Shown: in pieces, positions 1 through 64,000 of the stretch
Numbering within the stretch: the stretch's first letter is position 1
How the letters are laid out: each line of letters opens with the position of its first letter
Origin: Acidimicrobiia bacterium
GTDB taxonomy: Bacteria; Actinomycetota; Acidimicrobiia; Spongiisociales; SHLN01
Direction: 5' to 3'
Assembly: GCA_041619515.1 (NCBI GenBank)
Contig: JBFKDW010000001.1
Coordinates: forward strand, 15,129-79,128
DNA: 64,000 bases
Program-made: the position numbers and the translations under genes
Notes under the pieces: generated by a model
What the model was told of the DNA's origin: nothing
What the model saw: only the letters and a program-made list of their open reading frames with translations
Database searches by the model: none

Positions 1-814
1 CGCCACAGTCGCAACGCCGGCTCCGGAAGACGTCGCCCGTAAGACACTCCGAATGGATGCGAACCAGCACCGAGCCGCCGTCATGAATATCGCCGTGCAC
101 GAGTGCCAGGTGCTCGGCACCCTCGAAATGATCCCTGAATCCGATGGCGCGAAACTCACCCTTCGGAGTCGGCAGGGTCACTTCGCTGGTGCGGGTGACA
201 AGCTGCTCGATCTGGCGCCGGTAGGAGATCAGGTCGGCGATCGTGACGAGCAGGATGCCGTGCTCTTTGGCAAAGAGCTCGAGATCGGCGCCCCGTGCCA
301 TCGTGCCGTCGTCGTTCACGATCTCGCACAGCACCCCGGCCGGATAGAGACCGGCGAGGCGGGCGAAGTCGACGGCCGCCTCGGTATGGCCGGGTCGCCG
401 CAATACACCACCGTCGCAGTAACGGAGGGGGAACACATGCCCAGGCCGAGCCAGATCGGACGGCCTCGTGAGCGGATCGATCATCGCCTGGATGGTTGCC
501 GCCCGGTCCTCGGCGGAGATACCGGTGGTTGTGCCCGGGGTGTAGTCGACCGAAACCGTGAACGACGTTCGGTGGATGTCGGTGTTGTCCGCCACCATGA
601 GTGGCAGGCGCAGATCGTCGAGCCGCTCCCCCACCAGCGGCATGCAAATGAGGCCGCTGGTGTATCGCACCATGAAGGCGATGGCTTCGGGGGTTACCTT
701 TTCAGCGGCGATGATGAGATCGCCTTCGTTCTCGCGATCGACGTCATCGATGACGACCAAGAACTCTCCGCGTGCGATGGCTTCGATCGCCTCTTCGATC
801 GGCGCGTGCTTCAT
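1..814 (-). CDS. ribBA: Bifunctional 3,4-dihydroxy-2-butanone-4-phosphate synthase / GTP cyclohydrolase II (N-terminal part; gene runs off window start)
   Basis: Not in the ORF track because there is no in-window stop. Minus-strand translation from the ATG at 812-814 reads [51 protein letters not shown], the classic RibB signature (DRENEGDL). The ATG overlaps the ribE stop (ATGA). It sits at the position expected for ribA2 in an actinobacterial rib operon. Confidence 0.75.
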
Positions 815-1404
815 GTGCGGTCCTCCAACAGACGTTCGACGTACTTGGCGAGAATGTCCACTTCGACGTTGACGGCCTCCCCGACCCGGCGGGCTCCGAG
901 CACCGTGACTTCGAGGGTGTGCGGGATCAAGACGAGATCAAACGTATCGGTGCCGACCGAGGTGATGGTGAGCGAAACCCCGTCAACGGCGACCGAGCCT
1001 TTCTCGACCATGTACCGAAGCAGGGCAGGCGCGGCGGCGAAGCGGACCCGCCGAGATTCCCCCTCGACGGCGATGTCGGCCACCTGCGCCGACCCGTCGA
1101 TGTGCCCTTGCACGATGTGCCCGTCGAAGCGTCCGGCAGCCGCCATCGGCCGCTCGAGGTTCACCCGGTCTCCGGGCGCAAGGGTTCCGAGATTGGTGCG
1201 CTCCAGGGTTTCGAACACGGCCGTCACCTCAACCAGGCCCGGGGCTGCCCCGACGGCGGTCAGGCACACGCCGTTCACGGCTACCGAGTCCCCGATCTCG
1301 AGGCCGTCGAGTGCCTTGGCGGCGGTGATGATGAGACGGCGGGCATCGTCTCCCTCCGAGACCTCGGCCACGGTGCCAATGCCTTCGACGATTCCGGTGA
1401 ACAT
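811..1404 (-). CDS. ribE: Riboflavin synthase alpha subunit
   Basis: Contains [12 protein letters not shown]...[12 protein letters not shown], and the internal duplication typical of riboflavin synthase is visible. The ATG at 1402-1404 overlaps the ribD stop (ATGA). The 5' part of ORF 811..1572 upstream of MFTGIVE is a read-through extension. Confidence 0.85.
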
Positions 1405-2504
1405 CAGTTGCTCTCGGTCCTGGTGAGGGTCACGTCCACCCGCAGGTCGGGCCCGACCCGCCGCACGTCCTCGATCTCGACGTCGATTGCGTCGTCGAGG
1501 GTGGCGAACGTCCCCGCGAACGGTGATCGTCCTACTCCGGCGGCCAGCTTCGAGCCGAAGTAGAAGACGCACCGGTCGATGAGGCGTGATTCGAGCAGGC
1601 TATCGGACAGTATCGGGCCGCCCTCGACGAGCAAGTCGAGGATCCCGCGGTCACCGAGCTCTCGCATCGCTTTCTCCAGATCGACCCGGTCGCCCGATTC
1701 GATGACCACGACTTCTGTGTCGAGCCGGCGGGTGGTGGGGGCGAATATGAGGGCATTTCGTTCGATGACCCGCAGGTCGTTCGGAAAGGGTCGCTTGCCG
1801 GCGATGACCACCGGGACCGGCTGGCGCCCGTGATAGCCGGGCAGGCGGACCGACAGATCCGGGTTGTCGGCCAGGACGGTGCCGGCACCGACCATAACGG
1901 CGTCGGCCCCGGCTCGCAGCCGATGGCCGTCTTCGCGTGCAGCGGCGGAGGTAATCCACTGCGAGGACCCGTCCAAGGCGGCCACCTGCCCGTCGAGAGT
2001 GAGTGCAGCCTTGAGCGTGACGCGCGGGCGTCCTGTCTTTCGATGGTGAAAGTACCCGGGATCCGCCGCTTCGACCTCGTCGGCAAGGAGCCCGGTGGCC
2101 ATCTCGATGCCGGCCTCTCGCAACCGCTCGACGCCGCTGCCGGCCACACGGGGATCAGGGTCGACGGCGCCGATGACGACGCGGGCGACGCCGGATTCGA
2201 CGATGGCGTCTGTGCAGGGCGGCGTGCGGCCGTGATGGTTGCACGGCTCCAGCGTTACCACCAGCGTGCCGCCCCGTGCGGCGGATCCGGCCTCTAGCAG
2301 AGCCGCCCGTTCGGCGTGGGGTCGGCCGGCCTCGTGGTGAATCGCCCGCCCGATCACGGCTCCGGACTCGTCGAGCACGACAGCGCCGACCCGGGGGTTG
2401 GGGTGCGGATTCACCTGGGAGGCTTCCCCGATGGCGCTCTGCATGTGGTTCCTGTAGTCGTTCACGGCGCTCCAGACAGTCGTGTCGAAGGAGTCCGCGC
2501 TCAC
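1404..2504 (-). CDS. ribD: Bifunctional diaminohydroxyphosphoribosylaminopyrimidine deaminase / 5-amino-6-(5-phosphoribosylamino)uracil reductase
   Basis: Deaminase zinc motif region HAERAALLEAG...TLVVTLEPCNHHGRTPPC, followed by a reductase domain. GTG start at 2504. An alternative ATG (MQSAIGEA) lies at about 2444. Directly downstream of the FMN riboswitch. Confidence 0.85.
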   Translation of the reverse strand: MSADSFDTTVWSAVNDYRNHMQSAIGEASQVNPHPNPRVGAVVLDESGAVIGRAIHHEAGRPHAERAALLEAGSAARGGTLVVTLEPCNHHGRTPPCTDAIVESGVARVVIGAVDPDPRVAGSGVERLREAGIEMATGLLADEVEAADPGYFHHRKTGRPRVTLKAALTLDGQVAALDGSSQWITSAAAREDGHRLRAGADAVMVGAGTVLADNPDLSVRLPGYHGRQPVPVVIAGKRPFPNDLRVIERNALIFAPTTRRLDTEVVVIESGDRVDLEKAMRELGDRGILDLLVEGGPILSDSLLESRLIDRCVFYFGSKLAAGVGRSPFAGTFATLDDAIDVEIEDVRRVGPDLRVDVTLTRTESN

Positions 2505-2514
2505 GCAGAAGCAG

Positions 2515-2632
2515 ACCCTTCTTCTTCCATCCGGACTGTCACCGTCGGCCCCGGAGTTCCACCGAGTCCACCCTTGCGGGGTCGCGGGCTTTCACCGCCG
2601 GTCGGGAATTGCACCCTGCCCTGAAGAAGAGC
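2515..2632 (-). promoter_or_regulatory. FMN riboswitch (RFN element) in ribD leader
   Basis: The minus-strand RNA reads CUUCUUCAGGGCAGGGUGCAAUUCCCGACCGGCGGUGAAAGCCCGCGACCCCGCAAGGGUGGACUCGGUGGAACUCCGGGGCCGACGGUGACAGUCCGGAUGGAAGAAGAAGG. This matches the conserved RFN core (GGGCAGGGUGAAAUUCCCGACCGGCGGU...AGCCCGCGA...CCGGGGCCGACGGU.A.AGUCCGGAUGG) with a P1 stem CUUCUUC/GAAGAAG. Confidence 0.85.
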
Positions 2633-2681
2633 TAGATGAAGTGTATCGCAGCTGCGCCGAAGGGCCGGGGCGAATAGGCGG

Positions 2682-2701
2682 GCCGACTCCCGCGAGTCGG
2701 C
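2682..2701 (-). terminator. GC-rich hairpin (GCCGACUC-GCGG-GAGUCGGC) overlapping the stop codon of the REC-GGDEF gene; possible terminator/insulator ahead of the rib promoter
   Basis: Perfect 8-bp inverted repeat with a 4-nt loop seen in the sequence. The downstream tract (CCGCCUAUUCG) is only weakly U-rich. Confidence 0.3.
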
Positions 2702-3630
2702 TAGGTGTTTCTGCGGTCGATCTCGTAGACGGAGCCCGGCTGGCGCTTGGCGTATTCCTTCATCTCCGAAGCCACCGCAGATGCCTCCCATTGATTGGAG
2801 ATATCACGATCTTTGGTGCTCACCACACCCAGCGAGATCGAGGTATGCGGGAAGGCATGGCGCTCGCCACGGCGATCGGTCACCTCGATGTAGCCGCGCA
2901 AGACGTCGCTGGTGTCGTAGAAATCGAGAATGCCCTCGTCGAAGGTCCTGATGAGGGTTTTGCAGAAGTCCTCCACTCCGTCGGGATCGACGATGGCAAC
3001 GAAGTCATCCCCGCCGACGTGTCCGACGAAGGCCTCGGGGTCATCGAGCCCGGCCTGGGCCTCGAGCATCACGTGGGCGGTGAACTTGATCACCCCGTCT
3101 CCGCGCATGAAGCCGTAGTGGTCGTTGAAGGCTTTGAAGTTGTCGAGATCAGCGTGTACGAGGGCGTACGGCTCACCGCTTTCGGTGCGCCGCTCCAACT
3201 CCTGCGTTATCCGGAAATTCCCGGGGAGACCGGTCAGCGGGGAAAGGTCGCGCATCGCCTTGGCACGCTGGAGCACGGTCCGCACCCGCACCATGAGCTC
3301 GTCGAGCTCGAAGGGCTTCGAGATGTAGTCGTCGGCACCCAGCTCCAGGCCTCGAATCCGATCCTGCGGCAAAGCCTTGGCGGTCAGCACGATGACCGGG
3401 ATGTTGGTGCTCACCGGGTGGGCGCGCATGCGGCGCAGCACGGCGAGACCGTCCATCTCGGGCATCATGATGTCGAGGATGACCAAATCGGGGGCGTTCT
3501 TGGTCACCGCGGCCAGAGCCGCCTTGCCGTCGGTGGCCGATGACACCTCGTAACCCTCGAGCTGCAGGTTCACCGAAACGAACTGGACTATGTCCGGATC
3601 ATCGTCGGCGATGAAAATATGTTCGTTCAT
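2701..3630 (-). CDS. Response regulator with receiver (REC) and GGDEF domains; GGDEF motif reads GGDDF and there is no RxxD I-site
   Basis: REC: IADDDPDIV...DLVILDIMMPEMDG...VIVLTAKA...DDYISKPF. GGDEF domain: ADLDNFKAFNDHYGF...GHVGGDDFVAIV. GGDDF is confirmed at the DNA level (GGC GGG GAT GAC TTC at 3001-3015). The ATG at 3630 overlaps the rpe stop (ATGA). Confidence 0.85.
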   Translation of the reverse strand: MNEHIFIADDDPDIVQFVSVNLQLEGYEVSSATDGKAALAAVTKNAPDLVILDIMMPEMDGLAVLRRMRAHPVSTNIPVIVLTAKALPQDRIRGLELGADDYISKPFELDELMVRVRTVLQRAKAMRDLSPLTGLPGNFRITQELERRTESGEPYALVHADLDNFKAFNDHYGFMRGDGVIKFTAHVMLEAQAGLDDPEAFVGHVGGDDFVAIVDPDGVEDFCKTLIRTFDEGILDFYDTSDVLRGYIEVTDRRGERHAFPHTSISLGVVSTKDRDISNQWEASAVASEMKEYAKRQPGSVYEIDRRNT

Positions 3631-4292
3631 CCGCTCTCGTTCTCTATGGCCGCTCGCAACTCTGCCACGGCATCGACGGGGTCGGGCCGTCCGAAAATGG
3701 CGGTGCCGGCAACGAAGATGTCGGCACCGGCGGCTCTCGCGAGCTTGCCTGTCTCGGGCGTAATGCCCCCGTCGATCTGTATATCGGCGGCAAACCCTTC
3801 AGAATCAATGATTTCCCTCGCATGTTCCACCTTCGTCAGCACGTCCGGGATGAACGCCTGGCCCCCAAATCCGGGATACACCGACATGATCAGCAGGTTG
3901 TCTACGAGGGAGAGGTACGGCTCGACCGCCGTCAGCGGTGTGGGCGGGTTGAGGGTCAGGCCGAATTGGAGGCCTTCGGCCCGGGCGGCCTCGGCCAGGG
4001 TGGTCGGATCGGGAGCCACCTCGATGTGAATCGTCACCATGTCGCATCCGGCCGCCTTGAAGTGAGGAAAGAAGTAGGCGGGGTTGTTCATCATCAAGTG
4101 GGTGTCGAAGAAGAGCCCGGTCGTCGGACGCAGATCTTCGATGACGCTGAGCCCGAAGGAGATATTGGGGACGAAATGACCGTCCATCACGTCGACGTGG
4201 AGCCCATCAACCACCTCCTCCACCCGGGCCACGTCCTCGGCAAGGTGAGCAAAATCTGCAGCCAGCAGTGAGGGGTAGATGCGAGCAGCCAT
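3627..4292 (-). CDS. rpe: Ribulose-phosphate 3-epimerase
   Basis: Contains LHVDVMDGHFVPNISFG...MSVYPGFGGQAF...DGGI, a typical Rpe. Confidence 0.9.
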   Translation of the reverse strand: MAARIYPSLLAADFAHLAEDVARVEEVVDGLHVDVMDGHFVPNISFGLSVIEDLRPTTGLFFDTHLMMNNPAYFFPHFKAAGCDMVTIHIEVAPDPTTLAEAARAEGLQFGLTLNPPTPLTAVEPYLSLVDNLLIMSVYPGFGGQAFIPDVLTKVEHAREIIDSEGFAADIQIDGGITPETGKLARAAGADIFVAGTAIFGRPDPVDAVAELRAAIENESG

Positions 4293-4338
4293 CCCGGGAG
4301 ATTACCGCCGAGCCCGGGTGTGTGGTCGCAGCATGCCG

Positions 4339-5532
4339 TCACGGGCGCACCAGGCTGATGAACATCCCGTCGCTGCCGGTGAGGTGGGGACCGAGCAGCC
4401 AGCCGTTCCCTGCCCGGCGGCCCGGCAAACCCGCAGGAGGTTCCGCCCGTGCGTTGGCCACCACCTCGGTGGTCTCCTCGGGGAACACGGTGCACACGGC
4501 GTACACCACCAGGCCGTCGGGTTTCACCAGCCTGAGTGCTGCGCTCAGGAGCTGCCGTTGGAGGGCTCCGGCCCGGCCCGGGCTGTCGGGCTGCAGCCGG
4601 TGCCGGATCTCGGGCCGCCGCCGCAGGGTCCCCAAGCCGGTGCAGGGGGCATCGAGCAGCACCCGGTCGAAGCTGGCGGTGGCAAATGGAGGGTGCCGGC
4701 CGTCTGCGACCACCAGCGGAATATCGACCCCGAGTCGTTCAAACCGGCGAGCGGCCGTCGCCAGGCGCCGGGCGTGGCGATCGGCCCCGATCACCAGGCC
4801 TCGGCCCTCCAGCTGATCGTGAAGATGCAGCGTCTTGCCACCCGGGGCTGCTGCCAGGTCGAGGATCACCATGCCTGGCCGGGCCCCGACCGCCAGGCCA
4901 ACGGCCACCGACGACGGGTCCATCGGCTCGGAACCCTTGAGATCGGCTCCGGTCTCGACGGCGCCGGCTATTCCCGGGATGGGCCGGCCGGCGCCGGCCC
5001 CCACCGACCGACTACGAGCGGTTCGAGGCGCGGGCTGGAGCGAAGCGGCCAGGAACGCCTCGGCTTCTGGCTGCCCCCACGCGTCGATGAGATTTCGATA
5101 CACCCACGGGTCGACTCCGAGCTCGATGGCCTTCCCGGGAAGCCCGGCAGGAAGCTCTTCCTTCCCGATCTGTACCTTGCGCAGCACCGCATTCACGAAT
5201 CCGGCCGCCCGCTCCCCCGAAGCCTTCCGGGCGGCTTCCACCGCCTCGTGAACGGCCGCATGGGGGGCGCCGCCTCCCAATCGGAGCTCCCAGGCCCCGA
5301 CCCGTAAGAGGTCCAGCACCGCCGGCTCGACATCGGAAAGCGAACGATCGACGGCATCGGCCAAGATTCGATCGATTCGGCCCAGCTGCCGCAACGTGCC
5401 GTAGACGAGCCGGCGCACCAGGGCAGCATCCGGGCCGGTCCCCAGCCCGGCGAGCAGGACGTTGGAATAGGCGCCCGACCTGAGGACCCGCCCGAGGATG
5501 ACCGCCGCCTCCGCTCGCGGTGATCGCTTCAC
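4339..5532 (-). CDS. rsmB: 16S rRNA (cytosine967-C5)-methyltransferase RsmB/Sun
   Basis: N-terminal NusB-like region, SAM-binding VLDLAAAPGGKT, and the DRVLLDAPCTGLGTLRRRPE catalytic motif. The likely GTG start at 5532 overlaps the fmt stop (GTGA). The ORF track extends it to 5568. Confidence 0.8.
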   Translation of the reverse strand: MKRSPRAEAAVILGRVLRSGAYSNVLLAGLGTGPDAALVRRLVYGTLRQLGRIDRILADAVDRSLSDVEPAVLDLLRVGAWELRLGGGAPHAAVHEAVEAARKASGERAAGFVNAVLRKVQIGKEELPAGLPGKAIELGVDPWVYRNLIDAWGQPEAEAFLAASLQPAPRTARSRSVGAGAGRPIPGIAGAVETGADLKGSEPMDPSSVAVGLAVGARPGMVILDLAAAPGGKTLHLHDQLEGRGLVIGADRHARRLATAARRFERLGVDIPLVVADGRHPPFATASFDRVLLDAPCTGLGTLRRRPEIRHRLQPDSPGRAGALQRQLLSAALRLVKPDGLVVYAVCTVFPEETTEVVANARAEPPAGLPGRRAGNGWLLGPHLTGSDGMFISLVRP

Positions 5533-6449
5533 TCCCAGTGGAAGGGCCCTCGGTGGCCGCGCGCCCACACGGCGCCGGGCATCCGGGCCCTGCCGGCTGC
5601 CTGCACCTCGATCAGCTCGAGAGCCCCTGCTGTAGTTCCGACGACCGGCGCGCCATCCTCGAGCCTGGTCTCACCGGCCGCAGCCCTCACCTCCGGGCGG
5701 AGCCGGGCCCGCCATACCTTCAGCCGCGCCCCATCCATCACACCCCAGGCACCGGGCCGGGGGTTGCAGGCGCGAACGATCCGGTCGGCCACCTCTGCCG
5801 GCATCGACCTCGGGTCCAGGCGGGCATCTTCGGCTGTGATCTTGGCGGCGATCGTCATGCCCTCCTCACCCTGAGGAGTGGTGGATGCGCTTCCATCGAG
5901 AATGCGGGGAAGGGTCTCGGCCAGAAGGTCCGCACCCATCCCTGCCAGTCGAGCGGTGAGTGTGCCGGTGGTGTCGGCCGGATCGATGGGTGCGGCTCGC
6001 CGGGCGATGAGCGGGCCCGTATCCATGCCGGCGTCCAGAGCTATGACATCCACCCCCGTGGTTTCGTCCCCGGCGAGGATCGCTCGCGCCACCGGTGCTG
6101 CGCCCCGCCAGCGGGGCAGCCGTGAGAAGTGGACGTTGACGAACCCATGAGCCGGCACTTCCAGCAGGTCGGCCGGGAGGATCTGGCCGTAGGCAACCAC
6201 CACTGCCAGGTCGAGGCCCGCCAGCAGGGGCGCCGTCTCCGCCGACCGCTCGGGCTGGGCCACCGGCAGGCCCCAGGCTTCAGCCGCCTCCTTGATGGCG
6301 GGTGGATGCGGGGCACCGGACCGCCCGCGAGCCTTATCCGGTCTCGTGACCACAGCCTGGACCTCGGTAGCCGCCGCCACGACCGCCAGGAAGGGAACCG
6401 CCGCCGGTGGTGTCCCGAAGAACGCGGTGCGGGCGCGTCGACCAGTCAC
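5529..6449 (-). CDS. fmt: Methionyl-tRNA formyltransferase
   Basis: N-terminal FFGTP...AVP formyltransferase fold and an Fmt C-terminal domain. The start overlaps the def stop. Confidence 0.85.
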   Translation of the reverse strand: MTGRRARTAFFGTPPAAVPFLAVVAAATEVQAVVTRPDKARGRSGAPHPPAIKEAAEAWGLPVAQPERSAETAPLLAGLDLAVVVAYGQILPADLLEVPAHGFVNVHFSRLPRWRGAAPVARAILAGDETTGVDVIALDAGMDTGPLIARRAAPIDPADTTGTLTARLAGMGADLLAETLPRILDGSASTTPQGEEGMTIAAKITAEDARLDPRSMPAEVADRIVRACNPRPGAWGVMDGARLKVWRARLRPEVRAAAGETRLEDGAPVVGTTAGALELIEVQAAGRARMPGAVWARGHRGPFHWE

Positions 6450-6949
6450 TCGCTGGTTGCTATCCCGAGCGCTTCTCTGCGCAGCTCCCGCAGTGCCGCC
6501 TTGCGCTGAAGCCTGCCGAGGCGGTCGAGCAAGAGCGTCCCGTCCAGATGGTCGAGCTCATGCTGCAACATGCGCCCCATCAGCTCATCACCCTCGAGCT
6601 CGAGTGGAGCACCGGTCACGTCGAAGCCGGCCAGCCTGGCGAAAGCGGGGCGAGTTATCGGCCAGAAGCGCTCCGGGACCGAGAGGCAGCCCTCGTCGAA
6701 CTCCCATTCTCCGTGTGCCTCGACGAGCCCGGGATTGACCATGTGGCCGGGACCTTCACCGATGTCGAACACGAAGAGGCGCTTGGAGATCCCAATCTGC
6801 GGTGCCGCCAACCCCACTCCGGGAGCGGCGTACATCGTCTCGAGCATGTCTTCGACGAGGCGCGCCAGATCATCGTCGAAGGCGTCGACGGAGTCGGCGG
6901 CGGTGTTCAAGACCGGATCGCCGAAGGTTCTGATCGGGAATACTGCCAT
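6446..6949 (-). CDS. def: Peptide deformylase
   Basis: Contains GVGLAAPQIG...EGCLSVP...QHELDHLDG (Def motifs 1-3). The true start is the internal ATG at 6949 (MAVFPIRTFGDP). The upstream part of ORF 6446..7357 is a read-through extension. Confidence 0.85.
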   Translation of the reverse strand: MAVFPIRTFGDPVLNTAADSVDAFDDDLARLVEDMLETMYAAPGVGLAAPQIGISKRLFVFDIGEGPGHMVNPGLVEAHGEWEFDEGCLSVPERFWPITRPAFARLAGFDVTGAPLELEGDELMGRMLQHELDHLDGTLLLDRLGRLQRKAALRELRREALGIATSE

Positions 6950-7049
6950 GACGGCGTAGCGTACTCCGGGCCCCGCCGCCAGCGAACCGGCGCGGTCCAG
7001 GACGATCTCCCGTGCCCAAACAGCGCTGCCGCCCAGATCGAGCTGCCCG

Positions 7050-8837
7050 CTACAACTCGAGCGGGTCGACATCGACCCGCACCCGGGTGCCCGCGTCGCG
7101 CCAGCGCTGCACCTGTCGTCGCAGGGCAATGCGGAATGAGCGCAGGTCACTTCCCTGCACCAGCCAGCGGTGGCGCCCCGGCTGGTCGGCCGGCCCAAAG
7201 ACTTCGGCTCGTCCGTTCGCCATCTCCCGAATCTCGCCGTCGGCTGCCCCCACGGTGTCGAGCTCGATGACCAGCACCTCCCCCATCGGGGGTAGCCGGG
7301 TCGCCGCCCGCTGTGCGATTGTCTCCTCGAGGAACTTGAGGGGATCGCCGTGGACAAGCGCAGCGATCACAGGGTGGTCGGGCCGTCCGGTTTGCACCAT
7401 CGTTCTGCGCCCCGATCCGCTCCCCACCGTCTCCGACACCCTGGCGAGCAATCGCAGCGCGTCCTCGGCTGCCCGATAGTGGGGTGCATGAATCAGACCG
7501 TCGGCGTCGACGACCACCGCCAGGTCGACGTTGGAAACCGCCGGCACATCACGCTCGGTGCCCACCCAGACCGGTGCATCCGATCCCACCGACCCGGCCG
7601 CCACCGATCCTGACAGGGTTTCGGCAATCCGCTCTGCGCCCGCCCCGAGCGGTTCAAAGGCTGCACCCCCGCAGGCTCGGCAGGGCCCGATACCGGCGCC
7701 ACAGCGCGGGCACGAGTCTGTCCGGTCGGCACGGGTCTCGCACTCGGGACAGGTCCGCACCAACCGGCAGCTGGCGCATCGGAACGCCGGGGCATATCCC
7801 CGCCGATGGGTGAACACGAACACCCTGCCGCCTCGCCCCACCACAGCACGCATGGCCGCCTGGGAACGGGCCGCCAGGAATCCGCTCCCGGGTGGCTCCT
7901 CATTTCGATCGACCACCTCGACGAGCGGCCAGGCTCTGGTGCCGCCGGTGCGAACCACGGGCATGCCCGAGGCAATGACCTCGGAGCTGGGGACGCCCCC
8001 CGCCAGCACCAGGCCAAACCGCTCGACAGCAGCCCGGCGGCGCACCACCTCGCGAGCGTGAATCGTTGGTGAGCTCTTCTCCTTCATCCCCTTGCGGGCC
8101 TCCCCCACCAGCACCGCCAGCCCCAGATCGGCCAGTGGCCAAAAGCACACCTCCCGGGTCCCCACCACGATCTGACCAGCCTGGGCGGCCGCCCGGTTCC
8201 AGGCAGTCGTGACGGCGCGGGCGTCGTGCGACGAGGTCGCCCGCAGCAGCCGGCCGGGTATCCGCTCCTCGAGAGCATCCGCCAGATGGTTCATCTCAGC
8301 GACGGTCGGCATCACTACCAGCACCGATCTTCCCGCTGCCAGCAGGGGTGTTGCCAGGGCTGCCACCGAGCCGTCCCACGGCTTGCGGCCGAGCAGGAAA
8401 TGCCCCCGCCCGTGAAGTCGGGCCGCCGCCCGGCTGGTGAGCTCTGGGATCGGCGAGTCGCCGTTGACGGCGACGGGAGCCAGCGGCCGGGGACGGGGCC
8501 GGCCGGGGAGGTTGGGCGGCGCCGTCTTGCCCAGCAGCACCGAGAGAGGAGCCACGTAATGGACCGCCAGCGAGCGCAGGGTCTCCAACAGGCGATCGTT
8601 GAAGACCGGCACCGGGGAGGAAACCCGAATGATCGGCTTCAGCTTCGACGAATCGCCGTGGCGCACACTGGTGACATAGCCTCGAACCCGACGCCCGCCC
8701 AGCGGGACCCGTACGATCGACCCGACGGAGACCGCGATGTCGGCCGGGATGGCGTAGCTGAACCCGTCGTCGACGGAAAAGGTGGGGACCGCAGGAACCA
8801 CTTGAGCGATGGTGTCTCCGGGTCCGGCCGGGCTCAT
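7050..8837 (-). CDS. priA: Primosomal protein N' (PriA)
   Basis: PriA-like helicase core with a Cys-rich zinc-binding insert (CASCRLVRTCPECE...CPRCGAGIGPCRACGG). The likely start is MSPAGPG at 8837. ORF 7050..9014 is probably over-extended into coaB. Confidence 0.75.
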   Translation of the reverse strand: MSPAGPGDTIAQVVPAVPTFSVDDGFSYAIPADIAVSVGSIVRVPLGGRRVRGYVTSVRHGDSSKLKPIIRVSSPVPVFNDRLLETLRSLAVHYVAPLSVLLGKTAPPNLPGRPRPRPLAPVAVNGDSPIPELTSRAAARLHGRGHFLLGRKPWDGSVAALATPLLAAGRSVLVVMPTVAEMNHLADALEERIPGRLLRATSSHDARAVTTAWNRAAAQAGQIVVGTREVCFWPLADLGLAVLVGEARKGMKEKSSPTIHAREVVRRRAAVERFGLVLAGGVPSSEVIASGMPVVRTGGTRAWPLVEVVDRNEEPPGSGFLAARSQAAMRAVVGRGGRVFVFTHRRGYAPAFRCASCRLVRTCPECETRADRTDSCPRCGAGIGPCRACGGAAFEPLGAGAERIAETLSGSVAAGSVGSDAPVWVGTERDVPAVSNVDLAVVVDADGLIHAPHYRAAEDALRLLARVSETVGSGSGRRTMVQTGRPDHPVIAALVHGDPLKFLEETIAQRAATRLPPMGEVLVIELDTVGAADGEIREMANGRAEVFGPADQPGRHRWLVQGSDLRSFRIALRRQVQRWRDAGTRVRVDVDPLEL

Positions 8838-8856
8838 CACTTCGTCGCCGCGGCGG

Positions 8857-9507
8857 TCAGCCCCGGCCGGCCCGCATACCGGCCAGGAGATCCCACAGCC
8901 GGGACGCCACTTCGGCCTTCGACAGCAACGGCCAGGGCTCGACGGTGCCGTCCGCCAGGATGACCGTGACTTCGTTGGTGGTGGTCCCAAACCCGGAGCC
9001 GGGTGCCAGGACATCGTTTGCCACCAGGACGTCGACCCCTTTGGAGCGCGCTTTCGTGATTGCCCGTTCGAGAGACCCGGCCTCGGCTGCGAACCCGACG
9101 ACGAGACCGCTGACGTCGGCTGCCACGACCCCGGCCAGGATATCGGGTGCCGGCTCGAGCTCGATGACGGGTGGCCCGTCGGCGCGTGCCAGCTTGTGTT
9201 CGTGCACCCGCACCGGCCTGAAGTCGGCTACGGCGGCGGCCATCACGATGGCATCCTGCCCGGGTGCTCGCTCCCACACCGCCTCGGCCATCTCCGCGGC
9301 CGTCTCAACCGAGATGATGTCTCCCTCCAGGTCCGGCGGGGACACGGTCGTCACGAGCGTTACTTTCGCCCCGCGGGCGGCGGCTTCCAGTGCGATGGCG
9401 TTCCCCATCCTCCCCGACGAGCGGTTGCCGATGTAGCGAACCGGATCGATCGGCTCCCTCGTGCCGCCGGCGGTGACGAGCACCTTCCAGCCGGCCAGAT
9501 CAGCCAT
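8857..9507 (-). CDS. coaB: Phosphopantothenate--cysteine ligase (CoaB)
   Basis: MADLAGWKVLVTAGGTREPIDPVRYIGNRSSGRMG is the CoaB domain signature. The ATG at 9505-9507 overlaps the coaC stop by 8 nt (ATGGCTGA). Confidence 0.8.
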   Translation of the reverse strand: MADLAGWKVLVTAGGTREPIDPVRYIGNRSSGRMGNAIALEAAARGAKVTLVTTVSPPDLEGDIISVETAAEMAEAVWERAPGQDAIVMAAAVADFRPVRVHEHKLARADGPPVIELEPAPDILAGVVAADVSGLVVGFAAEAGSLERAITKARSKGVDVLVANDVLAPGSGFGTTTNEVTVILADGTVEPWPLLSKAEVASRLWDLLAGMRAGRG

Positions 9508-10042
9508 CTTCGAGCAGCTTCTCCACCACCGCCAGTATGTCCTCAGGCTCTGACATTCGACCTGGGCCGACATCTCCACCGGCGAGTTCACCCGAGTCGG
9601 GGCCGACGATCTCATAGCCGTCCTCACGCAGCCGGCCGACGTTGCGCTGGGTTGCCGGGTGCTCCCACATCTCGGTATGCATCGCGGGAGCGATCACGAC
9701 CGGCACCCTGGCAGCCAGCAACGTGTTGCTGAGCAGGTCGTCGGCCAGGCCGTTGGCGATTCGGCCAATGAGATTGGTGGTCGCCGGGGCCACGACGATG
9801 AGCTCGGCCCACCGGGCCAGATCGGTGTGAGGCGACGGGCTGGACCCATCGAACAGGTCTCGCTCAACCGGATTGCCGGTGATGGCGGCAAAGGTCTGCC
9901 GCCCGACGAATCGCTCGGCGGCGGTGGTCATGACGACCCGCACCTCGGCACCTCGCTCGCTGAGACGGCGCGCCAGGTAGGCGCTCTTGTAGGCGGCTAT
10001 CCCCCCGGTGACGCCGAGCAGGATGCGCCGGCCGGTCAGCAC
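9500..10042 (-). CDS. coaC: Phosphopantothenoylcysteine decarboxylase (CoaC flavoprotein)
   Basis: Contains ILLGVTGGIAAYK...VVAPATTNLIGRIANGLADDLL...PAMHTEMWEHP, a CoaC/Dfp N-terminal domain. It ends exactly at the CoaC/CoaB domain boundary. Confidence 0.8.
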   Translation of the reverse strand: MLTGRRILLGVTGGIAAYKSAYLARRLSERGAEVRVVMTTAAERFVGRQTFAAITGNPVERDLFDGSSPSPHTDLARWAELIVVAPATTNLIGRIANGLADDLLSNTLLAARVPVVIAPAMHTEMWEHPATQRNVGRLREDGYEIVGPDSGELAGGDVGPGRMSEPEDILAVVEKLLEDG

Positions 10043-10050
10043 GACCCGTC

Positions 10051-10284
10051 CTACTCCCCGGCTGCGGTGTCGACCTCAACTTTGCCTTCGGCGATCTCCT
10101 CGAGCGAGATGGACAAAGGCTTGCGAGACAACGACGTCACCTGGGGCGGGGCGTAGGTGCCAAGGCCTTCACCGAGCTGGTTGAAATAGGCGTTGATCTG
10201 CCGGGCGCGCCGGGCGGCCAGGACGACGAGCGTGAAGCGGTTGCCTGCCTTGTCGAGGACGGCCTCAATCGGCGGGTTGATCAT
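10051..10284 (-). CDS. rpoZ: DNA-directed RNA polymerase subunit omega
   Basis: MINPPIEAVLDKAGNRFTLVVLAARRARQIN is the RpoZ signature. Start at the ATG at 10284. The upstream part of ORF 10051..10425 is an extension. Confidence 0.8.
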   Translation of the reverse strand: MINPPIEAVLDKAGNRFTLVVLAARRARQINAYFNQLGEGLGTYAPPQVTSLSRKPLSISLEEIAEGKVEVDTAAGE

Positions 10285-10912
10285 GTTCGGAACCTTCCGG
10301 GTGTGCGAACACTGATAGTAGCTCGGCTGCGGCATCAGCGAGGACACCGTTGACGACCCGATGATCGAACTCGTCGGCCATAGCCATCTCCACCCGGGCG
10401 CGTTCGAGGCGCGCCGCAGTGTCACCGGTGTCCCCCCGGCGTGCCAGCCGGGCTTCGAGCTCCTCGAGTGACGGTGGCTCGATGAACACGAAAACCGCCT
10501 CGGGAGCCCGCTCCTTCACCTGCATGGCCCCCTGGACCTCGATTTCGAGGACGACGTCGACGCCCGCCGCCAGCTGATCCTCCACCGGCTGGCGGGGAGT
10601 TCCGTAGCGCTGGCTTGAGAAGTGGGCCCATTCGAGGAACCGATCCTCCTCGACCCACCGGGAGAACTCCTCCTCGGACAGAAAGATGTAGTCGTGACCG
10701 TCCGCCTCGCCGGGGCGGGGAGCACGGGTGGTGGCGCTCACCGAGAGATAGAAGGGCCAGCGTCCGATGACCTCACGCATGAGTGTGTCCTTGCCGACCC
10801 CCGACGGGCCGGCGACAACAAACAGGCGGCCTCGAGCCGGCTCAGGCGAGCCGGTCGAGGAGGGCTTGTCGTTGTCGCTCATTGAGCCCGCGAATCCTTC
10901 GATTGTCGGCAA
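10265..10912 (-). CDS. gmk: Guanylate kinase
   Basis: P-loop GPSGVGKDT and the guanylate kinase fold (SVSATTRAPRPGE...Y.F). The start is uncertain, with an alternative ATG at about 10882. Overlaps the rpoZ start. Confidence 0.8.
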   Translation of the reverse strand: MPTIEGFAGSMSDNDKPSSTGSPEPARGRLFVVAGPSGVGKDTLMREVIGRWPFYLSVSATTRAPRPGEADGHDYIFLSEEEFSRWVEEDRFLEWAHFSSQRYGTPRQPVEDQLAAGVDVVLEIEVQGAMQVKERAPEAVFVFIEPPSLEELEARLARRGDTGDTAARLERARVEMAMADEFDHRVVNGVLADAAAELLSVFAHPEGSEHDQPAD

Positions 10913-11153
10913 TTCCGATCTCGGCCATGATCCGCCCTGCCTTCACCTTGCCGACGCCGGGCAGCGAGGCGACCAGCGAGTAGACCTTCATCCCCGAAAC
11001 CAGCTCGTCGGCGTCGGCCCTCTCGAAGAGCTTGGGGAGGGTGAGGCTGCCGGTCTTCAACAGCTCCTTGAGCTCGGCCCGCAAGCGCCGAGCTGCCGCC
11101 GCCTTTTGCAGAGCGGCCTGGCGCTGCTCCGGGGTCGATGGAGGGACTCCCAT
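10842..11153 (-). CDS. mihF: Integration host factor MihF (actinobacterial mIHF)
   Basis: About 103 aa. EQRQAALQKAAAARRLRAELKE...SLVASLPGVGKVKAGRIM...RRIRGLNERQRQALL resembles mycobacterial mIHF. Confidence 0.8.
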   Translation of the reverse strand: MGVPPSTPEQRQAALQKAAAARRLRAELKELLKTGSLTLPKLFERADADELVSGMKVYSLVASLPGVGKVKAGRIMAEIGIADNRRIRGLNERQRQALLDRLA

Positions 11154-11180
11154 GATGGCTATCTCCAGTAGTTGGCTGGC

Positions 11181-11870
11181 CTAGGACTCTACAGCCTCGG
11201 CGATTGCCGCGGCTGCGGCAACGGGATCCGTGGCTCCGGTGATCGGGCGTCCGATGACGAGGTAGTCGGCACCACGCTCGATGGCCTCGGAGGGGCTCAT
11301 CGTCCGCTCCTGGTCGCCCGCCTCCGCACCGGGTGGTCGGATGCCGGGGGTGACTTTCAGGAGATCTGGAGCTATCTGGGACACCACACCAAGTTCTCTC
11401 GGGGAACAGATGACCCCCTCACAACCGGCCTCACCGGCGGTACGCGTCAACCGGGAAGTGAGCTTGCCGGGGCTGCTTCCCGGTGCCAGCCGTTCAACGT
11501 CGGCGTCGCTCATGCTGGTGAGCACCGTCACGGCCAGGATGCCGCTTCCGGTGGCAGCGGCGGCTGCCCCGGTAACGGCCGCCGTGAGAACGGGGACCCC
11601 CCCGGAGGCGTGGGCCGTTATCCACCTGGCGCCGAGAGCCGCCAGCCGCCGGGCGGCACGCTCCACCTGGCTCGGGATGTCATGCAGCTTGGCGTCGGCA
11701 AACACCGGCTTGCCGATCTCGGCCACGGCGGCGATCGTTGCAGGGCCGGGCCCGAACAGGAGCCCGAGGCCCACCTTGAAGCCGCCGACATGGGGAGCCA
11801 GGCCCCGGGCGAGACGCACCGCGTCCTCAGCCGTCGGCAGGTCGAGCGCAACCAGAATGCGGTCGCTCAC
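11181..11870 (-). CDS. pyrF: Orotidine 5'-phosphate decarboxylase
   Basis: Contains ILVALDLP...GFKVG...DAKLHDIP...VIGRPI. The GTG start at 11870 overlaps the pyrD stop (GTGA). The long N-terminal part of ORF 11181..12620 is an artefact overlapping pyrD. Confidence 0.8.
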   Translation of the reverse strand: MSDRILVALDLPTAEDAVRLARGLAPHVGGFKVGLGLLFGPGPATIAAVAEIGKPVFADAKLHDIPSQVERAARRLAALGARWITAHASGGVPVLTAAVTGAAAAATGSGILAVTVLTSMSDADVERLAPGSSPGKLTSRLTRTAGEAGCEGVICSPRELGVVSQIAPDLLKVTPGIRPPGAEAGDQERTMSPSEAIERGADYLVIGRPITGATDPVAAAAAIAEAVES

Positions 11871-12768
11871 GCCCGGTGGGCCCGCGCCGTGAGCCGACGA
11901 AGCGCTCCGATGTCCTTCCGCCGGCACCAGGCGTCCACCTGCCGGAGTACGCGGGTCCCCACCCTCGGCTCGGCGAAATGGGCGCTCCCGATGGCGACGG
12001 CGCTCGCTCCGGCCAGGAAGTACTCGATGACGTCTTCGCCAGTGCGAATTCCCCCGCAGCCGACGATCGGGACTTCGAGCGCAGCCGCCACTTCCCACAC
12101 GCACCGGAGCGCGATCGGCTTGAGGGGGGGCCCCGAGTATCCGCCGACTTCCCCCGATAGCGCTGGGCGTTGGGTGACGAGGTCGATCCCCATCCCCCAC
12201 ACGGTGTTCGTCAGCACCAGAAAGTCGGCGCCGGCCTCGGTTACGGCCCTGGCTGCACCGACGATGTCCTCGCTGTTTGGCGACAGCTTGGCTCCCAGCG
12301 GCAGGTCGGTCGCATCCCGGACTGCCGCGACGACCTTCCCGGCGGCGCCCGGGTCGAGGGCGAACATGGTTCCCTCCTCCAGGTTTGGGCAGGACAGGTT
12401 CACCTCCACCGCTGCGACGCCCGCGGCGGTCAAGCCCTTGGCGACGAGAGCAAACTCGGCGGGGCTGGTGCCAACTGCCGATCCCCACACCGGGACCGGC
12501 AGGGTCGACACGTCCGGCATGTTCGTTCGCCATTCGTCGATGCCGGGGTTCTGGATGCCGATTCCGTTGAGCATGCCGATTCCGGCAGGTGCGATGCGGG
12601 GTGGGGGCCGGCCCGGCCATGGCTCATGGCTGACCGACTTGGCCACCGCGGCGCCGTACACCTCGAGGGCGGCGACGTCGGCGAAGTCGTAGACCGATCC
12701 CACCGTCCCGGCCGCTGCGATCAGCGGTGATCGCAGCTCGAGCGCTCCGAGCGAAACCGTCAGGTCGG

Positions 12769-12772
<4 letters not shown>
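11867..12772 (-). CDS. pyrD: Dihydroorotate dehydrogenase, class 1 (active-site Cys: NLSCPN)
   Basis: [23 protein letters not shown]...EVNLSCPN...[12 protein letters not shown]. The ATG at 12772 overlaps the carB stop (ATGA). There is no N-terminal membrane anchor, so it is class 1. Confidence 0.85.
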
Positions 12773-16007
<3,235 letters not shown>

Positions 16008-16008
<1 letters not shown>

Positions 16009-17156
16009 CAGGCCAGCTCCATCAAGTCGACGAACCGATCGAAGAGCCCGACCGCGTCCCGCGGGCCGGGCGCCGCTTCGGGATGGAATTGGACGCCGAA
16101 GGCAGGCACGTCGAGGAACTCGAGGCCTTCGAGCGTCCCATCGTTGAGGTTCTGATGGGTGGCTGCCACCGCTCCGAAATCCGAGCCCACCCTGGCCGGC
16201 AGGAGCTCCGGCCCCGGCACCCCCACCCGGGCCGGGGGCGAGCCGTCCGAACGCGACCACAGGTCCACTGCGAAGCCATGATTCTGCGCCGTGATCGCCA
16301 CCGCTCCGGTGGCGAGGTTTCGCACCGGATGGTTGCTGCCGTGATGACCGAACGGGAGCTTGAAGGTCCGGGCGCCCAGCGCCAGCCCCAGCAGCTGATG
16401 ACCGAGACAGATGCCGAACACGGGGACCCGTCCGAGCAGATCACAGATGGCAGTGACGGTGGTGGTCAGTGGCTCCGGATCCCCCGGCCCGTTCGAGAGG
16501 AAGACGCCGTCGGGAGCCTCGGCGAGAATGTCGGCTGCTGGGGTTGCCGCCGGCACCACCGTGACCGCCAGGCCCCGGCCGGTGAGCTGGTCGAGGATGT
16601 CGCGTTTGATTCCGAGGTCGATTGCAACCACGGTGCCGACGGGTGGCCCCGCCGGCGTCACGCCGTACGGCTCTCTCGTCGTGACGGAACCGACGAGGTC
16701 CCGGCCCTCCATCGGCAGCGCCGACTCTGCCCGCCGGTGCAGCTCTCCTTCGTCGATTCCGGCTCCCATCGCCATCGGCATGGCTCCCCTGACCCGCAGA
16801 TGGCGGGCGAGCCGCCTCGTGTCGACGCCGGAAAGGGCCACCACTCCGGCTTCGACGAGATAGTCGGACAACTCGCCGCCCGCCCGCCAGCTCGAGGCTC
16901 GCGGGCTGAGCGACCTGACAACGACGCCGGCGCAGAACGGATGCGGAGCCTGGTCGTCTTGGGCCGCCACACCGTAGTTGCCGATATGAGGGGATGTCAT
17001 CACCACCACCTGCCCGGCGTAGGAGGGGTCGCTGAGGACCTCCTGATAGCCACTCATCGACGTGTTGAACACGGCTTCACCGGTGGCAACTCCGTCGGCG
17101 CCGACCGATTCGCCCTCGAAGCGGGTCCCGTCGGCGAGCACGAGCAGGCCGCTCAT
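16008..17156 (-). CDS. carA: Carbamoyl-phosphate synthase small subunit (glutamine amidotransferase)
   Basis: N-terminal CPSase small-subunit domain and the class I GATase catalytic triad region (GICLGHQLL). Confidence 0.9.
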
Positions 17157-18424
17157 GCGTCTTCCAGCTGATAGGAGAGCTCACCGTCCCGGACCGTTGC
17201 TTTGACGCGGCCCAGCAGCGGTCGGCCGACAAAGGGCGAATTGCTCGATCGCGACAGGAACCGCTGCGGGGTCCACTCCATCGCGGGGTCGAACACCACC
17301 AGGTTGGCGGCGGAACCAACTGCGACAGGCTGTCCGTGGTCTCGGAAGCCCCCGAGCCGGGCCGGCGCAATCGCCATGCGATCGAAGAACACCTCGGGGC
17401 TCAACGCCAGGGCCGTGTTCACGGCGCCGGCGGCGGTTTCCAAGCCGATCACGCCGAACGCACCGGCTTCGAGGCCCGCCGCAACAGTCTCGTCGGGCGT
17501 GTGCGGCGCGTGGTCGGTGGCGACGATGTCGATGATTCCTTCCACGACTGCTTCCCGGATGGCGGCAACATCGGCCGGTGTTCGCAAGGGAGGCTTCATC
17601 TTGAAGCGCGGGTCACGCGCTTTGAGCTCGGTGTGGTCGAAGGTGAGGTGATGCGGCGTCGCCTCCGCCGTGACGTTCAATCCTTCCGACTTGGCCGCTG
17701 CGATCAGCTCGACGGTTGCTTCCGTGCTCACATGCTGCACGTGAATGGCGCCGCCCGTCTCCCTGGCGAGCAGCAGGTCGCGGGCCACGATCAACGACTC
17801 GGCAACCCAAGGCATGCCGGGGACACCGAGAAGCGCCGACACTTCACCCTCATGCATGACGCCCCCCGCCGTCAACGAGGCGTCCTCGGCGTGCTCGGAG
17901 ACGACGGAACCCGATGGCAGGAGCGCCCGGAGGGCAGTGCGAAGGAGCTGGGCGGTGGTGACGCTGTCGCCATCATCGGTGAACCAGCGGACGCCTGCTG
18001 CCAGCATGCCCTCCAGATCGGCCAACGTGACTCCGGCCCGCCCCTCCGTGACGGCGCCGGCGACGCCGATCTCGACCGCTCCGGCCCCACGGCCGAGCTC
18101 CAGCGCCTCGGCTGCCCGTTCACCGGTATCGACCGCCGGGGTGGTGTTCGGCATCGCGAGAATGGCGGTGTATCCGCCGGCGGCTGCCGCCCGGGCACCG
18201 GAGGTCATGTCCTCCTTGTGTTCTTGGCCGGGCTGGCGCAGATGGGTGTGGAGATCGACGAAGCCCGGGCCGACCCAGCAGCCCGTGCAGTCGATGATGA
18301 CATCAGCGGCCCGGGAGCCATCGATCTCGGCGACTCGTCCGTCCTCGATGAGAATGCCGGCCCGGCGACGCACGCCCGAGGCGGTCAGCACGTCTCCACC
18401 GGCCAGCAGCAGGGTCGCCGTCAT
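17153..18424 (-). CDS. pyrC: Dihydroorotase
   Basis: Contains VDLHTHLRQPG...AMPNT...DHAPH, typical amidohydrolase metal ligands of PyrC. Confidence 0.85.
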   Translation of the reverse strand: MTATLLLAGGDVLTASGVRRRAGILIEDGRVAEIDGSRAADVIIDCTGCWVGPGFVDLHTHLRQPGQEHKEDMTSGARAAAAGGYTAILAMPNTTPAVDTGERAAEALELGRGAGAVEIGVAGAVTEGRAGVTLADLEGMLAAGVRWFTDDGDSVTTAQLLRTALRALLPSGSVVSEHAEDASLTAGGVMHEGEVSALLGVPGMPWVAESLIVARDLLLARETGGAIHVQHVSTEATVELIAAAKSEGLNVTAEATPHHLTFDHTELKARDPRFKMKPPLRTPADVAAIREAVVEGIIDIVATDHAPHTPDETVAAGLEAGAFGVIGLETAAGAVNTALALSPEVFFDRMAIAPARLGGFRDHGQPVAVGSAANLVVFDPAMEWTPQRFLSRSSNSPFVGRPLLGRVKATVRDGELSYQLEDA

Positions 18425-18582
18425 CCGCCCGCCTCGGGAGAGGAGCGATTCTCGATGCTGCGACTCCGGCCGGGCAATGGGGGATGGGCCGGACGAACGC
18501 GTGTTTCACCCTGCTCGGGGGTTGCTCGGGTCTCCACCTTCTCCACCCTGGCCGGCGGTCGCTGAGCCGGCCGGTTGGGATT

Positions 18583-18975
18583 CTACCCGCCCGGCCGGCT
18601 GCCTCCGTGCACCTCCACCGGCCGCTCCTGCGCCGCCAGGGTGGCGAGTACGCCGTTGACGAAGCTCCCGCTCTGCTCGGTGGAGTATCGCTTGGCCAAC
18701 TCGACCGCTTCATCGATGATCGTGCCCACCGAGGCGCGCCGGTTGTGACGCAACTCATAGAGGCCGATGCGAAGGATGGCCCGGTCTACCGGGGGCATCC
18801 GCTCGACCCGCCAGTTCGTTGACACCAATTCGAGGGTGGCATCGAGGGCGTCGCGTTCGTCCTGCACGCCGGCGACGATTCTTCCCACCCGGCCCCCGAT
18901 TGGATCTGCTTCCTCCCGGCGCTGGTCGGCCTCGTAGAGGATCCGCAGCGCAGCCTCCCGGGCTGATCCCTTCAT
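18583..18975 (-). CDS. nusB: Transcription antitermination factor NusB
   Basis: 130 aa, containing AREAALRILYEADQ...DRAILRIGLYEL...IIDEAVELAKRY. Confidence 0.85.
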   Translation of the reverse strand: MKGSAREAALRILYEADQRREEADPIGGRVGRIVAGVQDERDALDATLELVSTNWRVERMPPVDRAILRIGLYELRHNRRASVGTIIDEAVELAKRYSTEQSGSFVNGVLATLAAQERPVEVHGGSRPGG

Positions 18976-19532
18976 GTCACCCGGGTCATGTATCCGCCGG
19001 TGCGGGTATCCACCTTGACGACGTCGCCGGCTTCGACGAAGAGGGGTGCCTGGATGACCAGTCCGGTTTCGAGCGTGACCGGCTTGGTTGCTCCCGAGAC
19101 CCGATCACCCTTGACGCCCGGCTCGGCTGCCGTCACCGCCAGATCGACCGACGCCGGCAGATCCACGGAAATCGGCCGGCCGCCGTACATGGGCAGGAGC
19201 GCGGTCATGCCCTCGGTCAGATAGGCGGCGGCTTCGCCGACGTCGTCAGAGGAGACCACCAGCTGGGCATAGGTCTCGTTGTCCATGAAATGGAACCCGA
19301 GATCATCGCGGTAGAGGAACTGATGCTCGCGCTTGTCGATGACCGCCCGATCGACGTTCTCGTCGGGCCGAAAGGTGCGTTCCACAACCCCGCCCCCATC
19401 GAGGTTCTTGAGCTTCATCTTCACGAAGGCCTTGCCCTTGCCAGGCTTGGTGTGAGAGTGTTCGATTATCTGGAACAGGCCGTCGTCGAGGGCGAGAGCC
19501 TGTCCGGTTTTGAGGCTGTTGGCTGCCGGCAT
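18972..19532 (-). CDS. efp: Elongation factor P
   Basis: Contains LKTGQALALDDGLFQIIEHSHTKPGKGKAFVKMKLKNL (KOW-like domain with the conserved Lys loop). Start probably at MPAANS. Its stop overlaps the nusB start. Confidence 0.85.
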   Translation of the reverse strand: MPAANSLKTGQALALDDGLFQIIEHSHTKPGKGKAFVKMKLKNLDGGGVVERTFRPDENVDRAVIDKREHQFLYRDDLGFHFMDNETYAQLVVSSDDVGEAAAYLTEGMTALLPMYGGRPISVDLPASVDLAVTAAEPGVKGDRVSGATKPVTLETGLVIQAPLFVEAGDVVKVDTRTGGYMTRVT

Positions 19533-19569
19533 GGGACGAGTGTACAAACGGCGCGTGTGCTGGAGGTGC

Positions 19570-20592
19570 TTAGCTGCGTGAGGCGGCTACTGCGCCCAGC
19601 CCGATTCGAACTGCGTCGTCCTCGACCGCAACCACGATCGGACGGCCGATCGCCTCGAGCAGCACCATGTTGAGGCCGTCGGCATCGCGTTTCTTGTCCA
19701 GCCCGATGAGATCAAGGACACGCTCGGCATCGAACTCGATGGAGGTCGGCAGTCCGAGGTGGCGGATGATGGCAGTGACGCGGGCCGACTCGCTGAACCC
19801 GGTCCGGGCGGCGGAAACCGCACCGGCCGCGACCATCCCGATGGCGACCGCCTCGCCGTGGCTGATCCCGGTCGCCACCTCGATGGCGTGTCCGATCGTG
19901 TGGCCGTAATTGAGGATGGCGCGTCGTCCCGCCTCTCGGAAGTCTTCGGCCACCACCGTGGTCTTGACCGCCACCGCCCGATGGACTATCTCCTCCAGGT
20001 CGGCGCCGGGCCCGGCCCGTTCCAAGACCTCCACCAGGGCCGGGTCACCGATCAGCCCGGCCTTGAGCACCTCAGCCATACCCTGGGCGCGCAGCTCCTG
20101 CGGTAGCGCATCGAGCACGTCGAGATCGATCACGATGCGGGCCGGATGGGAGAAGGTGCCCACCAGGTTCTTTCCCTCCACGTTGATGCCCGTCTTGCCC
20201 CCGATGGCGGCATCCACCGCCCCCAGCAGGGTGGTGGGGCAGAACACCGCCTCGATGCCGCGCAAATAGGTGGCCGCCACAAAGCCTCCGAGATCGGTCA
20301 CCGATCCGCCGCCTATTGCCAGCAGGGTGTCGTGCCGGGTGACGCCGAGATTGTTGAGTCGCCGGTAGACGTCCTCTGCCACGGCCAGGGTCTTGGCTGC
20401 CTCACCATCGGGAACCATGATCAGTTCGACCGCCAACCCCTCGGCGCGCAGGCCTTCGGCTACGTTCCCGGCATACTCCCCCGGGGCCTGCTGACTGAGG
20501 AGCGCAACCCGGGCCCGGCCCTCACGGACGGGAAGCATCTCGCCGGCCACGGCCGCCCGCGTGATGACGATGTCCGGCCCGTTCAGATCCAT
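19570..20592 (-). CDS. aroB: 3-dehydroquinate synthase
   Basis: Contains GGGSVTDLGGFVAATYLRGI...GGKTGIN...LNYGHTIGHAIE. Confidence 0.85.
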   Translation of the reverse strand: MDLNGPDIVITRAAVAGEMLPVREGRARVALLSQQAPGEYAGNVAEGLRAEGLAVELIMVPDGEAAKTLAVAEDVYRRLNNLGVTRHDTLLAIGGGSVTDLGGFVAATYLRGIEAVFCPTTLLGAVDAAIGGKTGINVEGKNLVGTFSHPARIVIDLDVLDALPQELRAQGMAEVLKAGLIGDPALVEVLERAGPGADLEEIVHRAVAVKTTVVAEDFREAGRRAILNYGHTIGHAIEVATGISHGEAVAIGMVAAGAVSAARTGFSESARVTAIIRHLGLPTSIEFDAERVLDLIGLDKKRDADGLNMVLLEAIGRPIVVAVEDDAVRIGLGAVAASRS

Positions 20593-21077
20593 GCGCTCAC
20601 CTCTGCGGCAACCTCTGCCGGGGTGCGGCCGTCGGTGCTGACGGTGTGATGCGCAGCCCGCTCGTAGGCATTGCGGCGGCTCTCCAGCAGCTCTGCCAAG
20701 CGGGCTTCCCCGCCGCCCCCGAGAACCGGACGATCCAGTGAGCCGACCACCCGGCCGGCAAGCACGGAGGGCGGTGCCTGCAGCCAGACGACCGTTCCCG
20801 ACCGGCGCATCGCCCGACGGTTGGCTTTGCTGAGGATGGCCCCGCCTCCGGTGGAGACCACCGCTTCGCCGCCCGCAGCCAGCTCCGCGATGATGGTGGT
20901 TTCGATGGCACGAAAGGCACCTTCTCCCTCACGCTCCCACAGGTCGGGGATGCTCGTCCCGAGCCTCGCCTGCACGAGCAGGTCGACGTCGTAGAACGGC
21001 CGACCTTTCAGCACTCCGACCAAACGGCCGACGGTGGTCTTGCCCGATCCCATCATTCCGACCAGCCAGAGATTCAT
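20583..21077 (-). CDS. aroK: Shikimate kinase
   Basis: MNLWLVGMMGSGKTTVGR (P-loop) and a GGG lid. Confidence 0.85.
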   Translation of the reverse strand: MNLWLVGMMGSGKTTVGRLVGVLKGRPFYDVDLLVQARLGTSIPDLWEREGEGAFRAIETTIIAELAAGGEAVVSTGGGAILSKANRRAMRRSGTVVWLQAPPSVLAGRVVGSLDRPVLGGGGEARLAELLESRRNAYERAAHHTVSTDGRTPAEVAAEVSAWI

Positions 21078-21081
21078 CTGT

Positions 21082-22230
21082 TCAGAAGCGGGTCAACCGT
21101 TTGCGGTAATGGTCGACCGCCGCCTGCAGATCGTCGACGGTGTCGCCACCGAACTTGCGCTGAACCTCCTGCGCCAGGACGATGGCCACCATCTGCTCGG
21201 CTACCACGCCTGCGGCGGGCACGGCACATACGTCGGATCTCTCCCGGATCGCCTTTTCCGGCTCCTTCGACGTGACGTCGACCGTCTGGAGGGCGCGCAT
21301 GAGGTTTGAGAGCGGCTTCATGGCCGCCCGCACCCGGATGATTCCGCCCATGCTCATGCCACCTTCGATCCCACCCGCCCGGTTGGTGTCTCGCACGAAC
21401 CCATCCTCGAAGCGGATCTCATCATGTGCCTTCGACCCGCGGCGGGTGGCTCCGGCCAGGCCGTCCCCGATTTCGACGGCCTTGATCGCCTGGATGGACA
21501 TGAGCGCCGCCGCCAGGCGAGCATCCAGCCGGCGGTCGTAGTGGACGTGGCTCCCGAGGCCCGGCATGGCGCCGTGCGCCACAACCTCTACGACACCGCC
21601 GAGCGTGTCGCGATCGGCCTTGGCAGCCTCGATCTCGGCGATCATCGCTTCGGCGCCTGCCGCGTCGAAGGCTCGCACCGGGGACGAATCGATGGCGGGA
21701 AGATCGGCCAGGGTCGGCACCGGGCCATCGGGAGCCCGGGCGGCTCCGATCGCCACGACGTGGCTGACGACCGTGATCTCAACCGCCGCCAGGAGCTCTT
21801 TGGCGAGGCTGCCGGCCACAGTGCGGGCTGCCGTCTCGCGCGCCGAGGCCCGCTCCAGGATGTCACGGGCATCATGCGTGTCGTACTTCTGCATGCCCGC
21901 CAGGTCGGCGTGACCGGGACGGGGGGCGGTCGCCGGGCGCTGTGACTCCCCAGGGAGAGGAGACATCTCACTGCTCCATTTATCCCATTCTGTGTTCCGG
22001 ACTACCACCGCCACCGGCGACCCGAGGGTCTTGCCGAACCGAACGCCGCCGAGAATCTCCAGTTCGTCGCGTTCGAGCTTCATGCGCGGTCCGCGGCCGA
22101 ACCCGAGTCTGCGGCGAGCCAGCTCGGCGGCGATGACCTCGGGGTCGACCCGGAGGCCCGCCGGAAGGCCCTCAACGATGGTGGTGAGGCCCGGGCCGTG
22201 CGACTCGCCGGCGGTCAGAAAACGCAACAT
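21082..22230 (-). CDS. aroC: Chorismate synthase
   Basis: MLRFLTAGESHGPGLTTIVEGLPAGL...GGRSSARETA. Start at the ATG at 22230. ORF 21082..22287 is over-extended. Confidence 0.85.
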   Translation of the reverse strand: MLRFLTAGESHGPGLTTIVEGLPAGLRVDPEVIAAELARRRLGFGRGPRMKLERDELEILGGVRFGKTLGSPVAVVVRNTEWDKWSSEMSPLPGESQRPATAPRPGHADLAGMQKYDTHDARDILERASARETAARTVAGSLAKELLAAVEITVVSHVVAIGAARAPDGPVPTLADLPAIDSSPVRAFDAAGAEAMIAEIEAAKADRDTLGGVVEVVAHGAMPGLGSHVHYDRRLDARLAAALMSIQAIKAVEIGDGLAGATRRGSKAHDEIRFEDGFVRDTNRAGGIEGGMSMGGIIRVRAAMKPLSNLMRALQTVDVTSKEPEKAIRERSDVCAVPAAGVVAEQMVAIVLAQEVQRKFGGDTVDDLQAAVDHYRKRLTRF

Positions 22231-22313
22231 GTAGAGGATGGTAGGCGGGAACCCAGGGCCGGCGTAGCTCCTTGCAGAGGTCTCCAACCACTAGGCGAAC
22301 ACGGCCGGCGAAG

Positions 22314-22856
22314 CTACTTGAGGATCTCTTCACCCACTGCAAGGGCAAACGGGCTGTCGCCGAACAAGAACGTGCCGCCCGTGTCGGTGAGGGTGACGAC
22401 CTGATAGCTGCCTGCAAACGTGTCGCCGACGCCAACCGTGTAGTCGGTTCCGGAGACGCGTACAACCGCTTGTCGCGTGCCGTCGCCGAGTGTGGTGACC
22501 GAGATCAGTGAGACCGGCGTGCCCCCCGGGTCGAAGCCGCCGTTGCCGCCGTCGCCGGTCCCATCGCCTTCCTCAGTGATGAGCGGCCGGAATGGATCGC
22601 GGGGCTGGGAGATCTGAAAGTCGTCGATCAACCGCATGCCGGGCAGGAGGTCGGCCGGCTGCTGGGAGACGATCCCCGCGTCGGCCAGCACCGTCGGCTC
22701 CAGCCGGTTGAGCGAAGATGACCCGATGAGGCTGGGAGCCACGAGCAGCCAGACGGCCGCGACCAGCAGCCCACCGACCAGGATCGAGCCGGTGCTGCTG
22801 GCAATGTGCTCTCGCAGACGAAGCAGCCGGCTGTCACGATATTCGAACTTCATCAT
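22314..22856 (-). CDS. PilP-like pilus assembly protein (N-terminal TM/signal anchor, Gly/Asp-rich linker, RDPF motif, C-terminal beta domain)
   Basis: N-terminal hydrophobic helix ILVGGLLVAAVWLLVAP, the conserved PilP-type motif RDPFRP, and a C-terminal beta-rich segment. The ATG overlaps the pilO stop (TAATG). No secretin follows; aroC is the next gene. Confidence 0.55.
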   Translation of the reverse strand: MMKFEYRDSRLLRLREHIASSTGSILVGGLLVAAVWLLVAPSLIGSSSLNRLEPTVLADAGIVSQQPADLLPGMRLIDDFQISQPRDPFRPLITEEGDGTGDGGNGGFDPGGTPVSLISVTTLGDGTRQAVVRVSGTDYTVGVGDTFAGSYQVVTLTDTGGTFLFGDSPFALAVGEEILK

Positions 22857-23446
22857 TATTCGCCGGCTCCATCGACAGGCTCGCCGGCATTTGCGACCGG
22901 GGCGCCGGCGAGATCGGATAGCGAGAAGGCGGTCGCAGTCATGGATACGGTCAAGATGTTTGTCCCGTCCTCATCCAGAGCCGAATCGATGCTGATCTGA
23001 TCGACCCGGACCAGGCGCTCGAGGTCCTCAATGGCAAAGAGAACGCTCAGTACCTTGAAATACGGTGCTTCGAAACGGATCGTCGTTGATATCTCGAAGA
23101 GGCCCTCCACGACGCTCGGAACGGGCGGGGTGGGGTTCAACGTGAGCAAGTCGACACCGGTGTCGACTGCGATGCTGTTGATGTCCTCGATGAGCGCCGC
23201 TCCGTCGGGGAAGGCGGGGATCGAGTTCTGAATCTCACTCAGCGCCAGGAGAAACTCTCCCTCCTTGGCGGCGAGCGCTTGCAGTTCGTTGCGGCGCGCC
23301 TCGAGAGTGGATTGCTCGATTTGCGCTGCCGCCTCTTGATCCTGGAAATCACTGATCTCGGTCGACTTGCCGGCCATGAACAGGAACCACCACCCGGCCG
23401 TTATCACGAGCACTCCCAGCACTCCGAAGATGAGCCCGCGCCGCAT
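22856..23446 (-). CDS. pilO: Type IV pilus inner-membrane alignment protein PilO
   Basis: Single N-terminal TM (LIFGVLGVLVITAGWWFLF), a coiled-coil region and a PilO-like periplasmic domain. Start at the ATG at 23446, overlapping the pilN stop. ORF 22856..23572 is over-extended. Confidence 0.7.
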   Translation of the reverse strand: MRRGLIFGVLGVLVITAGWWFLFMAGKSTEISDFQDQEAAAQIEQSTLEARRNELQALAAKEGEFLLALSEIQNSIPAFPDGAALIEDINSIAVDTGVDLLTLNPTPPVPSVVEGLFEISTTIRFEAPYFKVLSVLFAIEDLERLVRVDQISIDSALDEDGTNILTVSMTATAFSLSDLAGAPVANAGEPVDGAGE

Positions 23447-24069
23447 CAGGGGATCTCCGGTATTCGTTCGAACAACCTGCCGGACAGTGCGTCGGAGGTC
23501 AGACTGGTCGTCGAGCCAAACGTGACGACATCCTCCTCGGCGATCTGGCTCGCGATGATGCCGCTCGCCCACGTTCCCACCACACCGGGATAGCGGTCCG
23601 AGTCCAGGATCCGAATCCAGGCCGCCACGTCGGGCGGGGCGAATGCCGTGCCCGAAAAGGTGACCTCGCCGATGCTCGTGACGTCACCGGTGGGTGCAAC
23701 CGGGTTGGTGGTACCCGTGTAGTTGGTCACCCACACTCGATCGGGTATCAGCCTCCCGAGATCGTTGAGCAGCCGGCCCCAGCTGACGTCGTTGACGAGG
23801 GCGCTTCCCAGGAGCGTCACGCCGGCCTCGAACTCGTTGCGCACCGCCTCGGCCCCGGCCAGCGAGCTGACCTCCGCCTGGAGCTGCTGGTTGGTGGCCA
23901 GCTGAGCCTGCAGGTCGGCCTCGGCGTCGTTGACCGCCCCCTGTCGCCAGACGGCCACCGCGCCGAGCAGCAAGACATAGAGCACACCGAGGGCGAGCCA
24001 GAGGGCGAGCCGATTCCTCGCCTCGCTCGCTTTCTTCCCCGTCTGGGGTATGAGGTTGATCGTGCGCAT
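23446..24069 (-). CDS. pilN: Type IV pilus assembly protein PilN
   Basis: N-terminal INLIP motif (the PilM-binding INLLP motif), one TM helix and a coiled-coil. The ATG overlaps the pilM stop. Confidence 0.75.
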   Translation of the reverse strand: MRTINLIPQTGKKASEARNRLALWLALGVLYVLLLGAVAVWRQGAVNDAEADLQAQLATNQQLQAEVSSLAGAEAVRNEFEAGVTLLGSALVNDVSWGRLLNDLGRLIPDRVWVTNYTGTTNPVAPTGDVTSIGEVTFSGTAFAPPDVAAWIRILDSDRYPGVVGTWASGIIASQIAEEDVVTFGSTTSLTSDALSGRLFERIPEIP

Positions 24070-25160
24070 CAGCCCCCCCAGAGCGCCAGGCCGACGGGGA
24101 TGGGTATCACCGGCTGCATCGCGGAGATCTCAGCCTCGGACAGCTTGCCGGTGTTCAAGCCTTCGATGACCCGGGCGGGCTCGATCCGCGCACCGAGGGT
24201 GTCGCCGAGCCGGTTGGCGAGGTGCGGCAGCCGGGCTCCGTTGCCGGATACGATGATACGGCTGAGCTCGGCGTCATCGGACTGGCCCAGGTAGAAATTC
24301 ACCGAGCCGCGTACTTCGTCGATGAATCTCTCCGCCTGGGCATCGAGGATGGTTCGAGCTCGGTCCTCCAGCGCCGACACCGACGCGTCTCCGTCGTCGG
24401 CTGTGGGGGTGATGGCGGCGGCTTCCCCCCCAACCGGGGTCAGTCCCACCTGGCGCTTGAGGTCCTCGGCCTCTTCCCAGGTGACGTCGAGGCCGTCGAC
24501 CAGTGCGGCAGTGAAATCCTCTCCACCCTGCTGGAGCAAGCGGACAAAGCGCGGCTCCCCGGCGCGTACCAGCAACACCTGGGAGACCCCCGAGCCGATG
24601 TCGACGACCGCCGCCACGCTACCGATATCGAAATCACCGTAGAACAGGGCGCGGATGAGCCCGAAGGCTTGCAGGTCGAGGGCAATCGGCGTGATCCCGG
24701 CAGCATTGACCGCTGCGAGCAACGTTTCCACCATGTCCCGCTGCGCGGCCACGACGAGGATCGAGAGCATCGGCTCACCGTCGGGGGTGGTGAACTCCTC
24801 GATGGGGACGAAGTCCAGGAAGGTCTCCTCGACGGGGATTGGGATGTACTCCTGGACCTGGAACGGGAGTGCCTCGACCAGCTCGAGCTCACTCATGCGG
24901 GGAACGTCAACCTGGCGGACGATCACGCGTTGGTTGGCGAGGCCGAGCACGATGCGGCGCTTCGGCAGCTTGGTCTCCTTCCAGAGGCGGGAGATGGCGG
25001 CGGTCACGGCTTCGGGATCGACGATCTCGCCGGCCACCACCGCCCCGCGCTCGATGTCGACCTGGCCGATCCGGCGGATAACCGGGGGCTGTTTCCCGGT
25101 GTCGAGGGCGACGGCGCGCACACCGGTTGCGCCGATGTCCAGCCCCACGTTGACCGCCAT
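24069..25160 (-). CDS. pilM: Type IV pilus assembly ATPase-like protein PilM (actin/FtsA fold)
   Basis: MAVNVGLDIGATGVRAVAL... and an FtsA/PilM-like fold through to the C-terminus. An SD sequence GGAG lies 6 nt upstream. Confidence 0.85.
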   Translation of the reverse strand: MAVNVGLDIGATGVRAVALDTGKQPPVIRRIGQVDIERGAVVAGEIVDPEAVTAAISRLWKETKLPKRRIVLGLANQRVIVRQVDVPRMSELELVEALPFQVQEYIPIPVEETFLDFVPIEEFTTPDGEPMLSILVVAAQRDMVETLLAAVNAAGITPIALDLQAFGLIRALFYGDFDIGSVAAVVDIGSGVSQVLLVRAGEPRFVRLLQQGGEDFTAALVDGLDVTWEEAEDLKRQVGLTPVGGEAAAITPTADDGDASVSALEDRARTILDAQAERFIDEVRGSVNFYLGQSDDAELSRIIVSGNGARLPHLANRLGDTLGARIEPARVIEGLNTGKLSEAEISAMQPVIPIPVGLALWGG

Positions 25161-25193
25161 TGTTACTCCGCCTCAAGACACGAGCGCAGTGCC

Positions 25194-25207
25194 TTGTAAT
25201 TACAAGA
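25194..25207. promoter_or_regulatory. Perfect 14-bp AT-rich palindrome CTTGTAATTACAAG in the pilM upstream region (candidate operator)
   Basis: Seen in the sequence inside the only conspicuously AT-rich 100-bp stretch in the window (25161-25261). It lies about 35-47 bp upstream of the pilM ATG. A direct repeat ATTCGGG-N16-ATTCGGG lies 5 bp further upstream. Confidence 0.3.
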
Positions 25208-25261
25208 ATGTCATTCGGGAGATTAACAAACGATTCGGGCAGCGCAAGTCATAGCGGCGGC

Positions 25262-26038
25262 TCACCGGCCGAGATACCAGTCGACGAGCTGCTGCCCGAT
25301 CACCAGGGCCAGGTACGAGCCAAAGATCATGGCGGGTCCGAACGGGATCTTCGCCTTGCGGGTGGCTCTGCCGGCCAGCAGAAGGGCAATCGCGACCACC
25401 CCGCCGATGGCGATTCCGAGGGCAACGCCGGCGCCGAGCACCTCCCACGATCGATAGGTCAGGAAGAGCCCCAGGAAGAAGGCGAGCTTTACGTCACCCA
25501 GACCAAAGCCGCCGCGGGCGACGAGGGCAAGGGCGAGGAAGATCGCGAAATATAGGCTTGCCCCGGCGAGCGCCCGGCCAAAGGAAGCGAGATCTCCATC
25601 AGCGATGGCCGCCACGAGCAAGAGCGCAGCACCGACCAGCGTCGACGGATAGAGGATGCGATTCGGCAGCCGATGGACATCCAGGTCGGTGAGAACCAGC
25701 GCAAGGCCGACTCCCGCAAACCACAGGTAGGCCGGGAGCTCGGGCTCGATCCCAATAACGAGGACCGCAGACGCGAAGAGGATGGCGGCGCCCACCTCGA
25801 CGATCGGGTAGCGGACGCTGATATGGCCTCCACAGTCCCGGCAACGACCCCGCAGCAACACCCACGACAGCACGGGAATGTTGTCTCGCGGCCGGATGGC
25901 TGCCCGGCACACCGGGCAGGCGGACGGTGGTGAGACGACCGAGTGGCCGGCCGGGACCCGGTAGGCAACCACGTTGATGAACGAGCCGAAGATGAGGCCG
26001 AACAGTGCGGCCACGGCTACCGCAGGAAGGGCATCCAT
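25262..26038 (-). CDS. pilD: Prepilin peptidase (A24 family) PilD
   Basis: N-terminal zinc tetracysteine motif CPVC...CRDC, a polytopic membrane protein with catalytic Asp motifs (DLDVHRLP, GLGDVKL). Confidence 0.85.
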   Translation of the reverse strand: MDALPAVAVAALFGLIFGSFINVVAYRVPAGHSVVSPPSACPVCRAAIRPRDNIPVLSWVLLRGRCRDCGGHISVRYPIVEVGAAILFASAVLVIGIEPELPAYLWFAGVGLALVLTDLDVHRLPNRILYPSTLVGAALLLVAAIADGDLASFGRALAGASLYFAIFLALALVARGGFGLGDVKLAFFLGLFLTYRSWEVLGAGVALGIAIGGVVAIALLLAGRATRKAKIPFGPAMIFGSYLALVIGQQLVDWYLGR

Positions 26039-26066
26039 GAGGCCTCGACCCTAGTGACCGGGGGCG

Positions 26067-26543
26067 TTACCAGCCTGAAGCCGACCAGGTCCCGACGCCC
26101 GGGGGGCCGGCGGCGCTGCACGCACCGAACGGGTTCGCCGAGTGGCGGCCGAATTGGGTGCCACCGGCCGAGTTCTCCCAGATGGCGAGGAACTCACCGC
26201 GCGGGGTCCTGGCAACGAGACACACCACCTGAGCGGTGGGATCGATGGTGACGGCGACGGGGTCGAAGGTGTTGACGGCCGGGCTGGCACCGGTGACGTT
26301 GAACAAGCTCGGCTCGATCGCCGACAGCAGATCGAGATCGTCCGTGAACTGGGCTGCCCCGCCGGCGTAGTACGCCTTCTCCGTGGTGAGAGCGTTCCTG
26401 AGGTGGCTCTTGGCGGCCGAATCCTCCGCCTCCTTGCGTTGACCGAGGAAGGTCGGGATCGCAATGGCGATGAGGATCGCCACGATGAGGACGACGATCA
26501 TCAATTCGATGAGGGTGAATCCTCGGTCGTCTCTGCTCCACAT
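26067..26543 (-). CDS. pilA: Type IV major pilin paralog (class III signal peptide RG|FTLIELMIVV)
   Basis: MWSRDDRGFTLIELMIVVLIVAILIAIAIPTF..., a C-terminal Cys pair and ...SASGW. An SD sequence GAGAAGG lies upstream of the ATG at 26543. The rest of ORF 26067..26864 is an extension. Confidence 0.8.
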   Translation of the reverse strand: MWSRDDRGFTLIELMIVVLIVAILIAIAIPTFLGQRKEAEDSAAKSHLRNALTTEKAYYAGGAAQFTDDLDLLSAIEPSLFNVTGASPAVNTFDPVAVTIDPTAQVVCLVARTPRGEFLAIWENSAGGTQFGRHSANPFGACSAAGPPGVGTWSASGW

Positions 26544-26629
26544 GGCGGCGCCTTCTCGTTGACTGTACGTCGGGTTTTCGGCGCGGACCGACCGGCTCTT
26601 GAGCGATATGCGTCGCGAATCCGATGGCT

Positions 26630-26661
26630 CCCAACAACAGGAAACGGGCCCCGAAGGGCCC
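26630..26661 (-). terminator. Intrinsic terminator after the first pilin gene: GGGCCC-UUCG-GGGCCC stem-loop followed by GUUUCCUGUUGUUGG
   Basis: Seen in the sequence on the minus-strand RNA about 30 nt after the pilA1 stop. It has a GC stem, a UUCG tetraloop and a U-rich tail. Confidence 0.55.
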
Positions 26662-26688
26662 GAATCCGGTTTGCTTATCGAGCTGGGT

Positions 26689-27153
26689 TTACCAGCCGCC
26701 TGGCGTCCACGGAGCGCCGGGCTGGGCGACCGGGCAAGGCGCCGTAGTCGGAGCCGCCGCAGCTTTGTAGTAGACGGTTCCGGCAGTGGTCCCATCCCAG
26801 ACGGCGAAGTAGTCGCCGCCATCGCTCTGCTGCACGAGGCAGACAGAGACGCCACCAGCACCAATGGTCACCGTGACCGGGTCCGCACCGGTGCCGAACA
26901 GGTTCGGCTCGATGGCGGCAAGGTCGGCGGTGGTCGCCGTGAAGACCTGGTTCACGGAGAAGTAGGCCTTCTCGGTCGCCAGGGCGTTACGGACGTTGCT
27001 CTTGGCAGCGCTGTCCTGTGCGTTCTTCCGCTGACCCAGGAAGGTGGGGATGGCAATGGCGACCAGAATGGCAATAATCAGCACCACGACCATCAGCTCG
27101 ATGAGTGTGAAGCCCTCGTCCTTGTTGAGACGGGACCGCATCGCTTTGAGCAT
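26689..27153 (-). CDS. pilA: Type IV major pilin (class III signal peptide EG|FTLIELMVVV)
   Basis: MLKAMRSRLNKDEGFTLIELMVVVLIIAILVAIAIPTF..., a C-terminal Cys pair and ...TPGGW. A strong SD sequence AAGGAG lies 8 nt upstream of the ATG at 27153. Confidence 0.85.
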   Translation of the reverse strand: MLKAMRSRLNKDEGFTLIELMVVVLIIAILVAIAIPTFLGQRKNAQDSAAKSNVRNALATEKAYFSVNQVFTATTADLAAIEPNLFGTGADPVTVTIGAGGVSVCLVQQSDGGDYFAVWDGTTAGTVYYKAAAAPTTAPCPVAQPGAPWTPGGW

Positions 27154-27333
27154 CTGATGTTCTCCTTGCGAGCATCTACGGCCGAGCCTTTACCCGACCT
27201 TCGTACCCATGAGCTATCGACACGCTGGGTGACGAGTTGAGGCTTTTCCGTGGCTATTACCGGGCGCACCGACGCACTAGCGCGTCGAGCGGTGCTGCCT
27301 CGGTGGGGGCTGATGCGGCAGGTGCGGGAGCAC

Positions 27334-28554
27334 CTAGCCGACGACGTTGACCAGGTTGAACATCGGCAGGTAGAGAGCCACGAGGATGCCGCCGACCGTC
27401 AATCCCATGAAGGCGATCAGGAGCGGCTCGAGCAAGCTGGTGAGGGCGTCGACGGTGTCGTTGACCTCCTGGTCGTAGAACGACGCCACCTTCTCCAGCA
27501 TGGCGTCGACGGCGCCGGTTTCCTCGCCCACTGCGATCATCTGCACGACCATGGACGGAAACACCTTGTGCTTGGCGAGGGGCACGGCGAGCGAGTCGCC
27601 ATCCTTCACCGACTTGGCGACGTCGGCGACTGCGTCGGAAACGATCGCATTGCCGGCCACGTCCCGAACGATCTCCATCGCCTGCAGGATGGGAACTCCC
27701 GTCCGCAGCAGGACGCCGAGCGTCGAGGAAAAGCGGCTGATTGCCGTCTTGTGAACCACTCCCCCGAACACCGGCATCTTCAGCTTGGCGGCGTCCCACA
27801 CGTGCCGTCCGGCGGTCGTGTTGATCCACCGACGGAACCCCCAGACCGACGCCCCCATGAGGGGAAACACGATGAACCAGAAAGACTTCAAGAGGTCTGA
27901 GCCGCCGATGAGGATCTTCGTCGGCACCGGCAGCTCGCCCCCCGCCCCGGCGTAGAGATCCTGAAAGATCGGCACCACGAAGACGAGCATGGCGAGGACC
28001 ACGAGAGCAACCATCGAGAGCACGACGACCGGGTAGGCCATCGCCGACTTGATCTTGCTGCGTAGCGCCACCTGGTTCTCGAGGGCGGCGGCCAGCCGCA
28101 GCAGCGTGTCGTCGAGGACACCACCGGCTTCCCCGGCGCGCACCATCGACGTGTAAAGCTGGCTGAATGCTTTGGGGTGCTTCTCCAGAGCCGCCGAGAG
28201 CCCGACGCCCCGCTCGACGTCGCGCCTCACCTCTCCGATTATCCGGGCCAGCGCTTTGGACTCGGTCTGCTCCTCGAGCACCGAGAGCGACCGCAGCAGC
28301 GAGAGTCCGGCGTTGATCATGGTGGCGAACTGGCGGCTGAAGACCGCCACCTCCTTCGCCTTGACCCGGTCGCTCAGGCCGGGGATGTTGATCTCCGTCT
28401 TCAGGCCGCTCGTCTTGACCTCGTCGACCGCCAGAGGGACTGCCCCTCGTTCCCGCAGGGCCTTGACGACCGCATCCCGGGAGGAACCTTCGATCTGCCC
28501 CTCGAGGACCTTGCCGCTCTTGTCCCGGGCGCGATAGTCGAACATGGTGGCCAT
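27334..28554 (-). CDS. pilC: Type IV pilus platform protein PilC (GspF family)
   Basis: Two T2SS-F repeats and three TM segments. MATMFDYRARDKSGK...FSRQFATMINAGLSL... Confidence 0.9.
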   Translation of the reverse strand: MATMFDYRARDKSGKVLEGQIEGSSRDAVVKALRERGAVPLAVDEVKTSGLKTEINIPGLSDRVKAKEVAVFSRQFATMINAGLSLLRSLSVLEEQTESKALARIIGEVRRDVERGVGLSAALEKHPKAFSQLYTSMVRAGEAGGVLDDTLLRLAAALENQVALRSKIKSAMAYPVVVLSMVALVVLAMLVFVVPIFQDLYAGAGGELPVPTKILIGGSDLLKSFWFIVFPLMGASVWGFRRWINTTAGRHVWDAAKLKMPVFGGVVHKTAISRFSSTLGVLLRTGVPILQAMEIVRDVAGNAIVSDAVADVAKSVKDGDSLAVPLAKHKVFPSMVVQMIAVGEETGAVDAMLEKVASFYDQEVNDTVDALTSLLEPLLIAFMGLTVGGILVALYLPMFNLVNVVG

Positions 28555-30087
28555 TTATCCCCCTCCCAGCAGGTGTTTGAGACCCTCGGCGTCTGCACAA
28601 CGTTCGAATGCGAGCTCGCGGGTTATCTTCCCGCGCTGGACGAGATCCGCCAGAGCCTGGTCCATCGTCTGCATCCCGTGCTGGGATCCGGCCTGCATGG
28701 CGGAGGGGATCTGGTGCACCTTTCCGTCGCGGATCTGGTTGCGAATGGCGGCGGTGGCGATCATGACCTCGACGGCCACTATTCGGCCCTTCCCATCCTG
28801 GGTGGGGAGCAGCTGTTGGCTGACAACGGCCTGCAGGGAGCTTCCCAGCTGGACTCGCACCTGCGATTGCTGATGTGAGGGGAACACGTCGATGACACGG
28901 TCGATGGATTGCGGGGCGCTCTGGGTGTGCAGCGTTCCGAAGACGAGGTGGCCCGTTTCGGCCGCCGTCAGCGCCGCACTGATCGTCTCGAGGTCGCGCA
29001 TCTCCCCGACCAGGATGACATCGGGGTCCTGGCGTAGGACGTGCTTGAGCGCGTGATTGAAGCTGAAGGTATCCGTTCCGACCTCGCGTTGGTTGACCAC
29101 GGCCTTCTTGTGCTTGTGGAGGAACTCGATTGGATCCTCGATCGTCATGATGTGGACCGCTCGCTCCTCGTTGATGCGGTTGACGATGGCGGCGAGCGTG
29201 GTGCTCTTACCGGACCCGGTGGGGCCCGTCACCAGCACCAGTCCTCGATGCAGATTCGCCAGCGAGCCGACCACGGGAGGCATGCCGAGTTTCTCCGGGG
29301 TGACGATCTCGTTCGGGATCGCCCGGAGCACAGCACCCACCGAGTCACGCTGAAAGAACACATTCACCCGGAAGCGGCCGTGGCCCGGCACCGGGTGCGA
29401 GGCATCGAGCTCACGATTTTCCTCCAGGCGCTGACGCTGGTCGGCGGTGAGGATGCCGTAGATCATCCGGCGCAGCTCGGCCGGCATCATGATGCCGAAG
29501 TCCTCCAACGGCTGGAGACGGCCGTTGACACGGATCTGGGGCTCCGTGCCGGCCGTGAGGTGGAGGTCGGACCCGGCGTTGTCCATGAGGATCACGAGCA
29601 GATCGTTGAGATGGATCTCCTGCGAGGTCTCCACCCGGGGAGCATCGTTCTCGCTGAGCGTGAAGTAGTCGCCGAGGATGCGGTCGATGGAGCGCTTGGA
29701 CGCCAGCCCCAGCGATACCGGGCTGCCGCACGCGGTCTCGAGGGTCTCCCGCAAGTTGGCGGTGAAAGGGTCCGCGACAGCCACGACCACCCTCTCCTCC
29801 TCGAGCGCAACGGGCACCGCCACCATGCGGCGCGCGGTGTCGGCGTCGATGCGGTCGAGGGCATCCGGCTGGATGATGGTCTGCTCGAGGTTGATGTAGT
29901 CGATGCCGAGTTGCTCGGCTACCACCATCAGCAAGTCTGCGTCGCTCACGTGACCAGACGTCACGAGCGTCTTGGCGAGGGGAATGCCGCCCCGGCTCTC
30001 CTCGATGAGCAGGTCTTCGAGCACATCCCGGCTCAGGAGGCGCCGGTTCACGAGCGCCTCGCCGAGCTGTCGGCTTACTCGGCTCAT
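28555..30087 (-). CDS. pilT: PilT-family retraction ATPase with an extra ~140-aa N-terminal GspE-N1/MshEN-like domain
   Basis: Core: Walker A GPTGSGKST, Asp box, His box and the C-terminal AIRNQIRDGK (PilT AIRNLIRE motif), with no tetracysteine. The N-terminal extension LGEALVNRRLLSRDVLEDLLIEE ... LAKTLVTSGHVSDADLLMVVAEQ resembles the tandem 24-residue MshEN motifs. The ATG at 30087 overlaps the pilB stop (ATGA). Confidence 0.8.
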   Translation of the reverse strand: MSRVSRQLGEALVNRRLLSRDVLEDLLIEESRGGIPLAKTLVTSGHVSDADLLMVVAEQLGIDYINLEQTIIQPDALDRIDADTARRMVAVPVALEEERVVVAVADPFTANLRETLETACGSPVSLGLASKRSIDRILGDYFTLSENDAPRVETSQEIHLNDLLVILMDNAGSDLHLTAGTEPQIRVNGRLQPLEDFGIMMPAELRRMIYGILTADQRQRLEENRELDASHPVPGHGRFRVNVFFQRDSVGAVLRAIPNEIVTPEKLGMPPVVGSLANLHRGLVLVTGPTGSGKSTTLAAIVNRINEERAVHIMTIEDPIEFLHKHKKAVVNQREVGTDTFSFNHALKHVLRQDPDVILVGEMRDLETISAALTAAETGHLVFGTLHTQSAPQSIDRVIDVFPSHQQSQVRVQLGSSLQAVVSQQLLPTQDGKGRIVAVEVMIATAAIRNQIRDGKVHQIPSAMQAGSQHGMQTMDQALADLVQRGKITRELAFERCADAEGLKHLLGGG

Positions 30088-31748
30088 GCCACCACCCGCA
30101 TGATTTCCTCGAGAGACGTCATGCCGGAGGCCACCTTTTCCAAGCCGTCCTGCCACAGGGTCGTCATACCCTCTTCGATGGCAACGGCCTGGATCTCGTC
30201 GGAGGGGCGCCGCTCGACAGACATCCGCTGAATGTCCTCACTGACGAGCAGAACCTCGTGAAGCGCCAGGCGACCGCGATAACCGGTGTTGGCGCACGAC
30301 TGACACCCGACCGCTTCGAAGACATGCTTGGGCACGTCGAGGCCGGCAGCCTCGAACTTGTCGGCAGCGGGCGCCGCCTCCTGGCGGCACTTGTCACACA
30401 ATCGGCGCGCCAGCCGCTGAGCCAGGATGGCGTCTATCGACGATGCCACCAGATACGGCTCCACGTCCATTTCGATGAGGCGGCCGATGCTGGAAGACGA
30501 GTCATTCGTGTGCAGGGTGGAGAGCACGAGGTGGCCGGTGAGGGCGGCCTCGATCGCGATCTGCGCCGTCTCCCGGTCGCGAATCTCACCGATGAGCGCG
30601 ATGTCGGGGTCGGCGCGCAATATCGACCGTAGCGCCGAGGCAAACGTCAGGCCGGCTTTGCGGTTGACCTGGACCTGGGTGATCCCGGCCAGCCGATACT
30701 CGACCGGGTCTTCCGTCGTGATGATGTTCACTTCCGGCCGGTTGAGCACGTTGAGCGTGGCGTACAGCGTCGTGGACTTCCCAGAACCGGTCGGGCCGGT
30801 CACGAGAATGGCTCCGTAGGGCTTGGTGTAGGACGACTCGAAGCGGGCAAGGTTGTGAGCGCTGAAGCCGAGGTCGGTCAGCTCCAGCAAGATGGAGCTT
30901 CGATCCAGGATCCGAAGCACCACCTTCTCACCGTAGACCGAGGGCAGCGTCGCGACACGCAGGTCGACCTGGCGGCCCTGGACTTTGAGGCTGATACGGC
31001 CATCCTGTGGGATCCGTCGCTCGGCGATATTGATGTCCGCCATGATCTTGAGGCGGCTCACCATGGCGTTGGTTATCGAGCGGGGGGTGGTCATCGCCTC
31101 GTGCAGAACGCCGTCGATCCGGAAGCGGACCCGCAGGTCCTTCTCCCCCGGCTCGATATGGATGTCCGAGGCACGTTCGTTCATTGCCCGCGTGATGATC
31201 GTGTTCACCAGCTTGACGACCGGTGCTTCGTCGACCGAGGCTTCGATGGCGCTGAGGTCCTCGACTTCCGCTCCCTCGTCGAGCAGATCACCGAATTCCG
31301 AGACGGCATCATCGAACTGAGCCATCCTCGAAAGAGCATCCATGACCTCAGTGCGCGTGGCTACCTTGGGGCGGACATCCATGCCGGTGATGGCCCGGAT
31401 ATCGTCGATCGCCAGCACGTTGGCCGGGTCTGCCATTGCGACGATCAGGCTGCCGTCTTCGGAGAATCCGATGGGGATGGCGGCGTAGCGGCGGGCGAGG
31501 GCTTCCGGTACGAGAGCACTCGCCGAGGGATCGATGGTGACCTCGTCGAGGGCGACGAACTCCAGCCCGATATGGCGGGCAAGGGTCTTGACGAGATCGG
31601 TTTCCTTGACGAAACCCTCTTCCACGAGGATCCGCCCGAGAGGCATTCCGCTTTCGGCTTGAATCTCGGTCGCACGATCGAGATCGGCCCTGCTCAGCAG
31701 GCCTTCCTGGAGCAGCATCGTGCCGAGATGCCGCGCTTCGGTAGTCAC
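30084..31748 (-). CDS. pilB: Type IV pilus assembly (extension) ATPase PilB with N-terminal MshEN-type domain
   Basis: GspE-family core with Walker A GPTGSGKST and tetracysteine zinc motif (CDKC...CQSC). The N-terminus HLGTMLLQEGLLSRADLDRATEIQ and LGRILVEEGFVKETDLVKTLARHIG matches the tandem MshEN consensus RLGxxLLxxGLLxxxxLxxxLxxQ. Confidence 0.9.
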   Translation of the reverse strand: MTTEARHLGTMLLQEGLLSRADLDRATEIQAESGMPLGRILVEEGFVKETDLVKTLARHIGLEFVALDEVTIDPSASALVPEALARRYAAIPIGFSEDGSLIVAMADPANVLAIDDIRAITGMDVRPKVATRTEVMDALSRMAQFDDAVSEFGDLLDEGAEVEDLSAIEASVDEAPVVKLVNTIITRAMNERASDIHIEPGEKDLRVRFRIDGVLHEAMTTPRSITNAMVSRLKIMADINIAERRIPQDGRISLKVQGRQVDLRVATLPSVYGEKVVLRILDRSSILLELTDLGFSAHNLARFESSYTKPYGAILVTGPTGSGKSTTLYATLNVLNRPEVNIITTEDPVEYRLAGITQVQVNRKAGLTFASALRSILRADPDIALIGEIRDRETAQIAIEAALTGHLVLSTLHTNDSSSSIGRLIEMDVEPYLVASSIDAILAQRLARRLCDKCRQEAAPAADKFEAAGLDVPKHVFEAVGCQSCANTGYRGRLALHEVLLVSEDIQRMSVERRPSDEIQAVAIEEGMTTLWQDGLEKVASGMTSLEEIMRVVA

Positions 31749-31801
31749 GTTGTCTCCTTGCCTCTATCCCGGTGGGCTTTCGGCAGTGAATGGGTGAGGC
31801 T

Positions 31802-32590
31802 TTAGAGATTCGACCCCGGCGAGTGGTCACGCGCAACGGCCTCTCGCATCGCCGAAAGAGAGGGGGTCACGCCGGTCCAGAGCTCGAAGGAAAGGGCCGC
31901 CTGATGCAGCAGCATTTCGATCCCTTCCACCACGGGTATGCCGAGGCCGGCTGCATGCTCGACTGCCGGAGTTGGGACCGGACCGTAAGGCATATCGAAG
32001 AGTCCGCCGGCCGATTCGAGGAGGCGATCGGGAAGGTGCCGGGCGTGCATCCCGAGCGGGGTGGCGTTGACCACCACTGCCCCATCGATCGGCTCACCCC
32101 AGCGGGCTACCGTGGCTTCGACACCGGTCCTGGTGATCAGCGCCGCGGCTGCCTCGGGGCGTCGCGCGGCCACCATGAGTGGTCGGCCCTCGAGCGCCAC
32201 CATGGCAGCGGCAGCGGCGCCGCCGGCGCCCAGGAGGAGCACCGCACCGTCGGGGAGGCCGTCCCAGGCCCGTCTGATCGCTTCGACATCGGTCGACTCT
32301 CCAATAACGACGCCGTCGGACACGATGAGGGTGTTGACGCTGGCGGCCCGATCGGCCTCAGGCCCGACGACGTCGACCAGGCGGGAGGCCAGCGCCTTGT
32401 GGGGCATGGTGACGTTGGCGCCATCGAGCCCACCGCGCCGCAGGTCGGCGACGGCGGCCTCCATCCCGGCCGCATCGGTTCGGCGTGCCACGTACGATCC
32501 ATCGACGCCGGCCGCTCGCAGCGCGGCGGTGTGCAGCCGTGGCGACAGGCTGTGTGACACCGGGTCACCGAGCAGCGCGAGCTTCAGCAT
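31802..32590 (-). CDS. aroE: Shikimate dehydrogenase
   Basis: Contains LGDPVSHSLSPRLH...NVTMPHK...LLLGAGGAAAAA, an AroE. Confidence 0.85.
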   Translation of the reverse strand: MLKLALLGDPVSHSLSPRLHTAALRAAGVDGSYVARRTDAAGMEAAVADLRRGGLDGANVTMPHKALASRLVDVVGPEADRAASVNTLIVSDGVVIGESTDVEAIRRAWDGLPDGAVLLLGAGGAAAAAMVALEGRPLMVAARRPEAAAALITRTGVEATVARWGEPIDGAVVVNATPLGMHARHLPDRLLESAGGLFDMPYGPVPTPAVEHAAGLGIPVVEGIEMLLHQAALSFELWTGVTPSLSAMREAVARDHSPGSNL

Positions 32591-32649
32591 TCCGGCACGG
32601 TAGTGCTGCCCGGCTCCGGTCCGGCCGATGAGGGCACGGCCGGTGCCTT

Positions 32650-33768
32650 CTAGATCACTCCTTCAGCCCGCGCCTTGGCTACCTTGGCGTTGTGTTCGTC
32701 GAGGGTTGATGAGAAGCCATGGCGGCCGTCGAAGTCCACCACCACGTAGTAGTAGAAGTTGGTGTCGGCCGGATCGGCGGCCGCCTCCAGCGAGGCGCGC
32801 CGGACCGCGCCGATGGGAGTGGGCACCAGGCCGGCATATCTATAGGTGTTGTACAGCGAGTCGATCTCGCGATCTACCGCCAGCGGCACTCCCCGCACCC
32901 CCTTGGCATACACGAGAGCGGCGTCGATGTTGAGCCCCTGGCCGATGGCGAGCCTGTTGTAGATGACGCTGCTGATCAGCGGGCGGTCCTCGTCGAGCTT
33001 CGCCTCGGCCTCGACCATCGAGGCAACGATGAGCGCATCGTAGATGGCTTCGTTGGTGGCGGTCTCGGGATCATCCACGAAGCCGAGCGATTCGAGCCGC
33101 GACCAGTCGACGGCGGCCACGCGGTCTTCCATCGTGGAAACCAGCGTGCCGACAATGGTGTCGGGGGTGGCGTCGACGAAGAACTCATACGTGTCCGGGA
33201 ACAGGAGGCCCTCCCACTGGCTGAGGCGGTCACCGCTCATGGACTCCGGCATGAGGTTGGATGTCACCCGTCCCGACAGGAGCGGCTCGGACAACTCCTC
33301 GGCGGTGTACTCCGTTTGCCTGGCCAGAGACGCAATGACTTCATCGACCCAGAGGCCCTCGATGACGGTGATTCGGAAGGTCTGCCCGCCCACCGGCCCC
33401 CGCACCAGCTCCTCGAGCACGGCGTCGACGCCCATTCCCGTGGTCAGGCTGTAGGAACCGGCTTTCAGGACGGCGTTCAAACCCCGGACTGCGACCTCGT
33501 CGACGAATTCGACCGAAGAGGCGATGACTCCGGCGTCGGCGAGGAGCGAGCCGATGTTGCGGGCAGTGGACCCGCTCGGAATGTCGACTGCCACCGGAAG
33601 CCCTGCCACAAGGGTGGAGGCGGCCTCCGGGCGAACCGCCTCCCCTGCCCAGCTCCCGATCCGGACGGTGGCAAACGCCCCGGCTGTCAGGAGCACCAGG
33701 GTGACGAGCGGCGCCACCCAGAACGGACGGCGCGGCGGAATTGGATCGTATTGAGGGACGACGGTCAT
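32650..33768 (-). CDS. mltG: Endolytic murein transglycosylase MltG (YceG-like)
   Basis: N-terminal TM and a YceG domain (GSYSLTTGM...YNTYRYAGLVPTPI). Confidence 0.8.
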   Translation of the reverse strand: MTVVPQYDPIPPRRPFWVAPLVTLVLLTAGAFATVRIGSWAGEAVRPEAASTLVAGLPVAVDIPSGSTARNIGSLLADAGVIASSVEFVDEVAVRGLNAVLKAGSYSLTTGMGVDAVLEELVRGPVGGQTFRITVIEGLWVDEVIASLARQTEYTAEELSEPLLSGRVTSNLMPESMSGDRLSQWEGLLFPDTYEFFVDATPDTIVGTLVSTMEDRVAAVDWSRLESLGFVDDPETATNEAIYDALIVASMVEAEAKLDEDRPLISSVIYNRLAIGQGLNIDAALVYAKGVRGVPLAVDREIDSLYNTYRYAGLVPTPIGAVRRASLEAAADPADTNFYYYVVVDFDGRHGFSSTLDEHNAKVAKARAEGVI

Positions 33769-34169
33769 CGTTGAGAATCTAGGTGACCCTGCAACATAAC
33801 TGTTGCCGCCATCTTGTCGCGGATATCGCGTCGTTTTTTCCGGCGCACCCCGCCGGCGATGAGGGCGTCCTCCGCCAGCTTGGTCGTGAACCGTTCGTCG
33901 ACGAACACAACTTCCAGGCCGGAATGATCCGCCACCCGCTCCCCGAAGGAGCGGGCCGCGGCTGCCGACGCCCCCTCCTCTCCCGACAGCGCCACGGGAA
34001 GACCGACGATGATGGCATCGATGTCCTCTGCTGCGAGGATCTCATCCAGAGCCGGCAGCAGCTCGGCGGCATCGACCACTGCGTATGGGGATGCGATCAG
34101 GCGTGACGAGTCCGATATCGCAACACCGACCCGCCTGGTTCCGTAGTCGAGGCCGAGCAGGCGTCCCAA
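33765..34169 (-). CDS. ruvX: Putative pre-16S rRNA nuclease / Holliday junction resolvase-like YqgF
   Basis: LLGLDYGTRRVGVAISD...AIIVGLP...FVDERFTT. Confidence 0.85.
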   Translation of the reverse strand: MGRLLGLDYGTRRVGVAISDSSRLIASPYAVVDAAELLPALDEILAAEDIDAIIVGLPVALSGEEGASAAAARSFGERVADHSGLEVVFVDERFTTKLAEDALIAGGVRRKKRRDIRDKMAATVMLQGHLDSQR

Positions 34170-34174
34170 GGTGC

Positions 34175-36790
34175 CTACAGGCTGGAGAGCAGCTCGTGGA
34201 GCTCCCGGCCGGCCACCTCGAGTGCCTCGGCGAGCTGCTCGCCTTTCGGGCCTCCGGCCTGGGCGACTTCGTCGTCGCCCCCACCACCGCCCCCCACGAC
34301 CCGAGCCGGCCCTCCGATGAGGCCCCGTGCCGAGACGCCGCGGCTGACGAGCTCCGGCGAGACGACCGCCACCAGCTGAGCCTTGCCGTCCCGCTCGGTC
34401 CCGAGCACGACGACGGCAGGAGCAACCCGGTCGCGAGCCTGGAACGCGAGCAGTCGCAGGTCTTCGGGGGAGGCGCCGGCCACCGCCGCCACCACGATGG
34501 CGTTGCCGTCGACCCGATCGGGGTCCGCCGCCAGGTTCCCGGCGGCTTCAGCCCGGTACCGGTCCTCGAAAGCGCCGAGACGCTCCTCCTGCTGTCGGGA
34601 TCTGTCCAGCAGGGCCGTCAGGGCCGGTCCCACGTTTCCCACCCCGGTGTGGAGAGCGGCCGCCGCCCCCTCCAGCTCCGCCCGCAGGGCCACAATGTGC
34701 TCGTAGGCCGCCGAGCCCGTCAGCGCCTCCACCCGGCGCATGTTGGAGCCGATCGAGCCCTCGGAGGTGATGATGAGCGGGCCGACCTGGCCGGTGGTCG
34801 CAGTATGAGTTCCCCCACACAGCTCCCGGGAGAAATCCCCCGCCTCGACCACACGCACCGTCTCACCGTACTTGTCGCCGAAGAACGCGATCGCCCCCAT
34901 CGCCTCGGCTTCCTGTTTCGACGTCTCGAATGCAGTCACCCGGGCGTTCTCTATCACGTGATCATTGGAAAGTGCCTCCACAGCAGCCAGCTCTCCGGGA
35001 TCGAGGGCGGCGTGGTGCGAGAAGTCGAATCGGAGCCTTCCCGCCTCTACCAGCGACCCGGCCTGGCGGGCATGGTCGCCGAGAATGGAACGCAGGGCCG
35101 AATGGAGAATATGGGTGCCGGTGTGGCTCTTGCGGATGCGTTCCCGCCGGGCCCGGTCGATCTCGGCGTTGGCATCTTGATCCAGCCGGATGGCCCCCCT
35201 GGTCACCTTGACCTGATGGCTGTTGATGCCCTGAATGGCGAACTGGGTGTCGGTTACGACGGCCGAGCCGGTCTCGGTCCAGAGCGTCCCCGAGTCGCCC
35301 ACCTGCCCTCCGGCTTCGGCGTAGAAGGGAGTTCGGTCGAGGAAGACCTCGCCGCGCTCACCTTCGGCGAGCTGCTCCACCGGCTCGCCTTCCCGGAGCA
35401 GGGCAACAATCCGGCTCTGAGCTTCCTCGAAGTCGTACCCGAGGAAGTCGGTGAGGTCGACCGCCCCCAGCACCCTGCGGTACTCCTCGGTCTCGGCGGC
35501 AGCCCCTCCGCCCTTCCATGCTTCCCGTGCCTGGCGCCGCTGGCGATCCATGGCAGACTCGAACCCGGCCTCGTCGACGGCGATGCCTCGCTCGGCGGCT
35601 ATCTCGGTGGTCACCTCGATGGGGAACCCGTAGGTGTCGTGCAGCTTGAAGGCAACATCTCCAGGCAATGTGTCGGAGACCCGGCCGAGCTCCTGATCGA
35701 GAAGGGTGCTGCCGGTCTCCAGGGTGCGCCGGAAACTGCTCTCCTCACGACCGGCGCTTTCGAGTATGTGGGTGCGACGCTGATGCAAATCCGGGTAGGC
35801 GTTCTCCATCACGTCGATGGTTGCCTGTATGAGCACCTCGGTGACCGGCTCGTTCCCCCCAAGCGTCCAGGCCCGGCGGACCGCACGGCGAATCAGGCGC
35901 CGCAACACGTACCCCCGGCCCTCGTTCGACGGAACCACCCCGTCGTCGATCAGGAAGGTCATGGCCCGGCCGTGGTCGGCGAGAATGCGCAAACTGATGT
36001 CGGTGTGCTCGTCCTCCCCGTAGCGCCTGTCGAGATACCGTTCTGCCGCCTCCCGGACCGGTACGAGGGTGTCGATCTCGAAGACGGTGTCCTTCCCCTG
36101 GAGCACCATCGCCACCCGCTCCAGTCCGGCCCCGGTGTCGATGTTCTTGGCCGGGAGGTCACCGATCACCCGGTATGGCTCGTCCTGGATGTTTTGCATG
36201 AACACGAGGTTCCAGATCTCTGTGAACCGTTCCTCGTCGACGACCGGGCCCCCGTCCGGTCCGTAGGCCGCCCCCTTGTCGTAGAAGATCTCCGAGGACG
36301 GCCCGCACGGGCCAGGTACGCCCATTTGCCAGAAGTTGTCGCGGTCGCGTCGCTGCAGCCGGTCGGCGGGCACTCCGACCCCGTCGAGCCAGATCTCGGC
36401 CGCCTCGTCGTCGTCCTTGTAGACCGTGTACCAAAGACGGTCCGGGTCCAGCCCGAAGACCTCGGTGATGAGGTCGTAGGCATAGGGAATCGCCTTCTCT
36501 TTGAAGTAGTCGCCGAAGCTGAAGTTGCCGAGCATCTCGAAAAACGTGAGGTGGCGGGCGGTTGTCCCGATGATGTCGATGTCACTCGTCCGCGCCACCT
36601 TCTGGACGGTGACGGCTCGCGGATACGGTGGCTTCTCCTCGCCGAGCATGTACGGCTTGAATTGCACCATCCCCGCATTGGTGAGCAACAGTGTCGGGTC
36701 GGGCGGTATCAACGACGCGCTCGGCACCCGGGTGTGGCCCCGGGCGACGAAGAAATCGATGAAACCGTTGCGAATCGCGTTGTGGTCCAT
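34175..36790 (-). CDS. alaS: Alanine--tRNA ligase
   Basis: MDHNAIRNGFIDFFVARGHTRVPSASLIPPDPTLLLTNAGMVQFKP, the class II core, an editing domain (HTGTHILH..CGGTH) and a C-terminal DHHA1. Start at the ATG at 36790. ORF 34175..37309 is over-extended. Confidence 0.85.
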   Translation of the reverse strand: MDHNAIRNGFIDFFVARGHTRVPSASLIPPDPTLLLTNAGMVQFKPYMLGEEKPPYPRAVTVQKVARTSDIDIIGTTARHLTFFEMLGNFSFGDYFKEKAIPYAYDLITEVFGLDPDRLWYTVYKDDDEAAEIWLDGVGVPADRLQRRDRDNFWQMGVPGPCGPSSEIFYDKGAAYGPDGGPVVDEERFTEIWNLVFMQNIQDEPYRVIGDLPAKNIDTGAGLERVAMVLQGKDTVFEIDTLVPVREAAERYLDRRYGEDEHTDISLRILADHGRAMTFLIDDGVVPSNEGRGYVLRRLIRRAVRRAWTLGGNEPVTEVLIQATIDVMENAYPDLHQRRTHILESAGREESSFRRTLETGSTLLDQELGRVSDTLPGDVAFKLHDTYGFPIEVTTEIAAERGIAVDEAGFESAMDRQRRQAREAWKGGGAAAETEEYRRVLGAVDLTDFLGYDFEEAQSRIVALLREGEPVEQLAEGERGEVFLDRTPFYAEAGGQVGDSGTLWTETGSAVVTDTQFAIQGINSHQVKVTRGAIRLDQDANAEIDRARRERIRKSHTGTHILHSALRSILGDHARQAGSLVEAGRLRFDFSHHAALDPGELAAVEALSNDHVIENARVTAFETSKQEAEAMGAIAFFGDKYGETVRVVEAGDFSRELCGGTHTATTGQVGPLIITSEGSIGSNMRRVEALTGSAAYEHIVALRAELEGAAAALHTGVGNVGPALTALLDRSRQQEERLGAFEDRYRAEAAGNLAADPDRVDGNAIVVAAVAGASPEDLRLLAFQARDRVAPAVVVLGTERDGKAQLVAVVSPELVSRGVSARGLIGGPARVVGGGGGGDDEVAQAGGPKGEQLAEALEVAGRELHELLSSL

Positions 36791-36875
36791 GGGTTCTGTG
36801 AGGTTAGCGTTGCCCTCCGGGGCACCCTCGCTCGTCGATGAGACCATCGGCCTGCGACCCGGGGGCGTCTGGCGG

Positions 36876-38207
36876 CTAGCGCCTCTTGCCCAGCGTCTCA
36901 TCCCGGGCCGCCTGGGCGTCCGCCAGGTCGGCCTCCTCGCCGCGGCGCCCGGGGCTGTAGAGAATGGCGTCTTGCAGGCCTTCGGGCAGATAGTGCTGGG
37001 CAACCACGCCGGACGGTGCGTCGTGCGGATACTGGTAGCCGGCGCCGTGCCCGAGCTGGGCGGCACCCGGATAGCTCGATCCTCGCAGGTGAATGGGAAC
37101 TTCGGTCGTGGGTTGGGCGCGGACGGCCTCCCTGGCAGAGCCCATGGCGCGAGTGACCGAATTCGACTTGGGGGCAAGGGCGAGATAGAGCGCGGCGTGA
37201 GAAAGCGCATAGGCGGCCTCCGGCAGCCCGGCATAGGCGAGGGCCCCGGCTGCGTCGGTGGCCACCGCCAGCGCTCTCGAGTCGGCCAGGCCGATGTCCT
37301 CGGAGGCAAGGATGATCATGCGCCTGGCAATGAATTCGGGATCTTCGCCGGCTTCGAGCATCACGTGCAGCCAGTAGATCGCGGCATCGGGATCGGAGCC
37401 CCGCAGGCTCTTGATGAACGCCGAGATGACGTCGTAGTGCCGGTCCCCGCCCTTGTCGTAGCGAATGATTCGACGCTGAAGCGCCTCCTCGACGTCGCCG
37501 ACGGTGATGGACTTCTCTCCCCGGCCGGCGACGAGGGTGGCGGCAGTCTCGAGCGCGTTGAGGGCCAGGCGGGCATCCCCGCCTACCCGCTCCGCAAGTT
37601 CAGTGGCGGCATCGTCATCAAGATCCAGACCCAGCGAGGCAATGCCGCGCTCGTCGTCCGCAAGAGCCCGGTCCAGCAGGATCGAGATGTCGGCCGGCTC
37701 GAGCGGGGCGAGCCGAAACAGGCTGGACCGGCTGATGAGCGGAGAGTTCACCTCGAAGAATGGGTTCTCGGTGGTTGCTCCCACCAGAATGATCGTGCCG
37801 TCCTCCACTCCGGGCAGCAGACCGTCCTGCTGGGCCTTGGTGAAGCGGTGGATCTCGTCGAGAAACAGCACGGTGCGCCCGAGCCCCTCACCCAGCCGCT
37901 CCCGTGCGGCGGCCAGCACTTCCCGCACATCTTTGATTCCGGCCGAAACCGCCGACAGTTGTTCGAAAAAGCCGTCGGTGGTGGTGGCGATGAGGCGCGC
38001 CAGCGTGGTCTTGCCGGTTCCGGGCGGCCCCCACAGGATCATCGAGGGTGGCCGTCCGCTCTCGACGACGGTTCGAAAGGCGGCGCCGCTGCCAACCAGC
38101 GCTTCCTGCCCAACCACCTCATCGAGGGTGCGCGGCCGCATGCGTGCCGCCAGCGGGGCTGCCGCCCCGCGCCGCTGCTCCCGCTCGGCCTCGAACAGAT
38201 CCGCCAT
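36876..38207 (-). CDS. rarA: Replication-associated recombination protein A (AAA+ ATPase RarA/MgsA)
   Basis: Contains ILWGPPGTGKTTLA, DEIHRF, and RarA C-terminal domains. Confidence 0.85.
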   Translation of the reverse strand: MADLFEAEREQRRGAAAPLAARMRPRTLDEVVGQEALVGSGAAFRTVVESGRPPSMILWGPPGTGKTTLARLIATTTDGFFEQLSAVSAGIKDVREVLAAARERLGEGLGRTVLFLDEIHRFTKAQQDGLLPGVEDGTIILVGATTENPFFEVNSPLISRSSLFRLAPLEPADISILLDRALADDERGIASLGLDLDDDAATELAERVGGDARLALNALETAATLVAGRGEKSITVGDVEEALQRRIIRYDKGGDRHYDVISAFIKSLRGSDPDAAIYWLHVMLEAGEDPEFIARRMIILASEDIGLADSRALAVATDAAGALAYAGLPEAAYALSHAALYLALAPKSNSVTRAMGSAREAVRAQPTTEVPIHLRGSSYPGAAQLGHGAGYQYPHDAPSGVVAQHYLPEGLQDAILYSPGRRGEEADLADAQAARDETLGKRR

Positions 38208-40039
38208 CAGGCTCCTCCCTGTGGATCCCCTTCTGGCGCCGAGCCACCGGTGTGTTCGCCCGCCAGCCGGGCGGCTCGCACCTCCGGCAGCAGGTCGATG
38301 CCGAGCTCGGCCAGCTGATGATCCTCCACCGGTGAAGGCGAGCCGGTGAGAGGGTCCACCCCGGTCTGGGTCTTCGGGAATGGGATCACTTCGCGAATGT
38401 TGGGCTCACCCTGCAGGATGCTGACGAGCCGGGCGATACCGATGGCGAACCCGGCGTGGGGCGGTGTGCCATATCCGAGGGCCTCCACGAACCAACCGAA
38501 GCGGCGCTCCGCCTCCTCGGGGTTGATCCCGAGGATCTCGAACACCTTGCGCTGAGTGGCGGCATCGTGGATTCGAACGCTCCCCGACCCGAGCTCGGCC
38601 CCGTTGAGGACGAGATCGTACGCTCGCGAGATGGCGGTTGCCGGGCTGATGCCCATCTCCTCGACATCGACCGGAGCCGTGAACGGATGGTGGGCTGCGA
38701 CGAGCTCGCCGGTGGTGGTTTCTTCGAACACCGGGAAGTCGACCACCCATAGAAAGTTGAGCTCGTCGTGCCCCGGCGGGGAGCCAAACCGGACGCGAAA
38801 CCTCCCGAGCACCTCGGCGGCGACCCTGCTCCGGTCGGCGACGATCAACACGTGGTCACCCGGCGAGGCCGAAAGAGTCGTGGTGACACCCTCGAGCTCT
38901 TCGGCGGAAAGGAACTTGGCGACCGGCGAGCGCACCCCACCGTCATCCTCGACGACCATCCATACCAGCCCGCCGGCTCCGGCGGCTTTGGCGTCGTCGA
39001 CGAGCGCGTCGAGGCCCGATCGGCTCATGTCCTGCCGGCCGATGTTGAGCCCCCTCACAACGCCTCCGCCCGCGATCGCCCCCGAGAAGGCCTTGAACCC
39101 GGTGTCGGCGAAGAGAGCGGTGAGGTCGGCGATCTCCATCCCGAAGCGCAGATCCGGCTTGTCGGTCCCGTAGCGATCCATGGCCTCGCGATAGGTGAGC
39201 CGCGGAAAGGGAGCGGCCAGCCCAACGCCGCGCACATCCTGGACCACGGCCACCACCACCGACTCGATCGTGGCGAGAACGTCTTCCTGATCCCAGAAGG
39301 AACCTTCCACGTCGAGCTGCGTGAACTCCAGCTGCCGATCTGCTCGAAAGTCTTCGTCCCGGTAGCAGCGGGCGATCTGGAAGTAGCGCTCGACTCCACC
39401 CACCATCAGCAGCTGCTTGAACAGCTGAGGACTTTGTGGCAGCGCGTAGAAATCCCCCAGTTGCAGCCGGCTCGGCACCAGCACGTCCCGCGCCCCTTCG
39501 GGTGTGGATTTGATGAGCGTCGGTGTCTCGATCTCGAGGAATCCGGCCTCGTGCAGGGTGCGTCTCATGGCGGCCACCGCTACCGACCGGGCTCGGATGT
39601 TGGCAGCGACCCGGGGTCGGCGCATGTCGAGATACCGGTACTTGAGCCGGACCAGCTCGTCCACGTCGGTGCGTTCGTCGAGCTGGAAGGGCAAGGCCCG
39701 GGAGGGGGAAAGAACGGTCAGCTCGGAGACAACCACTTCGACGTCGCCCGTCGGGAGCTCGAAGTTCTCACTCCCAGCCGGCCGCCGTGCCACCTCCCCC
39801 CTGACCGACACACAGAACTCGCGTTTGAGCGCAACGGCTTCGGGAACCACCTCAGGGTCGATCACCACCTGGACGACCCCCGACGCATCGCGCAGGTCGA
39901 CGAACACGACGCCGCCCTGGTCGCGAATGCGGGCGGTCCACCCGGCCATCAGCACGGTCCGGCCGACGTCCGCCGCCCGCACGTCACCGGCATGGGTGTC
40001 GCGATACTTCACGAGGTCCTCACTCGAGAGTGGATCCAC
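38207..40039 (-). CDS. aspS: Aspartate--tRNA ligase
   Basis: N-terminal OB anticodon-binding domain, class II motifs 1-3 and a GAD insertion. The start may lie slightly downstream of 40039. Confidence 0.9.
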   Translation of the reverse strand: MDPLSSEDLVKYRDTHAGDVRAADVGRTVLMAGWTARIRDQGGVVFVDLRDASGVVQVVIDPEVVPEAVALKREFCVSVRGEVARRPAGSENFELPTGDVEVVVSELTVLSPSRALPFQLDERTDVDELVRLKYRYLDMRRPRVAANIRARSVAVAAMRRTLHEAGFLEIETPTLIKSTPEGARDVLVPSRLQLGDFYALPQSPQLFKQLLMVGGVERYFQIARCYRDEDFRADRQLEFTQLDVEGSFWDQEDVLATIESVVVAVVQDVRGVGLAAPFPRLTYREAMDRYGTDKPDLRFGMEIADLTALFADTGFKAFSGAIAGGGVVRGLNIGRQDMSRSGLDALVDDAKAAGAGGLVWMVVEDDGGVRSPVAKFLSAEELEGVTTTLSASPGDHVLIVADRSRVAAEVLGRFRVRFGSPPGHDELNFLWVVDFPVFEETTTGELVAAHHPFTAPVDVEEMGISPATAISRAYDLVLNGAELGSGSVRIHDAATQRKVFEILGINPEEAERRFGWFVEALGYGTPPHAGFAIGIARLVSILQGEPNIREVIPFPKTQTGVDPLTGSPSPVEDHQLAELGIDLLPEVRAARLAGEHTGGSAPEGDPQGGA

Positions 40040-41253
40040 TCGATGATCCGGTCCTGATCAACCCGCTCCTCCTGTCCGGATGAAAGGCGCTTGGCTGTGA
40101 CCTCACCCTTCGCCCATTCGTCGCCCACCACGAGGGCGGTGGCGGCTCGGCGACGGTCGGCCGCCTTGAACTGAGCCTTCACGCTCCGACGCCCGAGATC
40201 GATGTCCGCCCGTACGCCGGCCGATCTGAGGTCCGCCACCAGCTCGAGCCCGTCGCCCCAGAGGTCCTCGACGGCGACGACCACGAACGCGTCGAGGGCG
40301 GGCTCAGCCGCCTCGTCCTCTTCGAGCGCCAGCATGATGCGGTCGATCCCCAAGCTGAAGCCGACCGCCGGCACGCTGCCCCCTCCGATCGCCTCGGCCA
40401 GCCCGTCGTAGCGCCCCCCGCCCCCGACTGCGTTTTGGGCAGCGTCGAGGCCCGTTGCAACGTACTCGAACACCGTGCGGGTGTAGTAGTCGAGGCCGCG
40501 TACGAGATCCGCCTTCTCCACGAACGGGACGCTGCGCCGGTCGAGGCCGGCCTGCACCTGGTGATAGTGATGACGGGCGGCATCGCTCAGGTGGTCGACC
40601 GGGCGGGGCGCGCCCGCCAGCAGTGCCCGGTCCGGCTTCGAGTCGAACACGCGCAGCGGGTTGGTCTCGATGCGGCGTTGACTGTCGTCGCTGAGCCGAT
40701 CGGCGATCCCGGTGAGGTACTCGGTGAGAGCGCGCCGGTAGGCCACCCTCGTCTCGGCATCGCCGAGCGAGTTGAGCTGAACTTGGAATCCCTTCAGCCC
40801 AATGGCCTCATAGAAACGGAACCCAAGCTCGATCACTTCCACATCTGCTTCAGCCGCGTCCTCACCCAGATACTCGACACCCACCTGCCAGAACGAGCGG
40901 CGGCGGCCCGCTTGCGGCCGTTCGTACCGGAACATGGGGCCCGAATAGGCGAGCTTCATGGGGATCTGGCGGCCGGTATTCAGGTACGCCCGCACCATCG
41001 AGGCCGTCGCCTCCGGGCGCAACGTGAGCGAACGACCGCCCTTGTCCTCGAAGGTGTACATCTCCTTTTGCACGACATCGGTCCCCTCCCCCACGCCGCG
41101 CTCGAACAGGCCCGTCGCCTCGAAGATGGGCGTGATGGCGAGGTCGTAGCCGTAGCGCTCACTCAAGACATCAAAAGTGGCCAGCACCCGACGCCAGCGC
41201 CGCGATTGGGGTGGGAGAAGGTCGTCGGTGCCCTTGGGCGGACGAAAGCTCAT
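40009..41253 (-). CDS. hisS: Histidine--tRNA ligase
   Basis: MSFRPPKGTDDLLP...RYERPQAGRRRSFWQ...GGGRYDGL. Start at the ATG at 41253. The 207-aa upstream part of ORF 40009..41874 is a spurious extension overlapping the MBL gene. Confidence 0.85.
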   Translation of the reverse strand: MSFRPPKGTDDLLPPQSRRWRRVLATFDVLSERYGYDLAITPIFEATGLFERGVGEGTDVVQKEMYTFEDKGGRSLTLRPEATASMVRAYLNTGRQIPMKLAYSGPMFRYERPQAGRRRSFWQVGVEYLGEDAAEADVEVIELGFRFYEAIGLKGFQVQLNSLGDAETRVAYRRALTEYLTGIADRLSDDSQRRIETNPLRVFDSKPDRALLAGAPRPVDHLSDAARHHYHQVQAGLDRRSVPFVEKADLVRGLDYYTRTVFEYVATGLDAAQNAVGGGGRYDGLAEAIGGGSVPAVGFSLGIDRIMLALEEDEAAEPALDAFVVVAVEDLWGDGLELVADLRSAGVRADIDLGRRSVKAQFKAADRRRAATALVVGDEWAKGEVTAKRLSSGQEERVDQDRIIEWIHSRVRTS

Positions 41254-41897
41254 ACGAGGCCTTGCAGGAAGGGGTTGGTGCGCCGTTCGCGGCCAATCGT
41301 AGTGGCGGGCCCGTGGCCGGGAAGCACATCGATGTCGTCGGCCAGGGTGAGCACTTCGGTTTGCATCGACGCGAGCAGCGTGTCCCAATCCCCGCCGGGA
41401 AGATCGGTCCGGCCGACCGAGCCCGCGAACAGCTGGTCGCCGGAGAACAACACCCCTTCGGATTCGAGCAGAAAGCAGCAGTGACCGGGCGTATGCCCCG
41501 GTGTGTGCAGCACCCGCAGGGAGGTTCCGGCCAGATCGAGCTGCTCGTGGGATGCCAGATCGACGAAGGTGTCTGGTGGGTCGAAGTCGCCGGGCGGCAC
41601 CATCCCGAACAGGGATCGCAGTTGAGCCTCGGGAGATGCGGCCAGCCATTCGTCGTCGGGGTGAAGATAGACACTCACCCGATGCCTGCGCGCAAGCGGC
41701 CCGGCTCCACCCAGATGGTCGATGTGGGCGTGAGTCAGCAGCACCGCCACCGGCGTCAGATCGTGAGCGCGCAGCAGCTCGCCGACGCCTTCGGGGTCGG
41801 GCGGGGCGTCGACGACCACCGCCAGCCCTCCGGGCCCGGGCGCCAGCACATAGCAGTTCGTGCCCGCCACCCACAGCTCCCGGTAGTCGATGATCAT
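41250..41897 (-). CDS. MBL-fold metallo-hydrolase (glyoxalase II-like)
   Basis: THAHIDHLGG...HTPGHTPGH...D metal-binding motifs. Its stop overlaps the hisS ATG (ATGA). Confidence 0.75.
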   Translation of the reverse strand: MIIDYRELWVAGTNCYVLAPGPGGLAVVVDAPPDPEGVGELLRAHDLTPVAVLLTHAHIDHLGGAGPLARRHRVSVYLHPDDEWLAASPEAQLRSLFGMVPPGDFDPPDTFVDLASHEQLDLAGTSLRVLHTPGHTPGHCCFLLESEGVLFSGDQLFAGSVGRTDLPGGDWDTLLASMQTEVLTLADDIDVLPGHGPATTIGRERRTNPFLQGLV

Positions 41898-42063
41898 CGC
41901 CTCAGGCTATATCGACCGTCGAGTCGCCCGGCCGGGGTCGTAAAGATGCTGCCGGAGGCTGCCGACACCTTCTCTGCGGGGCGGTGACCAGCCCCGCTGC
42001 GATCGACTGCAATGACACGCCGAAAAGCTTCACAATCTCACACTGTGTGCCGATAGCCACCAC

Positions 42064-43632
42064 ATGAAGTGCGCATCACCGTACCCGAAACTGAATGACG
42101 AACGTGGGTTCGGCCTCATCGAGGCCGTGGTCGCCACTGCGCTGTTTCTCATTCTGTTGGTCATCTCGATCGGACCCATCATGTCGTCGCTCGACCGCCT
42201 CGACACCGCCCGTTTGACGACCGAGGCCGAGAAGCTGGGCGAAGCCCGACTCGAATCTATTCGCGCGCTCGACTTCGACGACGTGGGCCTCACCTTCGGC
42301 AACCCGGCCGGCGTCATCGATCCCTCGATCACCATCACCGGCGACACCGATTGGGAGATCACCACGGACATCCAGTGGGAAGGCGCCATCAACGGGACCG
42401 ACGAGGTCAACTACAAGACGGTCGAGATCGTCGTCACCCATCCCAGCGGAGCGATCGACCCCGTCCGATTCAGCAGCATCGTCTCACCCGACCGGCTCAG
42501 CGACTCCAGCAACAAGGCAACGGTGACGGTGGACCTCACGCTCATGGAGCCGACTCCGTCCGGAGTGACCCCTCCCAAGGTGTTCCTCGTCAAATCGGAT
42601 GGGGCGGGCAACGCCAACGGCTCGGTGTTCCCTCTGGCCGGTGCCACGACCACCCAGTGGGTCTATCCCCTTCTGAATCCGACCGATCCCAACGTCGGCG
42701 ATCCCAATTACGAGATGGTCATGCGGTTGGGGACCGAACTCGACGACATCGACAGCGATGGTTGGTACATCGCCGGCGAAGCCCTGACCAGCGGCGCCGA
42801 TCGATTCCGGCTCTTCCCGGCCGAGATCAAGAACGTGACCCTACCTGTCTACCGGCCGGCTCAGCTGAAGGTCGACGTGACCGACGTCGACACGGGACTG
42901 CTCATCCCAAATGCCTCGCTGACGCTGGATAACGGCGTGCAGTCCGAGACTTTCACTTCCACCGACGGGACCTTCTTCATCGAAAGCGCGTTTGGCTACC
43001 CCCTGGTGCCGGACACCTACGACCTGACCGTGGAGGCCTTCAGCTACGCATCGGAGACCCGCAGCTCGGTGGTCATCCCCGCCGCCTATCCTGACCCGCT
43101 TCATACCGAATCATTCGCGCTCGAGTTCCGGCCTACCGTCCCGGTGATCTTCACTATCGCCGACACCGACGGTTGGCCGATTCCGCTCGCAACCATTTCG
43201 GTCGTGGGCCTCGGCGAGGTCACCACCGACGAGTACGGGCAGGCCACGATGGCGACTCCGGTCGGCACCCGAAGCTGGCCGGCCAATATCACGTCGCCGG
43301 CAGGCCACAAGACCGCCAACATCCCCTTCGACTTCGATACGGGCACCCTGTATGTGGAGCTTGGGGTTCCAAGCTCGTCACACCGGCTGGTGCACTTCTT
43401 CAACGGATCCGGCGACCACTGGGGAGCCAAGGAGACGTCCGGCAGCGAGCCGTATTCGCACATCGAGCCCGATTTCAACGGAAACGGGACGGCGGTGGTC
43501 TACGCCAACAACACCCGATGGGATTTCGGGCTCATCTGCTCGGACGACAGCGTCGAGTGGGAGTGGACGAACGTCCGGGTTCGCTCCCAGACCTCGATCC
43601 TCTCGGTCGACGCCGGTGGTGCTTCGTGCTGA
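42064..43632 (+). CDS. Large prepilin-type minor pilin (class III signal peptide ERG|FGLIEAVVA; 522 aa) with extended C-terminal domains
   Basis: The N-terminus MKCASPYPKLNDERGFGLIEAVVATALFLILLVISIG is a prepilin cleavage/methylation motif with Glu at +5. The long beta-rich C-terminal region has no recognisable enzyme motif. Confidence 0.7.
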   Translation: MKCASPYPKLNDERGFGLIEAVVATALFLILLVISIGPIMSSLDRLDTARLTTEAEKLGEARLESIRALDFDDVGLTFGNPAGVIDPSITITGDTDWEITTDIQWEGAINGTDEVNYKTVEIVVTHPSGAIDPVRFSSIVSPDRLSDSSNKATVTVDLTLMEPTPSGVTPPKVFLVKSDGAGNANGSVFPLAGATTTQWVYPLLNPTDPNVGDPNYEMVMRLGTELDDIDSDGWYIAGEALTSGADRFRLFPAEIKNVTLPVYRPAQLKVDVTDVDTGLLIPNASLTLDNGVQSETFTSTDGTFFIESAFGYPLVPDTYDLTVEAFSYASETRSSVVIPAAYPDPLHTESFALEFRPTVPVIFTIADTDGWPIPLATISVVGLGEVTTDEYGQATMATPVGTRSWPANITSPAGHKTANIPFDFDTGTLYVELGVPSSSHRLVHFFNGSGDHWGAKETSGSEPYSHIEPDFNGNGTAVVYANNTRWDFGLICSDDSVEWEWTNVRVRSQTSILSVDAGGASC

Positions 43633-44264
43633 GACGGCTGCGCTCCGAAGCGGGCTTCACCATCGTCGAGGCCTCGGTCTCGGTGGTCATCATGAGCATT
43701 CTGCTGGGCGCGGTGTTCAGCGTGATCATGCGGGTGCAGACCGACGCTGCCGACCAGATCTCGGCCGCCGACGCCCAGCGGGCGCTGCGCGATGCCGCCC
43801 ACGACATCGACGTCGAGCTGCGCCAGGCCAACGCCGACGGGCCGGACGCGAACCCCGTCAAGCTGCTGGCGTGGGATGAGATCCGCTTCACGTCGTACCT
43901 CAACGCCAGCGCCGGATTGCAGCTCCATCGGTACTTTCTCGACGGCTCTTGTGCCAGCGGGTGCACGCTCAAGAAATCGGTCTATGCACCGGTGCCGGCC
44001 TCCGATCCGGTCGTCTACGAGGCAACACCGCTGTTCACATCCACGCTGGTGGAGGACCTGATCGCCGCGCCCACCAGCCCCGCCTTCGTCGGCCAGGAAT
44101 GGGTAGGGGGCGCGCTCAACGGCATCTCGGCATGCGATGACGCTACCGCCGCCAGATGCGATTTCAGCCTGGTCGAACTGTCGTTTCGGGCCGACCCGAC
44201 CCCATTCGGGGCCGTGGCGGACGTCGTCATCGTTGAGCAAGTAAGGATTCGCAATGCGCGCTAG
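43626..44264 (+). CDS. Prepilin-type minor pilin (PilW/PilV-like; 212 aa)
   Basis: The GTG at 43626 overlaps the upstream stop (GTGCTGA). VLRRLRSEAGFTIVEASVSVVIMSILLGAV has the prepilin motif G|FTIVE. The N-terminal 150 aa of ORF 43173..44264 is an artefact. Confidence 0.6.
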   Translation: MLRRLRSEAGFTIVEASVSVVIMSILLGAVFSVIMRVQTDAADQISAADAQRALRDAAHDIDVELRQANADGPDANPVKLLAWDEIRFTSYLNASAGLQLHRYFLDGSCASGCTLKKSVYAPVPASDPVVYEATPLFTSTLVEDLIAAPTSPAFVGQEWVGGALNGISACDDATAARCDFSLVELSFRADPTPFGAVADVVIVEQVRIRNAR

Positions 44265-45846
44265 AGACATCCATTCCGAGGATTCGGGCGTCGCCCTCAT
44301 CACCGTCATCATGGGCTTCTTCGTGGTGGCGCTGCTGGCCGTTCTCGTCATGTCGAACTCCGAGCGGCAGGTCGACGACGCATTCCGCACGTACCGGGAG
44401 GACCGCAGCCTGGCGGCCGCCGAGGCCGAGCTCGAACGCTATGCCGCCCATCTCAGCGAGAACGGGCTCTACTACCAGTCGAAGGTGGACGAGGCGGAGC
44501 GTGCTCGAGAGTGCACGGTTTCGGCCCTGCCGGCCAGCATCGGTGTCGTGCGGGAGCCCGGGGAGGCGTGGTCCGACCTGCAGTGCAGCGAATGGGACTA
44601 CCAGGAACCGGCCACCGGATGGTACGAGAGCCCGTTCCTGACCGCGGTGGCGGCCGGCGAACGGGTTGAGATCGCAGTCGAGGTCACACCTCCGGTGGCC
44701 GGCAGCGCCCTGCAAGTGCTCGTGGTGGGCCGAAACCTGCTGGGCACCGAGATCCGCTCCGTCAGCGCAGCGATGCGGGCCGAGTCTCTCTCGGAGTATG
44801 TCCGCTCCTCGGCCGGCAACCTGAGCTACGGGAGCAACGTCGACGTCACCGGCAAGATCTTCGCCCAGGGTGACCTCAACTTCAACACCCCGGTCGGGAC
44901 CGTGCACGACGATATCTATGTGTCGGGGCGCCTGCTGCGGGCACCCATCTTCGAGGACGGGGCCATTGCCTACGTCGGGAATCGGACGGTCGCCCAAACG
45001 CCCCCTCAGTACCTGCCGTTCGCCGGATCGCCCGTCGACGGATTCGACTTCGGAACCCTCTGGTCTCAAACCATGGTCGCCAAGTCGGCGGCCTGTCTCG
45101 GTGGCGGCCTCTGTCTCGATGCCATCGGTGACGATGCCGGAGCCCGCAGCTACCTGATCGATCCCGCCGGCGACGACCTTCGCATCTGGTACAGCACCAC
45201 CAGCTTCTCGACCTCGTGCACCAACGCCATCATGGCGTCGGATGGATCGGGGAGCGCCACCTGGAACTGGCTCGGCACATTTCCCATCCCGGAGAACGGC
45301 GCCGTCTGGGCCGCCGGCGACGTCGTGTTCGGAGATCGGGACACCGGCGGCCCCGTCGCCTTGCTCGACACCAGCATCACCATCTACGCCGGCGACTCCC
45401 CGGACCCGGGAGACGACCTGCCCGGAGTTCCCAATGCCGGACCGCAGAACATCATGCTGAACAAATCGACCATGGTCCGTCAACGCGACGGCTCGATGCC
45501 AGGCGGCACGGCGGTACTCGCCCTCCTCACATCCGGCCAGGGGTACTTCAAGCGGGAGGCCGGCGAGATCACGGGTGACGAGCTGATCTTCGAGGGGTCG
45601 CTGCTCACGCAGGGCGGAACCTTCATCGGCACCTCGTGCGGCGCGTCTGGGGTTCCCGTCGCCTTCACGATCCGCGGTTCGCTCACCTCCCTCGGCACCG
45701 GGTCGATGTCGGGCACCTTCTTCCGTCGCAACTACGGTTTCGACCCGAGGCTGGGGTACATCCGCCCACCCTTCTTCCCCCTTGTCAACGACCAGTGGTG
45801 GTGGCAGGACTGGCGCGAGATTCCACCTCCCGACTGGGCCCGATAA
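44254..45846 (+). CDS. PilX-like (PilX N-terminal-domain) pilus-associated protein, 530 aa
   Basis: The N-terminus SGVALITVIMGFFVVALLAVLV is a hydrophobic PilX_N-type segment lacking the Glu+5 of true prepilins. It is followed by a large Gly/Ser/Thr-rich domain with Cys pairs. Co-operonic with the two prepilin genes. Confidence 0.6.
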   Translation: MRARDIHSEDSGVALITVIMGFFVVALLAVLVMSNSERQVDDAFRTYREDRSLAAAEAELERYAAHLSENGLYYQSKVDEAERARECTVSALPASIGVVREPGEAWSDLQCSEWDYQEPATGWYESPFLTAVAAGERVEIAVEVTPPVAGSALQVLVVGRNLLGTEIRSVSAAMRAESLSEYVRSSAGNLSYGSNVDVTGKIFAQGDLNFNTPVGTVHDDIYVSGRLLRAPIFEDGAIAYVGNRTVAQTPPQYLPFAGSPVDGFDFGTLWSQTMVAKSAACLGGGLCLDAIGDDAGARSYLIDPAGDDLRIWYSTTSFSTSCTNAIMASDGSGSATWNWLGTFPIPENGAVWAAGDVVFGDRDTGGPVALLDTSITIYAGDSPDPGDDLPGVPNAGPQNIMLNKSTMVRQRDGSMPGGTAVLALLTSGQGYFKREAGEITGDELIFEGSLLTQGGTFIGTSCGASGVPVAFTIRGSLTSLGTGSMSGTFFRRNYGFDPRLGYIRPPFFPLVNDQWWWQDWREIPPPDWAR

Positions 45847-48036
45847 TCACTGGCTCCCGGCCGGGGTCGGCCGAAATACGTTGTAGATCCCGTCGATGTC
45901 CCGCAGATCGGTGATTGCCTGTTCCAGCTGACTGGGATCGGACAGCTCGACCTCATATCGCAGCGTGGCCGTGCGGTCGGCGCTCACCTGCGAGGACGAG
46001 GAGAGGATGTTCGCACCCAGGTCGGAAAGAACCGAGGTCACGTCCCGCAGGAGACCAGGGCGGTCGAGGGCCTCCACCTGCACCCACACGACGAAGCTGG
46101 CCCCACCGGTTGCCGACCACGCAACGTCGATCATCCGCTCCGAGCGCTCGGATAGATCGCCGAGGTTGGTGCAGTCGGAACGGTGCACCGAGACACCGCC
46201 TCCGACGGTGACGAAGCCGACGATGTCGTCGCCGGGAACCGGATCGCAACAGCGGGCCATGCGGACCGCAAGATCATCGTGTCCCTCGACCACCACCTCG
46301 GGAGCGAGACGCCGCGGATCACGCGAGCGCATGGGCAGCAGCTCGGCAACGTCCTCCTCGGCCACTTCCGGACGCAGCAACCGCACCAGCCGGGTCACCA
46401 CCGAGGACGAGGATACGTTCCCCTCGCCCACCGCCACGTAGAGCGCATCGACGTCCTGGTAGCTGAAGGCGTGTCCCACTTCCTCGAGAAGTCGATCCCG
46501 CCGGGCTCCGGTCAGGCCGAGCCCCTCGCGGGCAATGGCGCTCAGCACGTCCTCCTTACCGGTTGCCAGGGCTTCTTGGCGCCGTTCCCGGTTGAACCAC
46601 TGTCGAATCTTGGCGGCTGCCCGCGAGGTCTGGGCGAACTTCAGCCAGTCGCGGCTCGGGCGAGCCGACTGCGAGCGCGAGGTGGAGATCTCGACGATAT
46701 CGCCAGACTTGAGCTGAGTATTCAGGGCCACCAGCCGGCCGTTGACCTTGGCGCCGACGCAGCGGTGCCCGACCTCGGTGTGGATGGCATACGCGAAATC
46801 GACCGGAGTGGCTCCCTTGGGAAGAGTGATGACCTTGCCCTTGGGCGTTACCGCGAACACCTCGTCGCGGTACAGGTCGATCTTGAGGCCCGCCAGAAAC
46901 AGCTCGGGGTCGACAAAGGTGTCCCGCAGGAAGTGGATGTCGGCCATCCACGCCAGATCGCCGGGAGCCGCCCCCTCCTTGTAGCCCCAATGGGCGGCGA
47001 CGCCTCGCTCAGCCCTCGCATGCATGTCACTAGTTCGGATCTGCACCTCGAGCGGCTTGCCGGCCGGGCCGAGCACCGTCGTGTGGAGGCTCTGATACAG
47101 GTTGAACTTGGGTGTGGCGATGTAGTCCTTGAACCGGCCGTGGACCGGGGCCCACAGCGTGTGGACGACACCGAGGGCACCGTAGCAGTCCGTGATGTCC
47201 TCGGTGATGATGCGGATCCCGATGAGGTCGTGCAGCTCCTCGAACGGGTAGCCCGTCTCGATCATCTTTCGGTAGATCGAATACGGATGCTTCGGCCGAC
47301 CCGTCACCTCGGCCTTGATGCTGGCGCTGGCAAGGGCGGCGGAGACCTCCCGGGTAGCGGCCTCGATCACCCCTTCCCGGGCGGGAGCGCGTTTGGCGAG
47401 CAGCTCGCGGATCTCGGTGTTGCGTCGCGGCTGGAGAATGGCGAAACAGCTGTCCTCCATCTCGTGCTTGATCTCCTGCATGCCGAGACGATGAGCGAGC
47501 GGAGCGTAGATATCCAGCGTCTCCTGGGCGATCCGCTGCTGTTTCTCGGCGGCGAACGGTGCCAGGGTGCGAATGTTGTGCAGGCGATCGGCGAGCTTGA
47601 TCACAAGAACCCGCACGTCGTCGGCCATGGCGATGACCATCTTGCGGATGGTGGCGGCCTGGGCTTCGTCCCGGTCTTCGAACTCCACCCGGTCGAGCTT
47701 GGTGACCCCGTCGATGAGGTCGGCTATCTCATCATCGAAGTCCCGGCGCAGCTGATCGAGATCGACGTCGGTGTCCTCGACCGAATCGTGGAGAATGCCG
47801 GCGACCAGCGTGGCCTCGTCGAGGCCGTAGTCGGCAAGCAGCTGGGTCACGGCCAGCGGGTGGAATATGAACGGCTCACCGGTCAGACGGGTTTGTCCGG
47901 CGTGCAGCTCGTCCGCCAGCTGGAAGGCGCGTTCCAGCAGGGCAGTCGAAGCGTCGGGGTGGAAATCGAGGTAGGCGTCGACGATCCGTTGGAAGGCCGC
48001 GGCGGCGGTGGTCGGAGCCTGCTCAGGGATGCTCAT
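45847..48036 (-). CDS. rel: Bifunctional (p)ppGpp synthetase/hydrolase Rel
   Basis: HD hydrolase domain (HDSVEDT), synthetase domain, TGS and a C-terminal ACT. Its stop codon directly abuts the stop of the convergent PilX-like gene. Confidence 0.9.
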   Translation of the reverse strand: MSIPEQAPTTAAAAFQRIVDAYLDFHPDASTALLERAFQLADELHAGQTRLTGEPFIFHPLAVTQLLADYGLDEATLVAGILHDSVEDTDVDLDQLRRDFDDEIADLIDGVTKLDRVEFEDRDEAQAATIRKMVIAMADDVRVLVIKLADRLHNIRTLAPFAAEKQQRIAQETLDIYAPLAHRLGMQEIKHEMEDSCFAILQPRRNTEIRELLAKRAPAREGVIEAATREVSAALASASIKAEVTGRPKHPYSIYRKMIETGYPFEELHDLIGIRIITEDITDCYGALGVVHTLWAPVHGRFKDYIATPKFNLYQSLHTTVLGPAGKPLEVQIRTSDMHARAERGVAAHWGYKEGAAPGDLAWMADIHFLRDTFVDPELFLAGLKIDLYRDEVFAVTPKGKVITLPKGATPVDFAYAIHTEVGHRCVGAKVNGRLVALNTQLKSGDIVEISTSRSQSARPSRDWLKFAQTSRAAAKIRQWFNRERRQEALATGKEDVLSAIAREGLGLTGARRDRLLEEVGHAFSYQDVDALYVAVGEGNVSSSSVVTRLVRLLRPEVAEEDVAELLPMRSRDPRRLAPEVVVEGHDDLAVRMARCCDPVPGDDIVGFVTVGGGVSVHRSDCTNLGDLSERSERMIDVAWSATGGASFVVWVQVEALDRPGLLRDVTSVLSDLGANILSSSSQVSADRTATLRYEVELSDPSQLEQAITDLRDIDGIYNVFRPTPAGSQ

Positions 48037-48547
48037 ATTGAACGAGTGAGATCAGCTCATACCCGTCCAGCCGCTGGCGGCCGCCAAGAAACTCCAATTC
48101 GACGATCACGCCAACCCCGACAACGGTGGCACCGAGATGTTCGATCAGCTTGGCGGCGGTGATGGCGGTGCCGCCGGTGGCCAGCACGTCGTCGATGATC
48201 ACAACGCGATCCCCGGGCTTGACGGCGTCGCGGTGGAGCTCGAGCGAGTCGGTGCCGTATTCGAGCTCGTAGTCCTCCCGGATCACGTCGTAGGGCAGCT
48301 TGCCCGGCTTGCGGATCGGTACGAAACCGGCTCCCAGCTGCAGTGCGATCGGGGTGGCGAATATGAAGCCGCGGGACTCGATTCCCGCCACGAGGGTCAC
48401 ATCCGCCGAGTGGTAATGCTCGACGAGCGTGCCGACGGCGATCTGCAGTGCGTTGTGGTCGCCGAGCAGCGGCGTGATGTCCTTGAACATGACACCGGGC
48501 TCGGGGAAATCGGGGATGTCTCGAATCAGGTCTGTAAGTGCTTTCAC
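48023..48547 (-). CDS. apt: Adenine phosphoribosyltransferase
   Basis: Contains VVIIDDVLATGGTA, a PRTase motif. 174 aa. Confidence 0.85.
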   Translation of the reverse strand: MKALTDLIRDIPDFPEPGVMFKDITPLLGDHNALQIAVGTLVEHYHSADVTLVAGIESRGFIFATPIALQLGAGFVPIRKPGKLPYDVIREDYELEYGTDSLELHRDAVKPGDRVVIIDDVLATGGTAITAAKLIEHLGATVVGVGVIVELEFLGGRQRLDGYELISLVQYEHP

Positions 48548-48595
48548 GCGATGAGTTTACCCCTCACTTGCCATTTCTTCGGCCCGGTGCCTGCG

Positions 48596-49666
48596 TCAGC
48601 GGCGCTTGCCGCGTCTCTTCTTCGGTGGGCGTGGCTTGGGCCCACCACCGGCAGCCGGGGGCCGGGCGGGTGCCTTCTTCTTCGTCTGCTGGGCCGGTGC
48701 CGCCCGGTCGGGCTTCGGCGTCGGCGCCGGCGCAGCCGCGACTTCCTGCCATTCGGGCTCGGAGGCCTTCCAGGTCGCAAGCAGCGGCGTGGCCACGAAG
48801 ATGGACGAGTAGGTCCCGGCGGCCACGCCGACGAACAACGCGAGGGCGAACTCTCGCAGCGTCGTGGCTCCAAGAAGGAATGAGCCGACGAACAGGAGGC
48901 TGCCAACAGGCAACAGGCTGGTGAGTGAGGTGTTCAGCGAGCGCATCAGGACCGTGTTCATGGAATCGTTGATGACCTGACGCAGTGACCTGCGTCCTTC
49001 GCTGATTTGCACCGTTTCGACGATCTTGTCGAACACCACCACCGTGTCGTACAGCGAGTAGCCGAGAATCGTGAGAATGGCGATCACCGTCGAAGGGGTC
49101 ACCTCGAAGCCGGTCACCGAGTACACGCCGGCGGTGAGAAGCAAATCGTGGAACAGGGCGGCCAACCCGGCCAACGCCATCTTCCATTCGAAGCGCCAGG
49201 CAATGAACAGCGCCACCACGACGAGGAAGATGATGAGTGCCTCGACCGCCGACCGGGTGATCTCCTCCCCAAACGCCGGCCCGACTGCGGTGACGGACGC
49301 ATCGTTGGCCGGCACCCCCGCCACCCCCGCCACTGCGCTCACCACAGCCTCCTCCACCGCGGGGTCTTCGATGATCTCCGCCTCGACCCGGATCCCCTCT
49401 CTGCCGCCGCTCGTCAGCTGAACGGTCGCCGTCTCCAGACCGAACGGCCGCAGCGAGTCGCGCACCTCGGCCACGCTGGCCCCGGACTGGTTGGTTACCT
49501 CGATGACCGTCCCGCCCTCGAAGTCGACCCCGAGGTTGAGCTGGCGGGTCACGAGTGACCCAGCCGACAGCAGGAGCAAGACGGCCGAGATCGTGAAGCC
49601 GATCCGCTTGCGTCCGACGAAATCGAAGGCCGTCTCGTTGCGATACAAACGCGAGAACATGCTCAT
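48596..49666 (-). CDS. secF: Protein translocase subunit SecF (with Lys/Arg/Pro-rich C-terminal tail)
   Basis: SecF TM core, then a C-terminal tail ...KPDRAAPAQQTKKKAPARPPAAGGGPKPRPPKKRRGKRR. Confidence 0.85.
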   Translation of the reverse strand: MSMFSRLYRNETAFDFVGRKRIGFTISAVLLLLSAGSLVTRQLNLGVDFEGGTVIEVTNQSGASVAEVRDSLRPFGLETATVQLTSGGREGIRVEAEIIEDPAVEEAVVSAVAGVAGVPANDASVTAVGPAFGEEITRSAVEALIIFLVVVALFIAWRFEWKMALAGLAALFHDLLLTAGVYSVTGFEVTPSTVIAILTILGYSLYDTVVVFDKIVETVQISEGRRSLRQVINDSMNTVLMRSLNTSLTSLLPVGSLLFVGSFLLGATTLREFALALFVGVAAGTYSSIFVATPLLATWKASEPEWQEVAAAPAPTPKPDRAAPAQQTKKKAPARPPAAGGGPKPRPPKKRRGKRR

Positions 49667-51108
49667 GCGGGTACCTCCGCCATGTCACGTCCGGTGGTGC
49701 CCCGGATGCTGAAACGGCCGCCATCTCCGAGCCGCGTGCCGGCGAGGAGGGCGACGGCATTGCGGGTGAAGAAGTAGGCAACGAACACATCGATGATCGT
49801 GGCGAGCCCGAGAGCGAGCGCGAAGCCCTTGACCGGGCCGATGGCCAGGAACCACAGGAGAATGGCCCCGGTGAACGACACAGTGTCGGCCGTGAGGATG
49901 GTCCGGAATGCCCGGCTGAAGCCCTCTTCGACTGCGTCGTCTACGGTGCGCCCCTGCCGGATCTCCTCCTTGATACGCTCGAAGTACACGATGTACGAGT
50001 CGGAGGTGATTCCGACCGAGACGATGATTCCGGCGACACCGGCCAGCGTCAGCGTGAGGCCCTGGCTGGCTCCCAGCAGCGAGTAGCTCCCGACCACGAG
50101 CGATCCGAAGATCGACAGGCCGAGCACGGTGACCGCGCCGAGCACCCGGTAATAGAAGACCATTGCGGTGGCCACCAGCGCCAGCCCACCAAAGCCGGCC
50201 ACGAGCCCGGCATTGAGCGAGTCGCCTCCCAGCGACGCCGACACGAACTGCACCTGCTCTCGTTCCAGCACAATGGGCAGGGCACCGAACTTGAGCACGA
50301 TCTCCAGGTCGCGGGCCTCCTGCTCGGGGTTCTCGGCTCCTCCCAGCGTGATCTGGGCGCCTCCCGAGATGCCCACATTGGGATCGACATCCGCCGCCAC
50401 CGCCGGAGCAGAGATGACCGAGCCGTCCAGCACGATGGCAAACTGTCTGCGCGGATCGCCCACCGGGTAGGACGCCGCCTCCCGGGTGGCGGCGGCGAAC
50501 TTGTCGTCTCCCTCCCTGGTGAAGTCGAGTGAGACGGCCCACTCGAAGCCGGTGAAGACGGCGGAGGCGTCGGTGAGATCCCCGCCGAGAGCGAAGGCTG
50601 CGTCGACCTCCAGCGGGCCGGCGTTCGGGTCGACGTTTCCGAGTATGGCGGGCTGGGAGGGATCGTCATCGGATGGGTCGATCGGCTCGCCCACCTCACC
50701 AAAGGCTCCGTTGTTGATGACGGGCCGAAACGAGAGTTGTCCGGTCGAGCCGATCGCTTCGAGCGCCCGCTCCCGATCGGTGACCCCGGGCAGCTGGACG
50801 ACGATGTTGTTGTTGCCTGCCACCTGGATCACGGGTTCCTGAACGTTGCCGAGCGCCTCGATCCGTTTGCGCATCACGTTGACCGCCTGGTCCAGCTGCT
50901 CGCCGCTGGTTCCCGACGGCGCCCGCAGTATGACGGAGGTTCCACCGGCCAGGTCGAGGCCCAATTTGGGCGTCGTGTCGGTTGCGTAGACGGCCGCCAA
51001 CCCACCCCATCCGAGCCCCACCATCACGAGGATCGAAACGATACGGCGAAGCCGCACGTTCTTGACCGGTTCAACGTCTTGAGGTCTGCGTTCCTGCCAG
51101 GCGGTCAT
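49663..51108 (-). CDS. secD: Protein translocase subunit SecD
   Basis: SecD periplasmic domain and a 6-TM core. Its stop overlaps the yajC start. Confidence 0.85.
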   Translation of the reverse strand: MTAWQERRPQDVEPVKNVRLRRIVSILVMVGLGWGGLAAVYATDTTPKLGLDLAGGTSVILRAPSGTSGEQLDQAVNVMRKRIEALGNVQEPVIQVAGNNNIVVQLPGVTDRERALEAIGSTGQLSFRPVINNGAFGEVGEPIDPSDDDPSQPAILGNVDPNAGPLEVDAAFALGGDLTDASAVFTGFEWAVSLDFTREGDDKFAAATREAASYPVGDPRRQFAIVLDGSVISAPAVAADVDPNVGISGGAQITLGGAENPEQEARDLEIVLKFGALPIVLEREQVQFVSASLGGDSLNAGLVAGFGGLALVATAMVFYYRVLGAVTVLGLSIFGSLVVGSYSLLGASQGLTLTLAGVAGIIVSVGITSDSYIVYFERIKEEIRQGRTVDDAVEEGFSRAFRTILTADTVSFTGAILLWFLAIGPVKGFALALGLATIIDVFVAYFFTRNAVALLAGTRLGDGGRFSIRGTTGRDMAEVPA

Positions 51109-51389
51109 TCGCCGTCGATCCTGGCGGCGATCGCGGCCCTCACCAGCCGGAGGCGGGTGCCGTCGCTGACCAGCACCACCTGCTCTTCGTCGAGCGACTC
51201 GACGGTTCCGAGAACGCCACCGTACGATCGGACCTCGTCGCCCACTTGCAGGGTGGCGAGGAACGCTGTGCGATCACGGAGGCGCTTGCGTTGTCTGAGG
51301 CTCATGAACAGGAACAGTCCCCCAAAGATGACAATGATCACGATCAGATTCAATGCCCCGGCATCTCCGGATGTTTGCGCAATCAACAT
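51105..51389 (-). CDS. yajC: Preprotein translocase subunit YajC
   Basis: 94 aa with a single TM. ...LQVGDEVRSYGGVLGTVESLDEEQVVL. Confidence 0.8.
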   Translation of the reverse strand: MLIAQTSGDAGALNLIVIIVIFGGLFLFMSLRQRKRLRDRTAFLATLQVGDEVRSYGGVLGTVESLDEEQVVLVSDGTRLRLVRAAIAARIDGE

Positions 51390-51428
51390 GAGGCACGGAT
51401 CGTACTAAGGACTGAGCCGCACCCGGCA

Positions 51429-52526
51429 CTATCCACGGCGCTGAGCCGTGCGCTCCGCCACGAATGAGGCGAAATCGCCCTCCTCGATTGCGGTCCTGAC
51501 CCCCGCCATGAGCCGCATCGTGTAGTGGAGATTGTGAATGCTCAGCAGCCGCTGGGCAGACAGCTCGCCGGTCCCCCGTAGATGGCGCAAGTAGGCGCGG
51601 CTGTAGCGGCTGCAGGTCCGACATTCGCAGCCCTCCTCCAATGGGCGCGGGTCCTGGGCATATTCAGCCCGTTTGATCGAGTAGTCGCCCGATGCAGTGA
51701 ACACCTTTCCGTGCCTCGCCAGCCTGGTCGGCCACACACAGTCGAACAGGTCGCAGCCCCGCCCGACGGCGGCCAGCACCCCCTCCGTGTCGCCCAGCCC
51801 CATCACGTAGCGAACCTTCGTCTCCGGTAGCTCCGCAACTGCGGCATCGATGGCGTCGTTTCGCTCGGCCATCGACTCACCGACCGACAGCCCCCCGATC
51901 CCGAAACCGGGGAATCCGAGAGCGGCGGTGGCTGCCGCGCTCCGGCCTCGCAACTCCGGGTCGACTCCACCCTGGACGATGCCAAACAGCGCCTGATCGA
52001 TCCGGCTGTGCGCCGCGAGCGAACGCTCGCCCCATCGCAGCGTTCGCTCCATGGCCGCTTCCACATGCGACCGGGGGGCGGGCAGGCCGACGAGGACGTC
52101 GAGTTGCATCGCAACGTCGGGCCCGAGCCTCTCCTGCACAGAGACGGCATCCTCGGGGCTGAGGAACACCCGGTCACCGTCGTAGGTGGATTGGAACGCC
52201 ACCCCTTCCTCGGAGACGGCGGGCGCCAGCGAGAAGACCTGATAGCCGCCGGAATCGGTCAGCATCGGGTGGGGCCAGCCCGCGAACTCGTGCAGTCCGC
52301 CCTGACCGGCAACGAGGTCGGCGCCGGGCCGGAGCATGAGGTGATAGGTGTTTGCGAGCACGATCTGAGCGCCGAGGGCCTCGAGATCGCCGCTGTCGAG
52401 CGCTCGCACGCTGGCCCGGGTCCCTACCGGCATGAAGGCCGGGGTCTCGACCGTTCCGTGGGCGGTATGGAGGCGGCCGCGTCGCGCCGGGCCGGATTGG
52501 CCGATCTTCTCCCAGCGGACGCTCAC
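51429..52526 (-). CDS. tgt: Queuine tRNA-ribosyltransferase
   Basis: Contains LHTAHGTVETPAFMPVGT...DSGGYQ, and zinc motif CECRTCSRYSRAYLRHL. Confidence 0.85.
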   Translation of the reverse strand: MSVRWEKIGQSGPARRGRLHTAHGTVETPAFMPVGTRASVRALDSGDLEALGAQIVLANTYHLMLRPGADLVAGQGGLHEFAGWPHPMLTDSGGYQVFSLAPAVSEEGVAFQSTYDGDRVFLSPEDAVSVQERLGPDVAMQLDVLVGLPAPRSHVEAAMERTLRWGERSLAAHSRIDQALFGIVQGGVDPELRGRSAAATAALGFPGFGIGGLSVGESMAERNDAIDAAVAELPETKVRYVMGLGDTEGVLAAVGRGCDLFDCVWPTRLARHGKVFTASGDYSIKRAEYAQDPRPLEEGCECRTCSRYSRAYLRHLRGTGELSAQRLLSIHNLHYTMRLMAGVRTAIEEGDFASFVAERTAQRRG

Positions 52527-53536
52527 CGCACGTCCGGGATGAACATGGCGTCACCAAACGACAAGAACCGGTATCCGCGCTCGAGCGCATGGCGGTAGAT
52601 GCGGTGCCACTCGGGCAGGAAGGCGGCGATCATCACGATGAGGCTGGAGCGGGGCATGTGGAAGTTGGTCAGCACGGCGTCGACGACCCGCAGCTCGTAC
52701 CCGGGACGGATGAACAGGTCGGTCCGGCCGGCGCCGGGGGCAACCGTTCCGGTGGAGGCCGCCGCCTCGAGCGCCCGGACCACAGTCGTGCCGCACGCCA
52801 CCACCCGGCCACCCCGGGCTCGGGCAGCCTGGATTTCCTCTGCGGTCTCGGCCGGGATCTCGTAGCGCTCACGATGCATGGCATGGTCGGCGACAACGGG
52901 CTCTGTGATCGGCCGGAAGGTGTCGAGGCCGATCTCCAGCAGGACGTCGGCCCGTTCGATCCCCCGGCCGGCCAGAGTGTCGAGCAGCTCAGGCGTGAAA
53001 TGCAGTCCGGCGGTAGGAGCCGCCGCCGAACCGATTTCGGTGGCATATATCGTCTGGTATCGCCCCGGATCGGCCGGGCCGATGGTGACGTACGGCGGGT
53101 AGGGCACCGAGCCGACGCGGGCAATGGCCTCTTCGATGCCTTCGCCCGGGTCCGCGGTCCGGAGGCGAACCCGGACGTGCCCTTCCGCTTCCACCGCCAC
53201 GACGGTGGCTGCAAGCTCCCCGAAGGCCAATTCCATGCCGGGACGCAGCTTGCGAGCCGGCCGGGCGAGAGCCTCCCACTCGTCGCCGTCGCCGGCGAGG
53301 AGCAGCACCTCCACCGACCCGCCGCTGGGTCTGGTCCCGAGCAGGCGGGCCGCCCGCACCCGGGTCGTGTTCAGCACCAGCAGGTCGCCTTCCCTCAGGT
53401 AGTCGGGAAGCTTGGCGAACGTCGTATCCACCGGCGGTTCGCCCACCACCAACAAGCGTGAGGCGTCACGCGGCTCGGCCGGCAACTGGGCGATGGCGTC
53501 CGGAGGCAGCTCGTAGTCGAAATCCTCGATGCGCAT
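52523..53536 (-). CDS. queA: S-adenosylmethionine:tRNA ribosyltransferase-isomerase
   Basis: MRIEDFDYELPPDAIAQ...RLLV...VAPGAGRTDLFI. Confidence 0.85.
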   Translation of the reverse strand: MRIEDFDYELPPDAIAQLPAEPRDASRLLVVGEPPVDTTFAKLPDYLREGDLLVLNTTRVRAARLLGTRPSGGSVEVLLLAGDGDEWEALARPARKLRPGMELAFGELAATVVAVEAEGHVRVRLRTADPGEGIEEAIARVGSVPYPPYVTIGPADPGRYQTIYATEIGSAAAPTAGLHFTPELLDTLAGRGIERADVLLEIGLDTFRPITEPVVADHAMHRERYEIPAETAEEIQAARARGGRVVACGTTVVRALEAAASTGTVAPGAGRTDLFIRPGYELRVVDAVLTNFHMPRSSLIVMIAAFLPEWHRIYRHALERGYRFLSFGDAMFIPDVR

Positions 53537-53605
53537 CCGGCAAGGGTAGGGGGCGGGAAGGACGCCAACCGGCCCGGCGCGGGGGCAGCGGCGGCCGGCC
53601 CGCGG

Positions 53606-54628
53606 TCACAGCAGGGTGGGCTGGCCCGGCTCCGGTGGAACGACGCCCAGATGTCGGTAGGCGGTCTCGGTCGCGACCCGTCCCCGCGGCGTTCGCTTGA
53701 GAAACCCGCGTTGAAGAAGGAAAGGCTCGTAGGCGTCCTCAACCGACTCGGGCTCTTCCCCGACGGCGATTGCCAGCGTGGTGAGGCCGACCGGGCCCCC
53801 GCCGAATTTCTCGATGACCGCGGAGAGAATCGCCCGGTCAACGCGGTCGAGCCCGGCGTCGTCTACTTCGAACGTCTTGAGGCCCAGATCGGCAGTCGGC
53901 TCGTCGACACGCCCGTCGCCTCGCACCACCGCGTAGTCGCGGACCCGCCGCAGGAGACGATTGGCGATCCGAGGCGTCCCCCGGCTGCGGGCGGCGATCA
54001 GCGCCGCGCCCGCATCGGTGATCTCCACCTCCAGGATGGCGGCGGTGCGGTGGACGATGCGCTCCAGATCGGCCGGTGGGTAGTAGTCGATCCGGTCGAT
54101 TACGCCGAAGCGGTCGCGCAAGGGTGAGGAGACTCTGCCCAGCCTGGTCGTGGCTCCCACGAGCGTGAACCGCGGCAGCTCGAGGCGGATACTGCGGGCG
54201 GCCGGGCCCTTGCCGACGACGATGTCGAGGGCGAAGTCTTCGATGGCCGGGTAGAGGACCTCCTCCACCATCCTCGGCAAGCGATGGATCTCGTCGATGA
54301 ACAGGATGTCGCCGCGGTCGAGGTTGGTGATGACTGCGGCCAGGTCGCCGGGCCGCTCGAGGGCCGGCCCCGAGGTGATCCGGAACTGACCTCCCATCGT
54401 GTGGGCCAGGATTCCCGCCAGGGTTGTCTTTCCCAGGCCGGGGGGCCCGGAGAACAGGACGTGGTCGAGCGCCTCTCCTCGGCCCTGGGCGGCCTCGATC
54501 AAGATCGAGAGTCGGTTCTTGAGGGCGTCCTGGCCGATGAACTCGCTCAATTCGCGGGGCCGCAGGCCCACCTCGAAGGCTTCCTCTTCGGGGAGCGTCG
54601 GGCCGGCCAGCAAGCCTTCCTCTCTCAT
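53606..54628 (-). CDS. ruvB: Holliday junction branch-migration helicase RuvB
   Basis: Contains [20 protein letters not shown] and a RuvB C-terminal winged helix. Confidence 0.9.
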
Positions 54629-54637
54629 GAGCCCACC

Positions 54638-55210
54638 TTAGGTTCTCCCCAGGGCTTGCAGCGCTTGCTGCAATACGTCCTCTGTGGGCCCGTCGGTGCC
54701 GACTTGCTGAAGCACTCGGCGGATCTCGACGGGTGCGAAGCCGAGCGACTCGAGGGCCGCCCGTACTTCGGCCATGCCGGTCGTCTCTCCCGGGAGCTCC
54801 CCGTCGCCGAGGTCGAGGCGGGGCCGGAGCTCGAGGATCAGCTTCTGGGCAGTCCGTTTTCCGACACCGGGGACGGCCTCGAGCGCAGAGACGTCGTCGG
54901 CGCCGACGGCGCGGCGCAGCTCGGCGGGTGGGAGGGTGGCGATGATCGCCATGGCCAGCTTGGGGCCCACCCCGCTCGCCCCGAGCAGCACCCGGAACAC
55001 GTCGCGCTCGGCCTCCGAGGCGAACCCGTAGAGGGCCTGCTGATCCTCTCGAACGTGCAGATGGGTGTGGACCACCGCTTCTTCTCCCAGCGGAGGCAAC
55101 TCAGAGAGACCGCGGGGCGTGATGGCGATCTCATACCCGATGCCGGCCGCCTCGAGCACGACCACGTCGGGGGCCCGGTGCACCACCACACCGCGGACCC
55201 GGCCGATCAC
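54638..55210 (-). CDS. ruvA: Holliday junction DNA helicase subunit RuvA
   Basis: VIGRVRGVV..., HhH motifs (LLGASGVGPKLA, AVPGVGKRTAQKL). The GTG start at 55210 overlaps the ruvC stop (GTGA). Confidence 0.85.
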   Translation of the reverse strand: MIGRVRGVVVHRAPDVVVLEAAGIGYEIAITPRGLSELPPLGEEAVVHTHLHVREDQQALYGFASEAERDVFRVLLGASGVGPKLAMAIIATLPPAELRRAVGADDVSALEAVPGVGKRTAQKLILELRPRLDLGDGELPGETTGMAEVRAALESLGFAPVEIRRVLQQVGTDGPTEDVLQQALQALGRT

Positions 55211-55716
55211 CGGGCTCTCCCGGTCTGCTCGAGTTGTGCCGGGCGGCCTCCACCGTGCTGGAGGTGACATAGGGCGATGGCGAGCGCGTCCGCGGCGTCG
55301 GCGGGCTCGGGCCGGGCCGCCAGTTTGAGCCGGGACGCAACGATGTACCGAATCTGGTCCTTGGTGGCCCGTCCGTAGCCGGCGACGGCCGCCTTGACCG
55401 CCGAGGGCGTGTACTCATACACGGGTATCGCTGCCTGGGCAGCGACCAGCAGGGCGACGCCGGATGCCCGTCCGACTGAGATGGCGGTCATGAGGTTGCG
55501 ATTCGTGAAGACTTGCTCGATGGCCATCACCTCCGGCCCGTACTCGCCCACCACGGAGCCGAGATCGCGATGGAGCTCGGCCAATCGCTCGGCGATCGCC
55601 TGGTCGGCTCCGGTCCTGATGACGCCGGCGGTGACGGCCCGCTCGGACGCGCCGGACTTTTCGACGATCGCGTACCCGCATGCCGCCAGGCCCGGATCGA
55701 TCCCAAGAACGAACAT
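55207..55716 (-). CDS. ruvC: Crossover junction endodeoxyribonuclease RuvC
   Basis: MFVLGIDPGLAACGYAIVE and catalytic acidic residues. 169 aa. Confidence 0.85.
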   Translation of the reverse strand: MFVLGIDPGLAACGYAIVEKSGASERAVTAGVIRTGADQAIAERLAELHRDLGSVVGEYGPEVMAIEQVFTNRNLMTAISVGRASGVALLVAAQAAIPVYEYTPSAVKAAVAGYGRATKDQIRYIVASRLKLAARPEPADAADALAIALCHLQHGGGRPAQLEQTGRAR

Positions 55717-55828
55717 ATGTTTGGGAGCTTAGGCGAGCAGTGCGACACCGCCAAGGAACCGCCCCACGCGATAGCCGCGGCCGGGATGTCGGGCCTCGCT
55801 GAATTAGCTCTCAACATGACCACTCTGG

Positions 55829-56500
55829 GTGACGAAGCATATCGCCATGTGCACGAAAGAATGCGGCATGACCCAGCCTCCGGATGAGCAGGAGCTGGTG
55901 GAGGCCTTCGAGATCGTGGCTCGGGATGCGTTCGCCTTCCTGGGCCCGGAGCACCAGATGCGGCCGTCGGGACTGGCTACCTTCGTGCTGGACGATGCAA
56001 GCCGGCATCGCCCGGTAGCAGCTTCCGACCTCGCCTATCCATTCCTCGCCGTGCTCGAGTTCACGGGCAGTGGCCCCCCCGTCAGGATCAGCTACGGAAA
56101 TCGGGAGTACCGGCTGGAGGTTGAGATCGCCGCCAACGGGACCGGTTATCACCCGTTGGCAAGCTGGCTGAGCACGCTCGGCATCGACAACCGGGCGCCC
56201 GACCACTCGGGAGTGGCCACGCCGACCGCACTCGCCCGGCATGCCCGGCGGCTCGCTCAGGGACTGCGGGAACACCTCCCCGAGATGCGCGAAGCCGGGC
56301 CCGACGATGTTTCCCGTCTCGGCTCGCACACCGGCCTGACGGCGGCCGCACTCAACCGGAACAGAGACCGGGCGCAGGCCGCTTTCGCCGCCGGTGAGTA
56401 CCAGGCGTACATCGAGCTGCTCGCCCCCTTCGAGAATGCCCTCACCGTCACAGAGAAGCGAAAGATGGAGTTCGCACGCGCCAAACGAGCGGCGGCGTAG
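55829..56500 (+). CDS. Hypothetical protein with no recognisable motif; the only plus-strand gene in a 50-kb minus-strand block
   Basis: 223-aa ORF with protein-like composition (F, Y, E, K present, not Arg/Pro-biased). It fills the 808-bp interval between ruvC and yebC. Alternative starts are the ATGs at about 55847 and 55868. Confidence 0.45.
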   Translation: MTKHIAMCTKECGMTQPPDEQELVEAFEIVARDAFAFLGPEHQMRPSGLATFVLDDASRHRPVAASDLAYPFLAVLEFTGSGPPVRISYGNREYRLEVEIAANGTGYHPLASWLSTLGIDNRAPDHSGVATPTALARHARRLAQGLREHLPEMREAGPDDVSRLGSHTGLTAAALNRNRDRAQAAFAAGEYQAYIELLAPFENALTVTEKRKMEFARAKRAAA

Positions 56501-56524
56501 CGCAGGACCGGCCGGGCCCCCGGA

Positions 56525-57262
56525 TCACACGACCTCGGCCATCACCTCGTCGGAGATGTCGAAGTTGCCGTACACCGTCTGGACGTCGTCGAGGTCGTCG
56601 AGGGCGTCCACCAGCCGCAGCACTCTCGGAGCGGTGGCAGCGTCGACGGGAACCGTCACCGAGGGCAACTGGGTGACGTCGGCACTCTCCACCTCGATCC
56701 CGGCCTCCTCGATGGCGTTGCGCACCGCCGGCAGGTCGGCGGGAGCGGTGATGATCTCCCAGTGGTCACCCGACTGGGCCACATCCTCGGCGCCGCCTTC
56801 GAGCGCGGCCAGCATGACGTCGTCCTCGGGTCCGCTCACGAGCAGATATCCCTTCTGATTGAAGAGATAGGCAACCGACCCCGGCTCACCGAGACTCCCC
56901 CCGTTGCGTGAAAACATGGAGCGCACCTCCGAGGCCGCCCGGTTGCGATTGTCGGTCAGACACTGCACGTAGAGCGCAACGCCACCCGGCGCATACCCCT
57001 CGTACCAGATCTCCTCGTAGGTGACACCTTCCATCTCGCCGGTGCCGCGTTTGATCGCTCGATCGATGTTGTCGGCTGGAACACTGGCGTCCTTGGCCTT
57101 CTGGATAGCGGTGCCGAGTGAGGCGTTCCCGCTCGGATCACCCCCTCCTTCCCGGGCGGCGATCTCGATTGCCTTGACCAGCTTCCCGAACAGCTTGCCG
57201 CGCTTGATGTCCTTGGCAGCCTTCTTGTGCTTTATCGAATGCCACTTCGAATGGCCCGACAT
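56525..57262 (-). CDS. yebC: YebC/PmpR-family DNA-binding transcriptional regulator
   Basis: [28 protein letters not shown]... Start at the ATG at 57262, overlapping the pdxT stop. ORF 56525..57595 is over-extended. Confidence 0.85.
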
Positions 57263-57825
57263 CAGCCCTCCTGCCTCAGTATGAGCTCGTGCACCCGGGT
57301 CTCCCCGGTCAGCTCCGGGTGAAACGCCGTGGCAACGACGTTGCCCTGCCGCACCATGACCGGGTCTCCACCGACCGAGGCCAAGACTTCGACGTCCGCT
57401 CCGACTTTGTCGACAACGGGGGCGCGGATGAACACTGCGTGCAGGGGCTCGTCCATGCCGACCACGTCGAGCTCGACCTCGAAGGAGTCGACCTGGCGCC
57501 CGAAGGCGTTGCGCTCTACCACCACGTCGAGAACCCCGAGTTGGATCTGGCTCGGCCCGGTCGACCCCCCGGCGAGGAAGATGAGCCCGGCGCACGTCCC
57601 GAGCGTGGGAAGGCCGCCTGCGATCACCTCTCGGAGCGGCGTCACCAATCCATAACGATCGGCCAGCTTGCCGATGGTGGTCGACTCACCGCCGGGAATG
57701 ACCAGAGCCTCGACGCCGGCGAGCTCACCGGGCTTGCGGACGAGGACGGGGTCGGCGCCCATTCCCCCAAGGAGGCGGGCGTGCTCCCGGAAGTCGCCCT
57801 GGAGCGCGAGGACACCGACTCGCAT
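57262..57825 (-). CDS. pdxT: Pyridoxal 5'-phosphate synthase glutaminase subunit PdxT
   Basis: [15 protein letters not shown]...GTCAGLIFL (catalytic Cys)...H.E. Confidence 0.85.
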
Positions 57826-57828
57826 CGG

Positions 57829-58710
57829 CTACCAGCCCCGGCCGGCCAGACGCTCGTCCTCTTTCAGCTCGGTGACCCCGATGCCCACCATCGGCTCTCC
57901 CAGGTCGCGTGAGACCTTGGCGATGATGGTCGGGTCCTCGTAGAACGTCGTCGCCTCCACGATCGCCTTGGCACGGGTGGCGGGATCGCCGCTCTTGAAG
58001 ATCCCGGACCCGACGAAGACGCCGTCTACCCCCAGTTGCATCATGAGGGCGGCGTCCGCCGGAGTGGCGATGCCGCCGGCTGCGAAATTGACCACGGGGA
58101 GTGACCCGGTGCTGGCGACTTCTTCGACGAGGTCGAAGGGCGCTCCCAGGTCACGGGCAGCCGACATCAGCTCCTCGTGCTTCATGGTTGCGAGCCGCTG
58201 CATCTCGCCGTTGATCGTTCGGAAGTGGCGGACGGCCTCAACCACGTCGCCGGTGCCGGCTTCTCCCTTGGTCCTGATCATTGCGGCGCCCTCCCCGATC
58301 CGACGCAGTGCCTCCCCGAGATTGCGGGCTCCGCACACAAACGGGACGGCAAAAGCCCACTTGTCGATGTGATGCTCTTCATCGGCCGGGGTGAGGACTT
58401 CGCTCTCGTCGACGTAATCGACGCCGAGGGACTGCAAAACCTGGGCTTCCACGAAGTGGCCGATGCGAACCTTGGCCATCACGGGTATGGACACCGCGGA
58501 CTGGATCCGCTCGATCATGCCGGGATCGGACATGCGAGCCACTCCACCGTCGGCGCGAATGTCGGCGGGAACCCGTTCCAGGGCCATCACCGCCACCGCC
58601 CCGGCCTCTTCGGCGATCCTCGCCTGGTCGGCGTCGACGACGTCCATGATGACCCCGCCTTTGAGCATTTCCGCCAAACCGCGCTTGACCCGATCAGTTC
58701 CTTTTTCCAT
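57829..58710 (-). CDS. pdxS: Pyridoxal 5'-phosphate synthase lyase subunit PdxS
   Basis: [37 protein letters not shown]...[10 protein letters not shown]. Confidence 0.9.
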
Positions 58711-58758
58711 ACACCGAGTGTAGTAGTAGCCCCGTCATCCACACGGGGAACCGAGCGG

Positions 58759-59859
58759 TCAATCCCAGGTAACGTTCCCGGACACCGGGGTCACGTGAAT
58801 CCAGGTGCGGCCCGGCTTGAGGGCGATGCTGTCGCCTTCGCCGGTGCGGAATGCGAAGAAGTCGTCTTCCGCCTGGCGGACCCAGTCGCCTTCGAACACG
58901 CGGCCGTCGCGGAACACCAGCGCCCGGCCGGTGCCGGTGACCTCGTAATCCGGGACCGGCGACCCGGCGGCGTCGACCCGTCCGGTCCTGATCGTGTCGA
59001 CGTAGACCACCACCACCGAATCGGCCGACACGCGGACGTCGTCGGCGTCGACAGACTCCGTGCCATCCTGGGATCGAAGGTAGCGGCCATCCTCGAACGT
59101 CCATGAGAGCGAGTTCCGGCCGGACATGCGCACGTCGATCTCGGCAGCCTCTTCCCCGCCTGCGAGCGGGCCGGCATCGAACTCGAGCATCGGTTCGACG
59201 GTGCCGTCCCATTCGAGATCGGGAAGGTTCTCCACGTCGTACATCAGCGAGTACACGAACTCACGGTCCGCTTCCCGGCGATAGCCGGGGATGCGCCCAT
59301 CCCCCTCGTCGACCGCCACCCGTCCGAGATCACGGCGCACCGCCCACTGGCCCCCGCTGCTCAGGACCCTGGCATCGAAGGGAGCGATCAGTCTCGGATC
59401 GACTTCCCGCAAGCTTCTCACCGGGCCGACGGTTTCGGGGTATGTGCTCTGAAACACGGCCAGCCAGCGTCCGATGCCGCCTTCCACCAGCACCTCCATG
59501 ACGATGTCGGCCTGGTTGATCCCGGCTTGAGGTCGGCCCTTGGGGGCGTTGGACAGCTTGGCGATCAGCACCTGCTGGTCCGAGATCGCCCCGGCGACAC
59601 CGGTGAGCGGCGCGGGAGGGCCGAGGTCGACGGTCGTGGTCGTGGCCGGGACCGCAGTCGTGGTGGTCGGCGCCGACGTGGTGGTCGTCGTCGAGGAATT
59701 CGGGACGCGCGCCAGCTCGGTGGTCAAAGTCACCGGGTCGGGAGCCGCCGCAGCACCGCTGCAGGCTGCAGCCACCAGGCTGACGAGGATGATTAGGACG
59801 CGAATTCTCACAGTAAGTTGAGCGAGGTTACTCGCTCCTATTCTCGACCGCTTCGGCAT
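58759..59859 (-). CDS. Secreted lipoprotein with Thr-rich linker and DUF3048-like domain
   Basis: Signal peptide plus lipobox (LVAAAC|SG), a poly-Thr linker (SSTTTTTSAPTTTTAVPATTTT) and a globular C-terminal domain. Its 5' end overlaps the pimA 3' end by 32 nt. An alternative GTG start lies at about 59811. Confidence 0.55.
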   Translation of the reverse strand: MPKRSRIGASNLAQLTVRIRVLIILVSLVAAACSGAAAAPDPVTLTTELARVPNSSTTTTTSAPTTTTAVPATTTTVDLGPPAPLTGVAGAISDQQVLIAKLSNAPKGRPQAGINQADIVMEVLVEGGIGRWLAVFQSTYPETVGPVRSLREVDPRLIAPFDARVLSSGGQWAVRRDLGRVAVDEGDGRIPGYRREADREFVYSLMYDVENLPDLEWDGTVEPMLEFDAGPLAGGEEAAEIDVRMSGRNSLSWTFEDGRYLRSQDGTESVDADDVRVSADSVVVVYVDTIRTGRVDAAGSPVPDYEVTGTGRALVFRDGRVFEGDWVRQAEDDFFAFRTGEGDSIALKPGRTWIHVTPVSGNVTWD

Positions 59860-60877
59860 ATACCTTGAGGTACTCGGTCATGACCCGTTCCCGATCGAAG
59901 GTCGCCACGCGTTCCCGGGCCCGCCGCTGGTATTCTGCCCGAACTTCCCGGTCCCGCACCATCGTCTTGAGGGCGCGCTCGAGCGCCGCCACATCCTCGG
60001 GCGGGGCGTAGAGGGCAGCGTCGCCCGCCACGAAGCGGAATGCCGGCAGGGCTGAGGCGACGACGGCGCATCCGGAAGCCATCGCCTCCAGGAGCACCAG
60101 GCCGAAGCTCTCACCGCCGGTGTTGGGAGCCACGAACACATCCGCCGACGCCAAGGCCTGGCGCTTGGTCGCCTCGTCGACCGGCCCGAGGAAACGCACG
60201 CCGGGGGCATCGGGTCGGCTGGCGCCGATCACGGTCAGCTCGGTGTCGGGCGTGCTCGATCGCAGCTGCCGGTAGGCGGACAGCAGGACGTCGAGGCCCT
60301 TGCGAGGCTCATCGCGACCGATGAAGACCATGCGTCCTGGGGTCTTGGCCGAGAACGGATCGTATCGCGAGGTGTCGATGCTGTTGGGGATGATGCGAGC
60401 CACACCCACGATCGGCTCGATGGCAGACGCTGCCACCGGGCTGACGGCAACCGCAACCGCCAGGCGCTCGGCCAGCCTTCGCCAGTGGCGCCGCCCGGCG
60501 GTGTAGAGAATCCGCACCCCCCGGCCCGGATCGGCGTGGAACGTACCGACTTTGGCGATGTCTGGTACCCGCAGCGCCCCGAGCGACACCGCCGGCACGA
60601 ACGGCTCGTGAATATGCAGGACATCGGCGCCTGCCACGGCTTGGGAAACCCGGCTCGCCGTCCCCGCATTCAGGCGAACCGGAGCTATCGACCGATTCGT
60701 CCGCAGGTTGGTGGTCCCGCCGAGATGCACCGTGCCTTCCGGCCCCCCGCCCTCGCCCGGTGCAACGAGCCAAGCGTCGTGGTCCGCCCCTCGCAGCCAT
60801 TCGACCAGATCGCATGCCTGGGCCTGAACGCCGCCCATCCGGTCGAGCGAATAGGGCGACACGACCGCGATCCTCAC
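59828..60877 (-). CDS. pimA: GT4-family glycosyltransferase, phosphatidylinositol mannosyltransferase PimA-like
   Basis: C-terminal GT4 region with the ESFGLVLLEAMASG motif. The GTG start at 60877 overlaps the upstream stop (GTGA). The N-terminal 137 aa of ORF 59828..61288 is an extension. Confidence 0.75.
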   Translation of the reverse strand: MRIAVVSPYSLDRMGGVQAQACDLVEWLRGADHDAWLVAPGEGGGPEGTVHLGGTTNLRTNRSIAPVRLNAGTASRVSQAVAGADVLHIHEPFVPAVSLGALRVPDIAKVGTFHADPGRGVRILYTAGRRHWRRLAERLAVAVAVSPVAASAIEPIVGVARIIPNSIDTSRYDPFSAKTPGRMVFIGRDEPRKGLDVLLSAYRQLRSSTPDTELTVIGASRPDAPGVRFLGPVDEATKRQALASADVFVAPNTGGESFGLVLLEAMASGCAVVASALPAFRFVAGDAALYAPPEDVAALERALKTMVRDREVRAEYQRRARERVATFDRERVMTEYLKVYAEAVENRSE

Positions 60878-61842
60878 GGGATGGGGATCCGATCGGACGG
60901 CCACAGCGGTTGCAGCAGGTGCCACTGGGTCGGATGGGCCCTGATGAACTCTTCGAAGTGTCCGGCCAGCTCCTGTGCCATATCCCCGATCGACCCGCTG
61001 GCATCCAGCGGCGGTCGGACCACGAAGTGATGACCGCGGCCGGGTTTGAAATACGTGGCTACCGGCAGCACCGGTGCACCCGACCGCTTGGCGAGCACGA
61101 AGGGCCCGGCCGGCAGGGTGGCTTCTTCGCCAAAGAACTTGACGGCGATCCCGCGTCCCTTGAGGTCGCGGTCGGACGGAAGTGCCAGCGTCTTGCCCTC
61201 CTGCAGCCTGCTCAATAGCTCGACCGAGGCACCGGCCTTGACGAGCACCACTTCGATTCCGAATACCGCTCGCTGAGCGATGAACCACTCGCTGATGAGG
61301 GGGTTGGGCAGCAGTTCGGCTGCCGCGACCAGCTCGAGACCGAGGCCGGCAGCCTCGATGCCGGCTGCTTCCCAGTTTCCGAGGTGGGGAAGCGCCAGGA
61401 TCAACCCACCCCGGTCGCGGTGTGCCAGCACGATGTCGGCTCCTTCTATCGAGGTGTGCGCCGCCATCGCGCGCAAACGCTTCGGCCTGACCCAGAAGGT
61501 CTCGGCCCAGTATCGGCCGTAGGACGAGAACGCTTGCCGGACCAGGCGGTCGATACCCACGTCGCTCTCGAGGACACGGCGCAGGTGGCGGGCCGACATG
61601 CGGCGGCGGTCGCCCGCCACAAAGGACAGCAGCCAGCCGAGCCCCTCACCGGTGCGGCGCATGGCCGCCTCCGGAAGAAGCCCGAACAGGCCCGAGAGCG
61701 CCCGGTAGAGCAGGTAGCCGGGGAGATACTTGGCACGGCTCACCTCAGCGCCGCCCAGGCTTTGGCATAACGCTGCACGACGGTGAGCCCGGTCAGAACA
61801 GCCATGGGCCACAGCATCACCTCGGGGCCCCACCAATCCCAC
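60874..61842 (-). CDS. Lauroyl/myristoyl (HtrB/LpxL-family) acyltransferase, PIM acyltransferase-like
   Basis: Lipid A biosynthesis acyltransferase-family fold, with the HLGNWE motif (acyltransferase HX4D-type region). The start is probably internal (VSRAKYLPGYLLYR), because the ORF overlaps pgsA by 100 nt. Confidence 0.7.
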   Translation of the reverse strand: MGLVGPRGDAVAHGCSDRAHRRAALCQSLGGAEVSRAKYLPGYLLYRALSGLFGLLPEAAMRRTGEGLGWLLSFVAGDRRRMSARHLRRVLESDVGIDRLVRQAFSSYGRYWAETFWVRPKRLRAMAAHTSIEGADIVLAHRDRGGLILALPHLGNWEAAGIEAAGLGLELVAAAELLPNPLISEWFIAQRAVFGIEVVLVKAGASVELLSRLQEGKTLALPSDRDLKGRGIAVKFFGEEATLPAGPFVLAKRSGAPVLPVATYFKPGRGHHFVVRPPLDASGSIGDMAQELAGHFEEFIRAHPTQWHLLQPLWPSDRIPIP

Positions 61843-62327
61843 CCAACCGGACCGATGAGGGCGCAGAACAGGATGATTCGCTCAGCCCGCCCCATGATTC
61901 CGCCCTTGCCGTCGAGCCCCTCTGCTTCGGCCTTCGAACGCACATACGGGATGAGAATCGAATTGCCGAGCGACAGGACGGTGAGAACCACCAGGAGCGG
62001 CTCGTCCGAGACGAACCAGGCCAGGCCGGCAAACATGGCGATCTCTCCGATCCGGTCCGCGACGGTATCGAGAAAGGCCCCTCGCCGCGAGGCGGTGCCG
62101 GTGAGACGGGCAACGGTGCCGTCGACCCCGTCGATACCGCCGCCGAGGCCGATGACGACGGCAGCGGCGCCCGGATGGCCGTTGGCAAGGACGATCGCCC
62201 CGCCGATGGTCACTACCAGCCCGAGGACCGTGATCATCGACGCCGATATGTGCAGGCGGACGAGCACCCTCCCGATTGGGGTTACAACGTACTTGGTGAG
62301 CCACGACCGGCCCCGTTGATCGATCAC
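61740..62327 (-). CDS. pgsA: CDP-alcohol phosphatidyltransferase (phosphatidylinositol phosphate synthase PgsA1-like)
   Basis: DGVDGTVAR...G...DTVADR is the CDP-alcohol phosphatidyltransferase motif. Polytopic membrane protein. Confidence 0.75.
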   Translation of the reverse strand: MIDQRGRSWLTKYVVTPIGRVLVRLHISASMITVLGLVVTIGGAIVLANGHPGAAAVVIGLGGGIDGVDGTVARLTGTASRRGAFLDTVADRIGEIAMFAGLAWFVSDEPLLVVLTVLSLGNSILIPYVRSKAEAEGLDGKGGIMGRAERIILFCALIGPVGWDWWGPEVMLWPMAVLTGLTVVQRYAKAWAALR

Positions 62328-62418
62328 ATACGCCTCGGGAGGAGGGGGTTTGCCGTCGTTAGTATTGCCGACAGAAGACCAAACGTCTTATCGAGCCCCG
62401 ACACCTCGAGGAGAAGGC

Positions 62419-63717
<1,299 letters not shown>

Positions 63718-63733
63718 GCGCCCGCTCGGCAGC

Positions 63734-64000
63734 TCAGGCCTGGTCCGGGTTGTCCTCGACGAGCACGTCCCGAACCTCACCGGTCACCGCGTCGACGCGC
63801 ACCAGCCCGCGCTTGCTGGGCGGGTCATCGGCCGAGAAGACGAGGATATTCCAGATCGGCCGCGCCCGCCATCCCTGGAACCCGATCGCGGCCGAGGCGT
63901 GGCCGACCACGAACTCGGTTTGCTGGTTGGCGACTGCGAGCGCATCAGTGTCCGCCACCCTCAGGGGGAACGCAGCCAGCATGTGGTAGGCGCCGATCAC
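63734..64000 (-). CDS. Hypothetical protein (C-terminal 88 codons only; N-terminus beyond window end)
   Basis: An open minus-strand frame runs to the window edge, convergent with gltA. No motif recognised. Confidence 0.3.
   Translation of the reverse strand: MIGAYHMLAAFPLRVADTDALAVANQQTEFVVGHASAAIGFQGWRARPIWNILVFSADDPPSKRGLVRVDAVTGEVRDVLVEDNPDQA

Follow-up and report, generated by a model that had tools for sequence, protein, structure and literature searches.

Three overlapping genes for pilin-like proteins in an Acidimicrobiia genome raise the question of whether they encode the starter and tip subunits of a type IV pilus (T4P) and, if so, what takes the place of PilY1, which does the job of plug and adhesin in proteobacteria. 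To our knowledge, the T4P of Actinomycetota, above all those of the environmentally abundant Acidimicrobiia, are essentially unstudied. A preliminary description had proposed that the genes form a separate minor-pilin operon, which might specify a tip adhesin or initiation complex replacing PilY1. Analysis of the whole 64,000-nucleotide stretch of DNA around them (hereafter the window) and of related loci supports this proposal through conserved motifs, a nearby T4P machine, linkage to pil genes elsewhere and predicted folds.

Gene organization and pilus machinery of the window

The gene coordinates (Table 1) bear out the earlier account of three overlapping plus-strand genes, here termed P1, P2 and P3, which diverge from the hisS/MBL block. 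The GTG start of P2 overlaps the stop of P1, with 7 nucleotides shared between the two genes and 11 between P2 and P3, and these start/stop overlaps suggest co-translation of the trio, whose order corresponds to that of GspI-J-K (PilV-W-X). A scan of positions 41700-46200 returned no sigma-70-like promoter, and the sole terminator-like site lies inside P1 and is not above chance expectation. The genes of the pil cluster (22.3-31.8 kb) lie 10-20 kb from the trio, some 15 kb on the whole and on the opposite strand, and co-regulation is not evident.

Table 1. Positions of the trio, the neighboring hydrolase gene and the T4P machinery within the window
Feature	Position	Strand	Remarks
P1	42064..43632	+	ATG start, TGA stop, 522 aa
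P2	43626..44264	+	GTG start, 212 aa
P3	44254..45846	+	ATG start, 530 aa
MBL-fold hydrolase gene	41250-41897	-	trio runs divergently from this gene and hisS
PilO	22856-23452	-	Pfam PilO 9.3e-11
PilN	23446-24069	-	Pfam PilN 7.7e-06
PilM	24069-25160	-	Pfam PilM_2 2.4e-40
PilD prepilin peptidase/N-methylase	25262..26038	-	Pfam A24_N_bact 1.2e-32, Peptidase_A24 3.1e-10
Short major-pilin paralogue 2	~26067-26549	-	~160 aa; G/FTLIELM motif
Short major-pilin paralogue 1	26689-27153	-	154 aa; G/FTLIELM motif
PilC platform protein	27334-28554	-	Pfam T2SSF
Second PilB/PilT-family ATPase	within 28555-30237	-	Pfam T2SSE plus MshEN, reported jointly for both ATPases
PilB	30084-31763	-	Pfam T2SSE plus MshEN, reported jointly for both ATPases

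The two tandem major pilins (26067..27153) are matched by the Pfam N_methyl model at 1.1e-08 and 1.5e-09. The pilins of the pil cluster are all short major pilins, and the window contains no minor pilin besides the trio. Further, the C-terminal β-propeller domain of PilY1 is present in no gene of the window, nor beside the trio in related loci, and the earlier remark that a PilY1 homologue is missing holds for the 64,000 nucleotides.

Conservation and genomic context of the trio

Across the Acidimicrobiia, the trio occupies a near-universal position directly downstream of relA and before MBL-hisS-aspS. The order relA-P1-P2-P3-MBL-hisS-aspS-rarA is found in about 20 genomes of the class, where P3 is 31-36% identical, and synteny is conserved in 25 species-level genomes. 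In the clade studied here, the trio is inverted in place between relA and MBL-hisS-aspS, and no inverted repeats bracket the inverted cassette. A metagenome scan for related loci recovered the same trio in distant relatives, where a large prepilin is followed by a second one of ~185-205 aa and by a P3-like gene. There it directly adjoins pilD, pilB, pilT or pilM along with major pilin genes, as in the arrangement pilA-pilA-P1-P2-P3-pilD-pilM of locus L081; the trio also lies beside pil genes at loci L029, L031, L034, L035, L046 and L047. The three genes thus form a unit of long standing that has been passed on vertically. Acquisition by horizontal transfer or with a mobile element was considered and rejected on account of the same housekeeping locus being used class-wide and of the local GC content (0.63-0.66), which falls inside the range of the window (0.63-0.70), at its low end.

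Many long spurious open reading frames are found in other frames across this GC-rich region, and neither a Shine-Dalgarno match nor a sigma-70 promoter match is seen upstream of P1, such that chance reading frames or wrongly placed starts might be suspected as the source of the genes or their N-terminal motifs. However, full-length homologues exist, and several Cys, Gly, Pro and Trp positions do not vary in the alignments; P1 and P3 show a GC3 of 0.82-0.85 with coding-type GC1 and GC2 in a genome of 66% GC; and Pfam domains are recognized in addition to the synteny across the 25 genomes. The leader and motif region is conserved in orthologues at ~30% identity, and the N-terminal motifs are therefore taken to be translated, rather than lying upstream of the true starts, as the preliminary description had allowed. 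Its other reservation, that the C-terminal regions could be disordered or compositionally biased, is removed by their invariant residues and predicted β-structure. An artefactual origin is hence already refuted by the conservation data, and we assign it practically no likelihood. Additionally, each of the three proteins has conserved pairs of cysteines, and P1 orthologues contain poly-Thr linkers, features that fit extracellular proteins.

Sequence features and predicted structures of the three proteins

P1 begins with MKCASPYPKLNDERG/FGLIEAVVA, where the slash denotes the predicted PilD cleavage between Gly15 and Phe16, giving a leader of residues 1-15 and placing Glu20 at +5. Gly-1 and Glu+5 are retained in 23/23 orthologues, in agreement with the canonical prepilin site G/FGLIEAVVA read from it earlier, and the Pfam N_methyl model (PF07963) scores 21.1 bits, 0.1 bit under its gathering score of 21.2. 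In the predicted structure, the α1 helix and a GspI-type head (approximately residues 16-141) are followed by a conserved but poorly modelled stretch (142-263) and by three β-sandwich modules of transthyretin/CnaB-like appearance at residues 264-345 (Pfam CarboxypepD_reg, 1e-11), 357-435 and 436-522, the last of which carries conserved Cys492 and Cys522. The model thereby identifies the head as a small pilin head fold of the GspI type, a match which rests on a region of low confidence since pLDDT is 30-60 over the first 263 residues. The P1 alignment is shallow (10 proteins) and the N-terminal half of the model is therefore poor; a repeat homologue search, using a profile to which distant orthologues had been added, returned the same 10 proteins.

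P2 (MLRRLRSEAG/FTIVEASV) has a leader of residues 1-10, with cleavage between Gly10 and Phe11 and Glu15 at +5. Its description as a 212-aa prepilin with a G/FTIVE site is corroborated by an above-cutoff N_methyl match (22.1 bits against 21.2), which is also obtained in 15 of 16 orthologues, and by the presence of Gly-1 and Glu+5 in all 20 orthologues with the N-terminus recovered. The alignment of the head domain displays four conserved cysteines and a C-terminal motif E-x-V-R-[LI]-R-N-A. Matches to NCBIfam models are weak, N-terminal and far under the cutoffs, namely PRK10557 (11/16 orthologues), ComGF (9/16) and gspJ (4/16), as well as HpsC. Together with gene order and size, these weak profile matches suggest that P2 would be the subunit in the GspJ/PilW position.

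P3 starts with MRARDIHSEDSG/VALITVIMGF, a GspK/PilX-type N-terminus with a leader of residues 1-12, predicted cleavage between Gly12 and Val13, and Thr17 in place of glutamate at +5. In 28/28 orthologues Gly-1 is kept and Glu+5 is absent, and the wider P3 family likewise lacks Glu+5. Hence, of the earlier characterization as a PilX_N-type protein without Glu+5, the motif and the missing glutamate are confirmed, whereas membership of the Pfam family is not: PilX_N (PF14341, cutoff 25.5 bits) finds no match at E <= 1 in P3 or its 12 aligned homologues, and the best score, a sub-threshold 16.9 bits, belongs to one distant member of the P3 family. No family was matched in the Pfam search of distant P3-family members and P3 homologues, nor did the P3 family profile match any sequence of a solved structure in the PDB at E <= 10. 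At E <= 1e-3 the family comprises 1,181 cluster representatives; Pfam does not model it, and its members are hardly annotated at all.

In the predicted structure of P3, a long α1 helix and pilin sheet (approximately residues 13-176) are joined to a large triangular β-solenoid (approximately 180-500), which places a GspK-like pilin fold and a solenoid in one chain, as in the ComZ-type fold. A final conserved strand (515-523) comes after the solenoid in the model; conserved features include cysteines 87, 111, 281 and 287 and a C-terminal segment RPPFFPL..W.W..WRE. P3 falls outside the GspK profile family (NCBIfam NF037980, cutoff 130 bits) and does not possess the α-helical insert domain of GspK. 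Over the whole length, two methods agree on ComZ as the best structural match, at a low global TM-score of 0.22, while for the solenoid alone the tapirins score slightly above ComZ; the second half of the model is moderately confident, with pLDDT of 37-81 in 10-residue blocks. On the basis of the model, P3 is assigned to the ComZ/β-solenoid PilX type. The preliminary description had suggested a search for lectin-like or vWA-like folds: the C-termini are indeed predicted to be folded, and the folds found are the transthyretin/CnaB-like sandwiches of P1 and the β-solenoid of P3.

A candidate priming and tip complex

These features favor, as the probable explanation, a role for P1, P2 and P3 as core minor pilins, which would assemble in the manner of GspI/J/K, start and cap the pilus of the 22.3-31.8 kb cluster and present adhesive modules in the stead of PilY1. 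We infer a pathway of PilD processing, heterotrimer formation, tip location, priming and adhesion. PilD, the enzyme expected to process all three proteins, would cut the short leaders after Gly15 in P1, Gly10 in P2 and Gly12 in P3. The hydrophobic α1 helices would then bring the three proteins together in the membrane as a heterotrimer resembling GspI-GspJ-GspK, with P3 at the apex and P1, by its GspI-type head, and P2 below. The apical position would fall to P3 because it lacks Glu5, a residue needed only when another subunit sits above; GspK is the cited example of such a subunit, in which Glu5 is dispensable since it is incorporated first (PMC8727766). The heterotrimer would prime polymerization of the short major pilins by PilB, PilC and PilMNO and thereafter remain at the tip, where the P3 β-solenoid and the three β-sandwich modules of P1 would be displayed as plug and adhesin.

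Alternatively, the pilin-like N-termini could serve as signal anchors only, in which case P1-P3 would be surface or secreted adhesins outside any pilus, or else components of a short secretion pseudopilus of the T2SS/Com-like kind. In this genome the trio stands apart from the pil cluster, and the weak profile matches are to T2SS and Hps pseudopilins, both of which are compatible with such a role. However, P1 and P2 strictly keep Gly-1/Glu+5 while P3 alone consistently lacks Glu+5, a pattern that marks ordered filament assembly, and in other lineages the trio is part of T4P operons that also encode major pilins and a PilT-like ATPase. Moreover, a classical T2SS requires an outer-membrane secretin, and the window yielded none. 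We accordingly consider this alternative quite improbable and retain the priming and tip complex as the preferred explanation.

Comparison with known tip complexes and possible ligands

The arrangement has its closest parallels in the GspK-GspI-GspJ pseudopilus tip of type II secretion (PDB 3CI0, 5VTM) and its T4aP counterpart PilV-PilW-PilX. Unlike these, P3 has a β-solenoid replacing the α-helical insert domain of GspK, P1 exceeds GspI fourfold in size, the operon shows no fourth minor pilin resembling GspH/FimU, and there is neither secretin nor outer membrane; in this comparison, every sequence-profile match lies far under the family cutoffs. ComZ, the competence-associated tip pilin of Thermus thermophilus HB27 (PDB 6QVI), has been described as joining a pilin fold of the GspK kind to a solenoid like that of ice-binding proteins, an architecture for which the tip is the only possible place (PMC6561018). 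P3 shares the pilin fold and the triangular β-solenoid, as predicted, whereas sequence similarity is not detectable. The systems also differ in gene order (pilA1-pilA2-comZ-pilA3-pilA4 versus P1-P2-P3), in the host, here a monoderm actinobacterium, and in the GspI-like partner, P1 having ~380 extra residues.

In the cyanobacteria, a β-solenoid PilX has been proposed as a substitute for PilY1 (bioRxiv 10.64898/2026.02.12.705559). As this type already has a proposed role, the statement in the preliminary description that the function of the trio is entirely unknown was too pessimistic. The cyanobacterial PilX/HpsA, likened to P3 by description, also belongs to a core minor-pilin set, occurs in genomes without PilY1 (here the window only) and is a proposed tip plug, and HpsB and HpsC are among the weak matches of P2; however, it stems from another phylum, and the sets there include more pilin families. 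P1, for its part, resembles Streptococcus sanguinis PilB and PilC (PMC8179133) and the type IVb CofB/TcpB in carrying additional folded modules behind the pilin module, which are exposed on the pilus; CofB, as summarized in PMC6561018, has a pilin domain followed by β-repeats and a β-sandwich and initiates assembly. Their modules are of vWA, lectin and CofB type as opposed to the transthyretin/CnaB-like sandwiches of P1, which has a GspI-type head and no sequence relationship to them.

The closest folds to P3 bind DNA (ComZ) or cellulose (tapirins), which brings up two specific ligands, each a sub-case of the tip-complex explanation. First, the trio could be a competence receptor, with P3 as a ComZ equivalent binding double-stranded DNA on a retractile pilus and P1/P2 in the role of Thermus PilA2/PilA3. 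The whole-length match to ComZ points this way, as does the second PilB/PilT-family ATPase of the window, and ComZ is a DNA-binding protein whose partner, PilA2, is a GspI-like pilin (PMC6561018). Yet the want of sequence similarity means that the DNA-binding lysines of ComZ cannot be mapped onto P3, the tapirins slightly outscore ComZ on the solenoid, and comEA, comEC and dprA are absent from the window. A competence function thus seems rather unlikely. We know of no report of natural transformation in the Acidimicrobiia.

Second, P3, perhaps with the β-sandwich tail of P1, could be a tapirin-like polysaccharide adhesin, with the tip complex fastening the cell to an insoluble glycan or to exopolysaccharide that the cell itself makes, a scheme modelled on proposals for the Caldicellulosiruptor tapirins and cyanobacterial PilX-EPS/HpsA. 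Tapirins are not known to be pilins. The match to them (PDB 4WA0, 6N2B, 6N2C) is confined to the C-terminal β-helix, over 158-170 residues at 13-17% identity, and such likeness is generic to triangular β-solenoids, given that ice-binding proteins match too. With no glycoside hydrolase or EPS genes near the trio in the window, polysaccharide binding is a tentative option of low probability.

Implications

The trio is a real, conserved and uncurated version of an already known kind of system, and its products are probable tip and starter subunits of the Acidimicrobiia T4P. In a more speculative extension, which we hold doubtful, it would be a minimal, PilY1-independent three-subunit priming/tip complex (I-J-K without an H-type subunit) ancestral to monoderm Actinomycetota, with the P3 solenoid as a dedicated DNA or polysaccharide receptor, the GspI-type P1 as a long β-sandwich stalk extending the reach of the tip, and the position downstream of relA reflecting a coupling of pilus tip and stringent response. 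With the likely tip/priming module of these pili identified, the ComZ/β-solenoid-PilX answer to the lack of PilY1 is extended to another phylum. A curated model of the P3 family would reveal pilus tip subunits in many metagenome-assembled genomes, and the P3 solenoid and P1 sandwiches provide defined targets with which to study attachment and uptake in these bacteria.

The P1-P2-P3 cassette and its genomic context

The window is an actinobacterial housekeeping block of 66% GC, transcribed almost wholly from the minus strand, with the gene order pdxST, ruvCAB, queA, tgt, secDF, apt, relA, an MBL hydrolase and hisS, followed by aspS, rarA, alaS, mltG, aroE, aroC, aroB, efp, pyrC and carAB, among others. 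Its only sizeable plus-strand unit is a cassette of three genes, P1, P2 and P3, which overlap by 7 nt (P1/P2) and 11 nt (P2/P3). Reading of the sequence confirms the N-termini assigned to them in the preliminary description: NDERG↓FGLIEAVVA in P1, RSEAG↓FTIVEASV in P2 and SEDSG↓VALITVIMGF in P3 (with ↓ marking the predicted prepilin cleavage site), the last with a threonine at the Glu5 position.

A complete type IV pilus (T4P) cluster is inserted in the shikimate operon between aroE and aroC. It comprises pilB, a second PilB/PilT-family ATPase, pilC, pilD, pilM, pilN and pilO, along with two tandem short major pilins of 154 and about 160 aa. No minor pilins are present within this cluster, and no gene of the 64-kb window carries a PilY1 domain. 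The second ATPase combines an MshEN-like N-terminal domain with a C-terminal half resembling PilT; over this half, identity to PilT-like genes of related loci is 46-56%. The protein is a candidate retraction ATPase or second extension ATPase. An ORF following pilO, with no Pfam match, could encode a PilP-like component.

Features of the window, with coordinates in nucleotides of the forward strand
Feature	Coordinates	Strand	Remarks
P1	42064-43632	+	522 aa
P2	43626-44264	+	212 aa; GTG start
P3	44254-45846	+	530 aa
P3 stop codon	45844-45846	+
relA stop codon	45847-45849
P1 to relA stop codon	42064-45849		P3 and relA converge without spacer or terminator
T4P cluster	22314-31763	-
Second ATPase of T4P cluster	28555-30237	-
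ORF after pilO	22314-22856		180 aa
aroC	21082-22287
aroE	31802-32662
ORF adjoining ruvC	55820-56497	+	226 aa; good coding statistics, no Pfam match
Response regulator with GGDEF domain	2701-3798	-	near the window start

Conservation and synteny in Acidimicrobiia

A word-indexed search of 5.8 billion proteins recovered only 13 relatives of P3 and 10 of P1, all of them full length and none with a name going further than "hypothetical protein". A scan that covered each species by a single genome yielded 25 loci, nearly all labelled as Acidimicrobiia or Actinomycetota MAGs. In about 20 of these, P3 is just 31-36% identical to the window copy, and the order secF-apt-relA-P1-P2-P3-MBL-hisS-aspS-rarA runs in a single direction throughout.

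Across the orthologues, the Gly-1/Phe+1/Glu+5 pattern is retained in 23 of 23 P1 sequences and Gly-1/Glu+5 in all 20 P2 sequences with a recovered N-terminus, while P3 shows Gly-1 followed by xA[LM]x[TSAM]V, with Glu+5 in none of 28. Invariant Cys, Gly, Pro and Trp columns extend over the full length of each of the three alignments. This conservation argues that P1, P2 and P3 are real genes under selection. The full-length columns and conserved motifs also rule out artefactual C-terminal regions, and the persistence of the N-terminal motifs in orthologues rules out wrongly placed start codons, both of which the preliminary description had considered. As a separate feature, the P1 orthologues of five loci (L009, L012, L014, L017 and L022) have their beta-sandwich modules joined by long poly-Thr/Ser/Gly linkers, at about columns 450-495 of the P1 alignment, which are absent from the window's P1; sequences of this kind typically serve as spacers outside the cell and are possibly glycosylated.

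The trio is inverted in place in three loci, the window's own and those of its two closest relatives (L003 and L004), whereas the remaining Acidimicrobiia loci (L001, L002, L005 and L008-L028) all have relA-P1-P2-P3-MBL in one direction. As a consequence of this inversion, the stop codons of P3 and relA directly abut; no inverted repeats were found flanking the inverted cassette. In the co-directional loci L008-L028 just about 60-160 nt separate relA from P1, a spacing that would allow for read-through transcription from relA, which could possibly tie the trio to the stringent response.

Sequence and structure relationships

P2 matches the Pfam N_methyl profile at 22.1 bits (cutoff 21.2), and P1 falls slightly below it at 21.1 bits, with an additional match to CarboxypepD_reg; a Pfam search with P3 returned zero matches. 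Weak N-terminal NCBIfam matches were recovered to ComGE and XpsI (GspI) for P1, to HpsB, HpsC and GspJ for P2, and to GspK for P3, an order over the three genes that is suggestive. The P2 orthologues match PRK10557, HpsC, ComGF and gspJ, in every case N-terminally and below threshold.

An AF2 model of P3, built from a 13-sequence alignment, has a pLDDT of 70 overall and about 70-90 over the first 260 residues, and, like the P1 model, contains weak regions. Its elements are a helix some 60 residues long, an antiparallel sheet, an extended succession of short strands and one last strand. The structural matches to it include the tapirin C-terminal domains (scores 10.1-11.1, alignment lengths 158-170), ComZ of Thermus thermophilus (10.6, with the longest alignment at 259), ice-binding proteins (about 8), GspK (6.6), S. 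sanguinis PilA (6.0) and GspI (about 5.5). Foldseek likewise placed ComZ first, as the sole match at E <= 1e-3 (3.5e-4), with a low global TM-score of 0.22. For ComZ, the nearest match of the pilin domain is GspK and that of the solenoid an ice-binding protein, and the authors of that study argued that such a protein fits only at the pilus tip (PMC6561018). The P3 model shows this same pair of fold relationships. Since profile and sequence searches did not place P3 in PilX_N, GspK or ComZ, it should best be called ComZ-like by fold, rather than a family member by sequence.

The wider P3 family and its linkage to pilus genes

An exhaustive HMMER search with a P3-family profile recovered 1,181 cluster representatives at E <= 1e-3, 337 of them at E <= 1e-10, revealing a family far bigger than the word-indexed search had indicated. 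Most members are 450-550 aa long and align over their whole length. They are sparsely annotated; one bears the IMG label "Tfp pilus assembly protein PilX" and one derives from a Thermoleophilia MAG. None of ten sampled relatives has a significant Pfam domain over the P3-like region, and the two that are Pfam-positive (P0142 and P0159) are both fusions. Among the fusions, found in P0142 (2109 aa), P0159 (865 aa) and P0132 (787 aa), one joins a P3-like N-terminal part of 540 residues to six succeeding fibronectin type III repeats and another has a DUF5122 beta-propeller ahead of the P3-like solenoid; hence, the solenoid module appears to be reused among other surface proteins.

A metagenome scan with distant P3 members identified 73 loci, in the longer of which the trio recurs as two prepilins, a large one (about 420-890 aa) and a smaller one (about 185-205 aa), together with a P3-like gene. 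Several of these adjoin T4P genes: pilA-pilA-P1-P2-P3-pilD-pilM (L081), pilT-pilD-P1-P2-P3 (L031), P3-pilD-pilB (L034, L035 and L046) and pilB-P1-P2-P3 (L047, with P2 recognized by its prepilin motif and P3 by the scan match). Three loci (L075, L082 and L084) resemble the window in having the trio placed between relA and aspS. The linkage to T4P genes is independent genomic evidence for the trio as a component specific to the T4P system.

A predicted minor-pilin tip complex

The cassette encodes, in order, a GspI-type subunit, a Glu5-containing subunit of about 200 aa and a GspK-type subunit that lacks this residue. The same order is seen in the GspI-GspJ-GspK tip complex of the T2SS (PDB 3CI0) and in PilV-PilW-PilX of the T4aP. 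GspK itself lacks Glu5, which is thought to be dispensable in the first-incorporated subunit, as that has no earlier contact partner (PMC8727766). On the basis of this order and precedent, we propose that P1, P2 and P3 would all be processed by PilD and assemble into a heterotrimer with P3 on top, which would prime polymerisation of the major pilins and then stay at the tip, where it may display the P3 solenoid and the P1 sandwiches for adhesion. The nearest folds to P3 are DNA-binding (ComZ) or cellulose-binding (tapirins).

In cyanobacteria, beta-solenoid PilX subunits have been proposed to replace the PilY1 plug (2026 preprint, 10.64898/2026.02.12.705559); the earlier suggestion that the window's proteins might stand in for PilY1 amounts to this proposal and suits the present case. 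The trio would be, in function and architecture, of a known kind, namely a tip complex of core minor pilins capped by a ComZ/PilX-type solenoid. A literature search on Acidimicrobiia pili found none. What is new is the lineage, the large uncurated P3 family, the lengthening of a GspI-type subunit (P1) by three predicted beta-sandwich modules, and the stable place of the trio beside relA.
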